A DNA stretch of 52,355 bases from an uncultured Saprospirales bacterium. GTDB lineage: Bacteria > Bacteroidota > Bacteroidia > Chitinophagales > CAJXBJ01. How positions within the stretch are numbered: position 1 is the stretch's first letter; each line of letters begins with the position of its first letter. A model generated the notes under the pieces. That model was not told the DNA's origin. It saw nothing but the letters and a program-made list of their open reading frames with translations, and did no database searches. The stretch spans positions 1-52,355 of the forward strand of contig CAJXBJ010000003.1 in assembly GCA_913050195.1 (NCBI GenBank), in the 5' to 3' direction. The translations under genes and the position numbers were made by a program. Below are positions 1 to 52,355 of this stretch, in pieces.

Positions 1-3000
1 TCGATTGATAAGCTTTTCCAGTATTATCACCAAAGTCCCATTCCCAATAATCAATATAGCTTATTGAGGAGTCTCCAAAGTTGATAAATAATGGTGGGCA
101 GCTTTTGTATGTGGTGTCATTTGTATAGAAACTTGCATCTACTATTTGGATATTGATGTTGGTCATGGTAGTGTCAGAACAAGTATTACTATCGGTTGCA
201 ATTAAAAATACACTATAGATATTACTGTTTTCGTATACTTTTGTTGGTTCCGCTATGCTTGAATTACTTGAGTCTCTAAAATCCCAAAAGTAAGTAGAGT
301 TCAGATTGTCATTATAGGTTAAATTATTTTGCTCAAAATTTACTGTATCGCCTAAGCAGTAGGCTAAAGTTGACTCCTTAGTGGTGAAGGCAGTGTTTGG
401 TCGAGTTATAAGAATGATATCTTCTTTTGTTAGTTGATTTCCACATCCTTTAGCATTGCTCACAGAGAGTGTAATATCATAACTTCCTTTATTTTTGAAT
501 TTAAAGATGGGGTTTTGATCAGTAGAATTATCAGATGTTGTGAATGTCCATAGCCATGACATTAAAGCTGTATCTGAAACTGTATTATCATTAAATTGAA
601 CTTCAAATGGAACACACCCAATATTTGTATCTAAAGTGAAGTCAACTAAAGGAATTGGATTAACATGTATTGACGATGGATGAAATAAAGAGTCAGAGCA
701 GCCATTGATATCGGTATAATGTAAAGAGTGATTATAAACTCCAGAATTTCGATATGCATATTCAGGATTTGGAATTCCTATAATTGTAGTATCAGATAGG
801 TCCCATGTCCAGCTAGATGGAAAGCTGCTTTTATCTTCAAAAAACACTTCTTCATATTCACATACAACAGAATCTGAAAATATATAATCAGCCTTTGGAA
901 TATTGAGTTGAATTCTTTTCGAGTATATATGAGCACATCCAGTTGAGTAATTAACTGTTTGTAAGTCAATGGTATAAGCTTTTATGCTAGTGTATTTATG
1001 GCTTGTGTTTGTATCTAGGGAGTTTATGCCATCGCCAAAATACCATAGCCATGCATCCGCACTTTCAGATTTATCATTGAGATGCACAGTGTAAAAATCC
1101 ACACAATCAAAGCTATCCTCAAAAAAACTTTTAGGACCCAATAGTTCTAAATAATTTGACTTAATTATAGAATCTTGGCAGCCAAACTCATTTGATACGA
1201 CTAGCTTGACATCAAACACTCCTAAGCTATCATAATAATGTTGTGGGTTTTTTCTGTGAGAGGTGTCCCCATCACCAAAATACCATAGGTGATCTGAGGC
1301 ATACATTGACGAATCATAAAATTGAATATTATTTCCAAAACAAAAGGTGCTATCTTTAAGATAGAAATCAGATTTAAGTTCTCGGACGAATACAGTATCG
1401 AAAAAAATGTGCTGACAGCCACTAAGGCTATTATTAGTTGTTAGGTTAACTACATAGGTTCCTTCGCTTGCATAATGATGCATAGGATCCTCAATAGACG
1501 ATGTTTGGCCATCTCCAAAATCCCATTGATATGTATCAGCACCTTTACTTAGATTAGTAAATCTGAACTTTTTGATTGAATCACAATCACCTTGAAATTC
1601 AAATTCACTTTTAGGGGCCTTTACTTTGACATAGTTTGTTTTGGTTATTGTGTCATGACAGACTTCATTTACTGTTATAATTAAGGTGACAGTATATGTA
1701 TCGGGTACTTCATAGAAGTGTTTTGGGTCTTTTACATTGCTAACTGAGCCATCTCCAAAATCCCAATGCCAATCTTCTGCAAATGGAGAAAAGTCAATGA
1801 ATGTTACAGTATCCCCATAACATTGATGCGTGGTAGCTCCAAAATCAGCAATAGGTGGATCCATGTATACATTTTTTGTGATTGTATCTTGACAGCCAGT
1901 TGCAAAATTGTTTGTATATAAAAATACAGTATATACCCCCTGTGAAGTATAGTCATGACTAGGGTGTTGTGTCGTTGAACCAGAACCATCTCCAAAGTCC
2001 CATTGGTACGTTTGTGCAATTATTGAGGTATTGTTAAAGTTAACAGTTAAGGGATTGGCACAGTCTATATCAAAGTCAAAATTACTCATAGGGCCTAATA
2101 CTTCAACAAAATTTGACTTTGTTAAAGTATCTCTACATGAGTTGTTCCAGCCAATCATTTGAACTGTATAAAAACCTGGCCCCTCATATAAATGTCTTTT
2201 TTCAATAATTGTGTCAATTGATCCGTCGCCGAATAACCATATACATGTGTCTATGCCTGTTGAGTTATTAACAAAATCTGCTTTTTCATAAACACAAATC
2301 TGATTATCGGAGACCTGATAATCTAAATTGACATCCCGTATTTCAATACTGTCATTAAACTCATAAGAACATCCATTCAGATTATTATAGACGTTTAAGG
2401 ATATGTTATAATTGCCATCGATGGCATAATTATGTGACGGAGACTGTTGATTTGAAAATTGGCCATCACCAAAACTCCATTGCCAACTTGTTCCATCGTA
2501 GTTATTGTCTTCTAGCCTGACTTGATATGGTAAATTACAAGAATAGTGCAAGCTAAACGGATTAAAACCTTGTTCTACTATGATTAAGTCTCTCAGTGTA
2601 TACATGTCAGTGCAGCCCAATGAGTCGCTTATACTTAAGCGAATTGTGTAACTTCCTGACTCTACAAAAACATGACTAGGGTTTTGTTCTGTTGAAGAAC
2701 TTCCATCTCCAAAATCCCATAGCCATGTTACTGCATTTTTTGAATAATCTGTAAAGTTAACTGTAAAAGGTGCTGAGCATGCATGCAAAGAATCCGCTGT
2801 AAATAATGAGTAAAGTTTTGGAGTATCGGTAAGATGAAAATACTCATATACGCTATCTGAGCAGAATTCGCCTGTTACTTTTAATTCAATTAAATAACTC
2901 CCAGTATCTATGTATGTATGTGTTGGTGCATTAAAAGTAGAAGTGTCTCCATCACCAAATTTCCAGTACCAGCTTTTAGGGTTTGGTATTGTTTTGTCTA

Positions 3001-4260
3001 CAAAAATAAATGAAGGTGAACAATATGGAGTAGTATCTATATCAAAATCTACTTGAAGAAGTTCAATAATAACTTTTGATTCCTCCGTGATATTATGGGA
3101 GCAATTATTACTATCTGTGATAGTTAGGCTAACATCATAATAACCAGGCATTGAATAAGTATGAAAAGGATTTTCTTGTTGGCTGCTATATCCGTCTCCA
3201 AAATTCCAGTCAAATTGAACTGCATTAATTGATTGGCTCGAAAAAGCATGCTGATATGGAGCTATACAGCTATAAATGGTTGTGGTGTCAAAATAGGCCT
3301 TTGGTACTTTGATTATTTCAATAGTGTCCTTAATATAACCAATACAACCTTGTGCATCTATGGCTCTAAGAAGCACTTCATAGCTACCTTCATCACTGTA
3401 AGTGTGATTAATGTTTTGAACACTTGAACTATCGCCATCACCAAATTTCCAAAGCCATTCAATAGCAAAAGTACTTGACTCATCATTAAATTTAATGGAG
3501 CTTAAGTCACAATAATCAGGCGTGTCAATTGAAAAGTTTGTTTGAACTTCTCTTACAGTGATATATTTTCCTATTTGCTTGCTACAGTTAAAGGTGTCAG
3601 TTACAGTAAGTTTAGCTAAAAAAGTATCAAATGCATTATAAACATGATAGGTGTTCTCTAAAAAGGAAGTATCACCATCCCCAAAATCCCAGATAAAATT
3701 TAGCGGACCATCTCCAGTTGAGTTATTAATGAAATTAACAGGATGTGGGGGGCTACATCCAAAAATAGAGTCAGCATTAAATGAAGCCGTGGGTTGATTT
3801 GTAGAAACAAAAACATCAATGGGTAATACAGTATCTCCTGTACAATTATTTTGATCTGAGATATACAAGGAAATCATCGTGCTTGTTGAAGTAGAATATG
3901 TTGCTAAAGGATTTTGAGATTGAGACGATTGTCCATTACCAAAATCCCATAGCCAATAATTTATTGGACTGCTTTGAGGAATGGATTGGTCTTGAATTGA
4001 GATATTTAAAGGATAACATCCTCTAGTGTCCGAAGTAATGCTAAAGTTTGCAGTTGGTAGTTGGAATGCTTCTATAAATTCAATTTTGGTAAGGCTATCT
4101 GAAAATTGTCCATTTACCCCATTTACAACGAGCTTTATATCATATTTGCCCGGATTAGGATAAATCTTAATTGGATTTTCTAAATTACTAAATGTGCCAT
4201 CTCCAAAATCCCATAAATAGGTGCCTTGGGCACCTCCGACAGCTGAGTTGTTTTGAAACT
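1..4260 (-). repeat. Tandem PKD-domain coding repeats with a period of about 240-260 nt
   Basis: The reverse complement of W(D/K/N/Y)FGDG recurs near 4200, 3940, 3675, 3430, 3195, 2950, 2705, 2462, 2225, 1985, 1750, 1510, 1270 and 1030, with degenerate copies further left. The 17-mer CCATCTCCAAAATCCCA occurs exactly near 4198, 2703, 1749 and 1509. Confidence 0.85.
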
Positions 4261-4378
4261 GTACAAGAAAAGGCTTGCAGCCCGATTGAAAATTTGATGT
4301 AAAATCTACTTGTCCACTAAGAAACCAAGAGGCTTGTACAGCAATACATACACATACGAAACGCAAGATGTGAGGCAT
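1..4378 (-). CDS. Giant PKD-repeat cell-surface protein. The start codon and at least 18 PKD domains are in the window; the C-terminus lies beyond the left edge.
   Basis: Absent from the supplied ORF track because there is no in-window stop. My manual minus-strand translation from the ATG (cat at 4376-4378) gives MPHILRFVCVCIAVQASWFLSGQVDFTSNFQSGCKPFLVQFQNNS..YLWDFGDGTFSNLENP.. and stays open to position 1. WDFGDG-type PKD motifs recur throughout. The short track ORFs at 778-969, 1222-1422, 1804-2019 and 3233-3427 are other-frame shadows. Confidence 0.9.
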   Translation of the reverse strand, partial: MPHILRFVCVCIAVQASWFLSGQVDFTSNFQSGCKPFLVQFQNNSAVGGAQGTYLWDFGDGTFSNLENPIKIYPNPGKYDIKLVVNGVNGQFSDSLTKIEFIEAFQLPTANFSITSDTRGCYPLNISIQDQSIPQSSPINYWLWDFGNGQSSQSQNPLATYSTSTSTMISLYISDQNNCTGDTVLPIDVFVSTNQPTASFNADSIFGCSPPHPVNFINNSTGDGPLNFIWDFGDGDTSFLENTYHVYNAFDTFLAKLTVTDTFNCSKQIGKYITVREVQTNFSIDTPDYCDLSSIKFNDESSTFAIEWLWKFGDGDSSSVQNINHTYSDEGSYEVLLRAIDAQGCIGYIKDTIEIIKVPKAYFDTTTIYSCIAPYQHAFSSQSINAVQFDWNFGDGYSSQQENPFHTYSMPGYYDVSLTITDSNNCSHNITEESKVIIELLQVDFDIDTTPYCSPSFIFVDKTIPNPKSWYWKFGDGDTSTFNAPTHTYIDTGSYLIELKVTGEFCSDSVYEYFHLTDTPKLYSLFTADSLHACSAPFTVNFTDYSKNAVTWLWDFGDGSSSTEQNPSHVFVESGSYTIRLSISDSLGCTDMYTLRDLIIVEQGFNPFSLHYSCNLPYQVRLEDNNYDGTSWQWSFGDGQFSNQQSPSHNYAIDGNYNISLNVYNNLNGCSYEFNDSIEIRDVNLDYQVSDNQICVYEKADFVNNSTGIDTCIWLFGDGSIDTIIEKRHLYEGPGFYTVQMIGWNNSCRDTLTKSNFVEVLGPMSNFDFDIDCANPLTVNFNNTSIIAQTYQWDFGDGSGSTTQHPSHDYTSQGVYTVFLYTNNFATGCQDTITKNVYMDPPIADFGATTHQCYGDTVTFIDFSPFAEDWHWDFGDGSVSNVKDPKHFYEVPDTYTVTLIITVNEVCHDTITKTNYVKVKAPKSEFEFQGDCDSIKKFRFTNLSKGADTYQWDFGDGQTSSIEDPMHHYASEGTYVVNLTTNNSLSGCQHIFFDTVFVRELKSDFYLKDSTFCFGNNIQFYDSSMYASDHLWYFGDGDTSHRKNPQHYYDSLGVFDVKLVVSNEFGCQDSIIKSNYLELLGPKSFFEDSFDCVDFYTVHLNDKSESADAWLWYFGDGINSLDTNTSHKYTSIKAYTIDLQTVNYSTGCAHIYSKRIQLNIPKADYIFSDSVVCEYEEVFFEDKSSFPSSWTWDLSDTTIIGIPNPEYAYRNSGVYNHSLHYTDINGCSDSLFHPSSIHVNPIPLVDFTLDTNIGCVPFEVQFNDNTVSDTALMSWLWTFTTSDNSTDQNPIFKFKNKGSYDITLSVSNAKGCGNQLTKEDIILITRPNTAFTTKESTLAYCLGDTVNFEQNNLTYNDNLNSTYFWDFRDSSNSSIAEPTKVYENSNIYSVFLIATDSNTCSDTTMTNINIQIVDASFYTNDTTYKSCPPLFINFGDSSISYIDYWEWDFGDNTGKAYQS

Positions 4379-4468
4379 AAGACGTAAAAATACTTCTAAA
4401 TGCTTAAAAAGCTTTTTTAATTGAAAGCTTATTTTAAAAAATATCAATATCTTCGAATCCTAATTTGC

Positions 4469-6469
4469 ATGATGAAAGGCCATCTTTTTTTCCTTCTTTT
4501 CTTTTTTCTTTATGCTAGTACGAATGCTCAGCTTATAAAGGAGTATAAAAAAATGGGTGATGTTGCACTCTCACAAGGTGACTTTTATAATGCTATTCAG
4601 CACTATAAAATGATTATAGATAAGGATTCTTCCCGATTAGAACTGTCGTATAACTATGCAGAAGCTTGCCGTTTGTATTTTCAATATGACGAGGCAATGA
4701 TAATGTATGATTATATTATTAAGAATGATGAAAAAGGGAGATATCCACTTAGCTATATATGGATGGCAGATATTTCAAAAACAAAAGGGCGATACAAAAA
4801 AGCAAAAGGTTATTATGAAGCTTTTATTGCTGGATATCAAGTGAAGACAGATTTCTGGTACAAAAAAGCAGTTCATGAGGTAGAGGCTTTGGATACTTCA
4901 ATAATTTTAAAAGAACATGAAGCTAATTATGCTATTTCTAATCTTGGGTTAGATGTTAATACTTCATATTCAGAGCTAAGTCCATTTTATATATCAGACT
5001 CAGCACTTTATTTTTCAAGTTTGCGCGTATCGGAAGGTCAGATTGAGTCAAATGAAGAACTTGAAAAAAATAACTTTAAAATATTTAAAGCATATAAGGA
5101 GGATGGTGTTTGGTTAATAGATGAAGGGTATCAATCTAATTTAAATGATGAAAAATATCATATTGGCAATTATGTTGTGAGACAGGACGGTAAGCTTGCC
5201 TATTTTACTCGTTGTAAAAGTGCTAGTGCATCCAGTTTACAGTGTGCTGTTTATATGGCGGATATTAATGATGAAGGTCAATTTGAAAATATTGAAAAGT
5301 TGCCGGAAAGTGTAAATGCTCCTGGGTTTAATAATACACAATTAGCTTTAGCTGAAAATTCAGATAATGAGCCCTGTTTAATTTTTGCATCTGATAGGCC
5401 AGGTGGTTATGGGCAAATGGATTTATGGTCAGCTGACTTAAATGTTTCTGGTCGCCCTAAAAAGGCAAGAAATTTAGGTGCATCCATAAATTCTCCTGGA
5501 AATGAACTTAGTCCATATTTTAGTAAGCTAAATAAACGTCTTTACTTTAGCTCTGATTGGCATCCTGGTTTAGGTGGTTTAGATGTTTTTGAAACGGTTT
5601 ATGACACAGAAAATGAATTTTATAGGCATCCTAAAAATTTGGGTAGGCCTATAAATACGCCCAATGATGAATTGTTTTATATTCTAAAGGAAGATAGTAG
5701 TGGAGGGTTTTTAGCAACTAATAGAGAGGGTGCTTTTTTTATTAATGAAGAACATTGTTGTCATGATTTATATGAAGTTTCTTTTAAAGAAAAAGAAGTA
5801 TTTATACCTCCAGTGGAGGAGGCGCCTAAACTAGATACTAGTCAAAATATGTTAGTTTTGGAGGGACGTGTTTTAGATTTTAAGACTAAAAGACCTTTGG
5901 TTTCTAAGCTTGAGCTAGTCAATAATATTAATTCTATAATGATTGAAGCCATTAATACAAATGCGACAGATGGCGCATATATGTTGTTTCTGCCATCAGG
6001 TGGAGATTATGGTATAGCTGTCAGTTCGCCAGGATATTTATTTCACTCTGAGAACTTTAAAATTGAAGCCTCAGAGGGATTTGAGAGGGTGAAAAAGGAT
6101 ATTTTACTTAAACGTATAGAACTTGGCAGTAGCATTGTGCTTAAAAACATTTTCTTTGACTTTGATCAAGCCAGTTTGAGAGAGGAGTCATTTACTGAGC
6201 TAAATAGATTATATGAACTACTTATTAACAACACCAACCTTAAAATAGAAGTTTCAGGTCATACCGATAACAAGGGAAGTAAATCATATAATAAACGATT
6301 GTCTTTAAATAGAGCAAAATCTGTGGTTCAGTATTTACTAGATAAAGGCATCGATAAAAAGCGAATGGTTTCAAAGGGCTATGGCTTTGATAGACCAATA
6401 GCAACTAATGAAACTGAGGAAGGGCGTCAGTTAAATCGAAGAACAGAATTTAAGATTATAGGTAAATAG
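4469..6469 (+). CDS. OmpA-family outer-membrane/periplasmic protein with TPR-like, TolB-like (PD40) and CarboxypepD_reg-like regions and an OmpA C-terminal domain
   Basis: The track ORF 4421-6469 begins at a TTG. The ATG ATG at 4469 gives a clean signal peptide, MMKGHLFFLLFFFLYASTNAQ. The C-terminus reads NIFFDFDQASL..EVSGHTDNKGS..YNKRLSLNRAKSV..LNRRTEF, which is the OmpA/MotB peptidoglycan-binding signature. Confidence 0.85.
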   Translation: MMKGHLFFLLFFFLYASTNAQLIKEYKKMGDVALSQGDFYNAIQHYKMIIDKDSSRLELSYNYAEACRLYFQYDEAMIMYDYIIKNDEKGRYPLSYIWMADISKTKGRYKKAKGYYEAFIAGYQVKTDFWYKKAVHEVEALDTSIILKEHEANYAISNLGLDVNTSYSELSPFYISDSALYFSSLRVSEGQIESNEELEKNNFKIFKAYKEDGVWLIDEGYQSNLNDEKYHIGNYVVRQDGKLAYFTRCKSASASSLQCAVYMADINDEGQFENIEKLPESVNAPGFNNTQLALAENSDNEPCLIFASDRPGGYGQMDLWSADLNVSGRPKKARNLGASINSPGNELSPYFSKLNKRLYFSSDWHPGLGGLDVFETVYDTENEFYRHPKNLGRPINTPNDELFYILKEDSSGGFLATNREGAFFINEEHCCHDLYEVSFKEKEVFIPPVEEAPKLDTSQNMLVLEGRVLDFKTKRPLVSKLELVNNINSIMIEAINTNATDGAYMLFLPSGGDYGIAVSSPGYLFHSENFKIEASEGFERVKKDILLKRIELGSSIVLKNIFFDFDQASLREESFTELNRLYELLINNTNLKIEVSGHTDNKGSKSYNKRLSLNRAKSVVQYLLDKGIDKKRMVSKGYGFDRPIATNETEEGRQLNRRTEFKIIGK

Positions 6470-6471
6470 CA

Positions 6472-7482
6472 ATGGAAAAAGTAAAATTTGCAGTAGTAGG
6501 ATATGGTCATATTGGCAAAAGGCACGCAGCCATGATTGAAGGACATGAAGAGGCTGAATTAGTAGCTGTTGTTGATAATGACTCTAGTAAGTTAGAAGAT
6601 ATTAAGGATCGTGAAGATCTCAAAGCATATGAAAACTATGAAGCTTTGTTGATGTCAGATTTGGATATTGATGTAATAAATATTTGTACGCCTAATGGTT
6701 TACATAGTGAGCAGGCTAAAGATGCGTTAGAGCGTAAAGCGAATGTTGTAGTTGAGAAACCAATGGGTTTAAGTAAGCAGGGTTGTGAAGCTGTAATTTA
6801 TAAGGCGTTACAAGTGTCAAAGCATGTTTTTTGTGTAAAGCAGAATCGCTACAGTCCAACCTCTGTTTGGCTAAAGAGTTTATTGGATGAAAATCGATTG
6901 GGAGAAATATTTATGGTTCAATTAAATTGTTATTGGAATAGAGATGATAGGTATTATAGTAAAAGTGATTGGAAAGGCACCAAAGATATGGATGGAGGTG
7001 TTTTGTTTACACAGTTTAGCCATTTTGTAGATATTATGTATTGGCTATTTGGGGATATCAATAACATTCGTTCACGTATGGCAAATTTCACGCATAAAGA
7101 AAGTACCGAATTTGATGATTCAGGAGTGGTTAGTTTTGATTTTGTTAATGGTGGTATAGGTTCAATTAACTTTTCGACGTCTATTTACGGGGCTAATATG
7201 GAAAGTAGTATTGCAATTATTGGTGAAAAAGGCAGTGTTAAAGTTAGCGGTCAATATATGGACAAGGTTAGCCATTGTCTTATTGAAGATTATGAAATGC
7301 CAGAATTGCCCCCGGCCAACCCTCCAAATGATTATGGTGAATATAAAGGAAGTGCAGCAAACCATCATTATGTTATAGAAAACGTTATTAATGTAATTAA
7401 AGGGCGTTCAATGATATCAACAAATGCTCTAGAAGGCATGAAAGTAGTGGAGATCATTGAGCGTATTTACCAAGAGGCTTAA
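6472..7482 (+). CDS. Gfo/Idh/MocA-family NAD-dependent sugar oxidoreductase (WbpB-like)
   Basis: N-terminal Rossmann motif KFAVVGYGHIGKRH, the EKP motif (VVVEKPMG), and about 336 aa. It starts 2 nt after the stop of the OmpA gene. Confidence 0.8.
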   Translation: MEKVKFAVVGYGHIGKRHAAMIEGHEEAELVAVVDNDSSKLEDIKDREDLKAYENYEALLMSDLDIDVINICTPNGLHSEQAKDALERKANVVVEKPMGLSKQGCEAVIYKALQVSKHVFCVKQNRYSPTSVWLKSLLDENRLGEIFMVQLNCYWNRDDRYYSKSDWKGTKDMDGGVLFTQFSHFVDIMYWLFGDINNIRSRMANFTHKESTEFDDSGVVSFDFVNGGIGSINFSTSIYGANMESSIAIIGEKGSVKVSGQYMDKVSHCLIEDYEMPELPPANPPNDYGEYKGSAANHHYVIENVINVIKGRSMISTNALEGMKVVEIIERIYQEA

Positions 7483-7483
7483 A

Positions 7484-8752
7484 ATGAGTTTTAAGGAAAA
7501 GTCTCAGTCTGAATTTATAAAAAACGTATTTACTTTAGTTACTGGGACAGCTATTGCTCAATGTGTGCCAGTAATCCTGAGTCCATTTTTGCGTCGCTGG
7601 ATTACTGTTGAAGAGTATGCAGTATTTGAGGTTTTTTTTCGCTTAATGTCAATTATTTCAATTGCCGCAGCACTTAGATATCCATTGGCGATAGTGTTGC
7701 CAAAAGAGGATAAAGAAGCCAGTAATTTATTATGCCTCTCTATGCTAATAAGTACATTTATTAACTTATTGTTATTGGGTGTTATTTATTTCTTTAATAA
7801 TGCCATAACACTTACACTTAATATTCCTGATAATTATTCATCTGTTTTGTATTGGGTTCCAGTAGGAGCTTTTTTGATTTCTATGTGCAATATTTTTAAT
7901 TATTGGCTGATTAGAAAAAAGGCATTTAGTGCTTCATCGATTAATAAGGTAGTGCATAAAGTTTCAGAGTCTACTTTTTGGGTTTCATTTATTCATATTG
8001 GTTTTCAAAACACGCTTATTTGGGGTGATCTTTTAGCTCGTTTAGCATGGCTTCTTATGGCAATTAAACAATCTATTAATAATCAGCTTAGCGTCAGATA
8101 TTGTTCTTTGAAAGAAATGTGGTTTAGAGCAATTGAGTATAAAGCATATCCTTTGTATAATACGTTGCCAGCTCTTTTAAATGTAGCGAGTTTAATGTTA
8201 CCAGTTATATTTGTAAATAAACTCTATGATGAATCCGTAACCTCTAATCTTGGTTTATGTATGCAAGTATTGGGTTTTCCTTTAGCACTTATCTCTATGT
8301 CTGTGTCTCAGGTTCTTTTTCAGAAGATAACAGAGTCAAAGAATAAATCAATTTCGATAAAATCTTTCATTTCTAATTTGGTATTTAAATTGGTGTTAAT
8401 GGGGGCTTTGGGTATAGTAATTATGTATTTCTTTGGAGAATATTTATTTGTATTGGTTTATGGTGAATTCTACAGAGATGCTGGTGCATTTGCTAGTATA
8501 CTTGTTTTTTCAATAGCACTAAAATTTGTAATCTCTCCATTAAGCTTGATTTTTCCTGCCTTAGATAATATAAAAATGAGTAGTCTATGGCAATGTATAT
8601 ACTTTATTCTGATATTACTGCTCTTGTTTCTCCCTGATCTTTCTATTTTAGATTTTTTACTTGCTTATTTAGCTATAGAAATATTAGCCTATACTTTACA
8701 CGCATTTATGATTTATAGGGTAATAAGTAATTATGAGCACAAGCTCCCTTAG
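7484..8752 (+). CDS. Polysaccharide/oligosaccharide flippase (Wzx-like, MOP superfamily)
   Basis: Polytopic hydrophobic protein of about 420 aa in a polysaccharide context. The ATG at 7484 lies 1 nt after the upstream TAA. The track start at 7457 is a TTG inside the upstream gene. Confidence 0.7.
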   Translation: MSFKEKSQSEFIKNVFTLVTGTAIAQCVPVILSPFLRRWITVEEYAVFEVFFRLMSIISIAAALRYPLAIVLPKEDKEASNLLCLSMLISTFINLLLLGVIYFFNNAITLTLNIPDNYSSVLYWVPVGAFLISMCNIFNYWLIRKKAFSASSINKVVHKVSESTFWVSFIHIGFQNTLIWGDLLARLAWLLMAIKQSINNQLSVRYCSLKEMWFRAIEYKAYPLYNTLPALLNVASLMLPVIFVNKLYDESVTSNLGLCMQVLGFPLALISMSVSQVLFQKITESKNKSISIKSFISNLVFKLVLMGALGIVIMYFFGEYLFVLVYGEFYRDAGAFASILVFSIALKFVISPLSLIFPALDNIKMSSLWQCIYFILILLLLFLPDLSILDFLLAYLAIEILAYTLHAFMIYRVISNYEHKLP

Positions 8753-8777
8753 ATATTTCGTAAATTTGTATTGATTT

Positions 8778-10670
8778 ATGTTAAAGCTGTTTTTTAAAGG
8801 TGGGAGTTTGTCTAGAGGGAGTATTTTTATGGTTGATTTAATCATATGTACTTTTGTTATCTATCTAGCTTATTTACTCCGTTTTAATTTTCAAATCCCA
8901 CAATCAAGCCAGGAGCAATTATGGTTAGCAATCCCCTTGGTTTTGGGCTTTAGAACATTGACTTTTGTAGTCTTTAGGAGTTATTCAGGTGTTATACTGC
9001 ATACAAGTACGGAAGATGCACTTCGTATATTTTTGACGGTATCAATAGGTTCTATTTGTTTTTTGTTGGCTAATCTAATTAGTTTTGGCTTTAGAGATGT
9101 CTTCATTATACCGCATTCGATTATAATTATTGACTATGTCTTTTGTATTTTCTTTCTAACCGGTTTTAGAATCTTTATTAAGGTCTTATATCTTGAACTT
9201 ATGAATGTCCAAAAGGAAAGGTCAAATGTTTTAATTTATGGGGCTGGTCAGGAAGGAATTGTAACAAAAAGAACTTTGGAAAGAGATCGTGAAGTAAAGT
9301 ATAAAGTGGTTGGCTTTATAGATGAGAATTCATACATGGCTCGAATGAAACTAGAGGGTGTGAACGTTTATCATACTTCAGATGATTTATTTGAAATAAT
9401 GGAGGATAAAAAAATTAATTTATTAATTTTTTCTAAAGATAAAATCAATAGTCAAACTAAAAAATCATTAATTAATGATTGTTTGAGGTCCAAGGTAAAA
9501 GTGCTTAATGTGCCGCCAATGCAAAAGTGGATTAATGGTGAATTAAGTTTTAACCAAATTCGTCAGATTAAAATTGAAGATCTTTTAGGAAGGGAGCCTA
9601 TTCATTTAGATAAGACCCTTATTAATAAGGATATTAAAGGCAAATGTGTCTTAGTTACAGGCGCAGCGGGTTCAATTGGTTCAGAATTGGTTCGCCAAAT
9701 TCTTTTCTTTAATCCAGATAGGCTTATTATGTTGGATCAGGCAGAATCTGCAATTTATGATTTAGATATTGAGCTTAGAGGCAACTATGTTCCATTTCAG
9801 GATTACGAGGTTGTTATTGGTGATGTGCGAAATATGGATCGTATGCTTAATGTGTTTAGCACATTTAAGCCAGATATTGTATTTCATGCTTCTGCCTATA
9901 AGCATGTGCCACTGATGGAAAGTAATCCATCTGAGGCTATTTTGACAAATGTTCTTGGAACAAAAAATGTTGCAGATTTATCTGTGAAGTTTGAAGTTGA
10001 TAAATTTGTCTTGATATCTACAGATAAAGCTGTCAACCCAACTAATGTTATGGGTGCCTCAAAGCGTATAGCAGAGATATATGTTCAATCCTTAAATGCT
10101 TTTCAAGATTCATTAAGGCACCAAACTGCCTTTGTAACTACTCGATTTGGAAATGTATTAGGATCAAATGGTTCAGTGATTCCTTTATTTAGAAAACAAA
10201 TAATGAATGGTGGTCCAGTTACTGTGACACATCCAGATGTTACACGTTTCTTTATGACAATTCCTGAGGCTTGTCAATTAGTTCTTGAAGCAGGTGCAAT
10301 GGGTAATGGTGGTGAGATATTTATATTTGATATGGGTACATCTGTAAAGATTATTGACTTGGCAAAGAAAATGATTGAGCTTTCAGGTCTTGAACTTGAT
10401 AAAGATATTAAGATTAAATTCACGGGATTAAGAGATGGCGAAAAGTTGTATGAAGAGCTATTAAGTCAAGCTGAAAATACCCTGCCTACGCATCATGAAA
10501 AAATCATGATAGCTAAAGTTCGTTCTTATGAATTTGAATTAATTAATGAACAGATTAAAGATTTGATTCACAGTTTTGAGAATCAAGAAAATATGCAAAT
10601 AGTAAAGCAAATGAAAGTTCTGGTTCCAGAATTTCAAAGCAAAAATTCCATTTTTAAGAATCTTGATTAA
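8778..10670 (+). CDS. Membrane-anchored nucleotide-sugar 4,6-dehydratase/epimerase (CapD / PglF / WbpM family polysaccharide biosynthesis protein)
   Basis: N-terminal TM helices, then a Rossmann motif VLVTGAAGSIGSEL, the ASAYKHVP block (YxxxK) and ISTDKAVNPTNVMGASKR, all typical of the CapD family. Confidence 0.85.
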   Translation: MLKLFFKGGSLSRGSIFMVDLIICTFVIYLAYLLRFNFQIPQSSQEQLWLAIPLVLGFRTLTFVVFRSYSGVILHTSTEDALRIFLTVSIGSICFLLANLISFGFRDVFIIPHSIIIIDYVFCIFFLTGFRIFIKVLYLELMNVQKERSNVLIYGAGQEGIVTKRTLERDREVKYKVVGFIDENSYMARMKLEGVNVYHTSDDLFEIMEDKKINLLIFSKDKINSQTKKSLINDCLRSKVKVLNVPPMQKWINGELSFNQIRQIKIEDLLGREPIHLDKTLINKDIKGKCVLVTGAAGSIGSELVRQILFFNPDRLIMLDQAESAIYDLDIELRGNYVPFQDYEVVIGDVRNMDRMLNVFSTFKPDIVFHASAYKHVPLMESNPSEAILTNVLGTKNVADLSVKFEVDKFVLISTDKAVNPTNVMGASKRIAEIYVQSLNAFQDSLRHQTAFVTTRFGNVLGSNGSVIPLFRKQIMNGGPVTVTHPDVTRFFMTIPEACQLVLEAGAMGNGGEIFIFDMGTSVKIIDLAKKMIELSGLELDKDIKIKFTGLRDGEKLYEELLSQAENTLPTHHEKIMIAKVRSYEFELINEQIKDLIHSFENQENMQIVKQMKVLVPEFQSKNSIFKNLD

Positions 10671-11254
10671 ATATTGTTAATCAGCAAATTATGCTTATTT
10701 AATTCAACTATATCTTTAATATAGTTGCATAGGTTTGAAGGCGTGAATTGCTGCCAGAAAATATTATTTAAATCTGTATTTAAATGAAAGAATGTATTAA
10801 TATTACAAGCCTTCATTTCTTCTATAACGTGTTCTCTAAAATTAATTAAGGCAACCCAACCATCTTCGCATTCATTAGCCCATTCTTCGTAATAGCAATC
10901 ATCAGAGCCATGAAAATTTAAAATATTTTCTCCAATTATTATGAACTTATTAACCTTTTCAAAAATTAGACTATCCGCTATGTTTTGTTTTAATAACATA
11001 ATGTCATTATGCAAGCAGTCATTCCATTCACCAATTAGTTCTATAACACAGCTACCTGCCGAATAATCAACAAATAATACCTTTAAAAAAAGGGTAGAGG
11101 ATTCTATGCTATCCCATTGAGGATGAATATAGTAATTGTAAATTTTGGTTGAATATCTAAATTCATCATAATCAGTATTATAGAATGGTGAAAATTCATC
11201 TTCAGATGCTATGTAATAGTCCCTCCAGTGGTAATATGGTTCTATGTTATGCAT
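10667..11254 (-). CDS. Hypothetical cytoplasmic protein, 195 aa, rich in acidic and aromatic residues, no family recognised
   Basis: Clean ORF with no signal peptide or TM segment. Its stop shares the TTAA at 10667-10670 with the convergent CapD-like gene. Confidence 0.6.
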   Translation of the reverse strand: MHNIEPYYHWRDYYIASEDEFSPFYNTDYDEFRYSTKIYNYYIHPQWDSIESSTLFLKVLFVDYSAGSCVIELIGEWNDCLHNDIMLLKQNIADSLIFEKVNKFIIIGENILNFHGSDDCYYEEWANECEDGWVALINFREHVIEEMKACNINTFFHLNTDLNNIFWQQFTPSNLCNYIKDIVELNKHNLLINNI

Positions 11255-11275
11255 TATAAATATAAATGTATGAAC

Positions 11276-12085
11276 TTATTTATAGGATTCAATAGCTTTT
11301 CGAACACTTCCATGTGTTAACAAGGCATTTTTGGCTTCTTCATAGGTCAAATTTAGGCTCGTCATCACCATTTTTGTGCCCCTGTCTACTAATTTATTAT
11401 TTGACAACTGCATGTCAACCATACGATTATCTTTTACTCTTCCTATTTTTATCATTACTGAGGTCGATATCATATTTAAAATTAATTTCTGAGCAGTGCC
11501 TGATTTCATTCTAGTTGAACCTGTAACAAATTCTGGTCCCACTGCACAGGCTATTGGATATTTGGCAACCTTATCAAGGGGGCTTCCAGGATTACAGCAA
11601 ATACTTGCTGTCGTGATTCCAGCTTTATTGCAGGCTTCTAACGCACCAACTACATAAGGTGTTGTTCCAGAAGCGGCAATGCCAACCACAACATCCTTGA
11701 TATTTATATTATATTTATTTAAGTCTTTCCATCCCCCCATTGAATCATCTTCAGCAAATTCAACAGCTTTACGAATTGCTTTATCTCCTCCAGCCATTAA
11801 ACCTACAATTAAACCATGCTCTACACCAAAAGTTGGTGGGCATTCTGAGGCATCTACAATTCCCAATCTTCCACTAGTCCCAGCTCCAATATAAAATAAG
11901 CGGCCGCCTGCTAATAGATGGTCTGTGGCAATATCTACTACTTTCTCTATGCTATTAATTACTTTACTTATTGAAATAGGTACACTTTTATCCTCTTCGT
12001 TTATGTTTTGAAGCAGTTCTCTAGTATCCATTTTTTCCAAGTATCGATAATTAGAAGCCTCTTCAGTGATTTTTCTAAATGTCAT
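11276..12085 (-). CDS. murQ: N-acetylmuramic acid 6-phosphate etherase
   Basis: SIS-domain protein with GAGTSGRLGIVDASECPPTFG and GIAASGTTPYV blocks characteristic of MurQ; 269 aa. Confidence 0.88.
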   Translation of the reverse strand: MTFRKITEEASNYRYLEKMDTRELLQNINEEDKSVPISISKVINSIEKVVDIATDHLLAGGRLFYIGAGTSGRLGIVDASECPPTFGVEHGLIVGLMAGGDKAIRKAVEFAEDDSMGGWKDLNKYNINIKDVVVGIAASGTTPYVVGALEACNKAGITTASICCNPGSPLDKVAKYPIACAVGPEFVTGSTRMKSGTAQKLILNMISTSVMIKIGRVKDNRMVDMQLSNNKLVDRGTKMVMTSLNLTYEEAKNALLTHGSVRKAIESYK

Positions 12086-12099
12086 TAGCTGTTTTTATT

Positions 12100-12155
12100 T
12101 AAAATTAGTGAATTTCCAATGCTTTAAAATTGCGATTAGTATAAAATTGCAATTA
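12100..12155. promoter_or_regulatory. Candidate operator array in the murQ / S41-peptidase divergent region
   Basis: TAAAATTGCGATTA (12125-12138) and TAAAATTGCAATTA (12142-12155) are 13/14 identical direct repeats 17 nt apart. The second contains the perfect palindrome AATTGCAATT. A degenerate third copy, TAAAATTAGTGAATT, lies at about 12100-12114. Confidence 0.3.
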
Positions 12156-12183
12156 TCTTTGATCGACTACATTATTTGAAGCT

Positions 12184-13800
12184 GTGCAAAACAAAAAAGC
12201 ATTTTACGTTATTATTCTAGCTATAACACTTTTATTAGGCTATTTTCTAGGCTTAAATATGAATAGTGGAGGTGCTAATAACTACTCTAATCAAGCTTCC
12301 TTTAGAGACTATGATAAAATTCGTGAAGTACTTGATTATGTTAAACATCGTTATGTCGATACTATAGATCATAAAAAGATGACACAAAGTGTTATTAAGA
12401 ATTTTTTAAAAGATTTAGATCCGCATTCTGTATATGTGCCTAAGGATGAATTTTTATCATCTTTAGAAAATATGCAAGGCGCTTTTGATGGCATTGGAAT
12501 TGTTTTTTCAATTTTAAATGATACAATTTTAGTAGTAAATGCAATTAATGGTGGTCCATCGGAAAAGCTGGGCTTAATGTCTGGGGATAAAATTATTATG
12601 GTGGATGATAGTTTGGTGGCCGGTGTGGGTGTTACGGATAATGATGTTATGAAAATGCTTAGGGGCACTCGAGGAACTATTGTGAAAGTTAGTATTAAAA
12701 GATTTGGGGAGTCAAAGTTGATAGATTTCAATATTACTAGAGATAAGATACCAATTTATAGTGTAGATGCTCACTACATGATTAATTCAAATGTTGGGTA
12801 TATTAAAATATCCCGCTTTAGTCGTGAGACTTTTAATGAGTTTAAAAAAGCACTTTATGCCCTTAAACAAGAAGGTATGCAACATCTTGTTCTGGACCTT
12901 ATGAATAACTCTGGGGGGTATTTAGGTGTTGCCGTACAGATAGTTGACGAGTTTTTAGGAGGTGATAAGATGATTGTTTACACCGAAGGTGTACAACAGC
13001 AAAAACGCGAATATAGAGCTACTGAAAAAGGTGGTTTTGAAAATGGGGATTTAGTTGTCTTAGTTGATGAAGGTGCTGCCTCAGCGAGTGAAATTTTAGC
13101 TGGTGCAATTCAAGATTGGGATCGAGGTAGCATTGTTGGGCGTCGAACTTTTGGTAAAGGCTTAGTGCAAGAACAATATGTGTTTAATGATAGTTCAGCT
13201 TTGAGATTAACAGTGGCTAGATATTATACTCCACTTGGTCGATGTATTCAAAAGCCATATGACAATGGGCGCAATGCATATTATCAAGAATATTATAATC
13301 GATTTCTGAGTGGAGAAGTGTATTCTAAAGATAGTATTAAGTTAAACGATAGTATTCGATTTGTGACGCCCGGTGGAAAAGTTGTGTACGGCGGTGGTGG
13401 CATAGTTCCAGACTATTTTGTATCCATCGATACTACAGGAAGTACTAGTTTATATAGAGAGTTAAGAAGAAAAAGATTGATAGATAAGTTTTCATATAAT
13501 TATGTGTCAAAACATAGAAAAAATCTTCTTGATAAATATGCAAATGCCATAGATTTTTCAGAATCTATTTCAGAATCAACGGTAATTCTGAGAAGTTTTA
13601 AAAAATATCTCATTCAGGAAAAAGTTAATTTTAAAACCCTTGATTGGCAAAAGTCAAAGGATTGGATAAGTGGAAGTATAAATGCAAAGATTGCACAACA
13701 GTGTTGGGGTGCTAATGCCTTTTTTGAGGTATTCAATAAAACTAATCCCGCATATGTTAAGGCACTAGATATATTGAATGTGTCAGTTAGCAAGAATTAG
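12184..13800 (+). CDS. S41-family carboxy-terminal processing peptidase (Ctp/Tsp-like) with a PDZ domain
   Basis: GTG start and an N-terminal TM anchor. It has a PDZ-like block (GPSEKLGLMSGDKII) and the catalytic block LVDEGAASASEILAGAI..RTFGKGLVQ (Ser/Lys dyad). Confidence 0.88.
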   Translation: MQNKKAFYVIILAITLLLGYFLGLNMNSGGANNYSNQASFRDYDKIREVLDYVKHRYVDTIDHKKMTQSVIKNFLKDLDPHSVYVPKDEFLSSLENMQGAFDGIGIVFSILNDTILVVNAINGGPSEKLGLMSGDKIIMVDDSLVAGVGVTDNDVMKMLRGTRGTIVKVSIKRFGESKLIDFNITRDKIPIYSVDAHYMINSNVGYIKISRFSRETFNEFKKALYALKQEGMQHLVLDLMNNSGGYLGVAVQIVDEFLGGDKMIVYTEGVQQQKREYRATEKGGFENGDLVVLVDEGAASASEILAGAIQDWDRGSIVGRRTFGKGLVQEQYVFNDSSALRLTVARYYTPLGRCIQKPYDNGRNAYYQEYYNRFLSGEVYSKDSIKLNDSIRFVTPGGKVVYGGGGIVPDYFVSIDTTGSTSLYRELRRKRLIDKFSYNYVSKHRKNLLDKYANAIDFSESISESTVILRSFKKYLIQEKVNFKTLDWQKSKDWISGSINAKIAQQCWGANAFFEVFNKTNPAYVKALDILNVSVSKN

Positions 13801-13810
13801 ATTAAAAACT

Positions 13811-13841
13811 TAAACATTGTTTACAAATGTTTATGTTTTTT
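13811..13841 (+). terminator. Weak AT-rich hairpin plus T-run downstream of the S41 peptidase
   Basis: TAAACATT (13811-13818) pairs with AATGTTTA (13826-13833) and is followed by TGTTTTTT. Confidence 0.35.
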
Positions 13842-13858
13842 GGATTATTAATTCAACT

Positions 13859-14134
13859 TTAATCCTTAGGAATGCAACATGAGTGATTTGCTAGGCAAGA
13901 TCCTCCTTTTACTTGACAACCAACCTTTTCTGCAATTGTTTTATTGTTTGATTCAACTGACGAACTATCGATAGCTTTTGTTGATGCACTATCTATAAGC
14001 TCATTTTCTACTTCATCTAAAACTTCTTCAAGAGTAACGGTCGGTACTTTGTCTTTGTTTTGTGTGTTTTCTCCACACGATGCCAATATTAATCCACAGA
14101 TAAGGCATGTTAATATGTATACGTTTTTAGTCAT
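13859..14134 (-). CDS. Small lipoprotein (91 aa) with an acidic linker and a C-terminal 4-Cys motif
   Basis: Lipobox LILASC, then an acidic or Ser-rich region, ending in GCQVKGGSCLANHSCCIPKD. It starts 15 nt downstream of the der stop on the same strand. Confidence 0.55.
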   Translation of the reverse strand: MTKNVYILTCLICGLILASCGENTQNKDKVPTVTLEEVLDEVENELIDSASTKAIDSSSVESNNKTIAEKVGCQVKGGSCLANHSCCIPKD

Positions 14135-14149
14135 GTTTTCCTTAAAAAA

Positions 14150-15457
14150 TTATTTCTTCCTAAACCATAAAGTTAATGGAACCCCTTCAAAATCAAAATT
14201 TTCTCTAATCTTATTTTCTAAGAATCGTATATAGGATTCTTTAATGTACTGGGGGAAGTTAGTGAAAAAAGCGAAGGCTGGGAACTTGCCTTTAATTTGC
14301 GTAACATATTTAATCTTGATATATTTTCCTTTGTGTGATGGAGGTGGTTGCTTTTCCATAACTTTCTGAAGTAAATCATTGAGCTTACTTGTGCCTACTG
14401 TTCGGAACATATTTTCATAAACATCCAGACCTTTTTCAACGGCTTTAAATATTCGTTGCTTCGTTAATGCGGATATATATAAGATAGGGACATCCGTAAA
14501 AGGCGCAATACGTTCTTTTATTTCTTTAGAATAAGCCTCAACACTTTTATGATCTTTTTCTACAAGATCCCATTTGTTAACTAATATAATAATGCCTTTT
14601 TTTCTTTTTTGGGCTAAGTTGAAAATATTAACATCTTGAGCTTCAAATCCTTGGATAGCATCAATTAATAAGAAGCATACATTAGCCTCTTCAATGGCTT
14701 TAACTGCACGCATTACTGAGTAAAATTCTACATCTTCATATACCTTAGATTTTCTACGTATGCCTGCTGTATCAACTAGAATAAACTCTTTGCCATAGAA
14801 ATTGTATTTAGAATTGATAGTATCCCTAGTAGTGCCTGCAATATCAGTTACAATATTCCTTTCCTCTCCTAAAAGAGCATTTAGAAATGATGACTTACCG
14901 ACATTTGGTCTACCAATTATAGTGAACTTAGGTAAATCGTCGTCATCTTCCAAATCATCAATTTCCTCTAAGTGACCAACTAGCGCATCTAATAGTTCCC
15001 CAGTTCCGCTTCCACTAATAGCAGATATTTTATACAATTCACCTAGCCCCAATGAATAAAATTCATTAGCATCTAAATCTCTATAATAATTATCTACTTT
15101 GTTAACTATGGTCAGAACTGGTTTGTTTTGTTTTCTAAGTAGGTCAGCTACTTCGGCATCAAGGTCTGTAATACCTGTAGATACATCCATCATAAAAAGT
15201 AATACATCTGCTTCACCAATTGCAATATGTACCTGGTTTTTAATCTCTTTTTCAAAAATATCAGAAGAGTTCTCAACAAGACCTCCCGTATCAATTACAG
15301 AAAATTCTTTACCGTTCCAATCAGAGGTTCCATAAATCCGATCACGAGTAATACCACTCTGATCATCCACTATAGCCTTGCGGGTACCTAATAAACGATT
15401 AAAAAAAGTAGATTTACCAACATTTGGTCTTCCTATTATTGCAACAACGCCTGCCAT
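14150..15457 (-). CDS. der: Ribosome-biogenesis GTPase Der (EngA)
   Basis: Two tandem G domains (GRPNVGKST twice, DTGG/DTAG, NKVD/NKWD) plus a KH-like C-terminal domain; 435 aa. Confidence 0.95.
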   Translation of the reverse strand: MAGVVAIIGRPNVGKSTFFNRLLGTRKAIVDDQSGITRDRIYGTSDWNGKEFSVIDTGGLVENSSDIFEKEIKNQVHIAIGEADVLLFMMDVSTGITDLDAEVADLLRKQNKPVLTIVNKVDNYYRDLDANEFYSLGLGELYKISAISGSGTGELLDALVGHLEEIDDLEDDDDLPKFTIIGRPNVGKSSFLNALLGEERNIVTDIAGTTRDTINSKYNFYGKEFILVDTAGIRRKSKVYEDVEFYSVMRAVKAIEEANVCFLLIDAIQGFEAQDVNIFNLAQKRKKGIIILVNKWDLVEKDHKSVEAYSKEIKERIAPFTDVPILYISALTKQRIFKAVEKGLDVYENMFRTVGTSKLNDLLQKVMEKQPPPSHKGKYIKIKYVTQIKGKFPAFAFFTNFPQYIKESYIRFLENKIRENFDFEGVPLTLWFRKK

Positions 15458-16416
15458 TATTTTCTATATCCGTATTGATTTAAAAAGAGGTCTCGATCTT
15501 TCCAATTCTCTCTAGTCTTAACCCTTAACTGCAAAAATACTTTTTTCCCTAGAAAGTTTTCTAGCTCTTTTCTTGATAATATACCTATTTCCTTTATGCC
15601 TTTGCCTTTATTCCCTACAATTATTGGTTGATGAGATTTACGACTTACGATAATTTCAGCATCAATTCGATAAATTCTCTCTTCTTCTTCAGTTGCTATA
15701 ATAGCAACTTCGCAAGAATAAGGTATTTCTTGTTGAAAATTTTGAAATATTTTTTCACGTATTATTTCTGATATGAAAAAAGATTCCATTCGATCAGTTG
15801 TAATATCAGTAGGAAAGAAAGCTGGGCCTTCTGGAATTGCTTTAGTGATTTGTTTTAAAAGACTATCAACATTATCTTTTGTCTCTGCTGAGATGGGTAA
15901 TATAGGTACATTACTTAGGCCTAAACTTTCTAGAGTAATGTCCCATGCCTCAAAAAGAGCATCAAGTTGACTAGGCTTTTTAACTAAATCAATCTTATTA
16001 ATCAATAAAAAGGCACTTAACTGATCATCTTTGATGCGTCTAATTGCTTTTTGCAATGCTCGATAATCGTTAAGGATATCAGGAGATTCGCTAATATCTG
16101 TCATGATTAAAAGAATGTCAGCATCCTCCAAAGCTTCCTTAACCATTCCCATCATACGCTTATGAAGCGCATAGGCTGGTTTAATTATACCTGGAGTATC
16201 AGAAAATACAATTTGTAAGTTTTCTTTGTTAAGAATGCCCAATATTCGATGCCTAGTAGTTTGAGCTTTATTTGTAACTATGGCCATTTTTCTATTTAAA
16301 AAAGCATTTAGTAATGTGCTTTTCCCAACATTTGGACGACCAATGATATTTACATATCCAGATTTAAATATTTGACTAGTCATATTGCTGTCTACAAAGC
16401 TAGTAATTGTTTTCAT
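15457..16416 (-). CDS. era: GTPase Era
   Basis: GRPNVGKSTLLN, DTPG and NKID motifs with a C-terminal KH domain. An alternative ATG lies at 16383. The stop overlaps the der start by 1 nt (TAATG), indicating an era-der operon. Confidence 0.92.
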   Translation of the reverse strand: MKTITSFVDSNMTSQIFKSGYVNIIGRPNVGKSTLLNAFLNRKMAIVTNKAQTTRHRILGILNKENLQIVFSDTPGIIKPAYALHKRMMGMVKEALEDADILLIMTDISESPDILNDYRALQKAIRRIKDDQLSAFLLINKIDLVKKPSQLDALFEAWDITLESLGLSNVPILPISAETKDNVDSLLKQITKAIPEGPAFFPTDITTDRMESFFISEIIREKIFQNFQQEIPYSCEVAIIATEEEERIYRIDAEIIVSRKSHQPIIVGNKGKGIKEIGILSRKELENFLGKKVFLQLRVKTRENWKDRDLFLNQYGYRK

Positions 16417-16457
16417 TAAACGCTAGATATAATCATTGTGCATTTTTAAGTTATAAA

Positions 16458-16489
16458 TTTGGAAAAAATAAGGAAAGAGATTACTTTTG
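16458..16489 (+). promoter_or_regulatory. Bacteroidota-type promoter for the initiator tRNA (-33 TTTG, -7 TACTTTTG)
   Basis: TTTG at 16458-16461, a 20-nt spacer, then TACTTTTG at 16482-16489 (TAnnTTTG consensus). The motif ends 8 nt before tRNA position 1. Confidence 0.5.
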
Positions 16490-16497
16490 CTACACAT

Positions 16498-16570
16498 TGC
16501 GGGGTGGAGCAGTTGGTAGCTCGTCGGGCTCATAACCCGAAGGCCGTAGGTTCAAGTCCTGCCCCCGCTA
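16498..16570 (+). tRNA. Initiator tRNA-Met (anticodon CAT)
   Basis: Cloverleaf folded by hand: acceptor 16498-16504 / 16563-69, anticodon loop CTCATAA with CAT at 16531-16533, T-loop TTCAAGT. It has three consecutive G:C pairs closing the anticodon stem (GGG/CCC) and an unpaired 1:72 (T:T), both initiator hallmarks. It is very close to the E. coli tRNA-fMet sequence as I recall it. No CCA is encoded. Confidence 0.9.
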
Positions 16571-16582
16571 CTAAGAAAGTTT

Positions 16583-16626
16583 CAAAGTCCCTTGTAAATC
16601 GAAGAATTGCAAGGGACTTTGTTTTA
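16583..16626 (+). terminator. Rho-independent terminator after the tRNA
   Basis: Perfect 12-bp stem: CAAAGTCCCTTG (16583-16594) pairs with CAAGGGACTTTG (16610-16621), with a 15-nt loop followed by TTTT. Confidence 0.7.
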
Positions 16627-16633
16627 TAAAGCT

Positions 16634-17041
16634 ATGCTTGAAAAAAGTAAAATTGTTTTTTTTGATGGTGTTTGCAATTACTGTAATGCCACGGTCAATT
16701 TCGTGCTGAAGAATAATAAAGACAAGGATATTCTTTTTTGTCCATTACAGTCTTCAAAAGCTAAAATGTTTCTGACCAATATGAATGAAAATCCCAAAGC
16801 TTTAAATACCATATACTATTATTCTAGCGGAAGGGTTTATAAAAAATCTAAGGCTGTCTTAATGATATTTAAGTCCCTTAGTTTGAGCTTTAATATATTA
16901 GCATTTTTAGGAGGTTTTTTTCCGACAATAATATCAGATAAGATTTATGATATTATAGCGCAAAACCGATACAAAATTATGGGAAAAAGAACAGAATGTC
17001 GTATTCCCAATGAATCAGAAAAGTCAAGATTTATACAATAA
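16634..17041 (+). CDS. DCC1-like thiol-disulfide oxidoreductase (DUF393 family)
   Basis: FFDGVCNYCN (CxxC) near the N-terminus. The track start (TTG at 16607) lies inside the tRNA terminator hairpin, so I prefer the in-frame ATG at 16634 (MLEKSKIVFFDG..). Confidence 0.75.
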   Translation: MLEKSKIVFFDGVCNYCNATVNFVLKNNKDKDILFCPLQSSKAKMFLTNMNENPKALNTIYYYSSGRVYKKSKAVLMIFKSLSLSFNILAFLGGFFPTIISDKIYDIIAQNRYKIMGKRTECRIPNESEKSRFIQ

Positions 17042-17070
17042 AAAAAGCAGATATTAATATCTGCTTTTTA
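17041..17070. terminator. Bidirectional hairpin terminator between convergent genes
   Basis: AAAAAAGCAGATATTAATATCTGCTTTTT is a palindromic stem, GCAGATAT/ATATCTGC, flanked by an A-run and a T-run. Confidence 0.65.
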
Positions 17071-17090
17071 AATATAATATGAGCTTTAAA

Positions 17091-18188
17091 CTAATTTTTA
17101 ACAAAGGTCTTTTGCATACTTACAATCCCATTGTTTAATTCTAATATGTATTGCCCAATCGGAAGAGAATGTACATCAATTTCCTGGTTTTGCTCTAAAT
17201 ATCCTAATCCCATTAATGCACCATTATATGCATATATATTATATGAAATAAGTTGCCCTGATAATTCTCTCAAATCTAATTTAAGAATACTTTCAGAGGG
17301 ATTCGGATAAAGGCTAAAGTTTGCTTCGATCTTTTTAATAGATGAAGATGAACTAGTGTCTTCATCTACGTTAAAGGTTATATCTTTTGCTATATCAGCA
17401 GAGTCAACCTCCATATACATAGCGATAAACTTTATATGGCTTTGGTTAGTCCACCATTGGTAACTAACATCTTTTTCTTCCATTAAAGGACTAGGCGAGC
17501 CAAAAAACATCTGAGAAATCGGTGCAGGCATTGGCTGCCATGCATTATTATAATATGCATAAAGTTTTTGTTGTGTTTTAGCAGTTACTTTAACACGCAA
17601 AGCATCATATGACCCACTTGGTATCTGAAGTGTTCCATGAGCATTTACGTTGAAGTTTTGCATGTAGGAAGCACTTATTTGTATAGAGTCAATAGATTGT
17701 ATTTGTCCACCAGTAAGCATTTGAACTGTCATAGGATCAATCATGTTGTTAAACATAGTAGTATCCATCATCACAATAGGCGTGGAGTTATGATTCATTC
17801 CATAGCTTAATGGAAGAGGTAATACTAACATTTTTTCAAAACCAGCATTGTCATCTCCCAAAACGGAAATTCCCGTGTTTAACTTTTCAATGTAGGTGTA
17901 ATCACCATCATCATCAATGCATAAATTTGCTGTTGGATAATCTGCAGCATCTGGAGTGCCAGAAGGATCTATAAAAACGGTTGTGTCTAACTCTTGCATT
18001 ACAAGACTAGAAAAATCCCAAATTATATTTGCTCCTGAATCCCCAGGAGTATTTATTGCTGGTATGGTATCTGTTGCTTCATGTATAACATCACCTATGT
18101 TCATAAGATGATTCACTGTAACAGAAATTTGAGACTGTGCATTATGCATGAATAGTATAGTAAATAAGGTTAATAGATGTTTTGTCAT
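17091..18188 (-). CDS. Secreted protein of unknown function with a type-A T9SS C-terminal sorting domain
   Basis: Signal peptide MTKHLLTLFTILFMHNAQSQ. The C-terminus reads FSLYPNPSESILKLDL..GQYILELNNG..KTFVKN (Por_Secre_tail-like). Confidence 0.75.
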   Translation of the reverse strand: MTKHLLTLFTILFMHNAQSQISVTVNHLMNIGDVIHEATDTIPAINTPGDSGANIIWDFSSLVMQELDTTVFIDPSGTPDAADYPTANLCIDDDGDYTYIEKLNTGISVLGDDNAGFEKMLVLPLPLSYGMNHNSTPIVMMDTTMFNNMIDPMTVQMLTGGQIQSIDSIQISASYMQNFNVNAHGTLQIPSGSYDALRVKVTAKTQQKLYAYYNNAWQPMPAPISQMFFGSPSPLMEEKDVSYQWWTNQSHIKFIAMYMEVDSADIAKDITFNVDEDTSSSSSIKKIEANFSLYPNPSESILKLDLRELSGQLISYNIYAYNGALMGLGYLEQNQEIDVHSLPIGQYILELNNGIVSMQKTFVKN

Positions 18189-18200
18189 AACGTTTTTATT

Positions 18201-18902
18201 TTAATCATAAATTTCAAAATGTATATAATTCCGATTATAGTTATTCTCTTGTAGCCAAGAGCGAGCATCCATAATCATTTGCTTAAATCCGCATAAATAG
18301 AAATGAGCATTTTGCCTATTTCTGTATAAATCACGATAAATACTATGAACATAACCCTGAAAACCATTAAAGTTTTCTCTTGAGAGTGCTACATGATATT
18401 CTAAACTCTCTTGCTTTTTTGCCATAGCTTTAAATTCATCATGATAAAGTAAATTCTCTTTTTTCTTAGAGCCAAAGATTAGGTGAATTTTTTTGTGTGG
18501 AATTTTCTTTTCATAAATATAATTAAGCATTGATCTAAAAGGGGCAACTCCAGTGCCTGTGCTTATCATGACTAAATCGCGGTCAATTATTTCAGGAAGA
18601 ATAAATTTTCCCACCGGACCTAAGATTGGAAACTCCGTTCCAATTTTGGCTTTTTCAAAAAGAAAGCTTGTGCCAAGGCCACCCTCTACTTTATTGATGA
18701 TAAACTTGAGCTTATTTTCAAAAGGGGAGGAAGCAATAGAGTAATGCCTTAATGCTTTTTTGGGGTTTTCGTGAATTGGTAATTGAAAGCTTACAAATTG
18801 TCCTGGATTAAATTCAAATTGTTTTACACCCAACAATTCAATAATAAATTGATTAGTATCAAACGTTTCTTTTTTAATATCTACAATTCTACCCGTATAC
18901 AT
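18201..18902 (-). CDS. Ferredoxin-NADP(+) reductase-like FAD/NAD(P)-binding oxidoreductase
   Basis: RHYSIAS (the RxYS FAD motif), GGLGTSFL and ISTGTGVAPFRS (NAD(P)-binding) blocks; 233 aa. Confidence 0.8.
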   Translation of the reverse strand: MYTGRIVDIKKETFDTNQFIIELLGVKQFEFNPGQFVSFQLPIHENPKKALRHYSIASSPFENKLKFIINKVEGGLGTSFLFEKAKIGTEFPILGPVGKFILPEIIDRDLVMISTGTGVAPFRSMLNYIYEKKIPHKKIHLIFGSKKKENLLYHDEFKAMAKKQESLEYHVALSRENFNGFQGYVHSIYRDLYRNRQNAHFYLCGFKQMIMDARSWLQENNYNRNYIHFEIYD

Positions 18903-18917
18903 ATCTAGAATAAAGCT

Positions 18918-20006
18918 TTAGTAAGATACAAATTTTTCAAAGGTATTGTCGTATAGATCAATCTGATTAGTCCAATCATATTCTAGAATAGAATTTTTTG
19001 TTGAATTCGCTATAGTTCGTGGATTTAAAATAAAGTCTCTACATAATTCAAATAGCTCATCATCAGTCTCATAGAGTACGGCATGATTAGAAAATAATTC
19101 AGGATAGCTTAGGCGTTTTGGTAGAAAAGCATAAACGTCACAATGTATAGCTTCAGCAATACTAATACCAAAGAAATCTTGATTGGAACAAACGGGTAGT
19201 ATGTGACAGCTATGTATCAGCTCTGCGTAAGTTTTAAAGTTTTTAGCAAAACCTAAATGAACTATCTTGTTATTTATTTTTTCATAAAGTACTGTAAAAA
19301 CTTCTTTCCCCGCTTTAAATTCTTCACCAACTATTATAACTTCGAAGTCTAAGTTTTCAGCTTCTAAGTTTAAACAGAGCTTTACAAAAGCTTCTGGGTT
19401 TTTATCTGATTCCCAACGATGATTCCATAATAGTCTTGTTTTTTTTGCTTTTCCTTTTTTGAAATTATCAAGCTTCTTTAAGTCTAAACCCAAAGGCAGT
19501 ACTGCTGATTTTTCAGTAATTGATTTAAGACTATACATATTCCTGTGATCTGGAAAGGCCTTTAAAAAAATAGGTAAGCTTTTTAAAAAACTTTCCATAT
19601 TGAACTTTGAATTGAATAAGCAGTAGTTTGAACATAGTGCTGAAGTATAGTTTATAAAGGCATAATGATTTTCTCTTTTAAATAAGGCATCTGTATCTTT
19701 TGGACTTTTAGGATAGACCAATTGATTTTCGTGAAAGTACAATAGGATTGGTATGTTTCTCCAATTTTCTGGAAGTAAAGCTTTCAATAGAGCAACATTA
19801 CACATGTCCGAAGCAATAATAAGGTCAGGGCTATTTTTATTATTAATTTGCTGTATTAGTGTAATTACGCCTGCCTCCATTCGCCATTTCCAATACTTTC
19901 CTTTTAAGGTATATAAATCAATATTATGCCTTGAATTATTTTTTAAACCATCAAGCCAAGTTTTGTGTGATCCGGTATAGTAGGTTTCAAAAGCAGCTAT
20001 TTCCAT
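18918..20006 (-). CDS. DUF3524 glycosyltransferase, orthologue of eukaryotic GTDC1 / QTMAN (tRNA-queuosine alpha-mannosyltransferase)
   Basis: The blocks YYTGSHKTW, LLYFHENQLVYP, LFNSKFNMESFL, FPDHR, LWNHRWESDKNPEAF and FFGISIAEAIHC..YPELF match blocks I recall in human GTDC1. This needs confirmation by alignment. Confidence 0.75.
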   Translation of the reverse strand: MEIAAFETYYTGSHKTWLDGLKNNSRHNIDLYTLKGKYWKWRMEAGVITLIQQINNKNSPDLIIASDMCNVALLKALLPENWRNIPILLYFHENQLVYPKSPKDTDALFKRENHYAFINYTSALCSNYCLFNSKFNMESFLKSLPIFLKAFPDHRNMYSLKSITEKSAVLPLGLDLKKLDNFKKGKAKKTRLLWNHRWESDKNPEAFVKLCLNLEAENLDFEVIIVGEEFKAGKEVFTVLYEKINNKIVHLGFAKNFKTYAELIHSCHILPVCSNQDFFGISIAEAIHCDVYAFLPKRLSYPELFSNHAVLYETDDELFELCRDFILNPRTIANSTKNSILEYDWTNQIDLYDNTFEKFVSY

Positions 20007-20072
20007 TCCTTTAAGATAATTTTTTTAAAGAAAAATAGTCCGTATATTTTAGGTGCATTAAAATATATCTCT

Positions 20073-20795
20073 ATGAGAAATTGGATTTTAGTCATTGTAG
20101 TATTTATAAGTTCATCGCTTTTTGTTAATGCTCAATCTTTTGGAGTATCTATGAGCTATTTCTATCCCAAAAATGGCTATTTCGCAAGCCCAATAGCACC
20201 ATTATCATTTCACGACTTAGGTGTTGGTTTTGGGGATTATCTTTCATTGGCATTCTCTATGTCACTGTATAATGTTGGCGGCATGTCCATGGGAGGAGAA
20301 CTGCCATTAGGTGGAATTCCACTTTCATTAAGTGATGATAATACTCCTCTAATTGGGCCATTTTTATCTCTTGCTATAGGTGTATATCCAATCATTAAAT
20401 TACCTCTTTCTAAAGACAAATTAGAGTTAGAGTTAAAAGGCGGGTGGCTTGGATTTAAAAATTTCAACCCTAAGCTAATGAAGGGCAACATGAATGAATT
20501 GATTTCAGATCATCAAAGTGTCACTGTTACGAGTTCAGAAATAGAATTTGATAATAAATTTGGTTCTGGATGGAGCTTTGGTGGCGATATTATATTTTTT
20601 GTTACAGAAACCTTAGGTATTAAAATAGGTGGTAAATATTTACTCGCAGAGTTGGACCTTAATTTAAGAGGGAGTTATACCTCAATAGATCCACTAACCA
20701 ATAATTTAATGCAGGTTAATATAGATGCTCCAGATGCTTACTTAGATTATCAAGGGCTTTCAGTTAATTTTGGTGTGATAATTAAAAACAAATAA
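20073..20795 (+). CDS. Hypothetical secreted protein or outer-membrane beta-barrel-like protein
   Basis: Signal peptide MRNWILVIVVFISSSLFVNAQ, Gly-rich sequence with alternating hydrophobic pattern, no family recognised. Confidence 0.55.
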   Translation: MRNWILVIVVFISSSLFVNAQSFGVSMSYFYPKNGYFASPIAPLSFHDLGVGFGDYLSLAFSMSLYNVGGMSMGGELPLGGIPLSLSDDNTPLIGPFLSLAIGVYPIIKLPLSKDKLELELKGGWLGFKNFNPKLMKGNMNELISDHQSVTVTSSEIEFDNKFGSGWSFGGDIIFFVTETLGIKIGGKYLLAELDLNLRGSYTSIDPLTNNLMQVNIDAPDAYLDYQGLSVNFGVIIKNK

Positions 20796-20796
20796 A

Positions 20797-22389
20797 ATCT
20801 CAAAGACCTACGACTATATAATTGTTGGTTCGGGTTTCGGGGGGGCGGTTTCAGCGATGCGTTTAGCAGAGAAAGGCTATTCGGTGCTTGTGATAGAAAA
20901 AGGTAAGCGCTATAATAAAAATGATTTCCCTAAGTCGAATTGGCATCTTAGAAAGCATTTTTGGGCACCACTGCTACGTTGCTTTGGTATTTTTAAGATG
21001 ACTTTTTTAAATGAAGTTCTTGTTGCAAGTGGAGTAGGTTTTGGTGGAGGTAGTTTGGTATACGCGAATACACATCTTGTTCCTCCCGATCAATTTTTTA
21101 ATAACCCTATATGGTCGCACTTTAAAAATTGGAAAGATGTCCTTGTGCCTTTTTATGATAAAGCTAAGTTTATGTTAGGCTCAACGCCAAATCCTAGCTA
21201 TACTAGAAAAGATGAAGTACTTAAAGAAATAGCACAAGATTTAGGTAAAGAGGCGTCATTTTGTTCTGTTGATGTTGGTGTATACTTCGGAGATAAGGAC
21301 AAGGAAATAGATCCATATTTTAAGGGTCTTGGTCCCAAAAGGAAAGGATGTACAGAATGCTCAGGTTGTATTGTTGGTTGTCGTTATAATGCAAAAAATA
21401 GCTTGGATAAAAACTACTTATATTTTGCAGAAAAGTTTGGTGCTCAATTTGAAGTTGAAACGATGGTGGATAGAATAAATTTTGTGAATGGCGAATATGT
21501 TGTTCATACCCATAAATCTACCTCTATCTTTAAAAGTCGTAGAAAAATATTTAAATCGAAAGGTTTAGTTGTGTCTGGAGGTGTATTAGGGAGTCTTGAA
21601 TTGCTTTTTAAGCAGAAGTACAAGTATGCATCCTTAAGTAAATTGTCTGATACATTAGGATTTAACCTTCGTACTAACTCAGAAGCATTGTATGGTATTA
21701 CTAGCAGAGATGAAAAATTAAATGAAGGTATTTCATTAACAACTGGTTTTTACCCAGATGATAAAACACACGTAGAAGTGTGTACTTACCCAAATGGTTC
21801 AAATTCAATGAAGGCCTTTACTACCTTGGCGGCAGGTCCAGGTCCTGCTCCTATAAGAATATTGAAGCTATTATTTAATCTCATTACTAAACCTTTTGAT
21901 GTATTTAGATTAATCAGTTCTTCAAAGTGGGCTGAACGTTCCGTTGTTTTGGTTGTAATGCAGACTATGGATAATTCTATGAAAATGGTATATAAACGAC
22001 TTCCATGGAGACATTTAGGTTTAAAGAATGATAATAGAGTACCGGCCTTTATTCAATCTGGATATGATGTAATGAATCGTTTTGCAAAGAAGGTTAATGG
22101 TGTTCCTCAAATGGCATTTACAGAAGTTCTATTTAATATGAGTACAACAGCCCATATAATGGGTGGTGTGCCTATGGGGGATAGCCCTGATAATGGAGTA
22201 GTTGATGATAAGTTTAGAGTGTTTAACTATCCAAATATGTATGTCCTTGATGGATCTATATTACCTTGTAATTTAGGTGTTAATCCTAGTTTGACTATTA
22301 CTGCATTGTCAGAATATGCTATGTCACATATTAAAGAGAAAGAAGGCAATGAGCAAAAGTCCTTAGAAGAACTTATGGCTGAAATATAA
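20797..22389 (+). CDS. GMC-family FAD oxidoreductase (cholesterol-oxidase-like). The start codon is uncertain and non-canonical.
   Basis: The track calls 20857-22389. The same frame is open from 20782 and encodes ..KISKTYDYIIVGSGFGGAVSA before that ATG, which is the GxGxxG FAD fold. No ATG, GTG or TTG lies between 20782 and 20856. The ATC at 20797 is the best near-cognate candidate. The C-terminal GMC block reads VVDDKFRVFNYPNMYVLDGSILPCNLGVNPSLTITALSE. Confidence 0.8.
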   Translation: MSKTYDYIIVGSGFGGAVSAMRLAEKGYSVLVIEKGKRYNKNDFPKSNWHLRKHFWAPLLRCFGIFKMTFLNEVLVASGVGFGGGSLVYANTHLVPPDQFFNNPIWSHFKNWKDVLVPFYDKAKFMLGSTPNPSYTRKDEVLKEIAQDLGKEASFCSVDVGVYFGDKDKEIDPYFKGLGPKRKGCTECSGCIVGCRYNAKNSLDKNYLYFAEKFGAQFEVETMVDRINFVNGEYVVHTHKSTSIFKSRRKIFKSKGLVVSGGVLGSLELLFKQKYKYASLSKLSDTLGFNLRTNSEALYGITSRDEKLNEGISLTTGFYPDDKTHVEVCTYPNGSNSMKAFTTLAAGPGPAPIRILKLLFNLITKPFDVFRLISSSKWAERSVVLVVMQTMDNSMKMVYKRLPWRHLGLKNDNRVPAFIQSGYDVMNRFAKKVNGVPQMAFTEVLFNMSTTAHIMGGVPMGDSPDNGVVDDKFRVFNYPNMYVLDGSILPCNLGVNPSLTITALSEYAMSHIKEKEGNEQKSLEELMAEI

Positions 22390-22394
22390 TTCTA

Positions 22395-24707
22395 TTAATT
22401 AAATTGAATTTTTGTCCTTAACAATTCTCCATTTTGCTCAATACATATGATATAATGACCATTTGGTATTGATGCTTCTCTTTGAATTACAAAAGAATTT
22501 CCATTAACAATATATTGGTTTAATAATTTCCCGCTCAAGTCATATATTTTGACTTTACTAGTGTTATTTTTAAAAGATTCAGGAAGTTCAAATTTAATAA
22601 AGCTACTTGCCGGATTAGGGGATACTTTAAGCTGATTTTTTGATGCTATACTTGTAATATCCGTTACTACACCATTACAATCCTTTAAAAATATATCATC
22701 GATATACAAATTCCACATATCATCGGCATTATGCTGGAATCCAAGGTATATGGTTTTGTTGCCATAAGTATTAGCGTCAAGGTTAACACTTTGTTTTTTC
22801 CAAATTGTATCTCCTGCGGTAACATAGGAATTATCAATATAATCGGCAATGACATAACCTGCTGATAAAAAGTGATTTATTTGCCGCCCTACTTCTGAAG
22901 TATATACGGTATATCCATCCCTATAAATATCGCTACGCAATTTATGCATCCATTCTAAGTCAGCTCCATCTGCAGGTACTGAAATAGGTCCCAATATTAA
23001 CCAATTGTCTGCTTGTCCTGCTGGGTAATACCAAGATGTTGAAGCTAGGTAAGAATTGTAGCTTGACCCATCCCAATCCGTTTGCTCCCACCAATTTGAA
23101 GATTGTCCAACTGTTGTTAATGTTACACTTGAATTAGCGTCAGAAAAGGAGGTTTGTCCACTAATACCATTAAAGGTAAATTCTGAAAGTAAATCATCAT
23201 AACCCGTGTCTTGATCCCATACTTTTATAGTGTAATCCATGTTTAAAAGCATAGGCTCATCTGGGTGAGGCCATGAGGCAGTAAAAACATTATCAATAAC
23301 ACTTGAAGTCCAATCAGGAAGCGTACTACTCCCTTCAAACCATTCAATATACAAATCTGGATCATCTGCCCAACCACCATGGCCTCCAGTAACATTATCA
23401 ATAGTTACAGCTAAAACATATTGAGGTGTTATCAGACCATCATTATCAATTTTATCAATTTGAAAGTTAGATACGTTGGCTGGTTGTATAGAGTACGCAG
23501 GTACTGCATAGAACATTAATGTATCACATGGAGCGTCATCCACAAAGTATATTTGACTGGAAGTATTACTTCCAAAGCTATTAGTTGCTGTAAAATCAAT
23601 GGTGTAAGTACCTGAAGAACTAAATACAATATCGACATTTTGTGAGTTAGCATTCGTTCCATTAATAAAACTATAACTTGAAGGTGCAATACTCCAATTC
23701 CAACTTGTAGGGCTGTTTGTGGATAAGTCTGTGAAGCTAATTGTTGTATTTATCGTTGGATTAGCTGCACTTGAATTGAAAGAGGCTACAGGAGCAGCTC
23801 CGTTAGCTACAGTAATATATCCTGTTTTTGTTTCTGTGTTATTTCCATAGCTGTTGGTTGAGGTTAGAGTCACATTATAAGTGCCTGGATTACTGTAAGT
23901 AATTCCAGTTGGGTGTTGATCTGTAGAACTACTTGGACTGGCGCCGCTAAAAGTCCATGCCCATGATGTCGGACATTGAGAAGACTGATCCGTGAAATTA
24001 ATGCTTGTGCCAGGAGCTATAGTTGTATTTGATGTTGCAAAATCTGCAGTAGGACTAGTTGTTGCATTACAACTTCCACCAATAACGTCATCAAAATAAG
24101 ATAGGGTTGATCTTGAGGAAGAATACTTTGCATATACTCCACAATATTGACTTGATGAGTGGGTATTGTCTAATGCGCTTCCTTGCAAAGTAAAGTTTGT
24201 TCCACCAGCATTATCTGCATACAAGGTCCAATTTCCTAAATTATCTCGGCTTAATTTAACCCTGATATTAACTGGGTCCATATCAATTAGGCCATCAAGA
24301 CCATCAATAATCTCTATGTCCTGATAACCATCTTGTCTGTATAAAGATACTTCATCATCAGATCCTCCCATTTTAATATAGTAACCATTAAGAGAGCCTT
24401 CTAAATCACTATTGTCGGAAACGACATAATAGCGACCATGATTATTATTTGATGGATTAAACTCCATACGCAAATAAATCTCCCATTCTGAATTTGCCAT
24501 TGATGTTGAAGCGGTGCTTAGGTGGGCAATATCTGATGTTGCCGGAGCATTTAAATGTAATTCACCATTAATCACCTCAAAAGAAGAATTATCTCCAGAC
24601 CAAGAAGGGTTAGAAGTAAAGTTGCCATCTGAAAAGTCGTCATTGACTTGTGCATTAAGAATTAGACTGCCCATTAAAAGGCTTGCTGTAATTATCCATT
24701 TTTTCAT
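22395..24707 (-). CDS. Large T9SS cargo protein: N-terminal LamG/ConA-like domain, 2 PKD domains, a MAM/choice-of-anchor-J-like domain and a type-A CTD
   Basis: The ATG at 24707 gives the signal peptide MKKWIITASLLMGSLILNAQ; the track start 24725 adds 6 aa. The PKD blocks read PTADFATSNTT..GTYNVTLTSTN and PVASFNSS..GTYTIDFTATN. The C-terminus reads LKVSPNPASSFIKFEL... Confidence 0.8.
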   Translation of the reverse strand: MKKWIITASLLMGSLILNAQVNDDFSDGNFTSNPSWSGDNSSFEVINGELHLNAPATSDIAHLSTASTSMANSEWEIYLRMEFNPSNNNHGRYYVVSDNSDLEGSLNGYYIKMGGSDDEVSLYRQDGYQDIEIIDGLDGLIDMDPVNIRVKLSRDNLGNWTLYADNAGGTNFTLQGSALDNTHSSSQYCGVYAKYSSSRSTLSYFDDVIGGSCNATTSPTADFATSNTTIAPGTSINFTDQSSQCPTSWAWTFSGASPSSSTDQHPTGITYSNPGTYNVTLTSTNSYGNNTETKTGYITVANGAAPVASFNSSAANPTINTTISFTDLSTNSPTSWNWSIAPSSYSFINGTNANSQNVDIVFSSSGTYTIDFTATNSFGSNTSSQIYFVDDAPCDTLMFYAVPAYSIQPANVSNFQIDKIDNDGLITPQYVLAVTIDNVTGGHGGWADDPDLYIEWFEGSSTLPDWTSSVIDNVFTASWPHPDEPMLLNMDYTIKVWDQDTGYDDLLSEFTFNGISGQTSFSDANSSVTLTTVGQSSNWWEQTDWDGSSYNSYLASTSWYYPAGQADNWLILGPISVPADGADLEWMHKLRSDIYRDGYTVYTSEVGRQINHFLSAGYVIADYIDNSYVTAGDTIWKKQSVNLDANTYGNKTIYLGFQHNADDMWNLYIDDIFLKDCNGVVTDITSIASKNQLKVSPNPASSFIKFELPESFKNNTSKVKIYDLSGKLLNQYIVNGNSFVIQREASIPNGHYIICIEQNGELLRTKIQFN

Positions 24708-24848
24708 AATCTCAAAAGTACACATTAATTCTTATCTCTAAATAAAAGGTCTTCATCATTCTAAAAAAGGCCTTTGTCAGAATTGTCTAGTATTTCGCTA
24801 GGTTAAAAGATAGGTTTGCTCATCGCAAATTAAAATAAATCAAGAGTT

Positions 24849-27800
24849 ATGAATAGAATTTCGACAAATGTTAACAAAAAAATCCATTGGAGTAAGCGAG
24901 TAAATAATTTAATCCTTTTAGCAATGGTAACATTAGGAATGATGCTTTCTAATGAAGATATTAAAGCTCAAACAGCAAATCATTGTTTTGGAACACAGAT
25001 ATTTACAGCATCACAAGGTCAAATTAGTGATGGCAGTGGACCAAATATTTCTTATGGATTTAACTTGGATTGTAAGTTTTTAATAAAGCCAAGTAATGCC
25101 ATATCTGTAACATTATATCCTAAGGTATTTGATACTGAACTTAATTATGATAGGCTGAGAGTGTATGACGGAGAAACAATAAATGCACCTTTAATTGGAG
25201 AATATTCAGGTAATACAATTCCAAGTGCAATTAATGCAACACAAGGCAGTGTTTTGCTTCATTTTATTTCTGATAATGCAATAAGTTATGATGGATTTGC
25301 AATTGATTATACCTCAACACCAGGACCTTATTGTATAGGCACAAAAAGTATAACAGCAGCAACTGGAACCATTAATGATGGTAGTGACAATGGCGCTAAT
25401 TATGATGCTTACTCTAATTGTAAGTGGTTAATAGAGCCAGCTAATGCTAGCAGTATTGATTTGATATTTACACAGATGGATGTTGAGTCAGGTAATGATT
25501 TTGTAAAGGTATATGACGGTGATAATGTGAGTGCGCCAATGATTGCAATGCTTAGTGGTAATTCAATTATTGGAAATACAATTTCATCAACTGGAGGTAA
25601 AATGCTAGTGCAGTTTACATCTAACGCGAGTGTTAATATGGATGGTTGGGAAGCTGATTATACAGCAAAATTTACAAACAATAATGGAAATAATAACGCT
25701 GTGCCTTACTGTTCAGGTTTAACAACTTTAACCAATTCCAATGGTAGTTTTGATGATGGAAGTGGGTCAACAGATTATGCGTTAAACTCAAATTGTAAAT
25801 GGTTGATTCAGCCAGTAGGAGCACAGCATATTAGTTTGAATTTTACTGAATTTGATCTAGAACACAGTTATGATTTTGTAAACATATATAAAGGGAGTAG
25901 TACCTCGGACCCATTGATTGCTTCATATACTGGCAATACTATTCCTAGTCAAATTAATGAAAATACATCAGCTTTATTAGTCCACTTTATATCAGATAAT
26001 TTAAATAATGCATCTGGCTGGAAAGCAAACTATACAGCTCAAAACACACCTAATAATGGAGGTAATACTGGTAATAGTAATAGCGGTGGATCTAGTCCTA
26101 ACTTTTGTTCTGGACAGACAGTGTTTAGTTCGGCTAATGCAGTTTTTGATGATGGCAGTGGTAATAATACAAATTATCAAAACAATGCAAATTGTGAATG
26201 GTTGATTCAACCTGCAGGAGCATCTCAAGTTACTTTAGAGTTTAACTATATTCAATTAAAAGGTAATGACTTTGTATATATTCATGATGGCAATAGTTTT
26301 AATTCTCCTGTAATTGCGTCATTTAATGGTTATAATACATCATCTTTGCCTTTACCTGTTGTTTCAGGAGGAGAAATGCTTGTTCGCTTTGTGACCAATG
26401 GTTCACATACCGATTATGGTTTTGAAGCTGAATATACATCAAATAGTAGCTCTAATAATAGCGGAAATGCTAATGGTGCTTATTGTAATGCAATAACAAC
26501 CCTAACTGCAGCAAATGGGGTGTTTGAGGATGGTTCAGGTACGGATGATTATATGCCTAACACAGATTGCAAATGGTTAATTCAACCAAATAATGCTTCA
26601 AGTATAACACTAGACTTTAGTTGGTTAGAGCTCGAGAATGATTATGATTATATACGAGTTTATGATGGTAATAGTACCAATGATCCTTTATTAGCAGTTT
26701 ATACGGGAGTTATGACATCTACATTGCCATTGATATCAACGGGAGGCTCAATGTTAATTCACTTTGAATCTGATAATATTGAAAATTGGGATGGATTTGC
26801 AGCTAATTGGACATCTACACAAAATAATTCTGGAAATAATGGAGGTGGTGCAAATACGCCTTGTTCAGGCTTAGTTAACCTGTCATCTTCAAATGGTAGT
26901 TTTTCAGATGGTAGTGGTGCCAATAATTATGAGCCTAATGCTGACTGTAAATGGTTGATACAAGTATCCGGTGCAACCTCTATAGATCTGGACTTTAGTA
27001 GCTTTGATTTAGAGCAATCTTATGATTATGTCAAGGTGTATGATGGTACAGACGCTAATGCCAACTTACTTGCTTCTTTAACGGGCAACACTATTCCTGC
27101 AACCATAAGCTCAAGTGGCTCTTCATTATTTGTGCATTTTACTTCTGATAATCTAATAAATAAAGGTGGTTGGGAAGCCAATTACAATGCGAATGTAAAT
27201 AATGGAGGTGGGAATGGTCAATATTGTAGTGGTCAAATGACATTAACTTCGCCACAAGGAAGCATAGTTGATGGAAGTGCCTCAAGTAACTACGCGCCAA
27301 ATTCAGACTGCAAATGGTTAATTAGCCCTGCAAATGTTTATTCTATTACATTAAGTGCGAATCAAATTGATCTTGAGAATTCGTATGATTATATTAAGGT
27401 GTATGATGGGAATACAACAAATGCTCCCTTATTAGCATCATGGTCAGGAAACACTATTCCTTCAAATGTAACGTCTACTGGTGGGGAAATGCTTGTTCAC
27501 TTTACTTCAGATCATTTGATTAACAAATCTGGATTTGATTTGAGCTATTCAACAACATCTACACCGAACAATGGCATTGTTAATCATGGCTATTGCAATG
27601 ATATTACAAGCTATAATCTTCCTGTTGGAACTTTTCATGATGGTAGTGGAGTTGGTGCAGATTATTTGGATAGTACCCATTGTTATTGGTTAATACAGCC
27701 AAATCAGGCAGATACAATAGAGTTGACTTTTATCTCATATGATACTGAGGCTAACTATGACTTTATTAGAGTTTATGATGGTACTACTGTTAGCGCCCCT

Positions 27801-28493
27801 TTAATTGATGTTATATCAGGATTCGGAATATATAAGAAAATTATAGGCACAAGTGGCGCTTTGTTGGTTGAATTTACATCTGATGAATCATATCAAGCTC
27901 CTGGGTTTTTGGCGACATGGACAACTAAATCAGTCCAAAATGGTGGAGCTACAGCAGCACCTATTGCAGATTTTATTGCTTCAGCACAAAATATAAATGT
28001 TGGTGATAAGATAGACTTTTACGATTTATCTCAAAATACTCCATCAACCCACAGCTGGATTTTTGTAAATGGTTCAAATCCAATTTCATCAGTCAAAAAC
28101 CCAACAAACATTCAATACAACACTCCAGGTTGCTATGATGTTAGTTTAACAGTAACTAATAATTTTGGTGCAGATCAGACTACCAAAACCTGTTATATTA
28201 ATGTGAATGCGCTAGTTGGACTAGGGGAAGGAGAGGAATATCTTGAAAAAGACATTAAGGTCTTCCCAAATCCTACGAAAGGTAGATTTACAATTTATTT
28301 CAATCCAGAGAAAGACAAGGATAGTAAATTGCAAATAACAAACCTTTTAGGAGAGATTATTTATGAGCAAGTGATTTCTGATATGGAAGTCTTTGAAAAA
28401 GAATTTGATTTAAGTAAACATAGTCAAGGTATATATTTTGTAAATGTTAGTTCAGGAGATCAAATAATTTCAAAAAAACTTACTATAAATTAA
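24849..28493 (+). CDS. T9SS cargo protein with 8 tandem CUB domains, 1 PKD domain and a type-A CTD
   Basis: Eight units fit C-x-G-x(6-9)-G-x-(F/I)-x-DGSG-x(3-5)-Y-x(3-4)-C-(K/E/Y)-W-L-I-x-P...(I/V)-x-L-x-F..(D/E)-L-E-x-x-YD(Y/F)(V/I)-x-(V/I)-YDG....P-L(I/L)......G-x-x-(I/L)-P...S-x-G...L(V/I)-x-F-x-SD......G(F/W)-x-A-x-Y. A PKD domain follows at aa 1037-1119, and the CTD reads KVFPNPTKGRFTIYF..YFVNVSSG..KKLTIN. Confidence 0.85.
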   Translation: MNRISTNVNKKIHWSKRVNNLILLAMVTLGMMLSNEDIKAQTANHCFGTQIFTASQGQISDGSGPNISYGFNLDCKFLIKPSNAISVTLYPKVFDTELNYDRLRVYDGETINAPLIGEYSGNTIPSAINATQGSVLLHFISDNAISYDGFAIDYTSTPGPYCIGTKSITAATGTINDGSDNGANYDAYSNCKWLIEPANASSIDLIFTQMDVESGNDFVKVYDGDNVSAPMIAMLSGNSIIGNTISSTGGKMLVQFTSNASVNMDGWEADYTAKFTNNNGNNNAVPYCSGLTTLTNSNGSFDDGSGSTDYALNSNCKWLIQPVGAQHISLNFTEFDLEHSYDFVNIYKGSSTSDPLIASYTGNTIPSQINENTSALLVHFISDNLNNASGWKANYTAQNTPNNGGNTGNSNSGGSSPNFCSGQTVFSSANAVFDDGSGNNTNYQNNANCEWLIQPAGASQVTLEFNYIQLKGNDFVYIHDGNSFNSPVIASFNGYNTSSLPLPVVSGGEMLVRFVTNGSHTDYGFEAEYTSNSSSNNSGNANGAYCNAITTLTAANGVFEDGSGTDDYMPNTDCKWLIQPNNASSITLDFSWLELENDYDYIRVYDGNSTNDPLLAVYTGVMTSTLPLISTGGSMLIHFESDNIENWDGFAANWTSTQNNSGNNGGGANTPCSGLVNLSSSNGSFSDGSGANNYEPNADCKWLIQVSGATSIDLDFSSFDLEQSYDYVKVYDGTDANANLLASLTGNTIPATISSSGSSLFVHFTSDNLINKGGWEANYNANVNNGGGNGQYCSGQMTLTSPQGSIVDGSASSNYAPNSDCKWLISPANVYSITLSANQIDLENSYDYIKVYDGNTTNAPLLASWSGNTIPSNVTSTGGEMLVHFTSDHLINKSGFDLSYSTTSTPNNGIVNHGYCNDITSYNLPVGTFHDGSGVGADYLDSTHCYWLIQPNQADTIELTFISYDTEANYDFIRVYDGTTVSAPLIDVISGFGIYKKIIGTSGALLVEFTSDESYQAPGFLATWTTKSVQNGGATAAPIADFIASAQNINVGDKIDFYDLSQNTPSTHSWIFVNGSNPISSVKNPTNIQYNTPGCYDVSLTVTNNFGADQTTKTCYINVNALVGLGEGEEYLEKDIKVFPNPTKGRFTIYFNPEKDKDSKLQITNLLGEIIYEQVISDMEVFEKEFDLSKHSQGIYFVNVSSGDQIISKKLTIN
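24984..27926 (+). repeat. 8 x CUB-domain coding repeats (348-396 nt each) separated by Asn/Gly-rich linkers
   Basis: The first Cys of each unit falls at aa 46, 162, 288, 420, 546, 672, 793 and 916 of the ORF. Linkers include NNNGNNNAVP, NTPNNGGNTGNSNSGGSSPN and QNNSGNNGGGANTP. The repeats are diverged at the DNA level. Confidence 0.8.
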
Positions 28494-28518
28494 CAAAGCA
28501 ATCTTAATCTGCGATGAT

Positions 28519-28546
28519 AAGCGGCTCCTTTTGGGGCCGCTTTTTA
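28519..28546 (+). terminator. Rho-independent terminator after the CUB gene
   Basis: AAGCGGCTCC - TTTT - GGGGCCGCTT forms a 10-bp stem with one G:T pair and is followed by TTTTT. Confidence 0.75.
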
Positions 28547-28621
28547 TGGCTTCATCAGCAAAATAAGCTTATTCATCACTCTTATATTTTATAAACTAAT
28601 CCTTATGCATATATTCGTTGC

Positions 28622-31600
28622 ATGCGGTTATACAATATTATATTAATTTTTCTTTTTTCAATATCAATACAAGCGCAAGAGATTTGTAACAATTGTATTG
28701 ATGATGATGGTGATGGTTTGGTTGATTGTTATGATCCAGATTGTTGTGGGCAGAATTCCTGTAATATCAGTTTTATTTGCCAACCTGTGGGTGGAGGATT
28801 AAATCAACAGTGTGTAGTGGATAGTTTTCCTAATGTGCAGTTTCAAGTGCCAGTTTTATGGCAAAATGCAACGAGCATGGAAAATAGGAGAACAATAGTA
28901 GCCGGTGATATTGATAACGATGGTGAGACAGAAGCGGTTTTAGTTGGAGGAGTTAATGATGGGATGATAATTGTAAATGGCATAACAGGCCAGAATGAAC
29001 ATGTTCTAAATTTACCTCATATCAGCACTTTTTATGATTCGCCAGCCTTTGCTGATGTTGACCATGATGGTTATGCGGAAATTTATTTAGTAACTAGTTC
29101 AAGATTGTTAATGCGTTTTGAATATGATGGAGCAAATTGGTCTTGGTCAGATACAGTTAGCTCATCTTGGATAAGTCCTACAATAGGCTATTCTAATGGC
29201 TATGGAACAGCCTGGTCGCCCTCTTTGGCAGATTTTAATTACGATGGAATACCTGAGGTGATTGTTGGTAATCAGATATTCAATTCTTTAACAGGAGCAT
29301 TTATTTGTCAGGCCCCTAACGGACAATCTGGAAATTTAGCTATAAATAATGTGGGGGTATCAACATCTGCATCATTTCCAGTTGCAGCAGATGTCCTTCC
29401 AGATGGATTTTGTACAGATTGTCAAGGTTTGGAATATGTTGCAGGTAATGAGGTGTATTCAGTAGATATATTTACCAATACCATGACATTAGTATCTTCA
29501 ATTTCCGATAATATTATCTCTTCAAATGATGCAGACGGTATGACAAGTGTGGCAGATTTTAATGGGGATGGATTGCTCGATATTATTGTAAATGGTCAAG
29601 GTGGATGGATTTATGTTTGGGATCCACGATTGCAAGCAACCATTAATGGGGCTCCATATAAGATATCCGCAAATACCTCAGCGGGAGGTCACCCTAGTGT
29701 GGCAGATTTTGATAATGATAACAAACTTGAAATTGGTGTTGCAGGAAAAAATATATTTATTGTTCTAGAAAATGATTTGAGCTTAAAGTGGTCAATAGCT
29801 GTTAATGATCCTTCTGGTATGACTTCAGCTTCAGTATTTGATTTTGATAATGATGGGTCATCAGATGTAGTGTATGTCGATGAACAGAACTTAAGAGTAA
29901 TGGATGGAAAAACAGGGCAGATTAAAGCGTTAGAATCATGCGGGAATGCAACTAGAACTAACTATCCAACTGTGGTTGATGTTAATGGGGATGGTGAGGC
30001 TAATATTTTATGTATGTGTGCAAATACAAACGGAGGAGCTAACGGTAACATGAAAGCTTTTAGTAGTGCCAATATTCCATGGGTTGCTAGCAGAAGAATT
30101 ATGAACCAGCATTCCTTTTTTAATGTGAACATAGAGGATGATATGACTATATGTGCCCAACAACAAGATCATGGAAAGATTGATGCCTTAAATATGTTTC
30201 TTTCTCAATCCCCACTCTATGATGGAAATGGTAACGTAATGCCTCTTGCAGCATCAGACCTTATTGTTAATATTGATTCCCTTGGCAGTATGTGTAATGA
30301 TAGTATAGAAGTCTTTATGACAATTTGTAATCAAGGAATATCAACAATGCCTGGAGGCTTTCCAATTAGTTTTTATAATGGTGATCCAAAAATATCAGGT
30401 AGCAAGATTAAGGATGTCAAATTCAGCAATAATGTGGATACAATAAATTGTGAAACCTTTAGTCAAAAAGTTTTTGTTCAATCAAGCTTTGATTTATATG
30501 TATATGTAAATGATTCTGGTTTGGTACTAAACAATGTTCCTAATATTAAAATTTTGGAATGTGATACAACTAACAATTGGGCGAATACACCAATTAATTA
30601 TCAATCAGCCTATTTATCCTTTATAACTGACGATGTTTTATGTAATGGTGAGCAGAATGGTCAAATTGAAGTTAATGCTAATCTTTTTGATGCACAGGAA
30701 TACATTATAAATGGTGGATCAAATCAGATAACAAATGTCTTTGATAATTTAAATGGTGGAAATTACTTTATTCAGGCTATAAATAGTTGTTCTGATACGA
30801 TTGGTGATTGGGTTAGTATAAATGAACCTGCAGCACTAGAAATTGACTTAGATAGCATTGATGTGTCCTGTTATGGAGATTCTAGTGGACGAGTTTTTGG
30901 AAATGCTCTAGGAGGAGTTAAGATGTATACATGGACATGGTCTAGTGGTCAAAATTTAAACGATAGTACATTAATTAACCTTACTGCAGGTATTTATAGT
31001 GCAACCATAACAGATCAAAATAATTGTACAGCTGTAAAAACAATTAATGTTAATCAACCACAAGCGCAATTAAACACTATTCTGGATACTATTCACTTAA
31101 ATTGTTTTGGAGAACAAAATGGCAAAGCTTGGGTAACAGCAAGTGGGGGAACATCTCCTTATGTATATAGCTGGTCTGGTGGTACAGCATTAGGTGCTGA
31201 TACTATAGTTAGTCTTTCGGCAGGATCTTATACACTTAGTGTTACAGATTTTAACTTATGTAGTAAGGTGCATACTTTTGATGTGACTTCACCCCCTGCA
31301 TTAAATCTAAATCTTGATACAATATCTTATGAATATTGTGGAGGCAATAATGGACTGATTGGTGTTGCTGGTGTTGGTGGAATAGCGCCATATGATTTTA
31401 CTTGGTCAAATGGTCAAGCTAATTCAGGCTTATTTGTTGATACTATTAAGCAATTGGATTCAGCGTACTATTCCGTAACCGTTCAGGATGCTAATGGCTG
31501 TAACTTTATAAATATGTATATGATAGATAGCATTGGTCTACCTGAGTTTGAAATTAATTATTTAGACAGTTGTGAGAATGCTATAATTGATTTCAACGTA

Positions 31601-32545
31601 AATGTATTGCAGGGAAATAATTTGCAATACTATTGGGATATGGGAGATGGTTTCTCATATATGCAAGCAAATCCTTCACATACATATTTAGGAGATGGAG
31701 CTTATGTAGTTTCTCTAACCGTAATAGATGAGAATCAATGTGATGTCACAGAGACAAAGGTTTTACAAATATATCAGCAACCCATAGCTGATTTTGAGAT
31801 AGATACAAATTGGGCATGCGATTCAACAATAGTTTATTGCAATAACATAGGCACATACAGTACTAGCTCAACATTTTATTGGGATTTTGGTAATGGAAAT
31901 AGTCAGCAAGAGAATCCAAGTTATACTTTTAATCAAGTAGGAGAGCATAGTATTTCTTTAGAAGTAACTAATGAATATGGTTGTAAGGATGTATTGGAAC
32001 TTACGGATACTATTTCTATATACGCTTCGCCTGATGCAGCATTTTTTTCGCCTAATAATAATCCGATCTATGTTAATGACCAGATTTCATTTGTTGATCT
32101 TTCGTCAACGGTTAATCAATGGTATTGGGATTTTGGTGATGGAGAGTATTCAACAGATCAAAACCCATTTAAATCATATAATGAGGCAGCAACTTATGAG
32201 GTCAAATTAGTTATAGTGGATGAAAATACTTGTCAAGATAGTACGCTTCAAAGCTTTGATGTATTTCCATATAGCAGCTACTATATACCGAATGCTTTTT
32301 CTCCAAATGGTGATGGGGAAAATGATGTATTATATTTAAGAGGTATGGAGATTGCTGAGCTTGATTTTAAAGTTTTTAATCGTTGGGGCGAAGTGGTTTT
32401 TGAAACTTCAGACATTAATATTGGTTGGGATGGAGCTTATAATAGTGAGCCTCTTGATGCTGATGTGTTTGTATATACTCTAGGTTTAAAGTATGCTAGT
32501 GGAGTAGAGGATTTTGCTAGAGGAAATATTACGTTAGTACGTTAA
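28622..32545 (+). CDS. Giant gliding-type surface protein: Cys-rich N-terminal module, 7 FG-GAP/VCBS blades (integrin-alpha-like propeller), SprB-type repeats, 3 PKD domains and a type-B T9SS (gliding motility-associated, CHU_C) C-terminal domain
   Basis: Signal peptide MRLYNIILIFLFSISIQAQ, then EICNNCIDDDGDGLVDCYDPDCCG. There are seven DxDxDG blades. SprB-like repeats read CNGEQNGQI, CYGDSSGRV..YTWTWSSGQ, CFGEQNGKA..YVYSWSGG and CGGNNGLI..YDFTWSNGQ. PKD motifs are WDMGDG, WDFGNG and WDFGDG. The C-terminus reads YIPNAFSPNGDGENDVLYLRG..FKVFNRWGEVVFE..GWDG..GNITLVR. Confidence 0.88.
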   Translation: MRLYNIILIFLFSISIQAQEICNNCIDDDGDGLVDCYDPDCCGQNSCNISFICQPVGGGLNQQCVVDSFPNVQFQVPVLWQNATSMENRRTIVAGDIDNDGETEAVLVGGVNDGMIIVNGITGQNEHVLNLPHISTFYDSPAFADVDHDGYAEIYLVTSSRLLMRFEYDGANWSWSDTVSSSWISPTIGYSNGYGTAWSPSLADFNYDGIPEVIVGNQIFNSLTGAFICQAPNGQSGNLAINNVGVSTSASFPVAADVLPDGFCTDCQGLEYVAGNEVYSVDIFTNTMTLVSSISDNIISSNDADGMTSVADFNGDGLLDIIVNGQGGWIYVWDPRLQATINGAPYKISANTSAGGHPSVADFDNDNKLEIGVAGKNIFIVLENDLSLKWSIAVNDPSGMTSASVFDFDNDGSSDVVYVDEQNLRVMDGKTGQIKALESCGNATRTNYPTVVDVNGDGEANILCMCANTNGGANGNMKAFSSANIPWVASRRIMNQHSFFNVNIEDDMTICAQQQDHGKIDALNMFLSQSPLYDGNGNVMPLAASDLIVNIDSLGSMCNDSIEVFMTICNQGISTMPGGFPISFYNGDPKISGSKIKDVKFSNNVDTINCETFSQKVFVQSSFDLYVYVNDSGLVLNNVPNIKILECDTTNNWANTPINYQSAYLSFITDDVLCNGEQNGQIEVNANLFDAQEYIINGGSNQITNVFDNLNGGNYFIQAINSCSDTIGDWVSINEPAALEIDLDSIDVSCYGDSSGRVFGNALGGVKMYTWTWSSGQNLNDSTLINLTAGIYSATITDQNNCTAVKTINVNQPQAQLNTILDTIHLNCFGEQNGKAWVTASGGTSPYVYSWSGGTALGADTIVSLSAGSYTLSVTDFNLCSKVHTFDVTSPPALNLNLDTISYEYCGGNNGLIGVAGVGGIAPYDFTWSNGQANSGLFVDTIKQLDSAYYSVTVQDANGCNFINMYMIDSIGLPEFEINYLDSCENAIIDFNVNVLQGNNLQYYWDMGDGFSYMQANPSHTYLGDGAYVVSLTVIDENQCDVTETKVLQIYQQPIADFEIDTNWACDSTIVYCNNIGTYSTSSTFYWDFGNGNSQQENPSYTFNQVGEHSISLEVTNEYGCKDVLELTDTISIYASPDAAFFSPNNNPIYVNDQISFVDLSSTVNQWYWDFGDGEYSTDQNPFKSYNEAATYEVKLVIVDENTCQDSTLQSFDVFPYSSYYIPNAFSPNGDGENDVLYLRGMEIAELDFKVFNRWGEVVFETSDINIGWDGAYNSEPLDADVFVYTLGLKYASGVEDFARGNITLVR
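28889..30121 (+). repeat. Seven FG-GAP / Ca-binding DxDxDG repeats (predicted 7-bladed beta-propeller)
   Basis: The blades read AGDIDNDGETEAVLVG, FADVDHDGYAEIYLV, LADFNYDGIPEVIVG, VADFNGDGLLDIIVNG, VADFDNDNKLEIGVAG, VFDFDNDGSSDVVYVD and VVDVNGDGEANILCM. Confidence 0.75.
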
Positions 32546-33393
32546 TTATCTATTTCTCTTTTTATGGTATCAAAAGAAGCTACAATACTTCGACTAGGTT
32601 TTATTATTTTTTCATCTTTATTTTCATAGGGTACTTGATTTAAGACATACTTAATGCTTTGTATTCTTGCTTTCTTTTTATTGTTTGCCTTTACAATTAC
32701 CCAAGGGTTAAAGTTAGTATTCGTTTTTTCAAACATTAGTCTTTTGTATTTAGTATAATCATCCCATAGGCTTTGTGCTTTAAGGTCAACAGCACCTAAT
32801 TTCCATTGCTTTAAAGGATCATTTTTTCTTGCATTAAGACGTTTTTCTTGTTCTTCTTTTGATATAGAGAACCAAAACTTAATCATCATTATTTCATCAC
32901 TATAAAGCATTTCTTCAAATGCATTTACTTGTTTCATGAATAAATGATACTCTTCTTCAGTGCAAAATCCATTAACAGGTTCTACAACTGCTCGATTGTA
33001 CCAGCTTCTATCAAAAAAGGCAATTTCTCCTTCATTTGGAAGATGGGGTACATAGCGTTGAAAATACCATTGACCAACTTCAATATCAGATGGCTTAGGA
33101 AGAGCTATTACATTTGAGGACCTTGGGCTAAGGTGCTGAATGAATCGCCGAATAGCTCCACCCTTGCCAGCGGCATCCCTTCCTTCAAAGATAATTGCCA
33201 ATCTTTTATTATTGGCAATTATCCAGTTTTGCATTTTGTTAAGTTCTACTTGTAATGCCCGAAGCTCATTTTCATAATCTAAAAGTTCAATTATTTTTTT
33301 TGGATTACGGTGTTTTGATCTTAAATAATAGATCAAACCTTTTTTTGAATTGATTTTTTCCAATTCTTTTTCTGATAAATAGGAATTATCCAT
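32542..33393 (-). CDS. ppk2: Polyphosphate kinase 2 (single-domain PPK2)
   Basis: IFEGRDAAGKGGAIRR (Walker A), the FDRSWYNRA block and the lid region; 283 aa. The stop shares the TTAA at 32542-32545 with the convergent adhesin gene. Confidence 0.88.
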   Translation of the reverse strand: MDNSYLSEKELEKINSKKGLIYYLRSKHRNPKKIIELLDYENELRALQVELNKMQNWIIANNKRLAIIFEGRDAAGKGGAIRRFIQHLSPRSSNVIALPKPSDIEVGQWYFQRYVPHLPNEGEIAFFDRSWYNRAVVEPVNGFCTEEEYHLFMKQVNAFEEMLYSDEIMMIKFWFSISKEEQEKRLNARKNDPLKQWKLGAVDLKAQSLWDDYTKYKRLMFEKTNTNFNPWVIVKANNKKKARIQSIKYVLNQVPYENKDEKIIKPSRSIVASFDTIKREIDN

Positions 33394-33395
33394 TT

Positions 33396-33824
33396 TTAAA
33401 ATAGATCTTTTATTTTGTCTAATAGATTTTTGTTTTCCCTATTATGATGAGCCTCTGGATTTACAAATGGTCCTTCTTCATATAAATGTGGGTTTAACAT
33501 CTGCCAGATACGGCTCCATCCTAAGAATCCACCTATATTTCGATCGTCAATAAAGACATCAGCATCTAATTTTCTACTCATTTGATTGCCATCATATAAT
33601 TCATCTGGGTCAGATTGATTTACTGCATAGAATTCAATTCCATTTTTTCTGCAATATTCTACAGCTTCATCTAATTCAGGACCATGTCTATAAGTCCAAA
33701 GAATAAGTTTATGGCCTTGTTTTTCCAATTCTTTTAAAGTGGCAAAAGCAAAGCTCATTTCTTTTCCAATTTTGGGGTAGGCGTGCTCTACAATTGTCCC
33801 GTCAAAGTCAACGGCAATTTTCAT
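33396..33824 (-). CDS. Small HAD-like hydrolase-fold protein, function unknown
   Basis: MKIAVDFDGTIV carries the DxDxT motif I and ..VFIDDR.. is a motif-IV-like acidic block; 142 aa. It lies 2 nt upstream of ppk2 on the same strand. Confidence 0.55.
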   Translation of the reverse strand: MKIAVDFDGTIVEHAYPKIGKEMSFAFATLKELEKQGHKLILWTYRHGPELDEAVEYCRKNGIEFYAVNQSDPDELYDGNQMSRKLDADVFIDDRNIGGFLGWSRIWQMLNPHLYEEGPFVNPEAHHNRENKNLLDKIKDLF

Positions 33825-33919
33825 TTAATCTTATTTAAAGATAAAGTATTGATTTGTATTGTTAATTTAGTAAAGAAAAATGAAATAAGCCTTACTTTAG
33901 CAAATACAAAATACAAATA

Positions 33920-34765
33920 ATGATGAAAGGATTTTCAATAATTACATTTATACTAATACTTTTTAGTTTTACTTCTTGTGAAAATACTGAGCAGCCAATT
34001 CAAGAAAGTGTAACTTCAGATAAAAGTGAAGGACTTGACGAAACAGCCTCTCTTATTCAGTGGAAGTACGATATGATTTTAGTAAATCATATTAAAGCTC
34101 CTGTGGAATTCTTGACGGCAAATACTTTTGATAAAAGTAAATTTAAAGAAGGTCTTACCAATGCTGTTTCTAATGTAGATGCATATAATAATAACGATAG
34201 TAAAAGTATTAATCTTGGTGTCTATGGTGCAGATTTAGGTTATTTATCAGCGTATGAGCAGAATCAAGAATTGATTAATTACTTTTTAACAGTTAAGCAG
34301 CTTTCTGAGGATTTGTCTATTCCAGTTTTTAACGCGGAAACTATGGAACAGTTTGAGTCAGCAAAATCAGAAGAAGGTAAAATGATTGACTTAATTTATA
34401 AGAAGTATGAAGAAATGGATGTTTTTTTAGTGGAAAATGAAAGATTTGAAACTTTGACATTGATTACTTGTGGTGCCTTTATTGAAGGATTAAAGTTAGG
34501 CTTGCACATTGTAATTACTGAAGATATGACGGACGAGTCTAAATTTTTAATGCAGCAAAAAGCACTGTTAGCTAACCTATTAGATATAGTTAAAGATTTC
34601 GAGGGTAAAAATGAAGCTTTATCTGAGGTTCAATCTAGTTTTGAGGATTTGACAGTTAAATTTGACGCCATTGATTTTGATAAGGCAATGGAAGGCGAAA
34701 AAATTAACTCCTTAGGAGAATCTTTAAGTGCTTTTAGCGTTGAATTAAGTCAACCTAAAATATAA
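33920..34765 (+). CDS. Hypothetical lipoprotein, predicted helical, no family recognised
   Basis: Signal peptide plus lipobox, MMKGFSIITFILILFSFTSC; 281 aa. Confidence 0.6.
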   Translation: MMKGFSIITFILILFSFTSCENTEQPIQESVTSDKSEGLDETASLIQWKYDMILVNHIKAPVEFLTANTFDKSKFKEGLTNAVSNVDAYNNNDSKSINLGVYGADLGYLSAYEQNQELINYFLTVKQLSEDLSIPVFNAETMEQFESAKSEEGKMIDLIYKKYEEMDVFLVENERFETLTLITCGAFIEGLKLGLHIVITEDMTDESKFLMQQKALLANLLDIVKDFEGKNEALSEVQSSFEDLTVKFDAIDFDKAMEGEKINSLGESLSAFSVELSQPKI

Positions 34766-34787
34766 TTAATGTCTTATAAATAATTTG

Positions 34788-34812
34788 AAGCCAGCAGATG
34801 CTGGCTTTTTTT
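34788..34812 (+). terminator. Rho-independent terminator
   Basis: AAGCCAGC - AGAT - GCTGGCTT is followed by TTTTT. Confidence 0.75.
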
Positions 34813-34923
34813 ATGTCTAATAAATGCTGTTTTATCAGATTATAAAAGGTGTTTATCAGAATACACTTTAGGTTATGAGAAATGAGAAATATTTTGCGTG
34901 TAATAACGTAAAAATCAGAACTC

Positions 34924-35592
34924 ATGAAAAACAATAAATACTTCATTTTAAGCCTATTATTCTTTTTGTTTATTCAGCTAAGTGCTCAAGAAAGTGAGAA
35001 TTTTAGTGAGCCTCTTAAAAAAGATACTTTGGAGGAATGTGACTTTTTTAAGAAAATCCCTTTGCATGTGGGTTTGGATTTAAAAAGTTTTGGACATTAT
35101 GAATTCTCTTATTTACAAGAAAAACATTTAGCCACTTATTTTAAAATAGGGATTTTGAAGATAAGTGCTGAAAGAAATGCTTTTTTGAATTTTGAAGCAG
35201 TTAATAAAGAGGTTGTTATGGATCATTTAATTCATAAGAATATTATAATTGGTCTTGAGCCGAGTTATATATTTAAGTCTCGAATGGGAAGGCATGTTTT
35301 GGGATTACACTTTGGTTTATTTAAAATTTATCAAAAACGTATCAATCGAATAGAAAAGCATTGTAATGATTTTTCTGAAGAATTTTTCTTAGTACTTAAT
35401 GAAACAAGAGATTCTAAAAATGGATATTCGATGCTTTGGGGAATGGATGTCTTTCTTACAAAAAAAATTAGTTTGGGACTTGACTATAGACAAGATTTCT
35501 TTAAAAATGAATTTCATAATAAAAATCAAGTCTATGCAAACCAATCATTCATAAATGGTCGCATAAATACAAAAATACAATACTCATTTTAA
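34924..35592 (+). CDS. Hypothetical outer-membrane beta-barrel protein
   Basis: Signal peptide MKNNKYFILSLLFFLFIQLSAQ, alternating beta pattern and a C-terminal ..KIQYSF (terminal Phe beta-signal). Confidence 0.6.
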   Translation: MKNNKYFILSLLFFLFIQLSAQESENFSEPLKKDTLEECDFFKKIPLHVGLDLKSFGHYEFSYLQEKHLATYFKIGILKISAERNAFLNFEAVNKEVVMDHLIHKNIIIGLEPSYIFKSRMGRHVLGLHFGLFKIYQKRINRIEKHCNDFSEEFFLVLNETRDSKNGYSMLWGMDVFLTKKISLGLDYRQDFFKNEFHNKNQVYANQSFINGRINTKIQYSF

Positions 35593-35610
35593 CATAGTTT
35601 GATTTTAGTT

Positions 35611-35644
35611 AACAAGGCCTGCTCTTTTTAGGGCAGGCCTTGTT
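35611..35644. terminator. Bidirectional hairpin between convergent genes
   Basis: Perfect 12-bp stem: AACAAGGCCTGC (35611-35622) pairs with GCAGGCCTTGTT (35633-35644), with a 10-nt loop. Confidence 0.7.
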
Positions 35645-35668
35645 ATTTATATAAACTATAGTTGTTTA

Positions 35669-36520
35669 TTATTGTATTAATAACTTCTTATTAATTTCAA
35701 AATGCTCATTTCGGGCTTTTAAGAAATAAATGCCGCTAGGAATTCCATTAGTGTCTAAAGCAACTTTTTTAGTTCTATTAATTGAGAAGGTCTTAATAAT
35801 GGATCCCAGATGATTTACAAGAAATATTTCAATACTTTCATTTTTAGGATTGGTCATATTGAGTTGTGTGGAACCTTTTGATGGGTTTGGAAAAACAGAC
35901 ATTTCAAAAGAACCATTCATTTCATTGATATGTGTATTGTTTTGTCCTGATGTATCAATTACCTGAGCAGTATCTATAAATAAGGTCCATACTGCAATAT
36001 CTTCTGATGGCCCTACTGCATTATTAACACCAGGTAAAGGTATACCAGGTAGGCTTGGGATAGATAGTCCTGCAGCGATATCTATATATTTTTTAACTGT
36101 AATAGTTATATCAAAAAAGCCAGTTTCTGTAGGAGTGCCTTGTATTGTAAAGCAGCCTGCACCGCCACCAGGCCAGCTACATGCTGTTGGATTACAATTT
36201 GCAATAGATAGCCCATTAGGAAGTCCAGTAATTGCATCAATAGCAACTTCATTTATAGCTGCCAAAGCTGGGAATGAAGGCACGGGTAAACCCATTACGG
36301 CAGGCACATAATTAGAAATGTCAACATAAATACTGTCATCGACTAGTATTGTATAATTCATCTGATAGGGTGTGTTTTCTGTGCCATTTGGCATCATATT
36401 AGGTGAAACACCAGAGTTGCCTGCATTTATAAAGTTTTGATTAGGTGTACATTGAGAACTTAACCCATTTATATTGACAAATAGGCATAGGACTAGCATT
36501 AGTTTAATTGCGTTTTTCAT
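35669..36520 (-). CDS. T9SS cargo protein with a putative Ig-like (He_PIG-like) region and a type-A CTD
   Basis: Signal peptide MKNAIKLMLVLCLFVNINGLSSQ. The Ig-like block reads ITGLPNGLSI..FTIQGTPTETGFFDITITV, and the C-terminus reads MSVFPNPSKGSTQLNM..GIYFLKARNE..KKLLIQ. Confidence 0.75.
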   Translation of the reverse strand: MKNAIKLMLVLCLFVNINGLSSQCTPNQNFINAGNSGVSPNMMPNGTENTPYQMNYTILVDDSIYVDISNYVPAVMGLPVPSFPALAAINEVAIDAITGLPNGLSIANCNPTACSWPGGGAGCFTIQGTPTETGFFDITITVKKYIDIAAGLSIPSLPGIPLPGVNNAVGPSEDIAVWTLFIDTAQVIDTSGQNNTHINEMNGSFEMSVFPNPSKGSTQLNMTNPKNESIEIFLVNHLGSIIKTFSINRTKKVALDTNGIPSGIYFLKARNEHFEINKKLLIQ

Positions 36521-36611
36521 GATTTTTTAATTAAGAATATTGCTTATTTAGAAGCACAAATACGACCGTGGGGACACAAAAATATAGTATTTTTGATGAT
36601 TATTTAAATCA

Positions 36612-37253
36612 TTGGAGAAAATAATATGTCATATTGCTGATGGGCACTACTTAATAAAGGAGGGGCTGAAGGCCATGTTAAGTCAATATAGTACTGTAGT
36701 ATTGACTAAAGAAGCATCAAATATTGAATCTCTTGAGTGTAATTTAAATCAAGAGGAGCCTGATGTTTTAATGTTAGATTATAAGACAATCGGTTTTAGT
36801 AACTTATCTAAGCTTAAGTCCCTCATTGATATTTACCCTGGATTAGGGGTTTTAATTATTTCAGACTTTAGGGATAGTAGTGAGGTGCAGCTTATTTTAA
36901 ATACAGGCGTGAACGGAATATTACTTAAAGAGTGTGATGAAGAGGAAATTATGGAGGCTATAGAAGCTATAGCAAATAAAGAGCGCTTTTTTTGTGGTAC
37001 AATTTTAGAAATGCTTCAGGAAAATGAAGAAGATGGTTTCAGCTGTTCGCCTGTAAATCTTTCAGAGAGAGAAATAGAGATTATAGGTTTAATAACAGAT
37101 GGTCTGAGTAGCAAGGCTATTGCTGACACGCTTTTCCTAAGTATTCATACTGTAAATACACATAGAAAAAACATCCTCAAAAAGCTTAATGTTAAGAGCA
37201 GTTCAGAGCTCGTTAACTATGCATTTAAAATAGGTATAAGGGGTTTAGTTTAA
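36612..37253 (+). CDS. Orphan NarL/FixJ (LuxR)-type response regulator
   Basis: Receiver domain (..PDVLMLDY.., LIISD, ILLKE) plus a C-terminal LuxR helix-turn-helix (LSEREIEIIGLITDGLSSKAIADTLFLSIHTVNTHRKNILKKL). TTG start; there is no upstream in-frame ATG. No histidine kinase is present in the window. Confidence 0.8.
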   Translation: MEKIICHIADGHYLIKEGLKAMLSQYSTVVLTKEASNIESLECNLNQEEPDVLMLDYKTIGFSNLSKLKSLIDIYPGLGVLIISDFRDSSEVQLILNTGVNGILLKECDEEEIMEAIEAIANKERFFCGTILEMLQENEEDGFSCSPVNLSEREIEIIGLITDGLSSKAIADTLFLSIHTVNTHRKNILKKLNVKSSSELVNYAFKIGIRGLV

Positions 37254-39871
37254 ACCTTTGCTAAATCTTCTTCTTCTTTGTAGCTTTTTACAATTTCTAA
37301 AGCATCAGGAATCACATCGCTACATACAGTGATAAAGCTACCATCTACAGCATTGTCAAGAGCATACTTAACGGCTTCTTTTTCAGATCGAATTACGCGA
37401 ATTTCTATATTGGGGTCTATCTCGTTAACTCCAATTTTCATTAATTCAACCAACTCTTCTTCTGATCTTCCACGTAAATTTTTATCACAACGAATAATGA
37501 TTTCATCAAACATCTCTGCAGCAATTTGCCCCAATTCTTTAATATCCTCGTCTCTTCTATCTCCAACGCCTGCTATAATACCCACTTTAGGCCCTTCTTC
37601 TACTTTTGACAAGTAATCTCTCAATGCTTTAAATCCAGCTGGGTTATGCGCATAATCTAACAAGACCTTAAATCTCTCGAACTCAAAAAGATTCATTCGC
37701 CCTGGAGTTTGTGTTGGAGACGGGATAAAGGTTTCTAAAGCCACTCGGATGTCTTCAATCTTAAAGTCATTAACAAATGCACTTAGCACAGCAGCTAATA
37801 CATTTTGAACATTAAAGCTTGCCTTTCCTCCATAAGTCAAAGGAATATTTACAATTTTATCAATTCGTATTTTCCAATTACCCTTGCATATTGTTACAAA
37901 CCCATTTTCAGATATGGCTGCTAGTCCTCCATTATTACAATGCTTTTTAATTCTAGGATTATTTTCATCCATGCTAAATAGGGCATACTTAGCTGGAGTC
38001 TTTTTGCGCATTTCGTATACAAGATCATCGTCCGCATTTAAAATTGCATAACCTTCAGGCATGACACTTTCTGCAACAACACCTTTCACTCTAGCCATAT
38101 CTTCTATGCTATTAATACCTTTTAGCCCTAAATGGTCGGCTGCTACATTAGTTACTATTGCTGTATTACATTTGTGAAATCCTAGTCCTGCTCTTAGTAT
38201 CCCACCTCTAGCAGTTTCTAATACAGCAAAGTTTACAGTAGGGTCTTTAAGTACAAATTCAGCACTAACAGGACCAGTACAGTCGCCTTTGTCCATCATT
38301 CTATTTTGAATGTAAATACCATCTGTTGTTGTAAAACCTACTTTATAGCCCATTGTTTTAACAATATGTGCCATTAGTCTAGTCGTTGTAGTTTTTCCAT
38401 TTGTACCTGTAATGGCAATAATTGGAATCCGGGACGAACTTCCTTTAGGATACATCATGTCGATCACAGGTTCTGCAATATTTCGAGCTAGGCCATCGGT
38501 TGGTGCAATATGCATTCTAAAACCTGGGCCTGCATTAACTTCTAATACTACACCACCATTATCATTTAAAGGTGTACTTAAATCATTAGCCATTATATCT
38601 ATACCGCAAATATCAAGACCAATAATACGAGCAATACGTTCTGCTAAAAAGATATTAAATGGATGTACTTGATCAGTTACATCTGTAGCTGTGCCACCTG
38701 TACTTAAGTTAGCAGTATTTTTTAAATAAACTGTTTTGCCTTTTTCAAGTACACTCTCAAGAGAAAGTCCTTGCTTTGCCAGTATATCTAAGGTCATCTG
38801 ATTAATAGTAATAGCAGTAAGTACTTTTTCATGCCCATATCCTCTTCTAGGGTCACTATTAACCTCATCAATTAATTCTTGAATAGTTGATTTGCCATTT
38901 CCTGTTACAGCAGCAGGTGTGCGTAAAGCAGCAGCAACAAATTTGTAATTAATTACAAGTACTCGAAAATCATGGCCTTTAATAAAGCGCTCAACAATAA
39001 CTGAACGAGAAATTTCCTTTGCTGTGTCAAAGCCCTTTAGAGCCTCTTCCCAGCTGTTTATATTAATGGTTATTCCCCGTCCATGATTTCCATTAAATGG
39101 TTTAACTACAAGTGGGTATCCCATACGGTCAACAACGCGCTCTAATTGCGATTCTCTTCGTATTACATAGCCTGATGCAACAGGAATAGCATTTGCTTCT
39201 AATAAATCTTTAGTTTCTTCTTTATCGCAAGCAATTTCTACAGCGATATTACTTGTTGTGCTACTTACCGTCGCTCTAATACGTTTTTGATTAATTCCAT
39301 ACCCTAGCTGTACCAAAGAACCTTTGTTAAGTCTTATGTAAGGTATATCTCTGGATACTGCTTCACTTACTATGCATCCAGTGCTTGGTCCAAGACGTTC
39401 TTCTTCGCGTATTTCGCGCATGATCTGAACATCTCTTTCTAGATCATAAGTTTCACCACTAATAAGATGTTCCGCAATGCGCACTGCAGATTTAGCTGCA
39501 TATCTACCAACTTCTTCTTCCATGTAATCAAAGACGACGTTATATACCGCATGTTCACCTGTTCCTCGGGTTCTTCCAAATCCACAATCCATTCCAGCCA
39601 ACGTTTGGATTTCTAGGGCTATATGTTCAATAATATGCCCCATCCATGTGCCTTCTCTTACGCGTTCAAAGAATCCACCAGCATAACCTCTTGAGCACCT
39701 ATGAGAATGCATAGAGGGGAACATAGCCTCAATACGGTCAGCAAAACCATCAATTTTATTACTCGGTTTTTCTTCTAAATCTTCAATATCCAATTTCATC
39801 ACGATAAGTTTATGACGTCTAATTGACCAATAATTAGGTCCTCTCATCGCTTTTATCTCTAAAATTTTCAT
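37250..39871 (-). CDS. cphA: Cyanophycin synthetase
   Basis: 873 aa beginning MKILEIKAMRGPNYWS..., with an ATP-grasp middle domain and a Mur-ligase-like domain carrying ITGTNGKTTTTRL. Confidence 0.93.
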   Translation of the reverse strand: MKILEIKAMRGPNYWSIRRHKLIVMKLDIEDLEEKPSNKIDGFADRIEAMFPSMHSHRCSRGYAGGFFERVREGTWMGHIIEHIALEIQTLAGMDCGFGRTRGTGEHAVYNVVFDYMEEEVGRYAAKSAVRIAEHLISGETYDLERDVQIMREIREEERLGPSTGCIVSEAVSRDIPYIRLNKGSLVQLGYGINQKRIRATVSSTTSNIAVEIACDKEETKDLLEANAIPVASGYVIRRESQLERVVDRMGYPLVVKPFNGNHGRGITININSWEEALKGFDTAKEISRSVIVERFIKGHDFRVLVINYKFVAAALRTPAAVTGNGKSTIQELIDEVNSDPRRGYGHEKVLTAITINQMTLDILAKQGLSLESVLEKGKTVYLKNTANLSTGGTATDVTDQVHPFNIFLAERIARIIGLDICGIDIMANDLSTPLNDNGGVVLEVNAGPGFRMHIAPTDGLARNIAEPVIDMMYPKGSSSRIPIIAITGTNGKTTTTRLMAHIVKTMGYKVGFTTTDGIYIQNRMMDKGDCTGPVSAEFVLKDPTVNFAVLETARGGILRAGLGFHKCNTAIVTNVAADHLGLKGINSIEDMARVKGVVAESVMPEGYAILNADDDLVYEMRKKTPAKYALFSMDENNPRIKKHCNNGGLAAISENGFVTICKGNWKIRIDKIVNIPLTYGGKASFNVQNVLAAVLSAFVNDFKIEDIRVALETFIPSPTQTPGRMNLFEFERFKVLLDYAHNPAGFKALRDYLSKVEEGPKVGIIAGVGDRRDEDIKELGQIAAEMFDEIIIRCDKNLRGRSEEELVELMKIGVNEIDPNIEIRVIRSEKEAVKYALDNAVDGSFITVCSDVIPDALEIVKSYKEEEDLAKV

Positions 39872-39960
39872 GATTTTATATTCCTTTTATCTAGTAGATA
39901 ATTTAGTTGCACAAAAGTACGAATTAATTCTTTTTTGGTATCTTCGTGCCTTCTTAAATT

Positions 39961-40854
39961 ATGATTAATACTCCTAAAGGCAAACTAATAGCCGTCGGTG
40001 GTGCGGAAAATAAAGGCGTTGAATCGGATCAGCTTTTTAAGCAATATTCAAATGCGAACTTTGCAGAATTACAGGTATTGCGACGTATTATGAAGGAGAT
40101 GAAGTCCGAAAATCCTCATATTGAGGTTATTACGACGGCTTCAATGATACCAGAAGAGGTTGGGGCAAACTACATGGATGCTTTTGAAAAATTGAATTGC
40201 ACACGAGTGAGATTAATGCCAATAAAGGATAGGGAGGATACAAATAACCCAGATTTTATTGAAAGAATTAAAAAGGCGGATGGAGTCCTTTTTTCTGGTG
40301 GGAATCAACTTCGTTTAAGTATGATCTTTGGTGGTACTGAGATTATGGATATAATACATAGGCGTTATGAAGATGAGCCTTTTGTTATAGCAGGAACTAG
40401 TGCAGGTGCTATGGCGATGTCAAATACTATGATTTATCAGGGTAGTAGTAGTGAAGCTTTATTGAAAGGCGAGGTTAAAATCACAACAGGTCTAGCATTT
40501 ATTAAGGATGTTATTATTGATTCTCATTTTGTAAAAAGAGGTCGCATAGGTCGTTTGATGCAGGCTGTTGCGACTAACCCAGGATGTATTGGTATTGGCT
40601 TGGGAGAAGATACTGGAATTCTTATTTCAGAAGGAAATAAATTTGAGGCAATTGGGTCAGGCCTGGTTATTTTAGTTGATGGTCATGGTATTAAGCATAC
40701 TAATATTGTTGAGATCAGTGATGGTAGCCCAATTTCAATAGAGAACCTTATAGTCCATGTAATGGCTAAGGGTAATGGCTATAAATTGAAAGAAAGACGT
40801 TTTTACACTTCTGTTAATAAGGAAGAAGAGGCTGTTCAGAGCCAATCTTTATAA
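39961..40854 (+). CDS. cphB: Cyanophycinase (peptidase S51)
   Basis: LIAVGGAE, FSGGNQLRL and the catalytic-Ser block IAGTSAGAMAMS; 297 aa. It is divergent from cphA. Confidence 0.9.
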   Translation: MINTPKGKLIAVGGAENKGVESDQLFKQYSNANFAELQVLRRIMKEMKSENPHIEVITTASMIPEEVGANYMDAFEKLNCTRVRLMPIKDREDTNNPDFIERIKKADGVLFSGGNQLRLSMIFGGTEIMDIIHRRYEDEPFVIAGTSAGAMAMSNTMIYQGSSSEALLKGEVKITTGLAFIKDVIIDSHFVKRGRIGRLMQAVATNPGCIGIGLGEDTGILISEGNKFEAIGSGLVILVDGHGIKHTNIVEISDGSPISIENLIVHVMAKGNGYKLKERRFYTSVNKEEEAVQSQSL

Positions 40855-41765
40855 AAGCCTACTTTAGCTTTTTCATCACTCATTTTCACGCCTCTATACA
40901 TTCCTGCTGAATTAAATGGTAGACAATAGTTTCCATTGCAGTCCATGGCAATTAGACCGCCCTCACCACCAATATCAACCATTTTCTTGTGAATAAGTTC
41001 TTGTCCAGCCTCTTTAATGTTTAATCCTTTATATTCCATTAGTGCAGACATCTCATAAGCAGAAACTGCGCGTATAAAATACTCGCCGTCACCTGTGCAA
41101 GATACAGCACAGGTTTTATTATTTGCATAAGTACCTGCCCCTATAAGAGCGCTATCACCAACCCTTCCATATTTTTTATTAGTCATACCACCAGTCGATG
41201 TCCCAGCGCATATGTTTCCAAATTTATCAAGAGCAACACAGCCAACAGTACCAAACTTTTTTTGATCTGAATGATCCAAAAAAACTTCATCTGTTTGGAG
41301 GGCATGCTGATATTGACGATACCTAAATTCAGTATGAAAGAAGGTTTCATCCTCAAATTTTAAATTATGCTCTCTAGCAAAATCTTCAGCTCCGGTGCCA
41401 GTCAAATAAACATGGCTAGAGTGTAACAATATAGCTTTGGCCAGTAATATCGGATTTCTAACAGTTTTACTTCCAGAAATTGCACCTGCTTCCAAATCAT
41501 CTCCACGCATTATACTAGCATCCATATCATGGGTTCCATCATGGGTATAAACTGAACCACGACCAGCATTAAATAATGGAGAGTCCTCCATCACTTGAAT
41601 GGCAATACAAACAGCATCCGTAGCATTACTGCCCATTTCTAAACTTTGATAGGCTTCATCCAGTGATTTTTGTAAGCAAAATTTGTATTCCTTTTCAAGT
41701 TCAGGTGTCATAGCTGAGGGCAGAATAGTACCAGCACCTCCATGAATTACTAAGCCATATTTCAT
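40836..41765 (-). CDS. iaaA: Isoaspartyl peptidase / L-asparaginase (Ntn hydrolase, beta-Asp dipeptide cleavage)
   Basis: VIHGGAG, NAGRGS, the autoprocessing site FGTVGCVALD, and GDSALIGAGTYA; 309 aa. Its 3' end overlaps cphB by 19 nt in convergent orientation. Confidence 0.85.
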   Translation of the reverse strand: MKYGLVIHGGAGTILPSAMTPELEKEYKFCLQKSLDEAYQSLEMGSNATDAVCIAIQVMEDSPLFNAGRGSVYTHDGTHDMDASIMRGDDLEAGAISGSKTVRNPILLAKAILLHSSHVYLTGTGAEDFAREHNLKFEDETFFHTEFRYRQYQHALQTDEVFLDHSDQKKFGTVGCVALDKFGNICAGTSTGGMTNKKYGRVGDSALIGAGTYANNKTCAVSCTGDGEYFIRAVSAYEMSALMEYKGLNIKEAGQELIHKKMVDIGGEGGLIAMDCNGNYCLPFNSAGMYRGVKMSDEKAKVGFYKDWL

Positions 41766-41831
41766 AATACCTAGAATTGTGTATTTATAAAAATAAGAAG
41801 AATGTTTAGTTTTGTCGCCTAATCCAAAATT

Positions 41832-42863
41832 ATGATTAAATATTTTTTATCTATATGTGTTTTGTTAGCTTATTTATTTTTAGGCTGCAAGGGTAGTGCT
41901 GAACAGGAAAAAGCAGAAGTAAACGTTTATACGCATCGTTACTATGATATTGACAAAGACCTTTTTAAAGCATTTGAGGAAGAAACAGGAGTAAAGGTTA
42001 ATGTTAAGCATGACAAAACAGATAAATTGCTTAGTCTATTAAAAGCTGAGGGTAATCAAACTCAAGCAGATCTTTTAATCACCGTTGATGCAGGTAGATT
42101 GCAGTACGCAAGAGAAATGGACCTTTTGCAATCCTTTAAGTCTACTAAAATAGATAGTAATTTGCCTCAAAATTTCAGAGATAAAGATGGGTTTTGGATG
42201 GCATTAACTAGAAGGCACAGAGTAATAGCTTATCATAAAGGGCGTTTAGATACAGCATTAGTCAAAAATTATAGTGATTTAGGAAGGCAGGAATTAAATA
42301 GTCGACTTCTTATTCGGTCATCAAATAATATTTATAATCAATCTTTAGTGGCATCATTAATAGCCAATCAAGGTGCAGAAAATGCGTATGAGATAATTAA
42401 GGGTTGGGTAGCTAATTTTGCACGAACTCCTAAGGGAAATGATAGAGATCAGGTAAAGTCAGTGGCGCTAGGTGAAGGTGACTGTGCCGTTATTAATACC
42501 TATTATATAGGTAAACTAGCCTTTTCAAAAAATGAAGAAGAGCGTAAAGCAATATCGGATATAGGTATTATTTTTCCTAATCAGGAGACCACCGGAACGC
42601 ATACTAATATATCTGGAGCAGCAATAGTTAAGCATGCGCCGAATTACAATAATGCTGTTTTGCTTTTGGAATATTTAAGTTCATTGAAAGCGCAAGAGGC
42701 ATATGCCCATAAAAATTATGAGTTTCCTGTTAATCCAGATGCGAGTTTGCCAGAATTTTTGAGTCAATGGCCAAAGTTTAAAATAGATAGCCTTGATTTG
42801 AATAGCTTAGGCTATTATAATAAAGCAGCTGTAGAATTGATGGAGAAGGAGTCATGGTTTTAA
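41832..42863 (+). CDS. Fe(3+) ABC transporter substrate-binding lipoprotein (FbpA/AfuA-like)
   Basis: Lipobox LFLGC. VNVYTHRYY..FKAFEEETGVKVNV, FWMALTRRHRVIAYH, VINTYYIGKL (tandem Tyr as in FbpA iron ligands) and ISGAAIVKHAPN resemble Haemophilus FbpA as I recall it. Confidence 0.75.
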   Translation: MIKYFLSICVLLAYLFLGCKGSAEQEKAEVNVYTHRYYDIDKDLFKAFEEETGVKVNVKHDKTDKLLSLLKAEGNQTQADLLITVDAGRLQYAREMDLLQSFKSTKIDSNLPQNFRDKDGFWMALTRRHRVIAYHKGRLDTALVKNYSDLGRQELNSRLLIRSSNNIYNQSLVASLIANQGAENAYEIIKGWVANFARTPKGNDRDQVKSVALGEGDCAVINTYYIGKLAFSKNEEERKAISDIGIIFPNQETTGTHTNISGAAIVKHAPNYNNAVLLLEYLSSLKAQEAYAHKNYEFPVNPDASLPEFLSQWPKFKIDSLDLNSLGYYNKAAVELMEKESWF

Positions 42864-44383
42864 GGGCCAGTACTATAATTATTACTGTATTTTTAATCAG
42901 TCCTTTTTTATTTCTGTTTGTAGATATTGATTGGCCCTTTATAATATCAATTATTAAAAAGCATTGGCAAAGTGATTTTCATTGGACTTCACTTAAATTA
43001 ATGGCATTAGTGTCCATTTTATCTCTTTTTTGGGCAATTATACCTGCATGGTTAATTGCCTCGAAGGATTTTTTTGGTAGATCTATATTATCGGTGCTTC
43101 ATCTTATGCCACTTTGTATTCCAGCTTATATATTGGCTTATGTGTATGATGGTGTATTAGGGGCATATGGTACCTTAATGTCTTATACAGGAGTCTATTT
43201 TGATATAAAGAATATTTGGGGACTTACATTTGTGCTATCCTTAGCTTTATATCCTTATGTCTTTCTATTAACTAAAATCAGTTTTTCTAGACAATCCTAT
43301 GATTTGATTAATGCTGCTCGTAGTCTCAGACAAAATAGGATTCAACGTTTTGCTAAGGTGATTATTCCTTTGAGTCTTCCAGCTATAATAGGGGGACTGT
43401 TTCTTTTAAATATGGAGGTGTTGAATAATTTTGGTGCTGTGAGTTTTTATGGATTGAAAACTTATACTACCGAGATAATAAGATTATGGAACCCAATGGA
43501 CCTTTCTCCTGTGAAATATCTTGGGATTAGTCTGCTGCTATTGTTAATGTTGTTTCTCATTTTAGATTACATATACTTCAGAAATAAAGAGGTGTATGAA
43601 TCAAGTGGTGCGAATGTTGGATATGATAGAAATAAGCTAAGTGGTTACAAGAATTGGCTTGCTTTTTTTGTTTGCTTATTACCTGTATTATTTGCTTTAG
43701 TATTGCCTGTTTGTCAATTATTAATATGGGGTGTGCCTTTATTTATAGAGCAATTGGATAGTGGATTTTTAGAGCTCATAATTAATACTTTGGCTGTTGC
43801 ATTACTTGCATGCTTTGTATGTGTTTTATTAAGTCTATTTCTTTCAAGTATAAAGCATATGCTGAAAGAACCTTGGATCGATAAGTTTTCAAGACTTTGG
43901 GGCCTTGGCTATACTGTGCCTGGCGTATTACTAGGGGTTGGCATATTACTAATAGCATCTGACTTGTCAAAATTATTGGGAATTGGCTTAAGTCTATCTG
44001 TTTTTACTTTAGCAGCAGCCTATACATTGCGATTTAATGCTGTTTCTTATAATGCTTTAGATAGTGCATTTAAGAAATTTCCATTGAACATTCGTGAAGC
44101 ATCTTATAATCTAGGAAAAAATAAACATCATACCTGGTTAAAGGTCGATTTGCCTTTAATACGTCCATCTTTAATTGCAGCTTTGATATTGGTGTTTGTA
44201 GAAATAATAAAGGAATTGCCGTTAACCATGTTGTTTCATCACTTTAATTTTGAGACGCTTGCAATACGAGCATATATATTGATGGAAACAGATGGAGCTA
44301 TATATGAAGCCTCTGTTCCTTCATTGATAATCATTTTTATTAGTTTTATTCCTATATGGTATCTAAATAGTAAGAGTCAATAA
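42854..44383 (+). CDS. Iron(III) ABC transporter permease (fused two-lobe, FbpB-like)
   Basis: 509-aa polytopic protein with duplicated permease lobes. It overlaps the binding-protein gene by 10 nt. Confidence 0.75.
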   Translation: MVLRASTIIITVFLISPFLFLFVDIDWPFIISIIKKHWQSDFHWTSLKLMALVSILSLFWAIIPAWLIASKDFFGRSILSVLHLMPLCIPAYILAYVYDGVLGAYGTLMSYTGVYFDIKNIWGLTFVLSLALYPYVFLLTKISFSRQSYDLINAARSLRQNRIQRFAKVIIPLSLPAIIGGLFLLNMEVLNNFGAVSFYGLKTYTTEIIRLWNPMDLSPVKYLGISLLLLLMLFLILDYIYFRNKEVYESSGANVGYDRNKLSGYKNWLAFFVCLLPVLFALVLPVCQLLIWGVPLFIEQLDSGFLELIINTLAVALLACFVCVLLSLFLSSIKHMLKEPWIDKFSRLWGLGYTVPGVLLGVGILLIASDLSKLLGIGLSLSVFTLAAAYTLRFNAVSYNALDSAFKKFPLNIREASYNLGKNKHHTWLKVDLPLIRPSLIAALILVFVEIIKELPLTMLFHHFNFETLAIRAYILMETDGAIYEASVPSLIIIFISFIPIWYLNSKSQ

Positions 44384-45099
44384 TGGCCTTTTTGAGCGTA
44401 AATAATATTTCTAAGTCTTTCAAAGAAGAGAAAGTATTACAAAATTTATCATTTGATGTTAAGAAGAGTGAGCGTGTTGCTATCATTGGTGGAAGTGGTG
44501 ATGGGAAGTCTACTTTACTTAGACTAATTGCTGGTTTTGATTATTTAGATGGGGGGCAAATAGAATTAAATGGTCAGATAATTAGTTCAGAGTTATCGCA
44601 TATGGCACCTGAGTCAAGAAATATAGGAATGGTATTTCAGAATTATGCTTTGTTTCCTCACTTAAATGTAATGGAAAATATATGTTTTGGACTTGGCGTT
44701 GACAGAAATGAAACTGATGTCAAAAAATATATCTTAATGCTTGGACTTGAAGGTATGGAAGCAAAGTATCCTCATGAGCTTTCAGGTGGACAGCAGCAGC
44801 GATTAGCGATAGGTAGAAGTTTGATTTTACGCCCGCCATTAATGTTGTTAGATGAAGTGATGAGTAATGTGGATGTATTAAATAAAAATAGCTTAATTAA
44901 AGATATATCGAATATATCTAGGGAGTTAGACTTGACTTTGTTATTTGTTACTCATGATATTAGAGATGCTGTTGCTCTGTGTGATCGTTTTTTATTTATT
45001 GAAGATGGTAAATTAGTTCAGGATGGAACCTTAAATGAAATAAGAGCTAATCCGGCCTCAGACTTTATTATGGCTCATCTTAACTTGATATTTAGATGA
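44383..45099 (+). CDS. ABC transporter ATP-binding protein, short form without a C-terminal TOBE/regulatory domain
   Basis: Walker A GGSGDGKST, Q-loop MVFQNYALFPHL, signature LSGGQQQR, Walker B LLDEVMSNVD and H-loop FVTHD. It overlaps the permease stop by 1 nt (TAATG). Confidence 0.85.
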   Translation: MAFLSVNNISKSFKEEKVLQNLSFDVKKSERVAIIGGSGDGKSTLLRLIAGFDYLDGGQIELNGQIISSELSHMAPESRNIGMVFQNYALFPHLNVMENICFGLGVDRNETDVKKYILMLGLEGMEAKYPHELSGGQQQRLAIGRSLILRPPLMLLDEVMSNVDVLNKNSLIKDISNISRELDLTLLFVTHDIRDAVALCDRFLFIEDGKLVQDGTLNEIRANPASDFIMAHLNLIFR

Positions 45100-45121
45100 A
45101 TAAAATACCCATAATTAGGTA

Positions 45122-45172
45122 TTGTTTGGGATTACTCATGCTATAACTTTGCTGCTGTTTAGAATCGTTCTA
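45122..45172 (+). promoter_or_regulatory. Candidate promoter (-33 TTG, -7 TAACTTTG) plus a 5-3-5 inverted repeat upstream of the DUF4856 operon
   Basis: TTG at 45122-45124, TAACTTTG at 45144-45151 (TAnnTTTG), then TAGAA-TCG-TTCTA at 45160-45172, roughly where transcription should start. The ATG is at 45203. Confidence 0.3.
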
Positions 45173-45202
45173 AATAAAGTATTGTTAAATAAAAAAAATA
45201 AG

Positions 45203-46267
45203 ATGTTTAAATTAAAATCCTTTACAATTTTAGCGTTTTGCGCAGGTATCTTGGCATTTCAGTCTTGTAAAAAAGACAACAATGATTATGACGTACCAAC
45301 TACTTACAATTTTACTAATGTTAGCTACAGTGGACAAACTGAAAGATTAGATATGCTAGCAGAACTTGAGACGTATATGAAGACCTCAAATACTTCTGGA
45401 ACTGCCGTTGAAGCAGCTACAATGAAAGCAATGTATGCAAATGATGGTCACACATGGACAGAGTCTGCATTAAATAGTTCTACTAAAGATCTTAAAAGTA
45501 AAAGTTTTGAAATTGCTCAGGCAGAGATAGAAGCTAGTATGGATGCACTTGCTGCAGCAAGTCAATCAACAACAGCTGGTTCTAAGGGTACAGCAGGAGT
45601 TGTAGAAAGTAATGATGGTGCGAAAGCATATCTATTTGATGAAAATGGTATTGAGCATACTCAGCTTATTGCTAAAGGTATAATGGGAGCTTGTTTATAT
45701 TATCAAATGACTTCTGTGTACACTGGAACAGATAAGATGAATGTAGACAATGAAACAGTTGAAGAAGGTAAAGGCACTGAGATGGAGCATCATTGGGATG
45801 AAGCATTTGGCTATTACGGCGCGCCAATTGACTTTACGAATGCTACTACAACTGGATACAGATATTGGGCAAAATACTCTTTTAAAGGAGACGCTGATCA
45901 TGATCTAATCAACAAAGTTATGACTGCCTTCATCAAAGGTAGAGCTGCTATTTCTAATGATGATCTTGACACTAGAGATGCTCAAATCACAGAGCTAAGA
46001 GCTCAGTTAGAAATGGTATCTGCAACTACAGCAATTTATTATTTAGAAAGTGCGAAAGCTGATTTAGCTGACGATGCGCTTAGAAATCACCAACTTTCTG
46101 AAGCTCATGCGTTTATAAAAGCACTTGAGTATAATGTTGATAAAACTATTAGTTCAGCTCAAATTACTACTGTGTTAGGTCACTTAGGCACAAACTTTTA
46201 TGATGTTTCTGCTAGTAACATCGATGCAGCAGTTGCCGAGTTAAAAACAATCTATGGAATTCAGTAA
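45203..46267 (+). CDS. DUF4856-like lipoprotein with an HxxE motif (imelysin/EfeM-related)
   Basis: The in-frame ATG at 45203 gives a lipoprotein signal, MFKLKSFTILAFCAGILAFQSC; the track start at 45122 is a TTG-type extension. It contains EMEHHWDEAFGYYGAP (HxxE). Confidence 0.65.
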   Translation: MFKLKSFTILAFCAGILAFQSCKKDNNDYDVPTTYNFTNVSYSGQTERLDMLAELETYMKTSNTSGTAVEAATMKAMYANDGHTWTESALNSSTKDLKSKSFEIAQAEIEASMDALAAASQSTTAGSKGTAGVVESNDGAKAYLFDENGIEHTQLIAKGIMGACLYYQMTSVYTGTDKMNVDNETVEEGKGTEMEHHWDEAFGYYGAPIDFTNATTTGYRYWAKYSFKGDADHDLINKVMTAFIKGRAAISNDDLDTRDAQITELRAQLEMVSATTAIYYLESAKADLADDALRNHQLSEAHAFIKALEYNVDKTISSAQITTVLGHLGTNFYDVSASNIDAAVAELKTIYGIQ

Positions 46268-47393
46268 TAGCTACTTATATAAAATCTATTCCATATCCGC
46301 CATCCTACTCACACTTTTTGTGTGGGTAGGATGCCGTGGTAAGGATAATCCTGAACCTGGCAATACAGTTGATAAGGCTGCAATAATGTCAAATATTGGT
46401 GAGGAATTAATCTTGCCTAGATATGATAATATGATAATTGATTTTAATGCTCTGAAAGCTTCGGGTGATGCTTTTATTAATAGTGTCGATGTTAGCACGC
46501 TTGAGAGTTTAAGAGTCTCTTTTATTTCAGCATATAAATCATGGCAACATGTTTCAGTATTTGAGTTTGGTCCTGCTGAGAGTAAAACCTTAAAGGCTAT
46601 AATGAATACCTTTCCGACAGATACTGCTCAGATAAACTCTAATATGGCCTCTGGGGTATATAATTTAGAAGCAGCTTCAAATCTGGATGCAATTGGTTTT
46701 CCAGCAATTGATTTTCTGATATATGGTACTGGTACAAATAGTTCAGAAGTCGTGAGTTATTTTAGTGATTCTTCCTTAGGTCAGTCACGTAGACAGTATT
46801 TGAATGATTTATTGGAGCTTATGAATAGCTATTTTACCGAGGTTCAAAATGGATGGCTTTCGAGTGGGGGGAATTATATTACGACCTTCAAAGAAAGTCA
46901 AGGAACTGAGGCCGGAAGTTCAATAAGTTTACTTGTAAATAATTTGAATAAGGATTTTGAAATAATCAAAAATGCTCGAGTTGGCATTCCTTTAGGAAAA
47001 AAGACATTGGATGTACCTCTTCCTTATAAAACTGAAGCATATTATTCAGGTCGTTCTCTTGAGCTAGCTATAGAGAGTTTAAGATCATTAAAGCTTTTAT
47101 ATGCGGGAATAAGTAATTCAGGCGTTGATGGTGATGGTTTAGATGACTATATCAAAGGCTTAGAAAATGAAGGTGTTGTTCAAGGGCTTCATGACGATAT
47201 ATGGAGTGGTTTTGAATCAATACAAACAAAAATGGAGAGTATACCAGATCCTTTAAGTGATCAAATAATAAATAATTCTTCTGATGTAAATGACCTTTAC
47301 AGCTTGATACTACAACAATTAGTCCGCATAAAGACGGATATGCCTTCAGCAATGGGTGTATTAATTACGTATCAAGATAACGATGGTGACTAA
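46254..47393 (+). CDS. Imelysin-family (peptidase M75-like) lipoprotein, HxxE-less variant
   Basis: Lipobox FVWVGC and an imelysin-like block, ..FISAYKSWQHVSVFEFGPAE... The protein has only two His residues and no HxxE. It overlaps the upstream gene by 14 nt. Confidence 0.65.
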   Translation: MEFSNSYLYKIYSISAILLTLFVWVGCRGKDNPEPGNTVDKAAIMSNIGEELILPRYDNMIIDFNALKASGDAFINSVDVSTLESLRVSFISAYKSWQHVSVFEFGPAESKTLKAIMNTFPTDTAQINSNMASGVYNLEAASNLDAIGFPAIDFLIYGTGTNSSEVVSYFSDSSLGQSRRQYLNDLLELMNSYFTEVQNGWLSSGGNYITTFKESQGTEAGSSISLLVNNLNKDFEIIKNARVGIPLGKKTLDVPLPYKTEAYYSGRSLELAIESLRSLKLLYAGISNSGVDGDGLDDYIKGLENEGVVQGLHDDIWSGFESIQTKMESIPDPLSDQIINNSSDVNDLYSLILQQLVRIKTDMPSAMGVLITYQDNDGD

Positions 47394-48732
47394 ATGGGAT
47401 AGAAAGAATTCTATAGCACCTTTGATTGTCTTTAGGATGATTTTTGGTGCTATAATGTTTATTAGTATCCTTAGGTTTTTGATTAAAGGTTGGGTTCATG
47501 AAAATTTCATTGAACCCAATTTTCATTTTAAATACTACGGTTTTGAGTGGATAGAGCCTTTAGGGCCTATAGGGATGTATTTAGTTTTTGCAGGACTTTT
47601 AATATGCTCATTTAATATTTTAGTGGGTTTTTATTATCGCACTTCAGTAGTGCTTTTTTTTCTTGGATTTACCTATGTTGAGTTAATTGATATAACCTAT
47701 TATCTCAATCATTATTATTTTATAAGCTTAATTGCTTTTTTAATGATATTTATGCCTGCTGATCGAGCTTTTTCCTTGTACGTTTATCAAAGGCCAAAGC
47801 AAAAAATTAATTATATACCATATGGATATATATTGGCTTTACAGCTAATGATTTCAATTCTGTATATACATGCTGGTTTAGCTAAGTTAAATTATGATTG
47901 GATGTTTCGAGCAATGCCCCTATCTATATGGCTTCCTTCTCATTCACATATGCCATTAATAGGTTCTTTCTTTGCTTTAAAGGAAGCTGCATATGTTTTT
48001 AGTTGGATTGGTTGTCTGTTTGATGTTTTTATTGTTGCATTCTTGTTAAATAAAGGGACGAGAGTTTGGGCGTATATTGTACTGACTATATTTCACCTAT
48101 TTACTGCTTTGTTATTTCAAATAGGTATGTTTCCGTATGTTATGATATTGCTTACATTAATTTTCTTTAAGGATCGTTTGCATGAAAGAATAATATATTA
48201 CATCTCTATCTTTTTGCCTAAAAAATCAACTAATGGGGTTAAAGAAGATGCTTTAATATTTAAACTTCCATCCTTAACTAAATATGTTTTTTTGTTGTTT
48301 TTTATATTTCAGTTTATAATGCCATGGAGATTTATTTTATATCCTGGTAATTTATTTTGGACTGAGCAGGGATACAACTTTTCATGGAGAGTAATGTTAA
48401 TGGAAAAGTCAGGCCATGCCACCTTTCATGTTCAACAAGAAGGTATTAAAGGTTCGATAGAGGTAGAAAATAGTACTTTCTTAACCCCAATTCAAGAAAA
48501 GATGATGTCAACGCAGCCAGATTTAATACTACAGTTTGCCCGTTATTTGAGTGCGTATTATAAGGATTATGAAGTTTTGGATTCTTTGGTTATAAAGAAG
48601 CCAGTGATTACTGCAGATGTTTTTGTGAGTCTAAATGGAAGAAAAAACAAGAGATTTATTGATCCAACAGTTAATTTAGCGGCCGTGGAAAATAATCTAT
48701 TGCATAAAAAATGGATTTTGCCTTTTGAGTGA
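47383..48732 (+). CDS. HTTM-domain integral membrane protein (vitamin K-dependent gamma-carboxylase-like)
   Basis: N-terminal IAPLIVFRMIFGAIMFISILRF..., a polytopic first ~270 aa and a soluble C-terminal ~170 aa. It overlaps the imelysin gene by 11 nt. Confidence 0.7.
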   Translation: MVTKWDRKNSIAPLIVFRMIFGAIMFISILRFLIKGWVHENFIEPNFHFKYYGFEWIEPLGPIGMYLVFAGLLICSFNILVGFYYRTSVVLFFLGFTYVELIDITYYLNHYYFISLIAFLMIFMPADRAFSLYVYQRPKQKINYIPYGYILALQLMISILYIHAGLAKLNYDWMFRAMPLSIWLPSHSHMPLIGSFFALKEAAYVFSWIGCLFDVFIVAFLLNKGTRVWAYIVLTIFHLFTALLFQIGMFPYVMILLTLIFFKDRLHERIIYYISIFLPKKSTNGVKEDALIFKLPSLTKYVFLLFFIFQFIMPWRFILYPGNLFWTEQGYNFSWRVMLMEKSGHATFHVQQEGIKGSIEVENSTFLTPIQEKMMSTQPDLILQFARYLSAYYKDYEVLDSLVIKKPVITADVFVSLNGRKNKRFIDPTVNLAAVENNLLHKKWILPFE

Positions 48733-51169
48733 TTTAGTAATAAATAGGGTCTTTAAGTTATTATTTCTATTAACCTTTTTAATATCAAGTAAAGGTTTAT
48801 ATATATATTCTCAAAATACAGAAATAGAAGGATTTGTAAAAGATATAAAAGGAGAAAAAATTGAGGGCGTTCAGGTTCTTTTGTTGCCAGGAGAATATAA
48901 TTCTATTACTGATAAAAACGGTTTGTTTTCATTAAGTGCTATTCCTTATGGGACTTATAAAGTGAAGTTTTTTTTAGTAGGCTATGAAACAATAAATGAG
49001 TCTATTACTTTAAGTCATAGTTTTCAAAAGATGGATATTACCTTGACCTCAGAAGAGAGACAAATGGCTACATTGCAGGTTGAAAGTGCAAGAAGTGATC
49101 AGTTTACTATTAGACGCTTAAGGGCAGTGGATGGTACATCAATATATGCTTCAAAAAAAAATGAATTGGTTTACGTAGATGATTTGCTGGCTAATAAAGC
49201 ACTAAATAATGGTCGACAGATTTTTGCTAAAGTAGCAGGCCTTAATATTTGGGAGTCTGGAGAAGGAGGTATTCAATTAGGTATTGGTGGACGAGGTTTA
49301 AGTCCAAAACGAACTACTAATTTTAATACAAGGCAAAATGGTTATGATATGAGTGCAGATGCGCTTGGTTATCCAGAATCTTATTATACGCCGTGTATGG
49401 AAAGTGTTGAGCGCATTGAAATTATACGTGGTGCTGCATCACTTCAATATGGAACACAGTTTGGTGGCCTTCTTAATTTTATTATGAAGAAGGGTGAAGA
49501 AGATAAGCCATTAGTTTTTGAATCAAAGCAAACTATAGGGAGCTATGGTTTGTTTAATAGCTTTAATAGAATAGGGGGCACAAAAGGAAAGTTTCAATAT
49601 TTTCTAAGTCATCAATTTAAGATGGGCGATAGTTGGAGGCCAAATGGATCATTTGAATTGCAAAATATTTATACTAGTGTCTATTATAAATTGAAAGAAA
49701 ACAGTCATGTAGGATTAGAATATACGAAGTACTTTTATGATGCACAGCAGCCTGGTGGCTTAACGGATATTTTATTTAATCAAGATGCTTCTCAATCAAT
49801 TAGGGAGCGTAATTGGTTTAGTATTGATTGGAATATGTTAGCCTTAAATTTTGATTATGTTTTTAATAATGATGATAAATTAAATTCGCGATTTTTTGCT
49901 TTAAGTGCTAGTAGAAAATCTGTTGGATTTTTGGGTTTAATTTCAAGAACCGATCCATTGGATGAGAGGGATCTCATTATTGGAGATTATTTAAATGTCG
50001 GTAATGAAACTAGATGGATGCAAAAATATTCTTTTGGCAACATAATGGGTACTTTCTTGCTTGGTGGAAGGTTTTATACAGGCGAGACAAGAAGTCGGCA
50101 AGGATTGGGTGATTCAGGTTATGGCGCTAATTATGCTTTCTTAAACCCAAATGATTTGGAGGGTTCAGACTATTTTTTTCCATCCTTTAATACTTCTTTT
50201 TTTGTTGAGAATTATCTCTCTATCAATGATAAATGGTCTATAACCCCCGGTATTCGTTATGAGCATATTTATACTGGTTCTCAAGGGTACTTCAAATTGA
50301 TGAATAAAGATTTAGCTGGTAATATAATTTATGAAAATAACCTTACAGATACATTTAGTAGGAAGAGAGATTTAGTGCTTTTTGGTGTTGGTTCTAGTTT
50401 TAAACATAATGGGGCAGAAATATATGGTAATTTCAGTCAAAATTATAGGGCGATAAATTTTACTGATTTAAGAGTAAACAACCCTAATTTGGAGGTGGAT
50501 ACTAATATTCAGGATGAAAGGGGGTTTAACGTAGATTTGGGCTTTAGAGGTATTTTTAAAAATGTAATTAATTATGACTTATCATTTTTTATGCTCTTTT
50601 ATAAAGACCGTATTGGGGCCGTTTATAGGGTAGATAGTGCTACTTATCGACTTTATCAGTACAGAACAAATGTAGCGGACTCAAGAAACATTGGTGTTGA
50701 AAGTTTATTTGAAATTGATATTTTGAAGCTTTTAAATAAAACTTATGATAAGTTTCAAGTTCTTTGGTTTCATAATATCTCAGTTATTGATGCAAAATAT
50801 ATAAATTCAAAGGAGTCAGCAGTAGATCAACGAAGAGTAGAGCTAGTGCCTAGCTTTAATTATAAAACAGGCATTAATTTGAGCTATAAAAAGTTAAGCT
50901 CATCGATACAATATGGTTATGTTTCAAAGCAATACACTGATGCAACCAATGCTGTTTTCACATCCTCTGCAGTTAGTGGTATAATTCCGTCATATCAAAT
51001 TGTTGATATATCAATAGCCTACTCGATGAATAAGTTAAAGGCAGAGCTTGGTTTAAATAATGCGTTAAATGAAATTTACTTTACAAGAAGAGCTACAGCA
51101 TATCCAGGTCCAGGCATTATTCCATCAGATCCTAGGGTTTTTTACTTAACGTTATCCTGTAAGTTATAG
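48725..51169 (+). CDS. TonB-dependent outer-membrane receptor with an N-terminal CarboxypepD_reg-like domain
   Basis: IEGFVKD..GVQVLL..TDKNGLFSL..GTYKVKFFLVGYE, the plug block IEIIRGAASLQYGTQFGGLLNFIMK and a long beta-barrel. TTG start overlapping the HTTM stop by 8 nt. Confidence 0.85.
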   Translation: MSDLVINRVFKLLFLLTFLISSKGLYIYSQNTEIEGFVKDIKGEKIEGVQVLLLPGEYNSITDKNGLFSLSAIPYGTYKVKFFLVGYETINESITLSHSFQKMDITLTSEERQMATLQVESARSDQFTIRRLRAVDGTSIYASKKNELVYVDDLLANKALNNGRQIFAKVAGLNIWESGEGGIQLGIGGRGLSPKRTTNFNTRQNGYDMSADALGYPESYYTPCMESVERIEIIRGAASLQYGTQFGGLLNFIMKKGEEDKPLVFESKQTIGSYGLFNSFNRIGGTKGKFQYFLSHQFKMGDSWRPNGSFELQNIYTSVYYKLKENSHVGLEYTKYFYDAQQPGGLTDILFNQDASQSIRERNWFSIDWNMLALNFDYVFNNDDKLNSRFFALSASRKSVGFLGLISRTDPLDERDLIIGDYLNVGNETRWMQKYSFGNIMGTFLLGGRFYTGETRSRQGLGDSGYGANYAFLNPNDLEGSDYFFPSFNTSFFVENYLSINDKWSITPGIRYEHIYTGSQGYFKLMNKDLAGNIIYENNLTDTFSRKRDLVLFGVGSSFKHNGAEIYGNFSQNYRAINFTDLRVNNPNLEVDTNIQDERGFNVDLGFRGIFKNVINYDLSFFMLFYKDRIGAVYRVDSATYRLYQYRTNVADSRNIGVESLFEIDILKLLNKTYDKFQVLWFHNISVIDAKYINSKESAVDQRRVELVPSFNYKTGINLSYKKLSSSIQYGYVSKQYTDATNAVFTSSAVSGIIPSYQIVDISIAYSMNKLKAELGLNNALNEIYFTRRATAYPGPGIIPSDPRVFYLTLSCKL

Positions 51170-51181
51170 AAGCCAGACTTT

Positions 51182-51703
51182 CTAAGCTCCTGCATTATCT
51201 TGAGCAGCACTTATAACATTCATTTGTTCTATATCCCTATCAAACATATATAATGCTGCGTTATCAGTTCCAATGAGCCTTATCTTATCCATTATTGTGC
51301 GCGCTAGAGCTTCTTCCTCTATTTGCTCGGACACATACCATTGTAAGAAGTTATGAGTTGTATAATCTCTTTCTTTCAAACAAATTTCTACTAAACTATT
51401 AATCTCATTTGTTACATGAACTTCATGCTTTAGAAGGTTATCAAAAACATCCTTAACCGATTTATAGCTAACAGGTGGTTTCTTAAGTGCTGGTATTACT
51501 GCTTTTCCTCCTCTCTCATTCACAAACTTAATAAGTTTCAACATGTGTTGACGCTCTTCATCAGAATGAATATACATGAAATTTGCAATTCCTCCATAGC
51601 CCTCACATTCAGCCCATGATGCCATTGCTAAATATACCTGAGAAGAATAGGCCTCTAATTCAATTTGATGGTTAAGAGCTTTGTCAATTCTTTTTGCTAA
51701 CAT
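51182..51703 (-). CDS. ftnA: Non-haem bacterial ferritin
   Basis: Di-iron ligand blocks LEAYSSQVYLAMASW, SDEERQHMLKLIKFVNERGG and LKHEVHVTNE; 173 aa. Confidence 0.88.
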   Translation of the reverse strand: MLAKRIDKALNHQIELEAYSSQVYLAMASWAECEGYGGIANFMYIHSDEERQHMLKLIKFVNERGGKAVIPALKKPPVSYKSVKDVFDNLLKHEVHVTNEINSLVEICLKERDYTTHNFLQWYVSEQIEEEALARTIMDKIRLIGTDNAALYMFDRDIEQMNVISAAQDNAGA

Positions 51704-51709
51704 AACTTT

Positions 51710-51738
51710 TTAATTTTGTGATTCTGTTAATCAAAAAT
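51710..51738. promoter_or_regulatory. Fur-box-like 7-1-7 palindrome flanked by two face-to-face -7 boxes (ferritin / right-hand gene divergent region)
   Basis: TGATTCTGTTAATCA at 51718-51732 (arms TGATT/AATCA) matches 10 of 14 defined positions of TGATAATnATTATCA. TAATTTTG lies at 51710-51717 on the plus strand and TATTTTTG at 51738-51731 on the minus strand. Confidence 0.35.
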
Positions 51739-51772
51739 AAATCATATTTGTGAAATAAACAGCAATAGGGTT

Positions 51773-52355
51773 ATGAAAATAGGTATTATAAAGGAGGGAA
51801 AGGTTCCACAAGATAGAAGAGTTCCTTTTACGCCAAAACAATGTAAGATTATTCAGGAGAAGTATTTGAATCTAGAGATTAAGGTTCAAAAAAGCGATAT
51901 CCGATGTTATAGAGATAGTGAATATGAAGCTGAAGGGGTTGAATTAGTAGATTCTATAGCCGATTGTGATATATTGTTTGGGGTAAAGGAAGTCCCTATT
52001 GAACAGCTAATACCCAATAAGACCTATTTGTACTTCTCACACACACATAAGCTCCAAGAATATAACCAAAAGCTAATAAGGGCCAATATTGATAAAAATA
52101 TTCGACTGATAGATTATGAATGCCTTTTGAAGCCAAACGGACAACGGGTTTTGGGTTTTGGTCGGTTTGCAGGTCTTGTTGGGGCTTATAATGCTTTTTT
52201 GGCTTATGGTAAAAAATTTAAAACCTATGATTTAAGGCCAGCTAATCAATGTCATGACTTGGAGGATATGATGGGTCAATTGAAAGAGGTGATTTTAAAA
52301 AAAGAAAAGATTGTCCTTACAGGTAAAGGACGTGTTGCTAGAGGAGCTAAGGAGA
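51773..52355 (+). CDS. Alanine dehydrogenase/PNT-fold protein, saccharopine dehydrogenase (lysine-ketoglutarate reductase)-like. N-terminal part only; it runs off the right edge.
   Basis: Not in the ORF track because there is no in-window stop. The ATG at 51773 gives MKIGIIKEGKVPQDRRVPFTPKQC..ADCDILFGVKEVP..YLYFSHTHK.., which is open to 52355. Confidence 0.65.
   Translation, partial: MKIGIIKEGKVPQDRRVPFTPKQCKIIQEKYLNLEIKVQKSDIRCYRDSEYEAEGVELVDSIADCDILFGVKEVPIEQLIPNKTYLYFSHTHKLQEYNQKLIRANIDKNIRLIDYECLLKPNGQRVLGFGRFAGLVGAYNAFLAYGKKFKTYDLRPANQCHDLEDMMGQLKEVILKKEKIVLTGKGRVARGAKE

Follow-up and report, generated by a model that had tools for sequence, protein, structure and literature searches.

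The gene at positions 18918 to 20006 (minus strand) of the window, the whole 52,355-nt stretch of uncultured Saprospirales DNA that was analysed, encodes a 362-aa protein that is firmly supported by sequence comparison as a full-length homologue of vertebrate QTMAN (GTDC1) with the same two-domain architecture. Our best explanation of its role, to which we give an even chance of being right, is that the protein would be a soluble, cytoplasmic glycosyltransferase of the retaining type, attaching a hexose to queuosine-34 (Q34) of a tRNA with a GUN anticodon; the acceptor and the sugar we infer by analogy with the vertebrate enzyme. Vertebrate QTMAN (GTDC1) is the tRNA-queuosine alpha-mannosyltransferase, EC 2.4.1.110 (Zhao et al. 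2023, cited in PMC11755703). The first-pass annotation of the window had called the gene product a bacterial orthologue of this enzyme. Homology over the full length and the common architecture bear this out, but the relationship is not new: because Pfam QTMAN_N is the former DUF3524 and the NCBI product name of bacterial members is already 'DUF3524 domain-containing protein', bacterial QTMAN homology is existing database knowledge, and the window gene joins a recognised family. Full-text searches turned up no publication dealing with a bacterial member of the family, and none of the papers searched mentions DUF3524, PF12038 or a QTMAN homologue from bacteria.

The QTMAN-family gene and its product

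The 18918..20006 reading frame is intact, as originally annotated, with an ATG start and 362 codons followed by a stop. The features of the gene and its immediate surroundings are as follows.

18918..20006, minus strand: QTMAN/DUF3524-family glycosyltransferase gene, 362 aa (ORF, Pfam, AlphaFold, Foldseek)
19485..20000, minus strand: N-terminal QTMAN_N domain, residues 3-174 (Pfam, alignments)
19014..19463, minus strand: C-terminal GT1/GT4 nucleotide-sugar (donor) domain, residues 182-331 (Pfam, motif alignment)
18201..18902, minus strand: gene for a 233-aa flavin reductase of the FNR/Fre type (FAD and NAD(P)H), starting 15 nt beyond the end of the QTMAN-family gene (Pfam, NCBIfam)
20007..20072, no strand: AT-rich intergenic region of 66 nt, presumed promoter region, between the QTMAN-family gene and the divergent 240-aa gene
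20073..20795, plus strand: divergent 240-aa protein with an N-terminal signal-like segment, family unassigned

Both Pfam domains scored above their cut-offs. PF12038 QTMAN_N matched with 184.9 bits (E=1.3e-54; gathering cut-off 25) over profile positions 2-168 of 168, and PF00534 Glycos_transf_1 matched residues 182-331 with 35.8 bits (E=7.6e-9; cut-off 26.4). The NCBIfam search gave no equivalog, its sole match being EpsE at 25 bits against a cut-off of 400. The motifs of the QTMAN_N domain are GSH (13-14), WKWR (39-42), HENQ (92-95; nt 19722-19733), FNS (131-133) and PDHR (152-155). In the C-terminal domain, HRWESDK (196-202; nt 19401-19421) contains the phosphate-binding R/K pair, and the GT4 (E/D)x7E motif is DFFGISIAE (277-285; nt 19152-19178); the donor-site residues R197, K202 and D277-x7-E285 are intact. 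No transmembrane segment, hydrophobic segment or signal peptide was found in the window protein (maximum KD19 1.33), and its pI is 6.8. Because it lacks a hydrophobic segment and has this pI, and given the family evidence, we regard it as an intact, soluble and probably active member of the QTMAN family.

A human GTDC1 sequence served as bait only; the database returned P0121, a primate QTMAN/GTDC1 of 458 aa (listed identity to the bait 100%), and macaque entries with 96% identity to the query bear the name 'tRNA-queuosine alpha-mannosyltransferase'. A reciprocal search, together with a check for DUF3524 and the C-terminal glycosyltransferase domain, had been proposed at the outset. The window protein matched P0121 by BLASTP with E=3e-32, and P0121 in the reverse search found all 269 of the 269 sampled bacterial members (120-235 bits). 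Against alligator QTMAN the two halves aligned separately, with 36% identity over 170 aa in the N-domain (residues 1-170) and 28% over 162 aa in the C-domain (186-346). The match of the window protein to QTMAN is far beyond chance.

Five sequence blocks had been named in the first-pass annotation as shared with GTDC1, and all five were present in the alignment with QTMAN. The pairs, window protein first, are YFHENQLVYP/YFHENQLIYP, FNSKFNMESFL/FNSVFNMESFL, PDHR/PDHR, HRWESDKNPEAF/HRWEHDKDPESF and DFFGISIAEAIHC...YPELF/EFFGVAMLEAVYC...YPEIF. The description 'long, nearly identical' fits these blocks but not the protein as a whole, for which overall identity is ~30%. An alignment of 63 sequences (52 bacterial and 11 vertebrate) contained 32 invariant columns. 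Across 365 bacterial and 71 vertebrate proteins, 35 positions were at least 95% conserved and identical between the two groups, and the window protein has 35 of the 35. About half of them fall in the N-domain (S13, H14, W39, W41, R42, Y90, H92, E93, N94, Q95, Y98, P99, F131, N132, S133, F140 and P152); those in the C-domain include W194, H196, R197, W198, E199, D201 and K202. At twelve further positions bacteria and vertebrates have each fixed a different residue.

Vertebrate QTMAN thus aligns end to end with the window protein in the same QTMAN_N plus GT1/GT4 architecture and has HENQ, FNS, PDHR, HRWExDK and (E/D)FFGx4E in common with it, although overall identity is as low as given above. 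The two differ in a 101-aa inter-domain insertion of the vertebrate enzyme that is absent from the bacterial proteins; the human enzyme exceeds these in length by ~100 residues. They also differ in the first acidic residue of the Ex7E motif, which in the window protein, unlike vertebrate QTMAN, is Asp. The first-pass annotation had offered three options, a conserved tRNA or Q-like substrate, an ancestral function and inter-domain gene transfer, and the present data are compatible with each of them. A recent transfer appears unlikely because the sampled bacterial proteins reach at most about 39-43% identity to vertebrates in either domain.

Predicted fold and spread of the bacterial family

An AlphaFold2 model computed with the family alignment (pLDDT 92.1, pTM 0.90) has two Rossmann-like halves of alternating beta and alpha elements. 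Foldseek against the PDB gave 391 matches at E<=1e-3. The top matches were all retaining GT-B enzymes, mostly GT4, at TM 0.65-0.75 and 11-15% identity; they included GlgM, MshA, PimA, BshA, PglA, sucrose-phosphate synthase and trehalose-P synthase, with nothing closer. On this model we are confident in assigning the window protein a GT-B, GT4-like retaining fold. The retaining GT4 character of the nearest structures fits the alpha (retaining) mannosyl transfer of QTMAN.

By sequence, phmmer of the window protein against PDB sequences found no solved structure. The family profile matched PDB sequences in the C-domain only (best E=1e-9), and it detected no relative of the QTMAN_N half there. In these alignments HRWEyDKNP of the profile corresponds to GRLDHNKNP of WlaC, the GT4 R-x4-K phosphate motif, and qDFFG..EA to the GT4 E..FG..EA (Ex7E) motif. 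MshA, BshA, PimA, GlgM and PglA resemble the window protein in GT-B fold and in the R/K and Ex7E donor-site motifs of the C-domain, but their N-domains belong to other families (Glyco_transf_4). By convention the N-terminal half of a GT-B enzyme binds the acceptor. Since no structure of the QTMAN family is detectable by sequence in the PDB, the compact and confidently predicted bacterial proteins would make convenient subjects for a first structure.

The family is large. With the window protein as query, 3877 clusters at 90% identity were found at E<1e-5; a Sandaracinaceae member found at least 6285 such clusters at E<1e-10. Among 1.84 billion representatives at 50% identity there were 718 with E<1e-30 and 1622 with E<1e-10, and of 600 candidate stretches from a metagenome scan 591 were confirmed. 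The named sources, all of them MAGs, are Saprospiraceae, Chitinophagales, Flavobacteriales, Anaerolineae/Chloroflexota, Sandaracinaceae, Desulfobacterales and KSB1. Among its relatives the window protein is divergent: identity is 97% with one marine cluster, falls to 51% with the one that follows and is 40-48% with all the remaining ones. Marine metagenome contigs, those of Tara Oceans among them, encode the identical protein. The gene sequence was matched in DNA runs only, and none of its words was present in the single RNA run of the same sample.

Identity between family proteins of different phyla is still 52-58%, and mean identity within bacteria is 57% for the N-domain versus 47% for the donor domain. 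Conservation of this kind would be the pattern expected for an invariant, universal acceptor. Two related arguments were dropped. Better conservation of the N-domain than of the C-domain between bacteria and vertebrates is seen for the window protein (36% versus 28%) but not for the whole family (32% versus 35%). Basic charge as an argument for RNA binding is unsupported, the family proteins being not basic (median pI 6.2).

Genomic context in the window and at related loci

The QTMAN-family gene and the FNR-like reductase gene of the window are probably co-transcribed. The contig that encodes P0002, the homologue with 51% identity, has the same pair, and a reductase of this type was absent from the neighbourhood at all 95 other loci. 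We therefore treat the pair as a feature confined to the lineage of the window and reject the reductase as a general functional partner; that it could supply electrons for oQ reduction is pure speculation. A sigma-70 scan of the intergenic region gave no excess over shuffled sequences, so no promoter is claimed at 20007..20072. The divergent 240-aa protein had no Pfam or PADLOC match. Its gene is kept beside the QTMAN-family gene on exact-match marine contigs, and the 51%-identical homologue has, at the corresponding place on its own contig, a 223-aa gene with no Pfam match, which may be a counterpart by its position.

Several other window genes were recorded. The ribosome-assembly GTPase genes der/engA (14150-15457, minus) and era (15457-16416, minus), tRNA-Met(CAT) (16498-16571, plus) and then a DCC1-like thiol-disulfide oxidoreductase gene (16607-17041, plus) lie ~2-5 kb from the QTMAN-family gene. 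An Rfam search of the window found only the tRNA-Met at 16498 and no preQ1 riboswitch. Neighbouring window genes carry T9SS sorting domains, by which the window is assigned to Bacteroidota. One gene (24849-28493, plus) encodes a 1214-aa protein with a T9SS sorting tail, about eight CUB domains (Pfam CUB, 505 bits in 8 stretches) and a PKD domain. CUB is generally regarded as a mainly metazoan extracellular domain, which makes this another 'eukaryote-like' gene in the window. A complete cyanophycin set occupies 37250-41765, comprising the cyanophycin synthetase CphA (37250-39871, minus), a Peptidase_S51 cyanophycinase-like protein (39961-40854, plus) and an isoaspartyl peptidase/asparaginase_2 (40836-41765, minus). 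At 45122-51169 (plus) there are co-directional genes for DUF4856, imelysin (Peptidase_M75), an HTTM/vitamin-K-dependent gamma-carboxylase-like protein (47383-48732), whose VKGC lumenal domain matched with E=2e-51, and a TonB-dependent receptor, with an ABC transporter (41832-45099) upstream and ferritin downstream. The cluster resembles an iron-related locus that includes a VKGC-like enzyme. At the left end of the window an open frame of at least 1486 aa (1-4459, minus) runs past the boundary.

Related loci, 95 in all, were collected, 12 of them through a genome-contig scan with a single-sequence query. ORFs were called, clustered all against all over 96 loci, and immediate neighbours were searched against Pfam. 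The QTMAN-family gene stands alone, with highly variable surroundings: at ~90 loci its 152 immediate neighbours fell into ~175 Pfam families. A conserved operon partner was sought and none emerged, as the clustering gave lineage-restricted synteny only. No tgt, queA, queG or other que gene was present in the 52-kb window or as the adjoining gene at ~90 loci, and 52 kb is uninformative on the Q pathway of the host. Around the gene at the 90 loci there was no polysaccharide, LPS or capsule cluster, and flippase, polymerase and sugar-nucleotide genes were not recurrent; among 77 downstream neighbours there were 4 DegT and 4 GT4 genes, each from a single lineage. The census of ~90 loci showed no recurrent dpd, tgt-like or defence neighbours, tblastn against 50,697 phage records and 72,556 plasmid records found no copy, and PADLOC gave no defence-system match. 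A mobile or defence origin was rejected on these phage, plasmid and PADLOC results.

Recurrent arrangements were seen in three lineages.

L017, L022, L033, L037, L040, L054, L057, L062, L076: tRNA-Leu(CAG) upstream of the QTMAN-family gene, marine Bacteroidota clade
L076, 7297-7381: tRNA-Leu(CAG), followed by the QTMAN-family gene at 7467-8561
L005, 5745-7988 and L008, 5601-7979: relA/spoT (p)ppGpp synthetase/hydrolase
L002, 2757-3887; L003, 9092-10213; L004, 4134-5264; L010, 8902-10023: second GT4 gene of Saprospiraceae

The commonest neighbour was SmpB (14 immediate, 18 loci nearby), with tyrS beside smpB in 16 of the 18. These smpB/tyrS loci represent one T9SS-bearing Bacteroidota clade, whose family proteins are 53-89% identical to each other. 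At nine of them tRNA-Leu(CAG) lies upstream on the same strand, ~20-100 nt from the gene in six of the nine. In L022 the unit of tRNA-Leu(CAG) and QTMAN-family gene is inverted relative to smpB-tyrS, which suggests that the two travel together. In Anaerolineae the QTMAN-family gene starts 10-13 nt after full-length relA/spoT, both genes having the same orientation, and gyrA lies downstream and convergent. The Saprospiraceae loci have a conventional GT4 gene (Glyco_transf_4 plus Glycos_transf_1) that directly adjoins the QTMAN-family gene at its end, or overlaps it there, in three of four cases and is 32 nt away in L010; DUF7009 and molybdopterin oxidoreductase genes come next. A two-step glycosylation is conceivable in this lineage. 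The only recurrent links were to translation genes, each in a single lineage, and these could be inherited synteny. A solitary gene with shifting neighbours and occasional translation linkage is like many tRNA-modification genes, which we take as weak evidence.

Candidate acceptors of the bacterial enzyme

By analogy with QTMAN, the C-domain would bind an NDP-hexose, possibly GDP-mannose, and the N-domain would present the queuosine cyclopentenediol at position 34 of a GUN-anticodon tRNA. The tRNA would be tRNA-Asp on the same analogy, with tRNA-Tyr also possible. The product would be a glycosylated queuosine in which the anomeric configuration is retained, as for alpha-manQ. If the vertebrate precedent holds, the sugar may adjust the speed of decoding or protect the anticodon loop against cleavage. 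Colicin E5-type toxins cut at Q34-U35, and such Q34-U35-directed tRNase toxins may be what the sugar shields against. The bacterial host would make Q de novo; vertebrates salvage queuine.

For the tRNA-queuosine reading speak the family-specific N-domain motifs that the bacterial proteins have in common with the enzyme that mannosylates Q34 of tRNA-Asp. A mosquito study also reports QTMAN orthologues throughout Diptera (PMC11705514). Sugar-modified queuosines are known from vertebrates, and the bacterial derivative is gluQ (PMC10690763, PMC12710937). The same literature agrees with the statement of the first-pass annotation that no glycosylated queuosine had been reported in bacteria, the sugar-bearing forms coming from animals. 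GluQRS (YadB), the glutamyl-queuosine tRNA-Asp synthetase, is the sole bacterial enzyme known to decorate the Q34 cyclopentenediol, on tRNA-Asp (PMC10690763), and shows that bacteria hypermodify Q. This enzyme, which is paralogous to the catalytic domain of aminoacyl-tRNA synthetases, forms an ester with glutamate, has no homology to the window protein and uses a different chemistry. The tRNA-queuosine galactosyltransferase QTGAL (B3GNTL1) makes the product type proposed here, a hexosylated Q34 on a GUN tRNA (tRNA-Tyr), but belongs to an unrelated glycosyltransferase family in which no sequence relationship to the window protein was seen. QTGAL has a GT-A fold and is inverting. Its relevance lies solely in the recurrence of tyrS near the QTMAN-family gene in a single bacterial clade.

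Against the tRNA-queuosine reading stand the ~30% identity to the characterised enzyme, a level at which the acceptor specificity of glycosyltransferases often changes, the missing que linkage, the non-basic proteins, nearest folds that use small soluble or lipid acceptors, and a literature in which glycosyl-Q comes from animals alone (PMC10690763, PMC12710937). Some of these points also favour the main rival, which we consider rather unlikely. It holds that the same family and fold acts on a non-RNA acceptor such as a cyclitol, a free queuine or queuosine-type nucleoside, or a thiol or osmolyte precursor, and that eukaryotes later recruited the scaffold to tRNA-bound Q. The nearest structures do take small acceptors, among them MshA (inositol-P), BshA (malate), GlgM and the sucrose-P and trehalose-P synthases; the acidic to neutral proteins offer no obvious RNA-binding charge, linkage to tRNA-modification or que genes is absent, and bacteria and vertebrates differ at the 12 fixed positions. 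However, the acceptor-side motifs GSH, WxWR, HENQ, FNS and PDHR are common to the tRNA enzyme, no lineage has a small-molecule biosynthetic cluster beside the gene, and the neighbours that recur are translation genes.

It is very improbable that the protein serves the cell envelope or exopolysaccharide synthesis as an ordinary glycosyltransferase, a role implied by the name 'glycosyltransferase involved in cell wall biosynthesis', the automatic JGI label that many homologues carry. That label mirrors the generic GT1 domain only, and the N-domain belongs to a QTMAN-specific family, not to Glyco_transf_4. In favour of this role are the weak EpsE match (25 bits against the cut-off of 400), polysaccharide genes in the window (6472-10670) at a distance of ~8 kb or more, and the second GT4 gene that follows directly in Saprospiraceae. 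Across ~90 loci, however, the gene is solitary and outside wzx/wzy/sugar-nucleotide clusters; the protein lacks a TM segment or signal peptide, and cross-phylum identity of 52-58% is atypical of fast-evolving envelope glycosyltransferases. There is scarcely any chance that the target is a 7-deazaguanine base in another nucleic acid (DNA of Dpd-like systems, or other RNA) and not tRNA Q34, a proposal with chemical analogy only and a weak precomputed match of some homologues to PF20706 'GT4 in conflict systems' in its favour, and with the empty phage, plasmid (tblastn) and PADLOC searches and a neighbour census free of dpd, tgt-like and defence genes against it.

We return to glycosylation of Q34 as the preferred reading. 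Extended to the family, it would mean that Bacteroidota, Chloroflexota, Myxococcota, Desulfobacterota and KSB1 install glycosylated queuosine on tRNA, that eukaryotic QTMAN descends from a bacterial enzyme, and that the sugar could shield against Q34-directed anticodon nucleases; we advance this wider proposal tentatively, at a little short of even chances. Eukaryotes depend on bacteria for queuine. If the bacterial enzymes do not act on tRNA, the family would define the ancestral acceptor of a large, highly conserved orphan glycosyltransferase family. If they do, hexosyl-Q would be a wobble-base modification new to bacteria, present in environmental lineages by the thousand, and the origin of Q glycosylation would move from vertebrates to bacteria.

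What the first reader, a model, noticed from the sequence alone, without database searches (positions are those of the whole stretch)
45203..51169. Translationally coupled DUF4856 / imelysin / HTTM / TonB-receptor operon: an uncharacterised envelope-spanning, probably iron-linked system
Four same-strand genes overlap by 14, 11 and 8 nt (46254-46267, 47383-47393, 48725-48732), so they are almost certainly one translationally coupled unit.

The predicted products cover every envelope layer:
- an outer-membrane TonB-dependent receptor;
- two lipoproteins of the imelysin/EfeM kind, one carrying HHWDE (HxxE) and one with no HxxE at all;
- a polytopic inner-membrane HTTM protein.

The operon is flanked by an FbpABC-like Fe(3+) importer upstream and ferritin downstream. 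Imelysin-like proteins are linked to iron uptake in the literature, but I know of no mechanistic description of this four-gene unit or of any role for HTTM within it. This is my top candidate for an undescribed system in the window.
Basis: partly seen in the sequence, partly recalled or inferred. Interest (0 to 1): 0.7.

Follow-up and report, generated by a model that had tools for sequence, protein, structure and literature searches.

The report
Iron-uptake operon with vitamin-K-carboxylase homologue
This is a real, iron-regulated four-gene operon found in the same order across the phylum Bacteroidota and its relatives; it joins an outer-membrane iron transporter and two lipoproteins to a bacterial relative of the human blood-clotting enzyme vitamin-K-dependent carboxylase, and nobody has explained what that enzyme does here.

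Summary
Four same-strand genes (DUF4856 lipoprotein, imelysin-like lipoprotein, HTTM/VKGC-like membrane enzyme, FecA-like TonB-dependent transporter) overlap by 14, 11 and 8 nt. The family calls are strong.

The iron link and the synteny are now tested:
- A perfect palindrome matching the EMSA-backed Riemerella Fur box lies 28 nt upstream of gene 1. Equivalent boxes precede gene 1 in 49 of 66 related loci.
- The gene order is kept in 58 of 60 loci from Flavobacteriales to Balneolales, Rhodothermales and Kapaibacteria.
- A published Riemerella RNA-seq table shows the apparently equivalent four genes induced by iron limitation.

- DUF4856 has no detectable imelysin fold.
- The lipoproteins probably sit on the outer membrane, many surface-exposed.
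- The flanking genes and the gene 1/gene 2 overlap are not conserved.

New findings:
- The HTTM protein keeps every GGCX residue I mapped for quinol deprotonation, vitamin K binding and CO2 trapping, but lacks the propeptide exosite.
- In distant high-GC lineages, HTTM genes sit beside classical imelysin / di-haem-peroxidase operons. The conserved core is therefore an IPPA-type imelysin (invariant C-terminal DGD) plus HTTM.

I found no mechanistic description in the literature. I rate it a new variant of a known kind, with high interest.

The parts
45125..45151 (+). Candidate Bacteroidota-type promoter: TTTG (45125-45128) and TAACTTTG, a TAnnTTTG -7 box (45144-45151)
   Evidence: Read directly from the sequence. 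The consensus is quoted from memory of the Bacteroides/Flavobacterium promoter literature. The 15-nt spacing is shorter than the usual spacing of about 19 nt, so this is only suggestive. A metatranscriptome contig covers 45181-45332 with no mismatch.
45157..45175 (.). Fur box GTTTAGAATCGTTCTAAAT, containing the perfect palindrome TTTAGAA-TCG-TTCTAAA at 45158-45174; it ends 27 nt before the ATG of gene 1
   Evidence: It matches 16 of 18 specified positions of the R. anatipestifer Fur consensus ATTTAGAATTATTCTAAAT, which was backed by EMSA on four promoters (PMC5609570). It is the only 0-mismatch hit in the 52-kb window. Matches of at least 15/18 lie upstream of gene 1 in 49 of 66 related loci, against 0.003 expected per region, and are the unique best site of the whole locus in 47 of 66.
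45203..46267 (+). Gene 1: DUF4856 lipoprotein (354 aa). Lipobox FQSC with Cys22 (45257-45268); conserved polar site K158, H196/D199 (HHWDE, 45788-45802), H296/E300 (HQLSE, 46088-46102)
   Evidence: Pfam DUF4856 3e-47. Weak NCBIfam FEA1_rel_lipo match, 8.9e-9, over residues 150-325; 20 of 60 homologues match it. AF2 pLDDT 93.4, mostly helical, no PDB fold match. Conservation. Lipoprotein signals in 66 of 68 orthologues, 50 of them with at least 2 D/E at +2..+6.
46254..47393 (+). Gene 2: IPPA-type imelysin-like lipoprotein (379 aa). Lipobox WVGC with Cys27; GFPAID (46695-46712) in place of GxHxxE; invariant flexible C-terminal DNDGD (47376-47390)
   Evidence: Peptidase_M75 5.8e-36. AF2 pLDDT 90.1. 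Foldseek hits: 4ecg TM 0.72, ICMP 7xrx 0.70, IPPA 3pf0 E 9e-8. The profile alignment to PIBO places G148-x-P150-x-x-D153 on GxHxxE, and the alignment to IPPA runs to its C-terminal ...STDGD. DGD-COOH is present in 75 of 75 orthologues.
47383..48732 (+). Gene 3: polytopic HTTM protein with VKGC lumenal-type domain (449 aa), a homologue of GGCX residues 52-504. Motifs: YLNHYYF (47701-47721; N109, H110), AGLAKLN (47872-47892; K168), IGMFPYVM (48121-48144; F250), WTEQGYNFSWRVMLMEK (48358-48408)
   Evidence: Pfam HTTM 2.9e-71 and VKGC_lumenal_dom 2e-51. phmmer to human GGCX, E 1.2e-29, over the full length. Residue mapping to functions taken from PMC12589487 and PMC12647623. Invariance checked in 81 orthologues.
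48725..51169 (+). Gene 4: TonB-dependent transporter (814 aa, TTG start) with an N-terminal CarboxypepD_reg domain, plug and 22-strand-type barrel; FecA-like
   Evidence: Pfam. Best NCBIfam hits are TonB-siderophore (110 bits) and FecA (77 bits), both below cut-off. The closest solved structure is E. coli FecA, E 2e-15, residues 159-813. The same start is called independently.
41832..45099 (+). Context only: FutA/FbpA-type Fe3+ binding protein (41832-42863), fused double permease (42854-44383) and ATPase (44383-45099)
   Evidence: PDB 2pt1 FutA1, E 2.6e-79, including the tandem-Tyr NTYY motif; Pfam. The neighbourhood is not conserved in most loci. FbpA-like genes do recur beside the cassette in Balneolaceae and in L086.
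51182..51703 (-). Context only: non-haem ferritin, convergent with gene 4 (12-nt gap)
   Evidence: Pfam Ferritin 1.2e-40; NCBIfam non-heme ferritin 4.7e-38. Ferritin is adjacent in only about 4 of 80 related loci.

Best explanation
The locus is a Fur-repressed iron-acquisition operon. It is the Bacteroidota form of the poorly understood imelysin iron system.

Shown by the evidence:
- The four genes are a conserved unit.
- A Fur box sits just downstream of the candidate -7 promoter element of gene 1.
- Gene 2 is an IPPA-type imelysin-like lipoprotein.
- Gene 4 is a FecA-like TonB-dependent transporter.
[quoted passage not shown] Its quinol pocket, catalytic base and CO2-trapping residues are intact.
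- The HTTM-imelysin pairing extends beyond Bacteroidota.

Inferred mechanism:
1. When iron is scarce, Fur leaves the operator and the four proteins are made together.
2. The two lipoproteins cross the inner membrane by Sec. While tethered at its outer face, at least one of them is modified by the HTTM enzyme. The likeliest client is the imelysin-like protein, whose gene is the one that stays next to HTTM in all lineages examined.
3. The HTTM enzyme uses menaquinol, O2 and CO2/bicarbonate to carboxylate an acidic side chain, creating a stronger metal-chelating group.
4. The lipoproteins then move to the outer membrane, many to the cell surface. There the DUF4856 protein, with its His/Asp/Glu/Lys site, and the imelysin-like protein capture ferric iron and hand it to the FecA-like transporter.
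5. In this genome, the adjacent FutABC-type importer plausibly carries Fe3+ across the inner membrane, and the neighbouring ferritin stores it.

The identity of the HTTM substrate and the carboxylation itself are not shown.
For: Unit and regulation:
- Same order and strand in 58 of 60 loci from at least seven orders. Pfam-labelled neighbourhoods agree.
- Gene 2/gene 3 median gap is 6 nt; gene 3/gene 4 median is -4 nt.
- Fur box at 45157-45175, conserved in 49 of 66 loci.
- RAYM_09779/09784/09789/09794 (TBDR, VKGC, imelysin, hypothetical) show -Fe/+Fe ratios of 2.1-3.1 and are listed as Fur-regulated.

Enzyme:
- GGCX K218->K168, D263->D214, H160->H110, N159->N109, W223->W173, F286->F237, F294->F245, F299->F250, G259->G210 and M402->M338 are invariant in 81 orthologues. 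Y395->Y331 and A214->A164 are at least 90% conserved. Their roles are described.
- PMC12647623 states that these residues are conserved in bacterial orthologues and names Kordia algicida (a flavobacterium, by my own knowledge of its taxonomy) among the species of its Fig. 6b. It also notes that bacterial MloH is a working carboxylase.

Core pairing:
- In five of eight distant HTTM loci, an imelysin-like gene lies immediately beside HTTM, usually ending in DGD. Three of these also carry DHOR.

Lipoproteins:
- Lipoboxes occur in 66 of 68 and 74 of 74 orthologues. LES-like acidic stretches occur in 50 and 38 of them. The LES definition is from PMC5080379.

Iron chemistry of relatives:
- EfeM (an M75-only protein) binds Fe, Cu and Zn.
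- Algal FEA1-related proteins and ISIP2a bind Fe3+ or concentrate iron at the cell surface.
- FecA is the closest solved transporter.
- FutA is adjacent.
Against: - There is no direct evidence that any protein in this system is carboxylated.
- The propeptide exosite that GGCX uses to hold protein substrates is absent: Y425->V361, R436->M374, N158->L108, and no equivalent of residues 505-758.
- From memory, the Leptospira orthologue was reported to epoxidise vitamin K without carboxylating test peptides.
- The DGD tail also ends IPPA of Psychrobacter, in whose operon type no HTTM gene is described. The tail therefore has a role that does not need HTTM.
- The window's own lipoproteins have weak surface-export motifs (CKKDNND, CRGKDNPE).
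- One locus (L063) has HTTM and the transporter without either lipoprotein.
- The Riemerella induction is modest, and the identity of RAYM_09794 as DUF4856 is inferred from position only.
- I could not inspect the 3D clustering of the conserved gene 1 residues.
Confidence: 0.55

Rival explanations
1. The HTTM protein is a menaquinol-driven redox partner rather than a carboxylase. It would replace the di-haem peroxidase (DHOR/EfeB-like) of classical imelysin operons, for example by reducing Fe(III) or consuming O2 or peroxide at the periplasmic face, so that iron can be released from the lipoproteins or the transporter and cross the inner membrane.
For: The Bacteroidota cassette has no DHOR or EfeB gene in any of 80 loci, while classical imelysin operons almost always have one. 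The quinol pocket is intact. From memory, the Leptospira orthologue oxidises vitamin K without carboxylating peptides.
Against: In L086, L088 and L090, DHOR and HTTM occur together next to the same imelysin genes, so HTTM is not simply a substitute. Residues specific to CO2 trapping and to holding a carboxylate side chain (F299, H160, N159, Y395 equivalents) are invariant or nearly so. A plain quinol oxidase would not need them.
Confidence: 0.15
2. The HTTM enzyme modifies a small molecule, such as a carboxylate iron chelator imported by the FecA-like transporter or an exported one, in the way MloH carboxylates a malonomycin intermediate. On this view the lipoproteins are binding proteins for that compound.
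For: MloH shows that bacterial HTTM enzymes can act on non-protein substrates. The transporter is closest to the ferric-citrate receptor FecA. The protein-substrate exosite of GGCX is missing.
Against: No biosynthetic genes (NRPS, PKS or siderophore synthetases) are conserved beside the cassette; there is no fifth conserved gene. The HTTM-imelysin pairing persists in loci with no TonB-dependent transporter called within the stretch read, one of them apparently actinobacterial.
Confidence: 0.12
3. The cassette serves another metal (copper, zinc or manganese) or a stress response rather than iron uptake, and the palindrome is bound by a different Fur-family regulator.
For: EfeM prefers copper as well as iron and zinc. 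Leptospira imelysin operons are induced by peroxide as well as by low iron. The Gramella forsetii imelysin GFO_2514 rose on laminarin.
Against: The box matches a consensus shown by EMSA to bind Fur, and the Riemerella cluster responds to iron restriction. The neighbours in this window and in Balneolaceae and L086 are Fe3+ binding proteins. The transporter is FecA-like and siderophore-receptor-like.
Confidence: 0.08
4. The four genes are merely adjacent and do not work together.
For: Overlapping same-strand genes are frequent in compact bacterial genomes.
Against: The order is conserved in 58 of 60 loci across orders whose flanking genes are all different. There is a single conserved Fur box in front of gene 1. 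The four genes are co-induced in Riemerella.
Confidence: 0.01

Closest known systems
Fur-regulated imelysin operons of Proteobacteria, Leptospira and others (PA4370-PA4373, VC1264-VC1266, LruB cluster; Xu et al. 2011, PMC3143127)
   Same: An IPPA/PA4372-type imelysin-like lipoprotein without the motif histidine and with the same C-terminal DGD. Fur/iron regulation. A second lipoprotein carrying a His/acidic motif. Function still unknown.
   Different: There is no di-haem peroxidase (DHOR/DUF1111). The first lipoprotein is DUF4856, not an ICMP/IrpA-type imelysin. A TonB-dependent transporter and an HTTM enzyme are part of the unit. Distant loci L086, L088 and L090 bridge the two architectures (imelysin-DHOR-imelysin with HTTM beside it; in L088 divergently transcribed).
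[quoted passage not shown]
   Same: HTTM transmembrane domain plus lumenal-type domain. Catalytic Lys, Asp relay, naphthoquinone pocket and CO2-trapping Phe/His are all conserved. The active site is expected on the non-cytoplasmic face.
   Different: It is about 300 residues shorter. The propeptide-binding clamp, Arch/C-terminal domain and C99-C450 disulfide are absent. The substrate is unknown. It is embedded in a metal-uptake operon, a context not described for any HTTM enzyme.
Bacteroidota TonB-dependent transporter plus surface lipoprotein systems (SusCD, HmuYR, BtuBG and relatives)
   Same: An outer-membrane transporter with an N-terminal CarboxypepD_reg-type extension is co-encoded with lipoproteins that mostly carry the acidic lipoprotein export signal.
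   Different: The transporter is not SusC-type (TIGR04056 30.8 bits against a 368.25 cut-off). The lipoproteins are unrelated to SusD, HmuY or BtuG. An inner-membrane enzyme is part of the operon.
EfeUOB/EfeM ferrous-iron system
   Same: It contains an M75/imelysin-fold protein. EfeM and Algp7 are weaker fold matches of gene 2 (TM 0.44-0.47).
   Different: No EfeU/Ftr1 permease, no DyP peroxidase and no cupredoxin domain. Gene 2 lacks the HxxE metal motif.
Neisserial TbpAB-FbpABC and algal FEA1/ISIP2a (phytotransferrin) ferric-iron capture
   Same: The proposed logic is the same: a surface protein binds unchelated Fe3+, a TonB-dependent gate admits it, and an FbpA/FutA-type binding protein takes it on. 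Gene 1 has a weak sequence match to FEA1-related lipoproteins.
   Different: Gene 1 scores far below the FEA1-related family cut-off (34.5 against 250 bits). No iron binding has been shown for DUF4856. There is no host transferrin involved.

Membership tests
Vitamin-K-dependent carboxylase family (HTTM + VKGC lumenal domain) | HTTM domain and VKGC lumenal domain above Pfam gathering scores | tested here: met
   240.5 bits (cut-off 27.7) and 174.3 bits (cut-off 27.7). Full-length alignment to human GGCX 52-504, E 1.2e-29.
Vitamin-K-dependent carboxylase family (HTTM + VKGC lumenal domain) | Catalytic base Lys218 with Asp263 relay; naphthoquinone pocket (H160, W223, F286, F294, F299); CO2 trap (F299, H160, M401/M402) | tested here: met
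   K168, D214, H110, W173, F237, F245, F250 and M338 are invariant in 81 orthologues. M401 is V337.
Vitamin-K-dependent carboxylase family (HTTM + VKGC lumenal domain) | Propeptide-binding exosite and C-terminal lumenal/Arch domain used to hold vitamin-K-dependent protein substrates | tested here: not met
   The protein ends at the equivalent of GGCX residue 504. Y425->V361, R436->M374, N158->L108, and C99/C450 are not conserved.
Vitamin-K-dependent carboxylase family (HTTM + VKGC lumenal domain) | Quinol-, O2- and CO2-dependent carboxylation activity | not testable with these tools
   This needs enzymology or mass spectrometry.
Imelysin-like superfamily, IPPA/PA4372 family (gene 2) | Peptidase_M75 profile match and two-lobed all-helical imelysin fold | tested here: met
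   125 bits (cut-off 23.5). Foldseek: 4ecg TM 0.72, 7xrx 0.70, 3pf0 E 9e-8.
Imelysin-like superfamily, IPPA/PA4372 family (gene 2) | GxxxxE variant of the GxHxxE motif (His replaced, Pro in IPPA) and a lipoprotein signal | tested here: met
   G148-F-P150-A-I-D153 is aligned to PIBO GFHTLE. G, P and D are invariant, with Asp in place of Glu. The lipobox Cys27 is conserved in 74 of 74 orthologues.
Imelysin-like superfamily, ICMP/IrpA family (considered for gene 1) | Imelysin fold and GxHxxE motif | tested here: not met
   No Peptidase_M75 hit even at E<=1 in 60 homologues. hhalign against the gene 2 family aligns only the N-terminal signal-peptide/leader region. No imelysin structure appears among the top 50 listed of 85 Foldseek matches at E<=10, and the best match has E about 1.
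Classical imelysin operon (imelysin / DHOR or EfeB / imelysin-like) | An associated EfeB-like or di-haem peroxidase gene | tested here: not met
   No fifth conserved gene family in 80 loci. DHOR is present only in distant non-Bacteroidota loci L086, L088 and L090.
EfeUOB | EfeU/Ftr1 permease and DyP-type EfeB | tested here: not met
   Neither is found in the window segment 38-52 kb or in the related loci.
TonB-dependent transporters, siderophore/FecA type (gene 4) | Plug domain plus beta-barrel | tested here: met
   Plug 36.7 bits and barrel 78.2 bits, above their cut-offs. FecA, E 2e-15, across plug and barrel.
TonB-dependent transporters, siderophore/FecA type (gene 4) | Membership of a curated subfamily (TIGR01783 siderophore receptor, FecA equivalog) and FecA-type N-terminal signalling domain | tested here: not met
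   110.3 bits against 223.5, and 77.3 against 1100. The N-terminus is a CarboxypepD_reg domain, not a signalling domain.
SusC/RagA transporters with SusD partner | TIGR04056 match and an adjacent SusD-like gene | tested here: not met
   30.8 bits against a 368.25 cut-off, N-terminal domain only. No SusD-like gene in the cassette.
FEA1-related lipoprotein (NF038033) / algal FEA1-ISIP2a | Score above the curated cut-off | tested here: not met
   34.5 bits against 250. It is a partial match, residues 150-325. 20 of 60 homologues match at E<0.01. I treat this as a distant resemblance only.
Fur regulon | Fur box overlapping the promoter, and iron-dependent expression | tested here: inconclusive
   The box is present and conserved. 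Expression evidence comes from a related species only. Binding at this site has not been tested.
FbpABC/FutABC ferric importer (upstream neighbours) | FbpA/FutA-type binding protein with tandem Tyr, permease and ATPase | tested here: met
   2pt1, E 2.6e-79, with NTYY aligned. BPD_transp_1 with two stretches, and ABC_tran.

The most novel reading that the evidence does not exclude
Bacteria carry out vitamin-K-type (menaquinol-dependent) protein carboxylation. The HTTM enzyme would convert Glu or Asp residues of the co-encoded imelysin-like and/or DUF4856 lipoproteins into malonate-type chelating side chains as they leave the Sec channel; the invariant C-terminal DGD tail is one candidate site. 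The membrane anchor would play the tethering role of the eukaryotic propeptide. That would make this cassette and its imelysin/DHOR relatives the first prokaryotic Gla-protein system, used for iron capture and widespread in marine and soil Bacteroidota.
Probability: 0.25. Interest if true: 0.9.

Novelty: new variant of a known kind. Interest (0 to 1): 0.72.

Why it matters
- **A role for bacterial GGCX relatives.** Bacterial relatives of the clotting enzyme GGCX have been known for about two decades, by my recollection. Only one, MloH, has an assigned role, and it works in antibiotic synthesis. This cassette places a catalytically intact homologue in a defined, iron-regulated genetic context with only three candidate partners, so its function can be tested directly.
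- **The imelysin family.** Imelysin proteins are iron-regulated in many pathogens and remain unexplained. The cassette ties that family to a specific enzyme across phyla.
- **Ecology.** The cassette is present in many marine Flavobacteriia and other Bacteroidota, including this uncultured ocean lineage. A TonB-dependent route for ferric iron that needs no siderophore would matter for models of iron competition in the sea.
- **Veterinary relevance.** The apparently equivalent genes are iron-induced in the duck pathogen Riemerella anatipestifer.

Tried and rejected
1. **DUF4856 as an imelysin or EfeM relative: rejected.** The profile-profile comparison, lenient Pfam scans and the fold search were all negative.
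2. **The C-terminal DGD tail as a mark specific to HTTM-linked imelysins: rejected as stated.** IPPA of Psychrobacter also ends in DGD. The tail stays a candidate site only.
3. **FbpABC and ferritin as conserved parts of the system: rejected.** They are absent from most of the 80 loci. FbpA-like genes recur in a minority.
4. **A fifth conserved gene (peroxidase, permease, PepSY, VKOR): none found.** All-against-all clustering of flanking ORFs found nothing.
5. **Sigma-70 promoter and terminator scan: uninformative.** Counts were below the shuffled controls, and the consensus does not apply to Bacteroidota.
6. **In situ transcription: almost nothing.**
   - Only one metatranscriptome held any of the sequence.
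   - It gave a single exact 155-nt contig at the start of gene 1.
   - This neither proves nor disproves co-transcription.
7. **Literature:**
   - Searches for imelysin+HTTM and for DUF4856 gave nothing.
   - BfpR/HfpR of F. psychrophilum are in different operons.
   - The text read did not let me link B739_1343 of Riemerella to this cluster.
8. **Residue clustering in the AF2 models:** the tool does not return coordinates, so I could not check it.

Full report
**1. The observation**

The ORF list shows four + strand reading frames: 45203-46267 (the frame is open from a TTG at 45122), 46254-47393, 47383-48732 and 48725-51169. They overlap by 14, 11 and 8 nt. Two public copies of the same contig, from a JGI marine metagenome and a Tara Oceans assembly, carry independent gene calls with identical products of 354, 379, 449 and 814 aa and the same overlaps.

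Pfam supports every family call:
- DUF4856, 3e-47.
- Peptidase_M75, 5.8e-36.
- HTTM, 2.9e-71, plus VKGC_lumenal_dom, 2e-51.
- CarboxypepD_reg, Plug and the TonB barrel.

The window has about 34% G+C and encodes type IX secretion substrates. It comes from an uncultured marine member of the Bacteroidota. Its HTTM protein is only about 54% identical to the nearest database relatives.

**2. Is the unit real?**

I aligned 16 HTTM homologues and scanned one genome per species for the family. I kept the 80 best loci. They come from:
- Flavobacteriales (Flavobacterium, Polaribacter, Schleiferiaceae, Salibacteraceae);
- Cytophagales (Pontibacter, Flammeovirga, Marivirga, Spirosoma and others);
- Chitinophagales and Saprospiraceae;
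- Sphingobacteriales;
- Balneolales (Fodinibius, Halalkalibaculum);
- Rhodothermales and Kapaibacteria.

Searching the ORFs of these loci with the window's proteins shows the order DUF4856 - imelysin - HTTM - transporter, on one strand, almost everywhere. Of 60 loci with enough flanking DNA, 57 hold all four. In a 58th, L051, the gene in first position is a divergent DUF4856.

Clustering of all flanking ORFs finds no fifth conserved family. The Fe3+ ABC transporter and the ferritin of the window are not conserved neighbours.

Pfam-annotated neighbourhoods fetched independently for Aliifodinibius (Balneolota) and Limibacter (Cytophagia) give the same four labels.

Estimated intergenic distances:

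| Junction | Median | Overlapping |
|---|---|---|
| gene 1 / gene 2 | 79 nt | rarely; the window's 14-nt overlap is unusual |
| gene 2 / gene 3 | 6 nt | 23 of 77 |
| gene 3 / gene 4 | -4 nt | 43 of 67 |

**3. Iron regulation**

Twenty-eight nucleotides upstream of the gene 1 ATG lies GTTTAGAATCGTTCTAAAT (45157-45175). It contains the perfect palindrome TTTAGAA-TCG-TTCTAAA. This is the only zero-mismatch hit in the window.

It matches 16 of 18 specified positions of the Fur box derived for Riemerella anatipestifer (ATTTAGAATTATTCTAAAT). That consensus was shown by EMSA to bind Fur at four promoters (PMC5609570).

A TAnnTTTG element (TAACTTTG, 45144-45151) lies just upstream, so the box would cover the transcription start. 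The promoter reading rests on my knowledge of Bacteroidota promoters, and its spacing is imperfect.

In the related loci:
- A match of at least 15/18 lies in the region upstream of gene 1 in 49 of 66 cases.
- 0.003 matches are expected per region.
- It is the single best site of the whole ~17-kb locus in 47 of 66.

[quoted passage not shown] Their low-iron/high-iron ratios are 2.1-3.1. That RAYM_09794 is the DUF4856 gene is my inference from its position.

A marine metatranscriptome yielded one exact 155-nt contig beginning at 45181. This is weak evidence that the operon is expressed in situ.

**4. Gene 1 (DUF4856)**

Nearly all orthologues (66 of 68) have a lipoprotein signal. Fifty of those have at least two acidic residues at positions +2 to +6 after the lipid-modified Cys. 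This resembles the Bacteroidota lipoprotein export signal, K-(D/E)2, SDDDD or SDDFE (PMC5080379). The window's own copy (CKKDNND) is a weak example.

The AF2 model is confident (pLDDT 93.4, pTM 0.88) and mostly helical with a small hairpin. Foldseek finds no solved structure above noise (best E about 1, TM about 0.2). No imelysin structure appears among the 50 listed matches.

Profile-profile comparison with the gene 2 family aligns only the N-terminal signal-peptide/leader region. Lenient Pfam scans of 60 homologues show nothing but DUF4856. The only outside similarity is a sub-threshold match to NCBIfam FEA1-related lipoprotein over residues 150-325, best E 4e-10, seen in 20 of 60 homologues. 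Algal Fea1-related proteins and ISIP2a bind ferric iron or concentrate iron at the cell surface (PMC7676907).

Across 69 orthologues:
- K158, D199 and E300 are invariant.
- E151, Q154, H196 and H296 are about 80-93% conserved.
- H197 and E200 are less conserved. The motif is better read as H-x-x-D plus H-x-x-x-E than as HxxE.

I could not check whether these residues meet in space.

**5. Gene 2 (imelysin-like)**

The AF2 model (pLDDT 90.1) matches these structures:
- IrpA-like 4ecg, TM 0.72;
- ICMP 7xrx, TM 0.70;
- IPPA 3pf0;
- EfeM and Algp7, more weakly.

The profile alignment puts G148-F-P150-A-I-D153 on the GxHxxE motif of PIBO. The histidine is replaced by proline, as in IPPA.

Every one of 75 orthologues ends in ...D/S-x-DGD-COOH. 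The tail is non-helical and of low confidence in the model. IPPA of Psychrobacter ends in the same way (...FNSTDGD), and its last six residues were disordered in the crystal. The structure paper does not discuss this tail.

**6. Gene 3 (HTTM)**

The protein aligns over its whole length with human GGCX residues 52-504, E 1.2e-29. Residue roles below are taken from two 2025 cryo-EM papers. Invariance was checked in 81 orthologues.

| GGCX residue | Role | Gene 3 residue | Conservation |
|---|---|---|---|
| K218 | catalytic base | K168 | invariant |
| D263 | acid-base relay | D214 | invariant |
| H160, N159 | hold the Glu side chain; H160 also helps trap CO2 | H110, N109 | invariant |
| W223, F286, F294 | naphthoquinone pocket | W173, F237, F245 | invariant |
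| F299 | naphthoquinone pocket and CO2 trap | F250 | invariant |
| G259, A214 | isoprenyl tunnel | G210, A164 | invariant; at least 90% |
| M401 / M402 | CO2 trapping | V337 / M338 | invariant |
| Y395 | stacks on the residue before the target Glu | Y331 | at least 90% (Phe in some) |
| R406 | neutralises a neighbouring Gla | K342 | invariant |

Not conserved:
- N158 (L108), R436 (M374) and K217 (A167);
- the C99-C450 disulfide;
- the propeptide contact Y425 (V361);
- everything beyond residue 504 (second clamp lobe, Arch helices).

One of the structure papers states that the residues for CO2 stabilisation and quinol deprotonation are conserved in bacterial orthologues. It names Kordia algicida, a flavobacterium by my own knowledge of its taxonomy, among the species of its Fig. 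6b. It also cites MloH as a working bacterial carboxylase acting on an aspartyl residue.

The chemistry therefore looks intact while substrate recognition must differ. By homology and the positive-inside N-terminus, the active site faces the periplasm. Bacteroidota use menaquinones (my own knowledge), so the cofactor is at hand.

The family is large: 4134 clusters at 50% identity with E<=1e-3, and 1396 at 1e-30.

**7. Beyond Bacteroidota**

I looked up eight HTTM representatives that are only 34-38% identical. Four of the contigs measured (L086, L087, L088, L090) have 69-74% G+C; the others were not measured.

- L086 reads: ICMP-like imelysin - DHOR (di-haem oxidoreductase, PF06537) - imelysin ending ...ADGD - HTTM - a 505-aa membrane protein. 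An FbpA-like binding protein, permease and ATPase are divergently adjacent.
- L090 reads: DHOR - imelysin ending ...NDNDGD - HTTM - YceI.
- L088 looks actinobacterial from its RskA and mycothiol-type neighbours. It has imelysin-DHOR-imelysin (...DADGDS) divergent from HTTM.
- In L085, an ORF ending ...SPFDGD overlaps HTTM by 11 nt.
- L091 has an imelysin-like gene 25 nt upstream.
- Three loci do not show the pairing: L087 (with a RimK-type ATP-grasp gene), L089, and the short L092.

The element that stays with HTTM across phyla is thus the IPPA-type imelysin. DUF4856 and the TonB-dependent transporter are additions found in the Bacteroidota, Balneolota and Rhodothermota lineages sampled here. 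They stand where other lineages have an ICMP-type imelysin and DHOR.

The co-occurrence of DHOR and HTTM in three loci argues against HTTM being a simple replacement for the peroxidase.

**8. Gene 4 and the neighbours**

The transporter is closest to E. coli FecA among solved structures (E 2e-15) and to siderophore receptors among NCBIfam models, below their cut-offs. It is not SusC-type.

The upstream binding protein is a close homologue of cyanobacterial FutA1 (E 2.6e-79) with the tandem tyrosines aligned. The "FbpABC-like" label is therefore right.

An FbpA-like gene also stands directly upstream of DUF4856 in Aliifodinibius, next to the cassette in three other Balneolaceae loci, and in L086. 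This fits unchelated Fe3+ as the periplasmic product.

**9. Mechanism**

Shown:
- a conserved, Fur-box-preceded operon;
- the protein families;
- an intact carboxylase-type active site;
- lipoprotein signals;
- the cross-phylum HTTM-imelysin pairing.

Inferred:
- The HTTM enzyme carboxylates an acidic residue of a co-encoded lipoprotein at the outer face of the inner membrane.
- The membrane anchor substitutes for the missing propeptide exosite.
- The lipoproteins then capture Fe3+ at the outer membrane for the FecA-like gate.
- FutABC and ferritin complete the route in this genome.

Main rivals:
- a redox (non-carboxylase) role for HTTM;
- a small-molecule substrate;
- a different metal.

**10. 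Comparison with what is known, and novelty**

The full-text library holds no paper combining imelysin with HTTM, none mentioning DUF4856, and no recent imelysin paper on this cassette. The only trace is the Riemerella expression table.

Each part belongs to a known family, and TonB-dependent iron uptake with accessory lipoproteins is a known kind of system. Two things are new: the constant presence of a GGCX homologue, and its link to imelysin operons in several phyla.

I therefore rate it a new variant of a known kind, with high interest. It turns the open question of what bacterial vitamin-K-carboxylase homologues do into a tractable experiment.

Noticed in passing
window 47376-47390 (gene 2 C-terminus); also L003-L082, L085, L086, L088, L090: IPPA-type imelysin-like proteins end in an invariant, structurally disordered ...DxDGD-COOH (75 of 75 orthologues). 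The same ending occurs in PDB 3pf0 and in the high-GC loci L086, L088 and L090. It resembles a DxDxDG-type calcium/metal loop. The imelysin structure paper does not discuss it.
   Followed up: partly
L005 4434-5549 and L015 4434-5549 (Imperialibacter): A second imelysin-like paralogue sits upstream of DUF4856. It lacks the DGD tail and ends ...RVEITY.
   Followed up: no
L087 2001-6101: A distant HTTM/VKGC-lumenal gene follows a RimK-type ATP-grasp gene and a 575-aa protein with no Pfam match. This context has no imelysin and might be a peptide-modification cluster.
   Followed up: no
L063 7962-11800 and L068 3226-9305: These are exceptions to the cassette. L063 has HTTM and the transporter only. 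L068 has a DUF2807/beta-barrel protein in the DUF4856 position, preceded by what looks, from its N-terminal sequence, like an ECF-type sigma factor and a possible anti-sigma partner; these two were not scanned against Pfam.
   Followed up: partly
L086 9335-10852: A 505-aa predicted membrane protein with no Pfam match overlaps the end of HTTM by 4 nt in a high-GC imelysin-DHOR-imelysin-HTTM operon. It could be a lineage-specific partner.
   Followed up: no
window 24849-28493: A 1214-aa protein has eight CUB domains (505 bits), a PKD domain and a type IX secretion C-terminal sorting domain. CUB domains are mainly known from animals.
   Followed up: no
window 37250-41765: A cyanophycin gene cluster: cyanophycin synthetase (873 aa, - strand), a Peptidase_S51 cyanophycinase-like gene, and an Asparaginase_2 (isoaspartyl peptidase-type) gene. 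It lies directly upstream of the iron genes.
   Followed up: partly
window 41766-41831: No Fur-box match (3 or fewer mismatches) lies in front of the futA-like gene. The ABC importer is therefore probably regulated separately from the four-gene operon, or is read from elsewhere.
   Followed up: partly
window 45181-45332: The only exact metatranscriptome contig on the 10.6-kb region begins 6 nt after the Fur box and 22 nt before the gene 1 ATG. This fits a transcription start in or near the box.
   Followed up: no

What the first reader, a model, noticed from the sequence alone, without database searches (positions are those of the whole stretch)
47383..48732. Vitamin-K-carboxylase-like HTTM protein embedded in a metal-uptake operon of a menaquinone-type organism
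HTTM is the catalytic membrane domain of the metazoan vitamin-K-dependent gamma-glutamyl carboxylase. Bacterial HTTM proteins are essentially uncharacterised.

Here the gene overlaps an imelysin lipoprotein gene upstream and a TonB-receptor gene downstream.

I have two testable ideas, both pure inference:
- It is a quinol-coupled periplasm-facing redox enzyme acting on the transported metal or ligand.
- It post-translationally modifies Glu residues of the two co-encoded lipoproteins (for example the acidic EMEHHWDE region) to create Gla-like metal sites.
Basis: inference. Interest (0 to 1): 0.6.

Follow-up and report, generated by a model that had tools for sequence, protein, structure and literature searches.

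The report
Iron-operon vitamin-K-carboxylase homologue with lipoprotein partner
This gene encodes a stripped-down bacterial relative of the human vitamin-K-dependent (blood-clotting) carboxylase with its active site intact, sitting in an iron-starvation operon common in Bacteroidota, and the lipoprotein encoded just before it carries an invariant acidic tail and is predicted to dock on the enzyme, which gives a concrete protein partner to test.

Summary
ORF 47383-48732 encodes a 449-aa protein with HTTM and vitamin-K-carboxylase lumenal domains. Its only structural relative in the PDB is human GGCX (TM 0.83). The catalytic equivalents of K218, D263, H160, F299 and Y395 are kept in about 149 family members. 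The active site faces the periplasm and the genome has menA.

The gene is the third of a four-gene cassette: DUF4856 lipoprotein, imelysin lipoprotein, HTTM, TonB-dependent receptor. The order is conserved in over 100 Bacteroidota loci and is preceded by a Fur-box palindrome. The Riemerella anatipestifer counterpart is published as iron- and Fur-regulated.

All 110 HTTM-adjacent imelysins end in D-G-D with an invariant Lys 20 residues upstream. Seven of seven other imelysins lack this tail. A controlled complex prediction supports HTTM-imelysin binding (0.77 against a best control of 0.11), and the interface includes that tail.

My best reading is a menaquinol- and O2-dependent enzyme working on or with the imelysin tail.

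This scan has met the cassette in at least 32 other genomes, and one earlier report also noted the acidic tail. Biochemistry remains untested.

The parts
45158..45174 (.). Fur-box-like perfect palindrome TTTAGAAtcgTTCTAAA, 29 bp upstream of the DUF4856 start codon
   Evidence: It matches 16 of 19 positions of the published R. anatipestifer Fur box (PMC5609570). A match with at most 2 mismatches lies upstream of DUF4856 in 15 of 30 loci, against 5 of 580 control chunks.
45203..46267 (+). DUF4856 lipoprotein (354 aa; lipobox FQSC, Cys22) with the motifs E195-H-x-W-D199-E200 and invariant H296-x-x-x-E300
   Evidence: Pfam DUF4856 at 3.8e-47. Motif conservation. AF2 pLDDT 91.4. Weak NCBIfam hit to FEA1-related lipoprotein in 11 of 26 members.
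46254..47393 (+). Imelysin-like lipoprotein (379 aa; Cys27)
   Evidence: Pfam Peptidase_M75 at 5.8e-36, residues 53-344. PDB sequence hits to B. ovatus imelysin 3n8u and to 4ecg.
47286..47390 (+). C-terminal extension of the imelysin (residues 345-379), outside the Pfam domain. It carries invariant K360 and the terminal D377-G378-D379 (codons 47382-47390).
   Evidence: 110 of 110 cassette imelysins end in DGD with K at position -20. Synonymous codons vary freely. The tail is absent from 7 of 7 non-cassette imelysins. It lies in the predicted interface with HTTM.
47383..48732 (+). HTTM / vitamin-K-carboxylase-like membrane enzyme (449 aa; 9 TM helices, N-terminus in, C-terminus out). Catalytic equivalents are H110, K168 and D214. 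The periplasmic clamp-A-like domain spans residues 320-449.
48725..51169 (+). TonB-dependent receptor (814 aa) with an N-terminal CarboxypepD_reg domain, a plug and a barrel
   Evidence: It lies immediately downstream of HTTM in 32 of 33 and 76 of 76 related loci.
41832..45099 (+). Adjacent ABC transporter: solute-binding protein, fused two-domain permease and ATPase. It is probably of the ferric-iron or related type. It is an accessory neighbour, not part of the conserved cassette.
   Evidence: An SBP homologue also lies next to the cassette in L004 and L035.
51182..51703 (-). Non-haem ferritin, convergent with the cassette
   Evidence: Ferritin homologues lie near the cassette in L039 and L055.

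Best explanation
The gene encodes a minimal bacterial orthologue of the vitamin-K-dependent carboxylase. It has the nine-helix HTTM membrane domain plus the first ('clamp A') half of the lumenal domain. It lacks clamp B and the C-terminal domain of the animal enzyme.

It belongs to a Fur-controlled, iron-starvation cassette of Bacteroidota: DUF4856 lipoprotein, imelysin lipoprotein, HTTM, TonB-dependent receptor.

By analogy with GGCX, its periplasm-facing active site takes menaquinol and O2. K168, helped by D214, deprotonates the quinol, and the oxygenated quinone becomes a strong base. That base would pull a proton from a carbon next to a carboxylate so that CO2 can be added.

Its working partner is the imelysin lipoprotein encoded immediately upstream. 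That protein carries a subfamily-specific C-terminal extension: a helix with an invariant Lys, then exactly 20 residues ending in D-G-D-COOH. The extension is predicted to dock on the enzyme's periplasmic domain and the mouth of the active site.

I think the acidic tail is most likely the enzyme's substrate. Carboxylating an Asp would give a malonate-type chelating group for Fe(III) or Ca(II). That group would serve iron capture or hand-off in this uptake system.

Shown here: domain architecture, fold, conserved catalytic residues, topology, cassette conservation, the Fur box, tail invariance and specificity, and a controlled complex prediction. Inferred: quinol and O2 use, any carboxylation, the identity of the modified residue, and the role in iron uptake.
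For: Family and fold:
- Pfam HTTM plus VKGC_lumenal_dom.
- phmmer to human GGCX at 1.2e-29 over residues 2-447.
- AF2 model with pLDDT 86.9 and pTM 0.89. It matches only GGCX in the PDB (TMq 0.83, E 1.5e-21; the next hit has E above 0.3).

Active site in 149 cassette-clade proteins:
- K218 equivalent 148/149, D263 148/149, H160 149/149, N159 148/149, W223 147/149.
- F286 148/149, F294 149/149 and F299 148/149.
- Y395 as 132 Tyr plus 16 Phe, S398 143/149, W399 148/149.
- The residue roles come from PMC12589487, PMC12647623 and PMC13486548.
- The 374-418 region, which epoxidase-only giant-virus homologues lack (PMC13486548), is present and highly conserved.

Topology: 13 Lys/Arg in 66 cytoplasmic-loop residues against 3 in 68 periplasmic-loop residues. 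H110, K168, F245 and F250 lie at the outer face.

Cofactor and regulator: menA is present and Fur is present.

Cassette conservation:
- Imelysin upstream in 33/33 loci, TBDR downstream in 32/33, DUF4856 in 29/33.
- In 80 named Bacteroidota loci: TBDR 76/76, imelysin 70/76 (plus 4 slightly further away), DUF4856 66/71.

Iron regulation:
- A perfect Fur-box-like palindrome at 45158-45174, enriched upstream of the cassette elsewhere.
- R. anatipestifer RAYM_09779-09794 (TBDR, 'vitamin K-dependent gamma-carboxylase', imelysin, hypothetical) rise 2.1- to 3.1-fold without iron (PMC5609570).

Partner:
- 110/110 HTTM-adjacent imelysins end in DGD with K at -20 and no length variation between the two.
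- All synonymous codons are used, so the constraint acts on the protein.
- 7/7 imelysins elsewhere in sampled genomes lack the tail. One of these lies beside the same cassette in G078.
- Complex prediction: ipSAE 0.77 (runs 0.76, 0.78, 0.77), best of 3 controls 0.11. This mark was reached by 58 of 80 solved complexes and 2 of 110 mismatched pairs. The runs share at least 75% of contacts and partner pLDDT is at least 87. The counts hold only roughly because I supplied my own alignments.
- The interface uses only periplasmic-face residues of HTTM. These include 106, 108, 245-250 and 338 beside the active site, and 355-362, which align to human clamp-A residues 419-426 within the propeptide-contacting stretch (Y415-F431).
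- On the imelysin side the interface covers 353-379, with 4 of its 8 modelled invariant residues.

Precedent: MloH, a bacterial relative, carboxylates an aspartate-derived carbon (PMC12186529).
Against: - No biochemical or mass-spectrometric datum exists for any member of this cassette.
- The complex result is a model's confidence, not a measurement. I could not see coordinates, so I do not know that the D-G-D residues reach K168.
- The predicted interface on the HTTM side is no more conserved than the rest of its periplasmic surface (0.69 against 0.71, permutation p about 0.6).
- The tail co-occurs with the whole cassette. Genomics alone cannot say that it serves HTTM rather than the receptor or DUF4856.
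- Several GGCX substrate-contact residues differ and are fixed differently: N158 to L, N290 to T, M401 to V, H404 to M, R436 to M/Q, K217 to A.
- Clamp B and the C-terminal domain, which form half of the propeptide cleft in GGCX, are absent.
- The window's copy has N where 147 of 148 relatives have R332, in the substrate-binding linker.
- No VKOR was found to recycle a quinone epoxide, and no terminal oxidase was found in this genome. However, the assembly is only 75.6% complete, and 20 of 20 relatives have COX1.
- Acidic residues after the lipobox Cys suggest that both lipoproteins may end up on the cell surface (the rule is from my own knowledge). In that case, contact with an inner-membrane enzyme would have to be transient.
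Confidence: 0.5

Rival explanations
1. The imelysin is a stable subunit, not a substrate. It replaces the missing clamp B and C-terminal domain and presents whatever it binds (Fe, or an iron-ligand complex brought in by the receptor) to a menaquinol-linked redox site. The enzyme then reduces Fe(III), oxidises Fe(II), or oxygenates a ligand. This would be the iron-free functional counterpart of the EfeB or di-haem peroxidases that accompany imelysins in other bacteria. It is the reader's idea 1.
For: [quoted passage not shown] This cassette has no such gene but has HTTM in that place.
- The K218/D263 pair would serve any quinol-oxidising site.
- Another bacterial HTTM protein is predicted to use a separate partner (DUF5819) in the place of the missing lumenal domain (bioRxiv 10.64898/2026.08.19.745780).
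- The complex prediction fits this reading equally well.
- Residues 41-42, only 14 residues from the lipid-bearing Cys, are in the interface. That fits anchoring near the same membrane.
Against: - The CO2-pocket and Glu-site residues (F299, H160, M402, Y395 and the WTExGYRFSWRVM segment) are as conserved as the quinol site. Plain electron transfer to a metal does not explain this.
- The strict invariance of the very last three residues, and of the 20-residue spacing, looks more like a substrate or ruler than a docking surface.
- No metal- or haem-binding motif is evident in HTTM.
Confidence: 0.3
2. The enzyme is a quinol oxygenase (epoxidase) only, as reported for the Leptospira orthologue. 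Its role would be indirect, for example consuming O2 or tuning the quinone pool during iron starvation, with no specific action on the cassette proteins.
For: The Leptospira orthologue showed epoxidase but no Glu-carboxylase activity (my own knowledge, Rishavy et al. 2005; not retrievable here). Giant-virus homologues are read as epoxidases (PMC13486548). Several Glu-contact residues of GGCX are changed.
Against: Unlike the viral epoxidases, this family keeps the 374-418-equivalent region almost invariant. The tight four-gene linkage across the phylum and the predicted specific complex argue for a cassette-specific role. No VKOR was found to recycle an epoxide, although the genome is incomplete.
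Confidence: 0.08
3. HTTM is a non-catalytic inner-membrane scaffold, or a permease that takes iron from the periplasm, and its resemblance to GGCX is only ancestral.
For: It is the only integral inner-membrane protein of the four-gene cassette, and most cassettes have no adjacent permease.
Against: Near-total conservation of the catalytic Lys/Asp/His and the aromatic cofactor pocket in 149 proteins is not expected of a scaffold. There is no fold similarity to any transporter. Here an ABC importer lies next door.
Confidence: 0.05

Closest known systems
[quoted passage not shown]
   Same: Same fold (TMq 0.83) and about 25% identity over human residues 52-504. Same nine-helix topology with the active site on the non-cytoplasmic face. 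The catalytic Lys/Asp pair, the vitamin K pocket aromatics, CO2-pocket residues F299 and H160, and the Glu-stacking Tyr are conserved.
   Different: 449 aa against 758 aa. It ends at the equivalent of about residue 504, so clamp B and the C-terminal domain are missing. N158, K217, N290, M401, H404 and R436 are replaced by other, fixed residues. The context is bacterial iron uptake, and no propeptide-bearing Gla protein is known in bacteria.
R. anatipestifer RAYM_09779-09794 (Guo et al. 2017, PMC5609570)
   Same: The same four genes in the same order (TBDR, 'vitamin K-dependent gamma-carboxylase', imelysin lipoprotein, hypothetical). The predicted Fur box is nearly the same. The genes are induced 2.1- to 3.1-fold by iron limitation.
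   Different: They appear only as rows of an expression table, and no function was studied. I inferred orthology from annotation and gene order; I did not align the sequences here.
MloH of malonomycin biosynthesis (Streptomyces; Law et al. 2018, cited in PMC12186529 and PMC12647623)
   Same: A bacterial GGCX relative shown to carboxylate an aspartate-derived carbon. This is a precedent for Asp rather than Glu chemistry.
   Different: It acts on a polyketide/non-ribosomal peptide intermediate in a secondary-metabolite cluster, and its HTTM region is fused to a further domain. It has no link to iron uptake or lipoproteins. It was not compared by sequence here.
DUF5819 + HTTM pairs of Firmicutes/Actinobacteria (AF3 prediction, bioRxiv 10.64898/2026.08.19.745780)
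   Same: A truncated bacterial HTTM enzyme predicted to bind a separately encoded partner on its outer face.
   Different: There the partner is a small single-TM protein and the HTTM protein carries a DCC1-like domain. There is no imelysin, TonB receptor or Fur box.
EfeUOB and imelysin/peroxidase operons (PMC3143127)
   Same: An iron-regulated imelysin-like protein is coupled to an oxidant-using redox enzyme in the cell envelope.
   Different: The redox partner there is a haem peroxidase (EfeB or DUF1111) and the permease is EfeU. Here it is a cofactor-quinone enzyme, the system includes an outer-membrane receptor, and the imelysin lacks the His of GxHxxE (GPAE at residues 106-109).

Membership tests
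Vitamin-K-dependent carboxylase family (GGCX; Pfam HTTM + VKGC_lumenal_dom) | HTTM multi-pass membrane domain followed by the lumenal domain | tested here: met
   PF05090 at 2.9e-71 and PF22777 at 2e-51, both far above their cut-offs. Foldseek finds GGCX only.
Vitamin-K-dependent carboxylase family (GGCX; Pfam HTTM + VKGC_lumenal_dom) | Catalytic base Lys218 with Asp263, and the quinone pocket (H160, W223, F286, F294, F299) | tested here: met
   K168, D214, H110, W173, F237, F245 and F250 are each kept in at least 147 of 149 relatives. N290 is Thr in 148 of 149.
Vitamin-K-dependent carboxylase family (GGCX; Pfam HTTM + VKGC_lumenal_dom) | Glu/CO2 site: N158, N159, H160, Y395, M401/M402, R406, R436 | tested here: inconclusive
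   Kept: N159, H160, Y395 (Tyr or Phe), M402, and R406 as Lys. Replaced by fixed residues: N158 to L, M401 to V, R436 to M/Q. The mapping rests on a pairwise HMMER alignment.
Vitamin-K-dependent carboxylase family (GGCX; Pfam HTTM + VKGC_lumenal_dom) | Two-clamp propeptide-binding lumenal domain plus C-terminal domain | tested here: not met
   The protein ends at the equivalent of human residue about 504. Clamp B and the C-terminal domain described in PMC12647623 have no counterpart.
Vitamin-K-dependent carboxylase family (GGCX; Pfam HTTM + VKGC_lumenal_dom) | Quinol- and O2-dependent carboxylation of a protein-bound acidic residue | not testable with these tools
   Needs enzyme assays and mass spectrometry.
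Fur-regulated DUF4856-imelysin-HTTM-TonB receptor cassette of Bacteroidota | Four genes in this order on one strand, tightly spaced | tested here: met
   Overlaps of 14, 11 and 8 nt in the window. The same order holds in 33 and in 80 related loci.
Fur-regulated DUF4856-imelysin-HTTM-TonB receptor cassette of Bacteroidota | Fur box in front of the first gene | tested here: met
   A perfect palindrome at 45158-45174, the only exact match in 52 kb. It matches 16 of 19 positions of the published box (PMC5609570). Fur is present in the genome.
Fur-regulated DUF4856-imelysin-HTTM-TonB receptor cassette of Bacteroidota | Induction by iron limitation | not testable with these tools
   Published only for R. 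anatipestifer (PMC5609570).
EfeUOB-type imelysin/peroxidase iron system | Imelysin-like protein together with an EfeB or DUF1111 peroxidase and an EfeU permease | tested here: not met
   Imelysin is present, but no peroxidase or FTR1/EfeU gene lies among the ten ORFs from 39961 to 51703.

The most novel reading that the evidence does not exclude
The imelysin lipoprotein is the first natural protein substrate of a bacterial vitamin-K-dependent carboxylase. Using menaquinol, O2 and CO2/bicarbonate, the enzyme carboxylates one or both Asp residues of the invariant C-terminal D-G-D while the lipoprotein is in the periplasm. This creates a malonate-type claw that binds Fe(III) for a TonB-dependent uptake system. 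Vitamin-K-dependent protein carboxylation would then be an ancient bacterial metal-acquisition chemistry that animals later reused for Ca-binding Gla proteins.
Probability: 0.22. Interest if true: 0.9.

Novelty: new variant of a known kind. Interest (0 to 1): 0.66.

Why it matters
GGCX is the only known vitamin-K-dependent carboxylase of proteins. Its bacterial relatives number in the thousands, yet none has a known protein target.

This cassette is found in about a fifth of sampled high-quality Bacteroidota genomes, and in at least 571 species by pattern scan. It ties one such enzyme to a defined physiological setting, iron starvation. It also ties it to a defined candidate partner with a simple, invariant nine-residue peptide that mass spectrometry can follow.

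If the tail is modified, that would reveal a new post-translational modification in bacteria and a new principle of iron capture. It would also show what the ancestral job of the carboxylase was. If instead the enzyme is a quinol-driven redox partner of imelysin, it would explain how Bacteroidota run an imelysin system without a haem peroxidase when iron is scarce.

Tried and rejected
1. DUF4856 as a hidden imelysin. The profile-profile comparison of A3 against A2 aligned only the signal peptide and lipobox region (83% probability), so there is no evidence of homology.

2. Fold of DUF4856. Foldseek against the PDB found nothing at E <= 0.001. VIA-align wide gave only generic four-helix-bundle matches (best Z 8.6 over 94 residues). 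This is inconclusive.

3. Independent support for the predicted interface from conservation on the HTTM side. None was found (0.69 against 0.71).

4. Epoxide recycling. VKOR (PF07884) was not found in this genome. The assembly is 75.6% complete, so absence is not shown.

5. Oxygen use. COX1, COX2, FixO and cytochrome bd were not found in this genome, but 20 of 20 relatives have COX1. I read this as an assembly gap.

6. Tail-bearing imelysins outside Bacteroidota. A search with residues 325-379 returned 154 proteins, and every named one was from Bacteroidota.

7. A second HTTM clade (about 33% identity; 10 loci, L065-L074) has none of the cassette genes nearby. Its neighbours look like housekeeping genes. 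It does not inform the function here.

8. The R. anatipestifer paper that describes it (PMC5429918) names a different locus and does not mention a carboxylase or an imelysin. I could not link it to this cassette.

10. Complex prediction was unreachable twice before the same request ran.
Full report
**1. The observation**

The window holds an open frame at 47383-48732 on the + strand (449 aa, ATG start).
- Pfam finds an HTTM domain (residues 7-263, 2.9e-71) and the lumenal domain of the vitamin-K-dependent carboxylase (residues 298-448, 2e-51).
- The frame overlaps the preceding imelysin gene by 11 nt and the following TonB-dependent receptor ORF by 8 nt.
- The receptor has no in-frame ATG before its signal peptide, so the TTG at 48725 is its likely start.
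- The DUF4856 gene was listed from TTG 45122, but its real start is ATG 45203. That start gives a lipoprotein signal peptide (MFKLKSFTILAFCAGILAFQSC) and leaves a perfect palindrome, TTTAGAAtcgTTCTAAA, at 45158-45174 in the promoter region.
- The window lies in a 2.03-Mb metagenome-assembled genome that is 75.6% complete and has a single HTTM gene.

**2. What the protein is**

- By sequence it matches human GGCX over nearly its whole length (query 2-447 to human 52-504, 1.2e-29).
- An AlphaFold2 model built on 55 relatives is confident (pLDDT 86.9, pTM 0.89). The exception is residues 324-339, the linker that forms the Glu site in GGCX.
- Foldseek against the PDB returns sixteen GGCX entries (TMq up to 0.83, E down to 1.5e-21) and nothing else below E 0.3.
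- The protein stops where human residue about 504 would be. It therefore has the membrane domain and the first lumenal 'clamp' but not clamp B or the C-terminal domain described in PMC12647623.

**3. Catalytic residues**

I took residue roles from the cryo-EM papers (PMC12589487, PMC12647623) and from PMC13486548. I mapped them through the alignment and counted them in 149 proteins of this clade.

| Human residue | Role | Here | Count in 149 |
|---|---|---|---|
| K218 | catalytic base | K168 | 148 |
| D263 | partner of K218 | D214 | 148 |
| H160 | quinone/CO2 pocket | H110 | 149 |
| N159 | Glu site | N109 | 148 |
| W223 | quinone pocket | W173 | 147 |
| F286, F294, F299 | quinone/CO2 pocket | F237, F245, F250 | 148, 149, 148 |
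| Y395 | stacks on the substrate | Y331 | 132 Tyr, 16 Phe |
| S398, W399 | linker | S334, W335 | 143, 148 |

- The stretch WTExGYRFSWRVMLMEK is almost invariant. It corresponds to the human 390-406 region, which epoxidase-only viral homologues lack (PMC13486548).
- Some positions differ from human and are fixed differently: N158 to L, K217 to A/S, N290 to T, M401 to V, H404 to M, R436 to M/Q.
- The window's own copy departs from the clade at 8 of 123 highly conserved positions. The most notable is N332, where 147 of 148 relatives have Arg.

**4. Topology**

- Nine helices from the model give cytoplasmic loops with 13 Lys/Arg in 66 residues and short periplasmic loops with 3 in 68.
- The N-terminus is inside and the C-terminal domain is outside, as in GGCX.
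- H110, K168, F245 and F250 lie at the periplasmic face.

**5. Genomic setting**

- The four genes DUF4856, imelysin, HTTM and TonB-dependent receptor occur in the same order in Flammeovirga, Flavitalea and Aliifodinibius.
- In 33 loci in all (these three plus 30 species-representative genomes), the imelysin lies upstream in 33 and the receptor downstream in 32. DUF4856 is detectable by tblastn in 29.
- In 80 named Bacteroidota loci, the receptor is present in 76 of 76 with room to see it. The imelysin is present in 70 of 76 (plus 4 slightly further away) and DUF4856 in 66 of 71.
- A pattern scan found at least 571 species with a relative.
- In an even sample of the phylum, 80 of 400 high-quality genomes and 52 of 180 genera have one. 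One family has none in 86 genomes.
- A second HTTM clade at about 33% identity has none of these neighbours.
- The nearest relatives of the window's protein are only 53-54% identical.

**6. Regulation**

- The palindrome matches 16 of 19 positions of the Fur box predicted for Riemerella anatipestifer (PMC5609570).
- That paper's Table 4 lists a TonB-dependent receptor, a 'vitamin K-dependent gamma-carboxylase', an imelysin lipoprotein and a hypothetical protein (RAYM_09779-09794). They rise 2.1- to 3.1-fold without iron.
- A match with at most two mismatches lies within 300 bp upstream of DUF4856 in 15 of 30 loci, against 5 of 580 random 330-bp chunks of the same loci. The controls are mostly coding sequence, so the contrast is somewhat flattering.
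- Fur is encoded in this genome.
- The neighbourhood is iron-themed. An ABC importer with a fused two-domain permease lies just upstream, and a ferritin lies just downstream. Homologues of both turn up beside the cassette in a few other genomes.

**7. Cofactor and oxygen**

- menA is present (253.6 bits), so the quinone is menaquinone.
- I found no VKOR and no terminal oxidase in this genome. All 20 relatives searched have COX1, so I take the oxidase gap to be an assembly gap.

**8. The partner**

The imelysin alignment (34 proteins, 38% mean identity) has only nine invariant columns. They are the lipid-bearing Cys, four scattered residues, K360, and the last three residues D377-G378-D379.
- Among 110 HTTM-adjacent imelysins, all end in D-G-D. 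All have Lys at position -20, with no length variation between the two. The five-residue endings are DNDGD (62), SGDGD (24), DADGD (10) and a few others.
- Codon use is free: GAC 58 and GAT 52 at the first Asp, all four Gly codons, GAT 70 and GAC 40 at the last Asp, and all three stop codons. The distance to the HTTM start ranges from overlap to hundreds of bases. The constraint is therefore on the protein, not on the overlapping start codon.
- The extension (residues 345-379) lies outside the Pfam imelysin domain.
- Seven imelysin-family lipoproteins found elsewhere in a 120-genome sample all lack it. One of them sits just after the receptor of the same cassette in G078.

*Complex prediction*
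- A controlled prediction of HTTM with the mature imelysin gave ipSAE 0.77 (three runs: 0.76, 0.78, 0.77), against 0.11, 0.00 and 0.00 for the three controls.
- That mark was reached by 58 of 80 solved complexes and 2 of 110 mismatched pairs. The runs shared at least 75% of contacts, and partner pLDDT was at least 87.
- The counts hold only roughly because I supplied my own alignments. The model supports binding; it does not show it.

*Interface*
- The contacts on HTTM are all on the periplasmic face. They include residues beside the active site (106, 108, 245-250, 338) and the hairpin 355-362. This hairpin aligns to human 419-426, within clamp A. Two of the residues that PMC12647623 reports as touching the substrate propeptide (Y425, L426) fall in it, and the others (Y415, V430, F431) flank it.
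- On the imelysin the interface covers 240-254, 303-315 and 353-379, including K360 and the D-G-D.
- The HTTM side of the interface is not more conserved than other periplasmic residues, so that check adds nothing.

**9.

- EMEHHWDE is at residues 193-200 of DUF4856. H196 (20 of 26), D199 (25 of 26) and E200 (20 of 26) are conserved. A second motif, H296-x-x-x-E300, is invariant.
- In a confident model (pLDDT 91.4) both motifs lie in helices.
- Eleven of 26 DUF4856 proteins weakly match NCBI's FEA1-related lipoprotein model (best 3.4e-11, far below its cut-off). FEA1 and ISIP2a relatives bind ferric iron in algae (PMC7676907).
- This looks like a direct metal site that needs no modification.

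**10. Interpretation**

- The enzyme is very probably active, faces the periplasm and uses menaquinol.
- The strongest specific lead is that it works on or with the imelysin's C-terminal extension. The layout resembles that of GGCX substrates: a docking element, a spacer of fixed length, then the acidic residues.
- MloH shows that a bacterial relative can carboxylate an aspartate-derived carbon (PMC12186529).
- I therefore favour modification of the tail, and I hold the 'imelysin as subunit of a redox enzyme' reading as a close rival.
- Acidic residues after the lipobox Cys in both lipoproteins resemble the surface-export signal of Bacteroidota lipoproteins (my own knowledge). If they are exported to the surface, contact with an inner-membrane enzyme would be transient, which fits a substrate better than a subunit.

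**11. Novelty**

- The family and the cassette are annotated, and the cassette's iron response is in a published table.
- A Kordia algicida (Bacteroidota) homologue appears in a conservation figure of PMC12647623.
- No paper that I could find discusses the role of the enzyme in the cassette. A search for 'HTTM' together with 'imelysin' found none.
- This scan has met the cassette in at least 32 other genomes. One earlier follow-up on another genome also reported a conserved acidic tail predicted to reach the active site. I saw that note only after my own analysis.

Noticed in passing
window 41832-45099: An ABC importer lies directly upstream of the cassette: a solute-binding protein, a 509-aa permease with two BPD_transp_1 halves, and an ATPase. 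Its closest named models are aminoethylphosphonate, thiamine, ferric and molybdate types, all below their cut-offs. An SBP homologue also sits beside the cassette in L004 and L035, so it may be the inner-membrane route for the imported iron.
   Followed up: partly
window 51182-51703 (-): A non-haem ferritin lies convergent with the receptor gene. Ferritin homologues lie within a few kb of the cassette in L039 and L055.
   Followed up: partly
window 39961-41765: A Peptidase_S51 (cyanophycinase-like) gene and a convergent Asparaginase_2 (isoaspartyl peptidase-type) gene overlap by 19 nt. Such a pair would fit breakdown of cyanophycin or beta-aspartyl dipeptides.
   Followed up: no
whole genome G000: No COX1, COX2, FixO or cytochrome bd hit in this 75.6%-complete genome, although all 20 relatives searched have COX1. 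No VKOR was found either.
   Followed up: partly
window 45203-46267: DUF4856 proteins weakly match NCBI's 'FEA1-related lipoprotein' model over the region that holds the EHxWDE and HxxxE motifs. This hints at a distant link to algal ferric-iron-binding FEA1/ISIP2a proteins. No solved structure resembles the model.
   Followed up: partly
L161 (G078:C1:1108324-1112253): In one genome a second, divergent imelysin gene follows the receptor of the same cassette. It lacks the D-G-D tail.
   Followed up: partly
L066, L068, L074: A second HTTM + lumenal-domain clade (about 33% identity) in Flavobacteriia sits between what look like housekeeping genes. It keeps K218, D263, H160 and N290 as in human, but has His at the Y395 position.
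   Followed up: partly
window 47383-48732, residue 332: The window's enzyme has Asn where 147 of 148 relatives have Arg, inside the conserved GYRFSW substrate-site linker.
   Followed up: no
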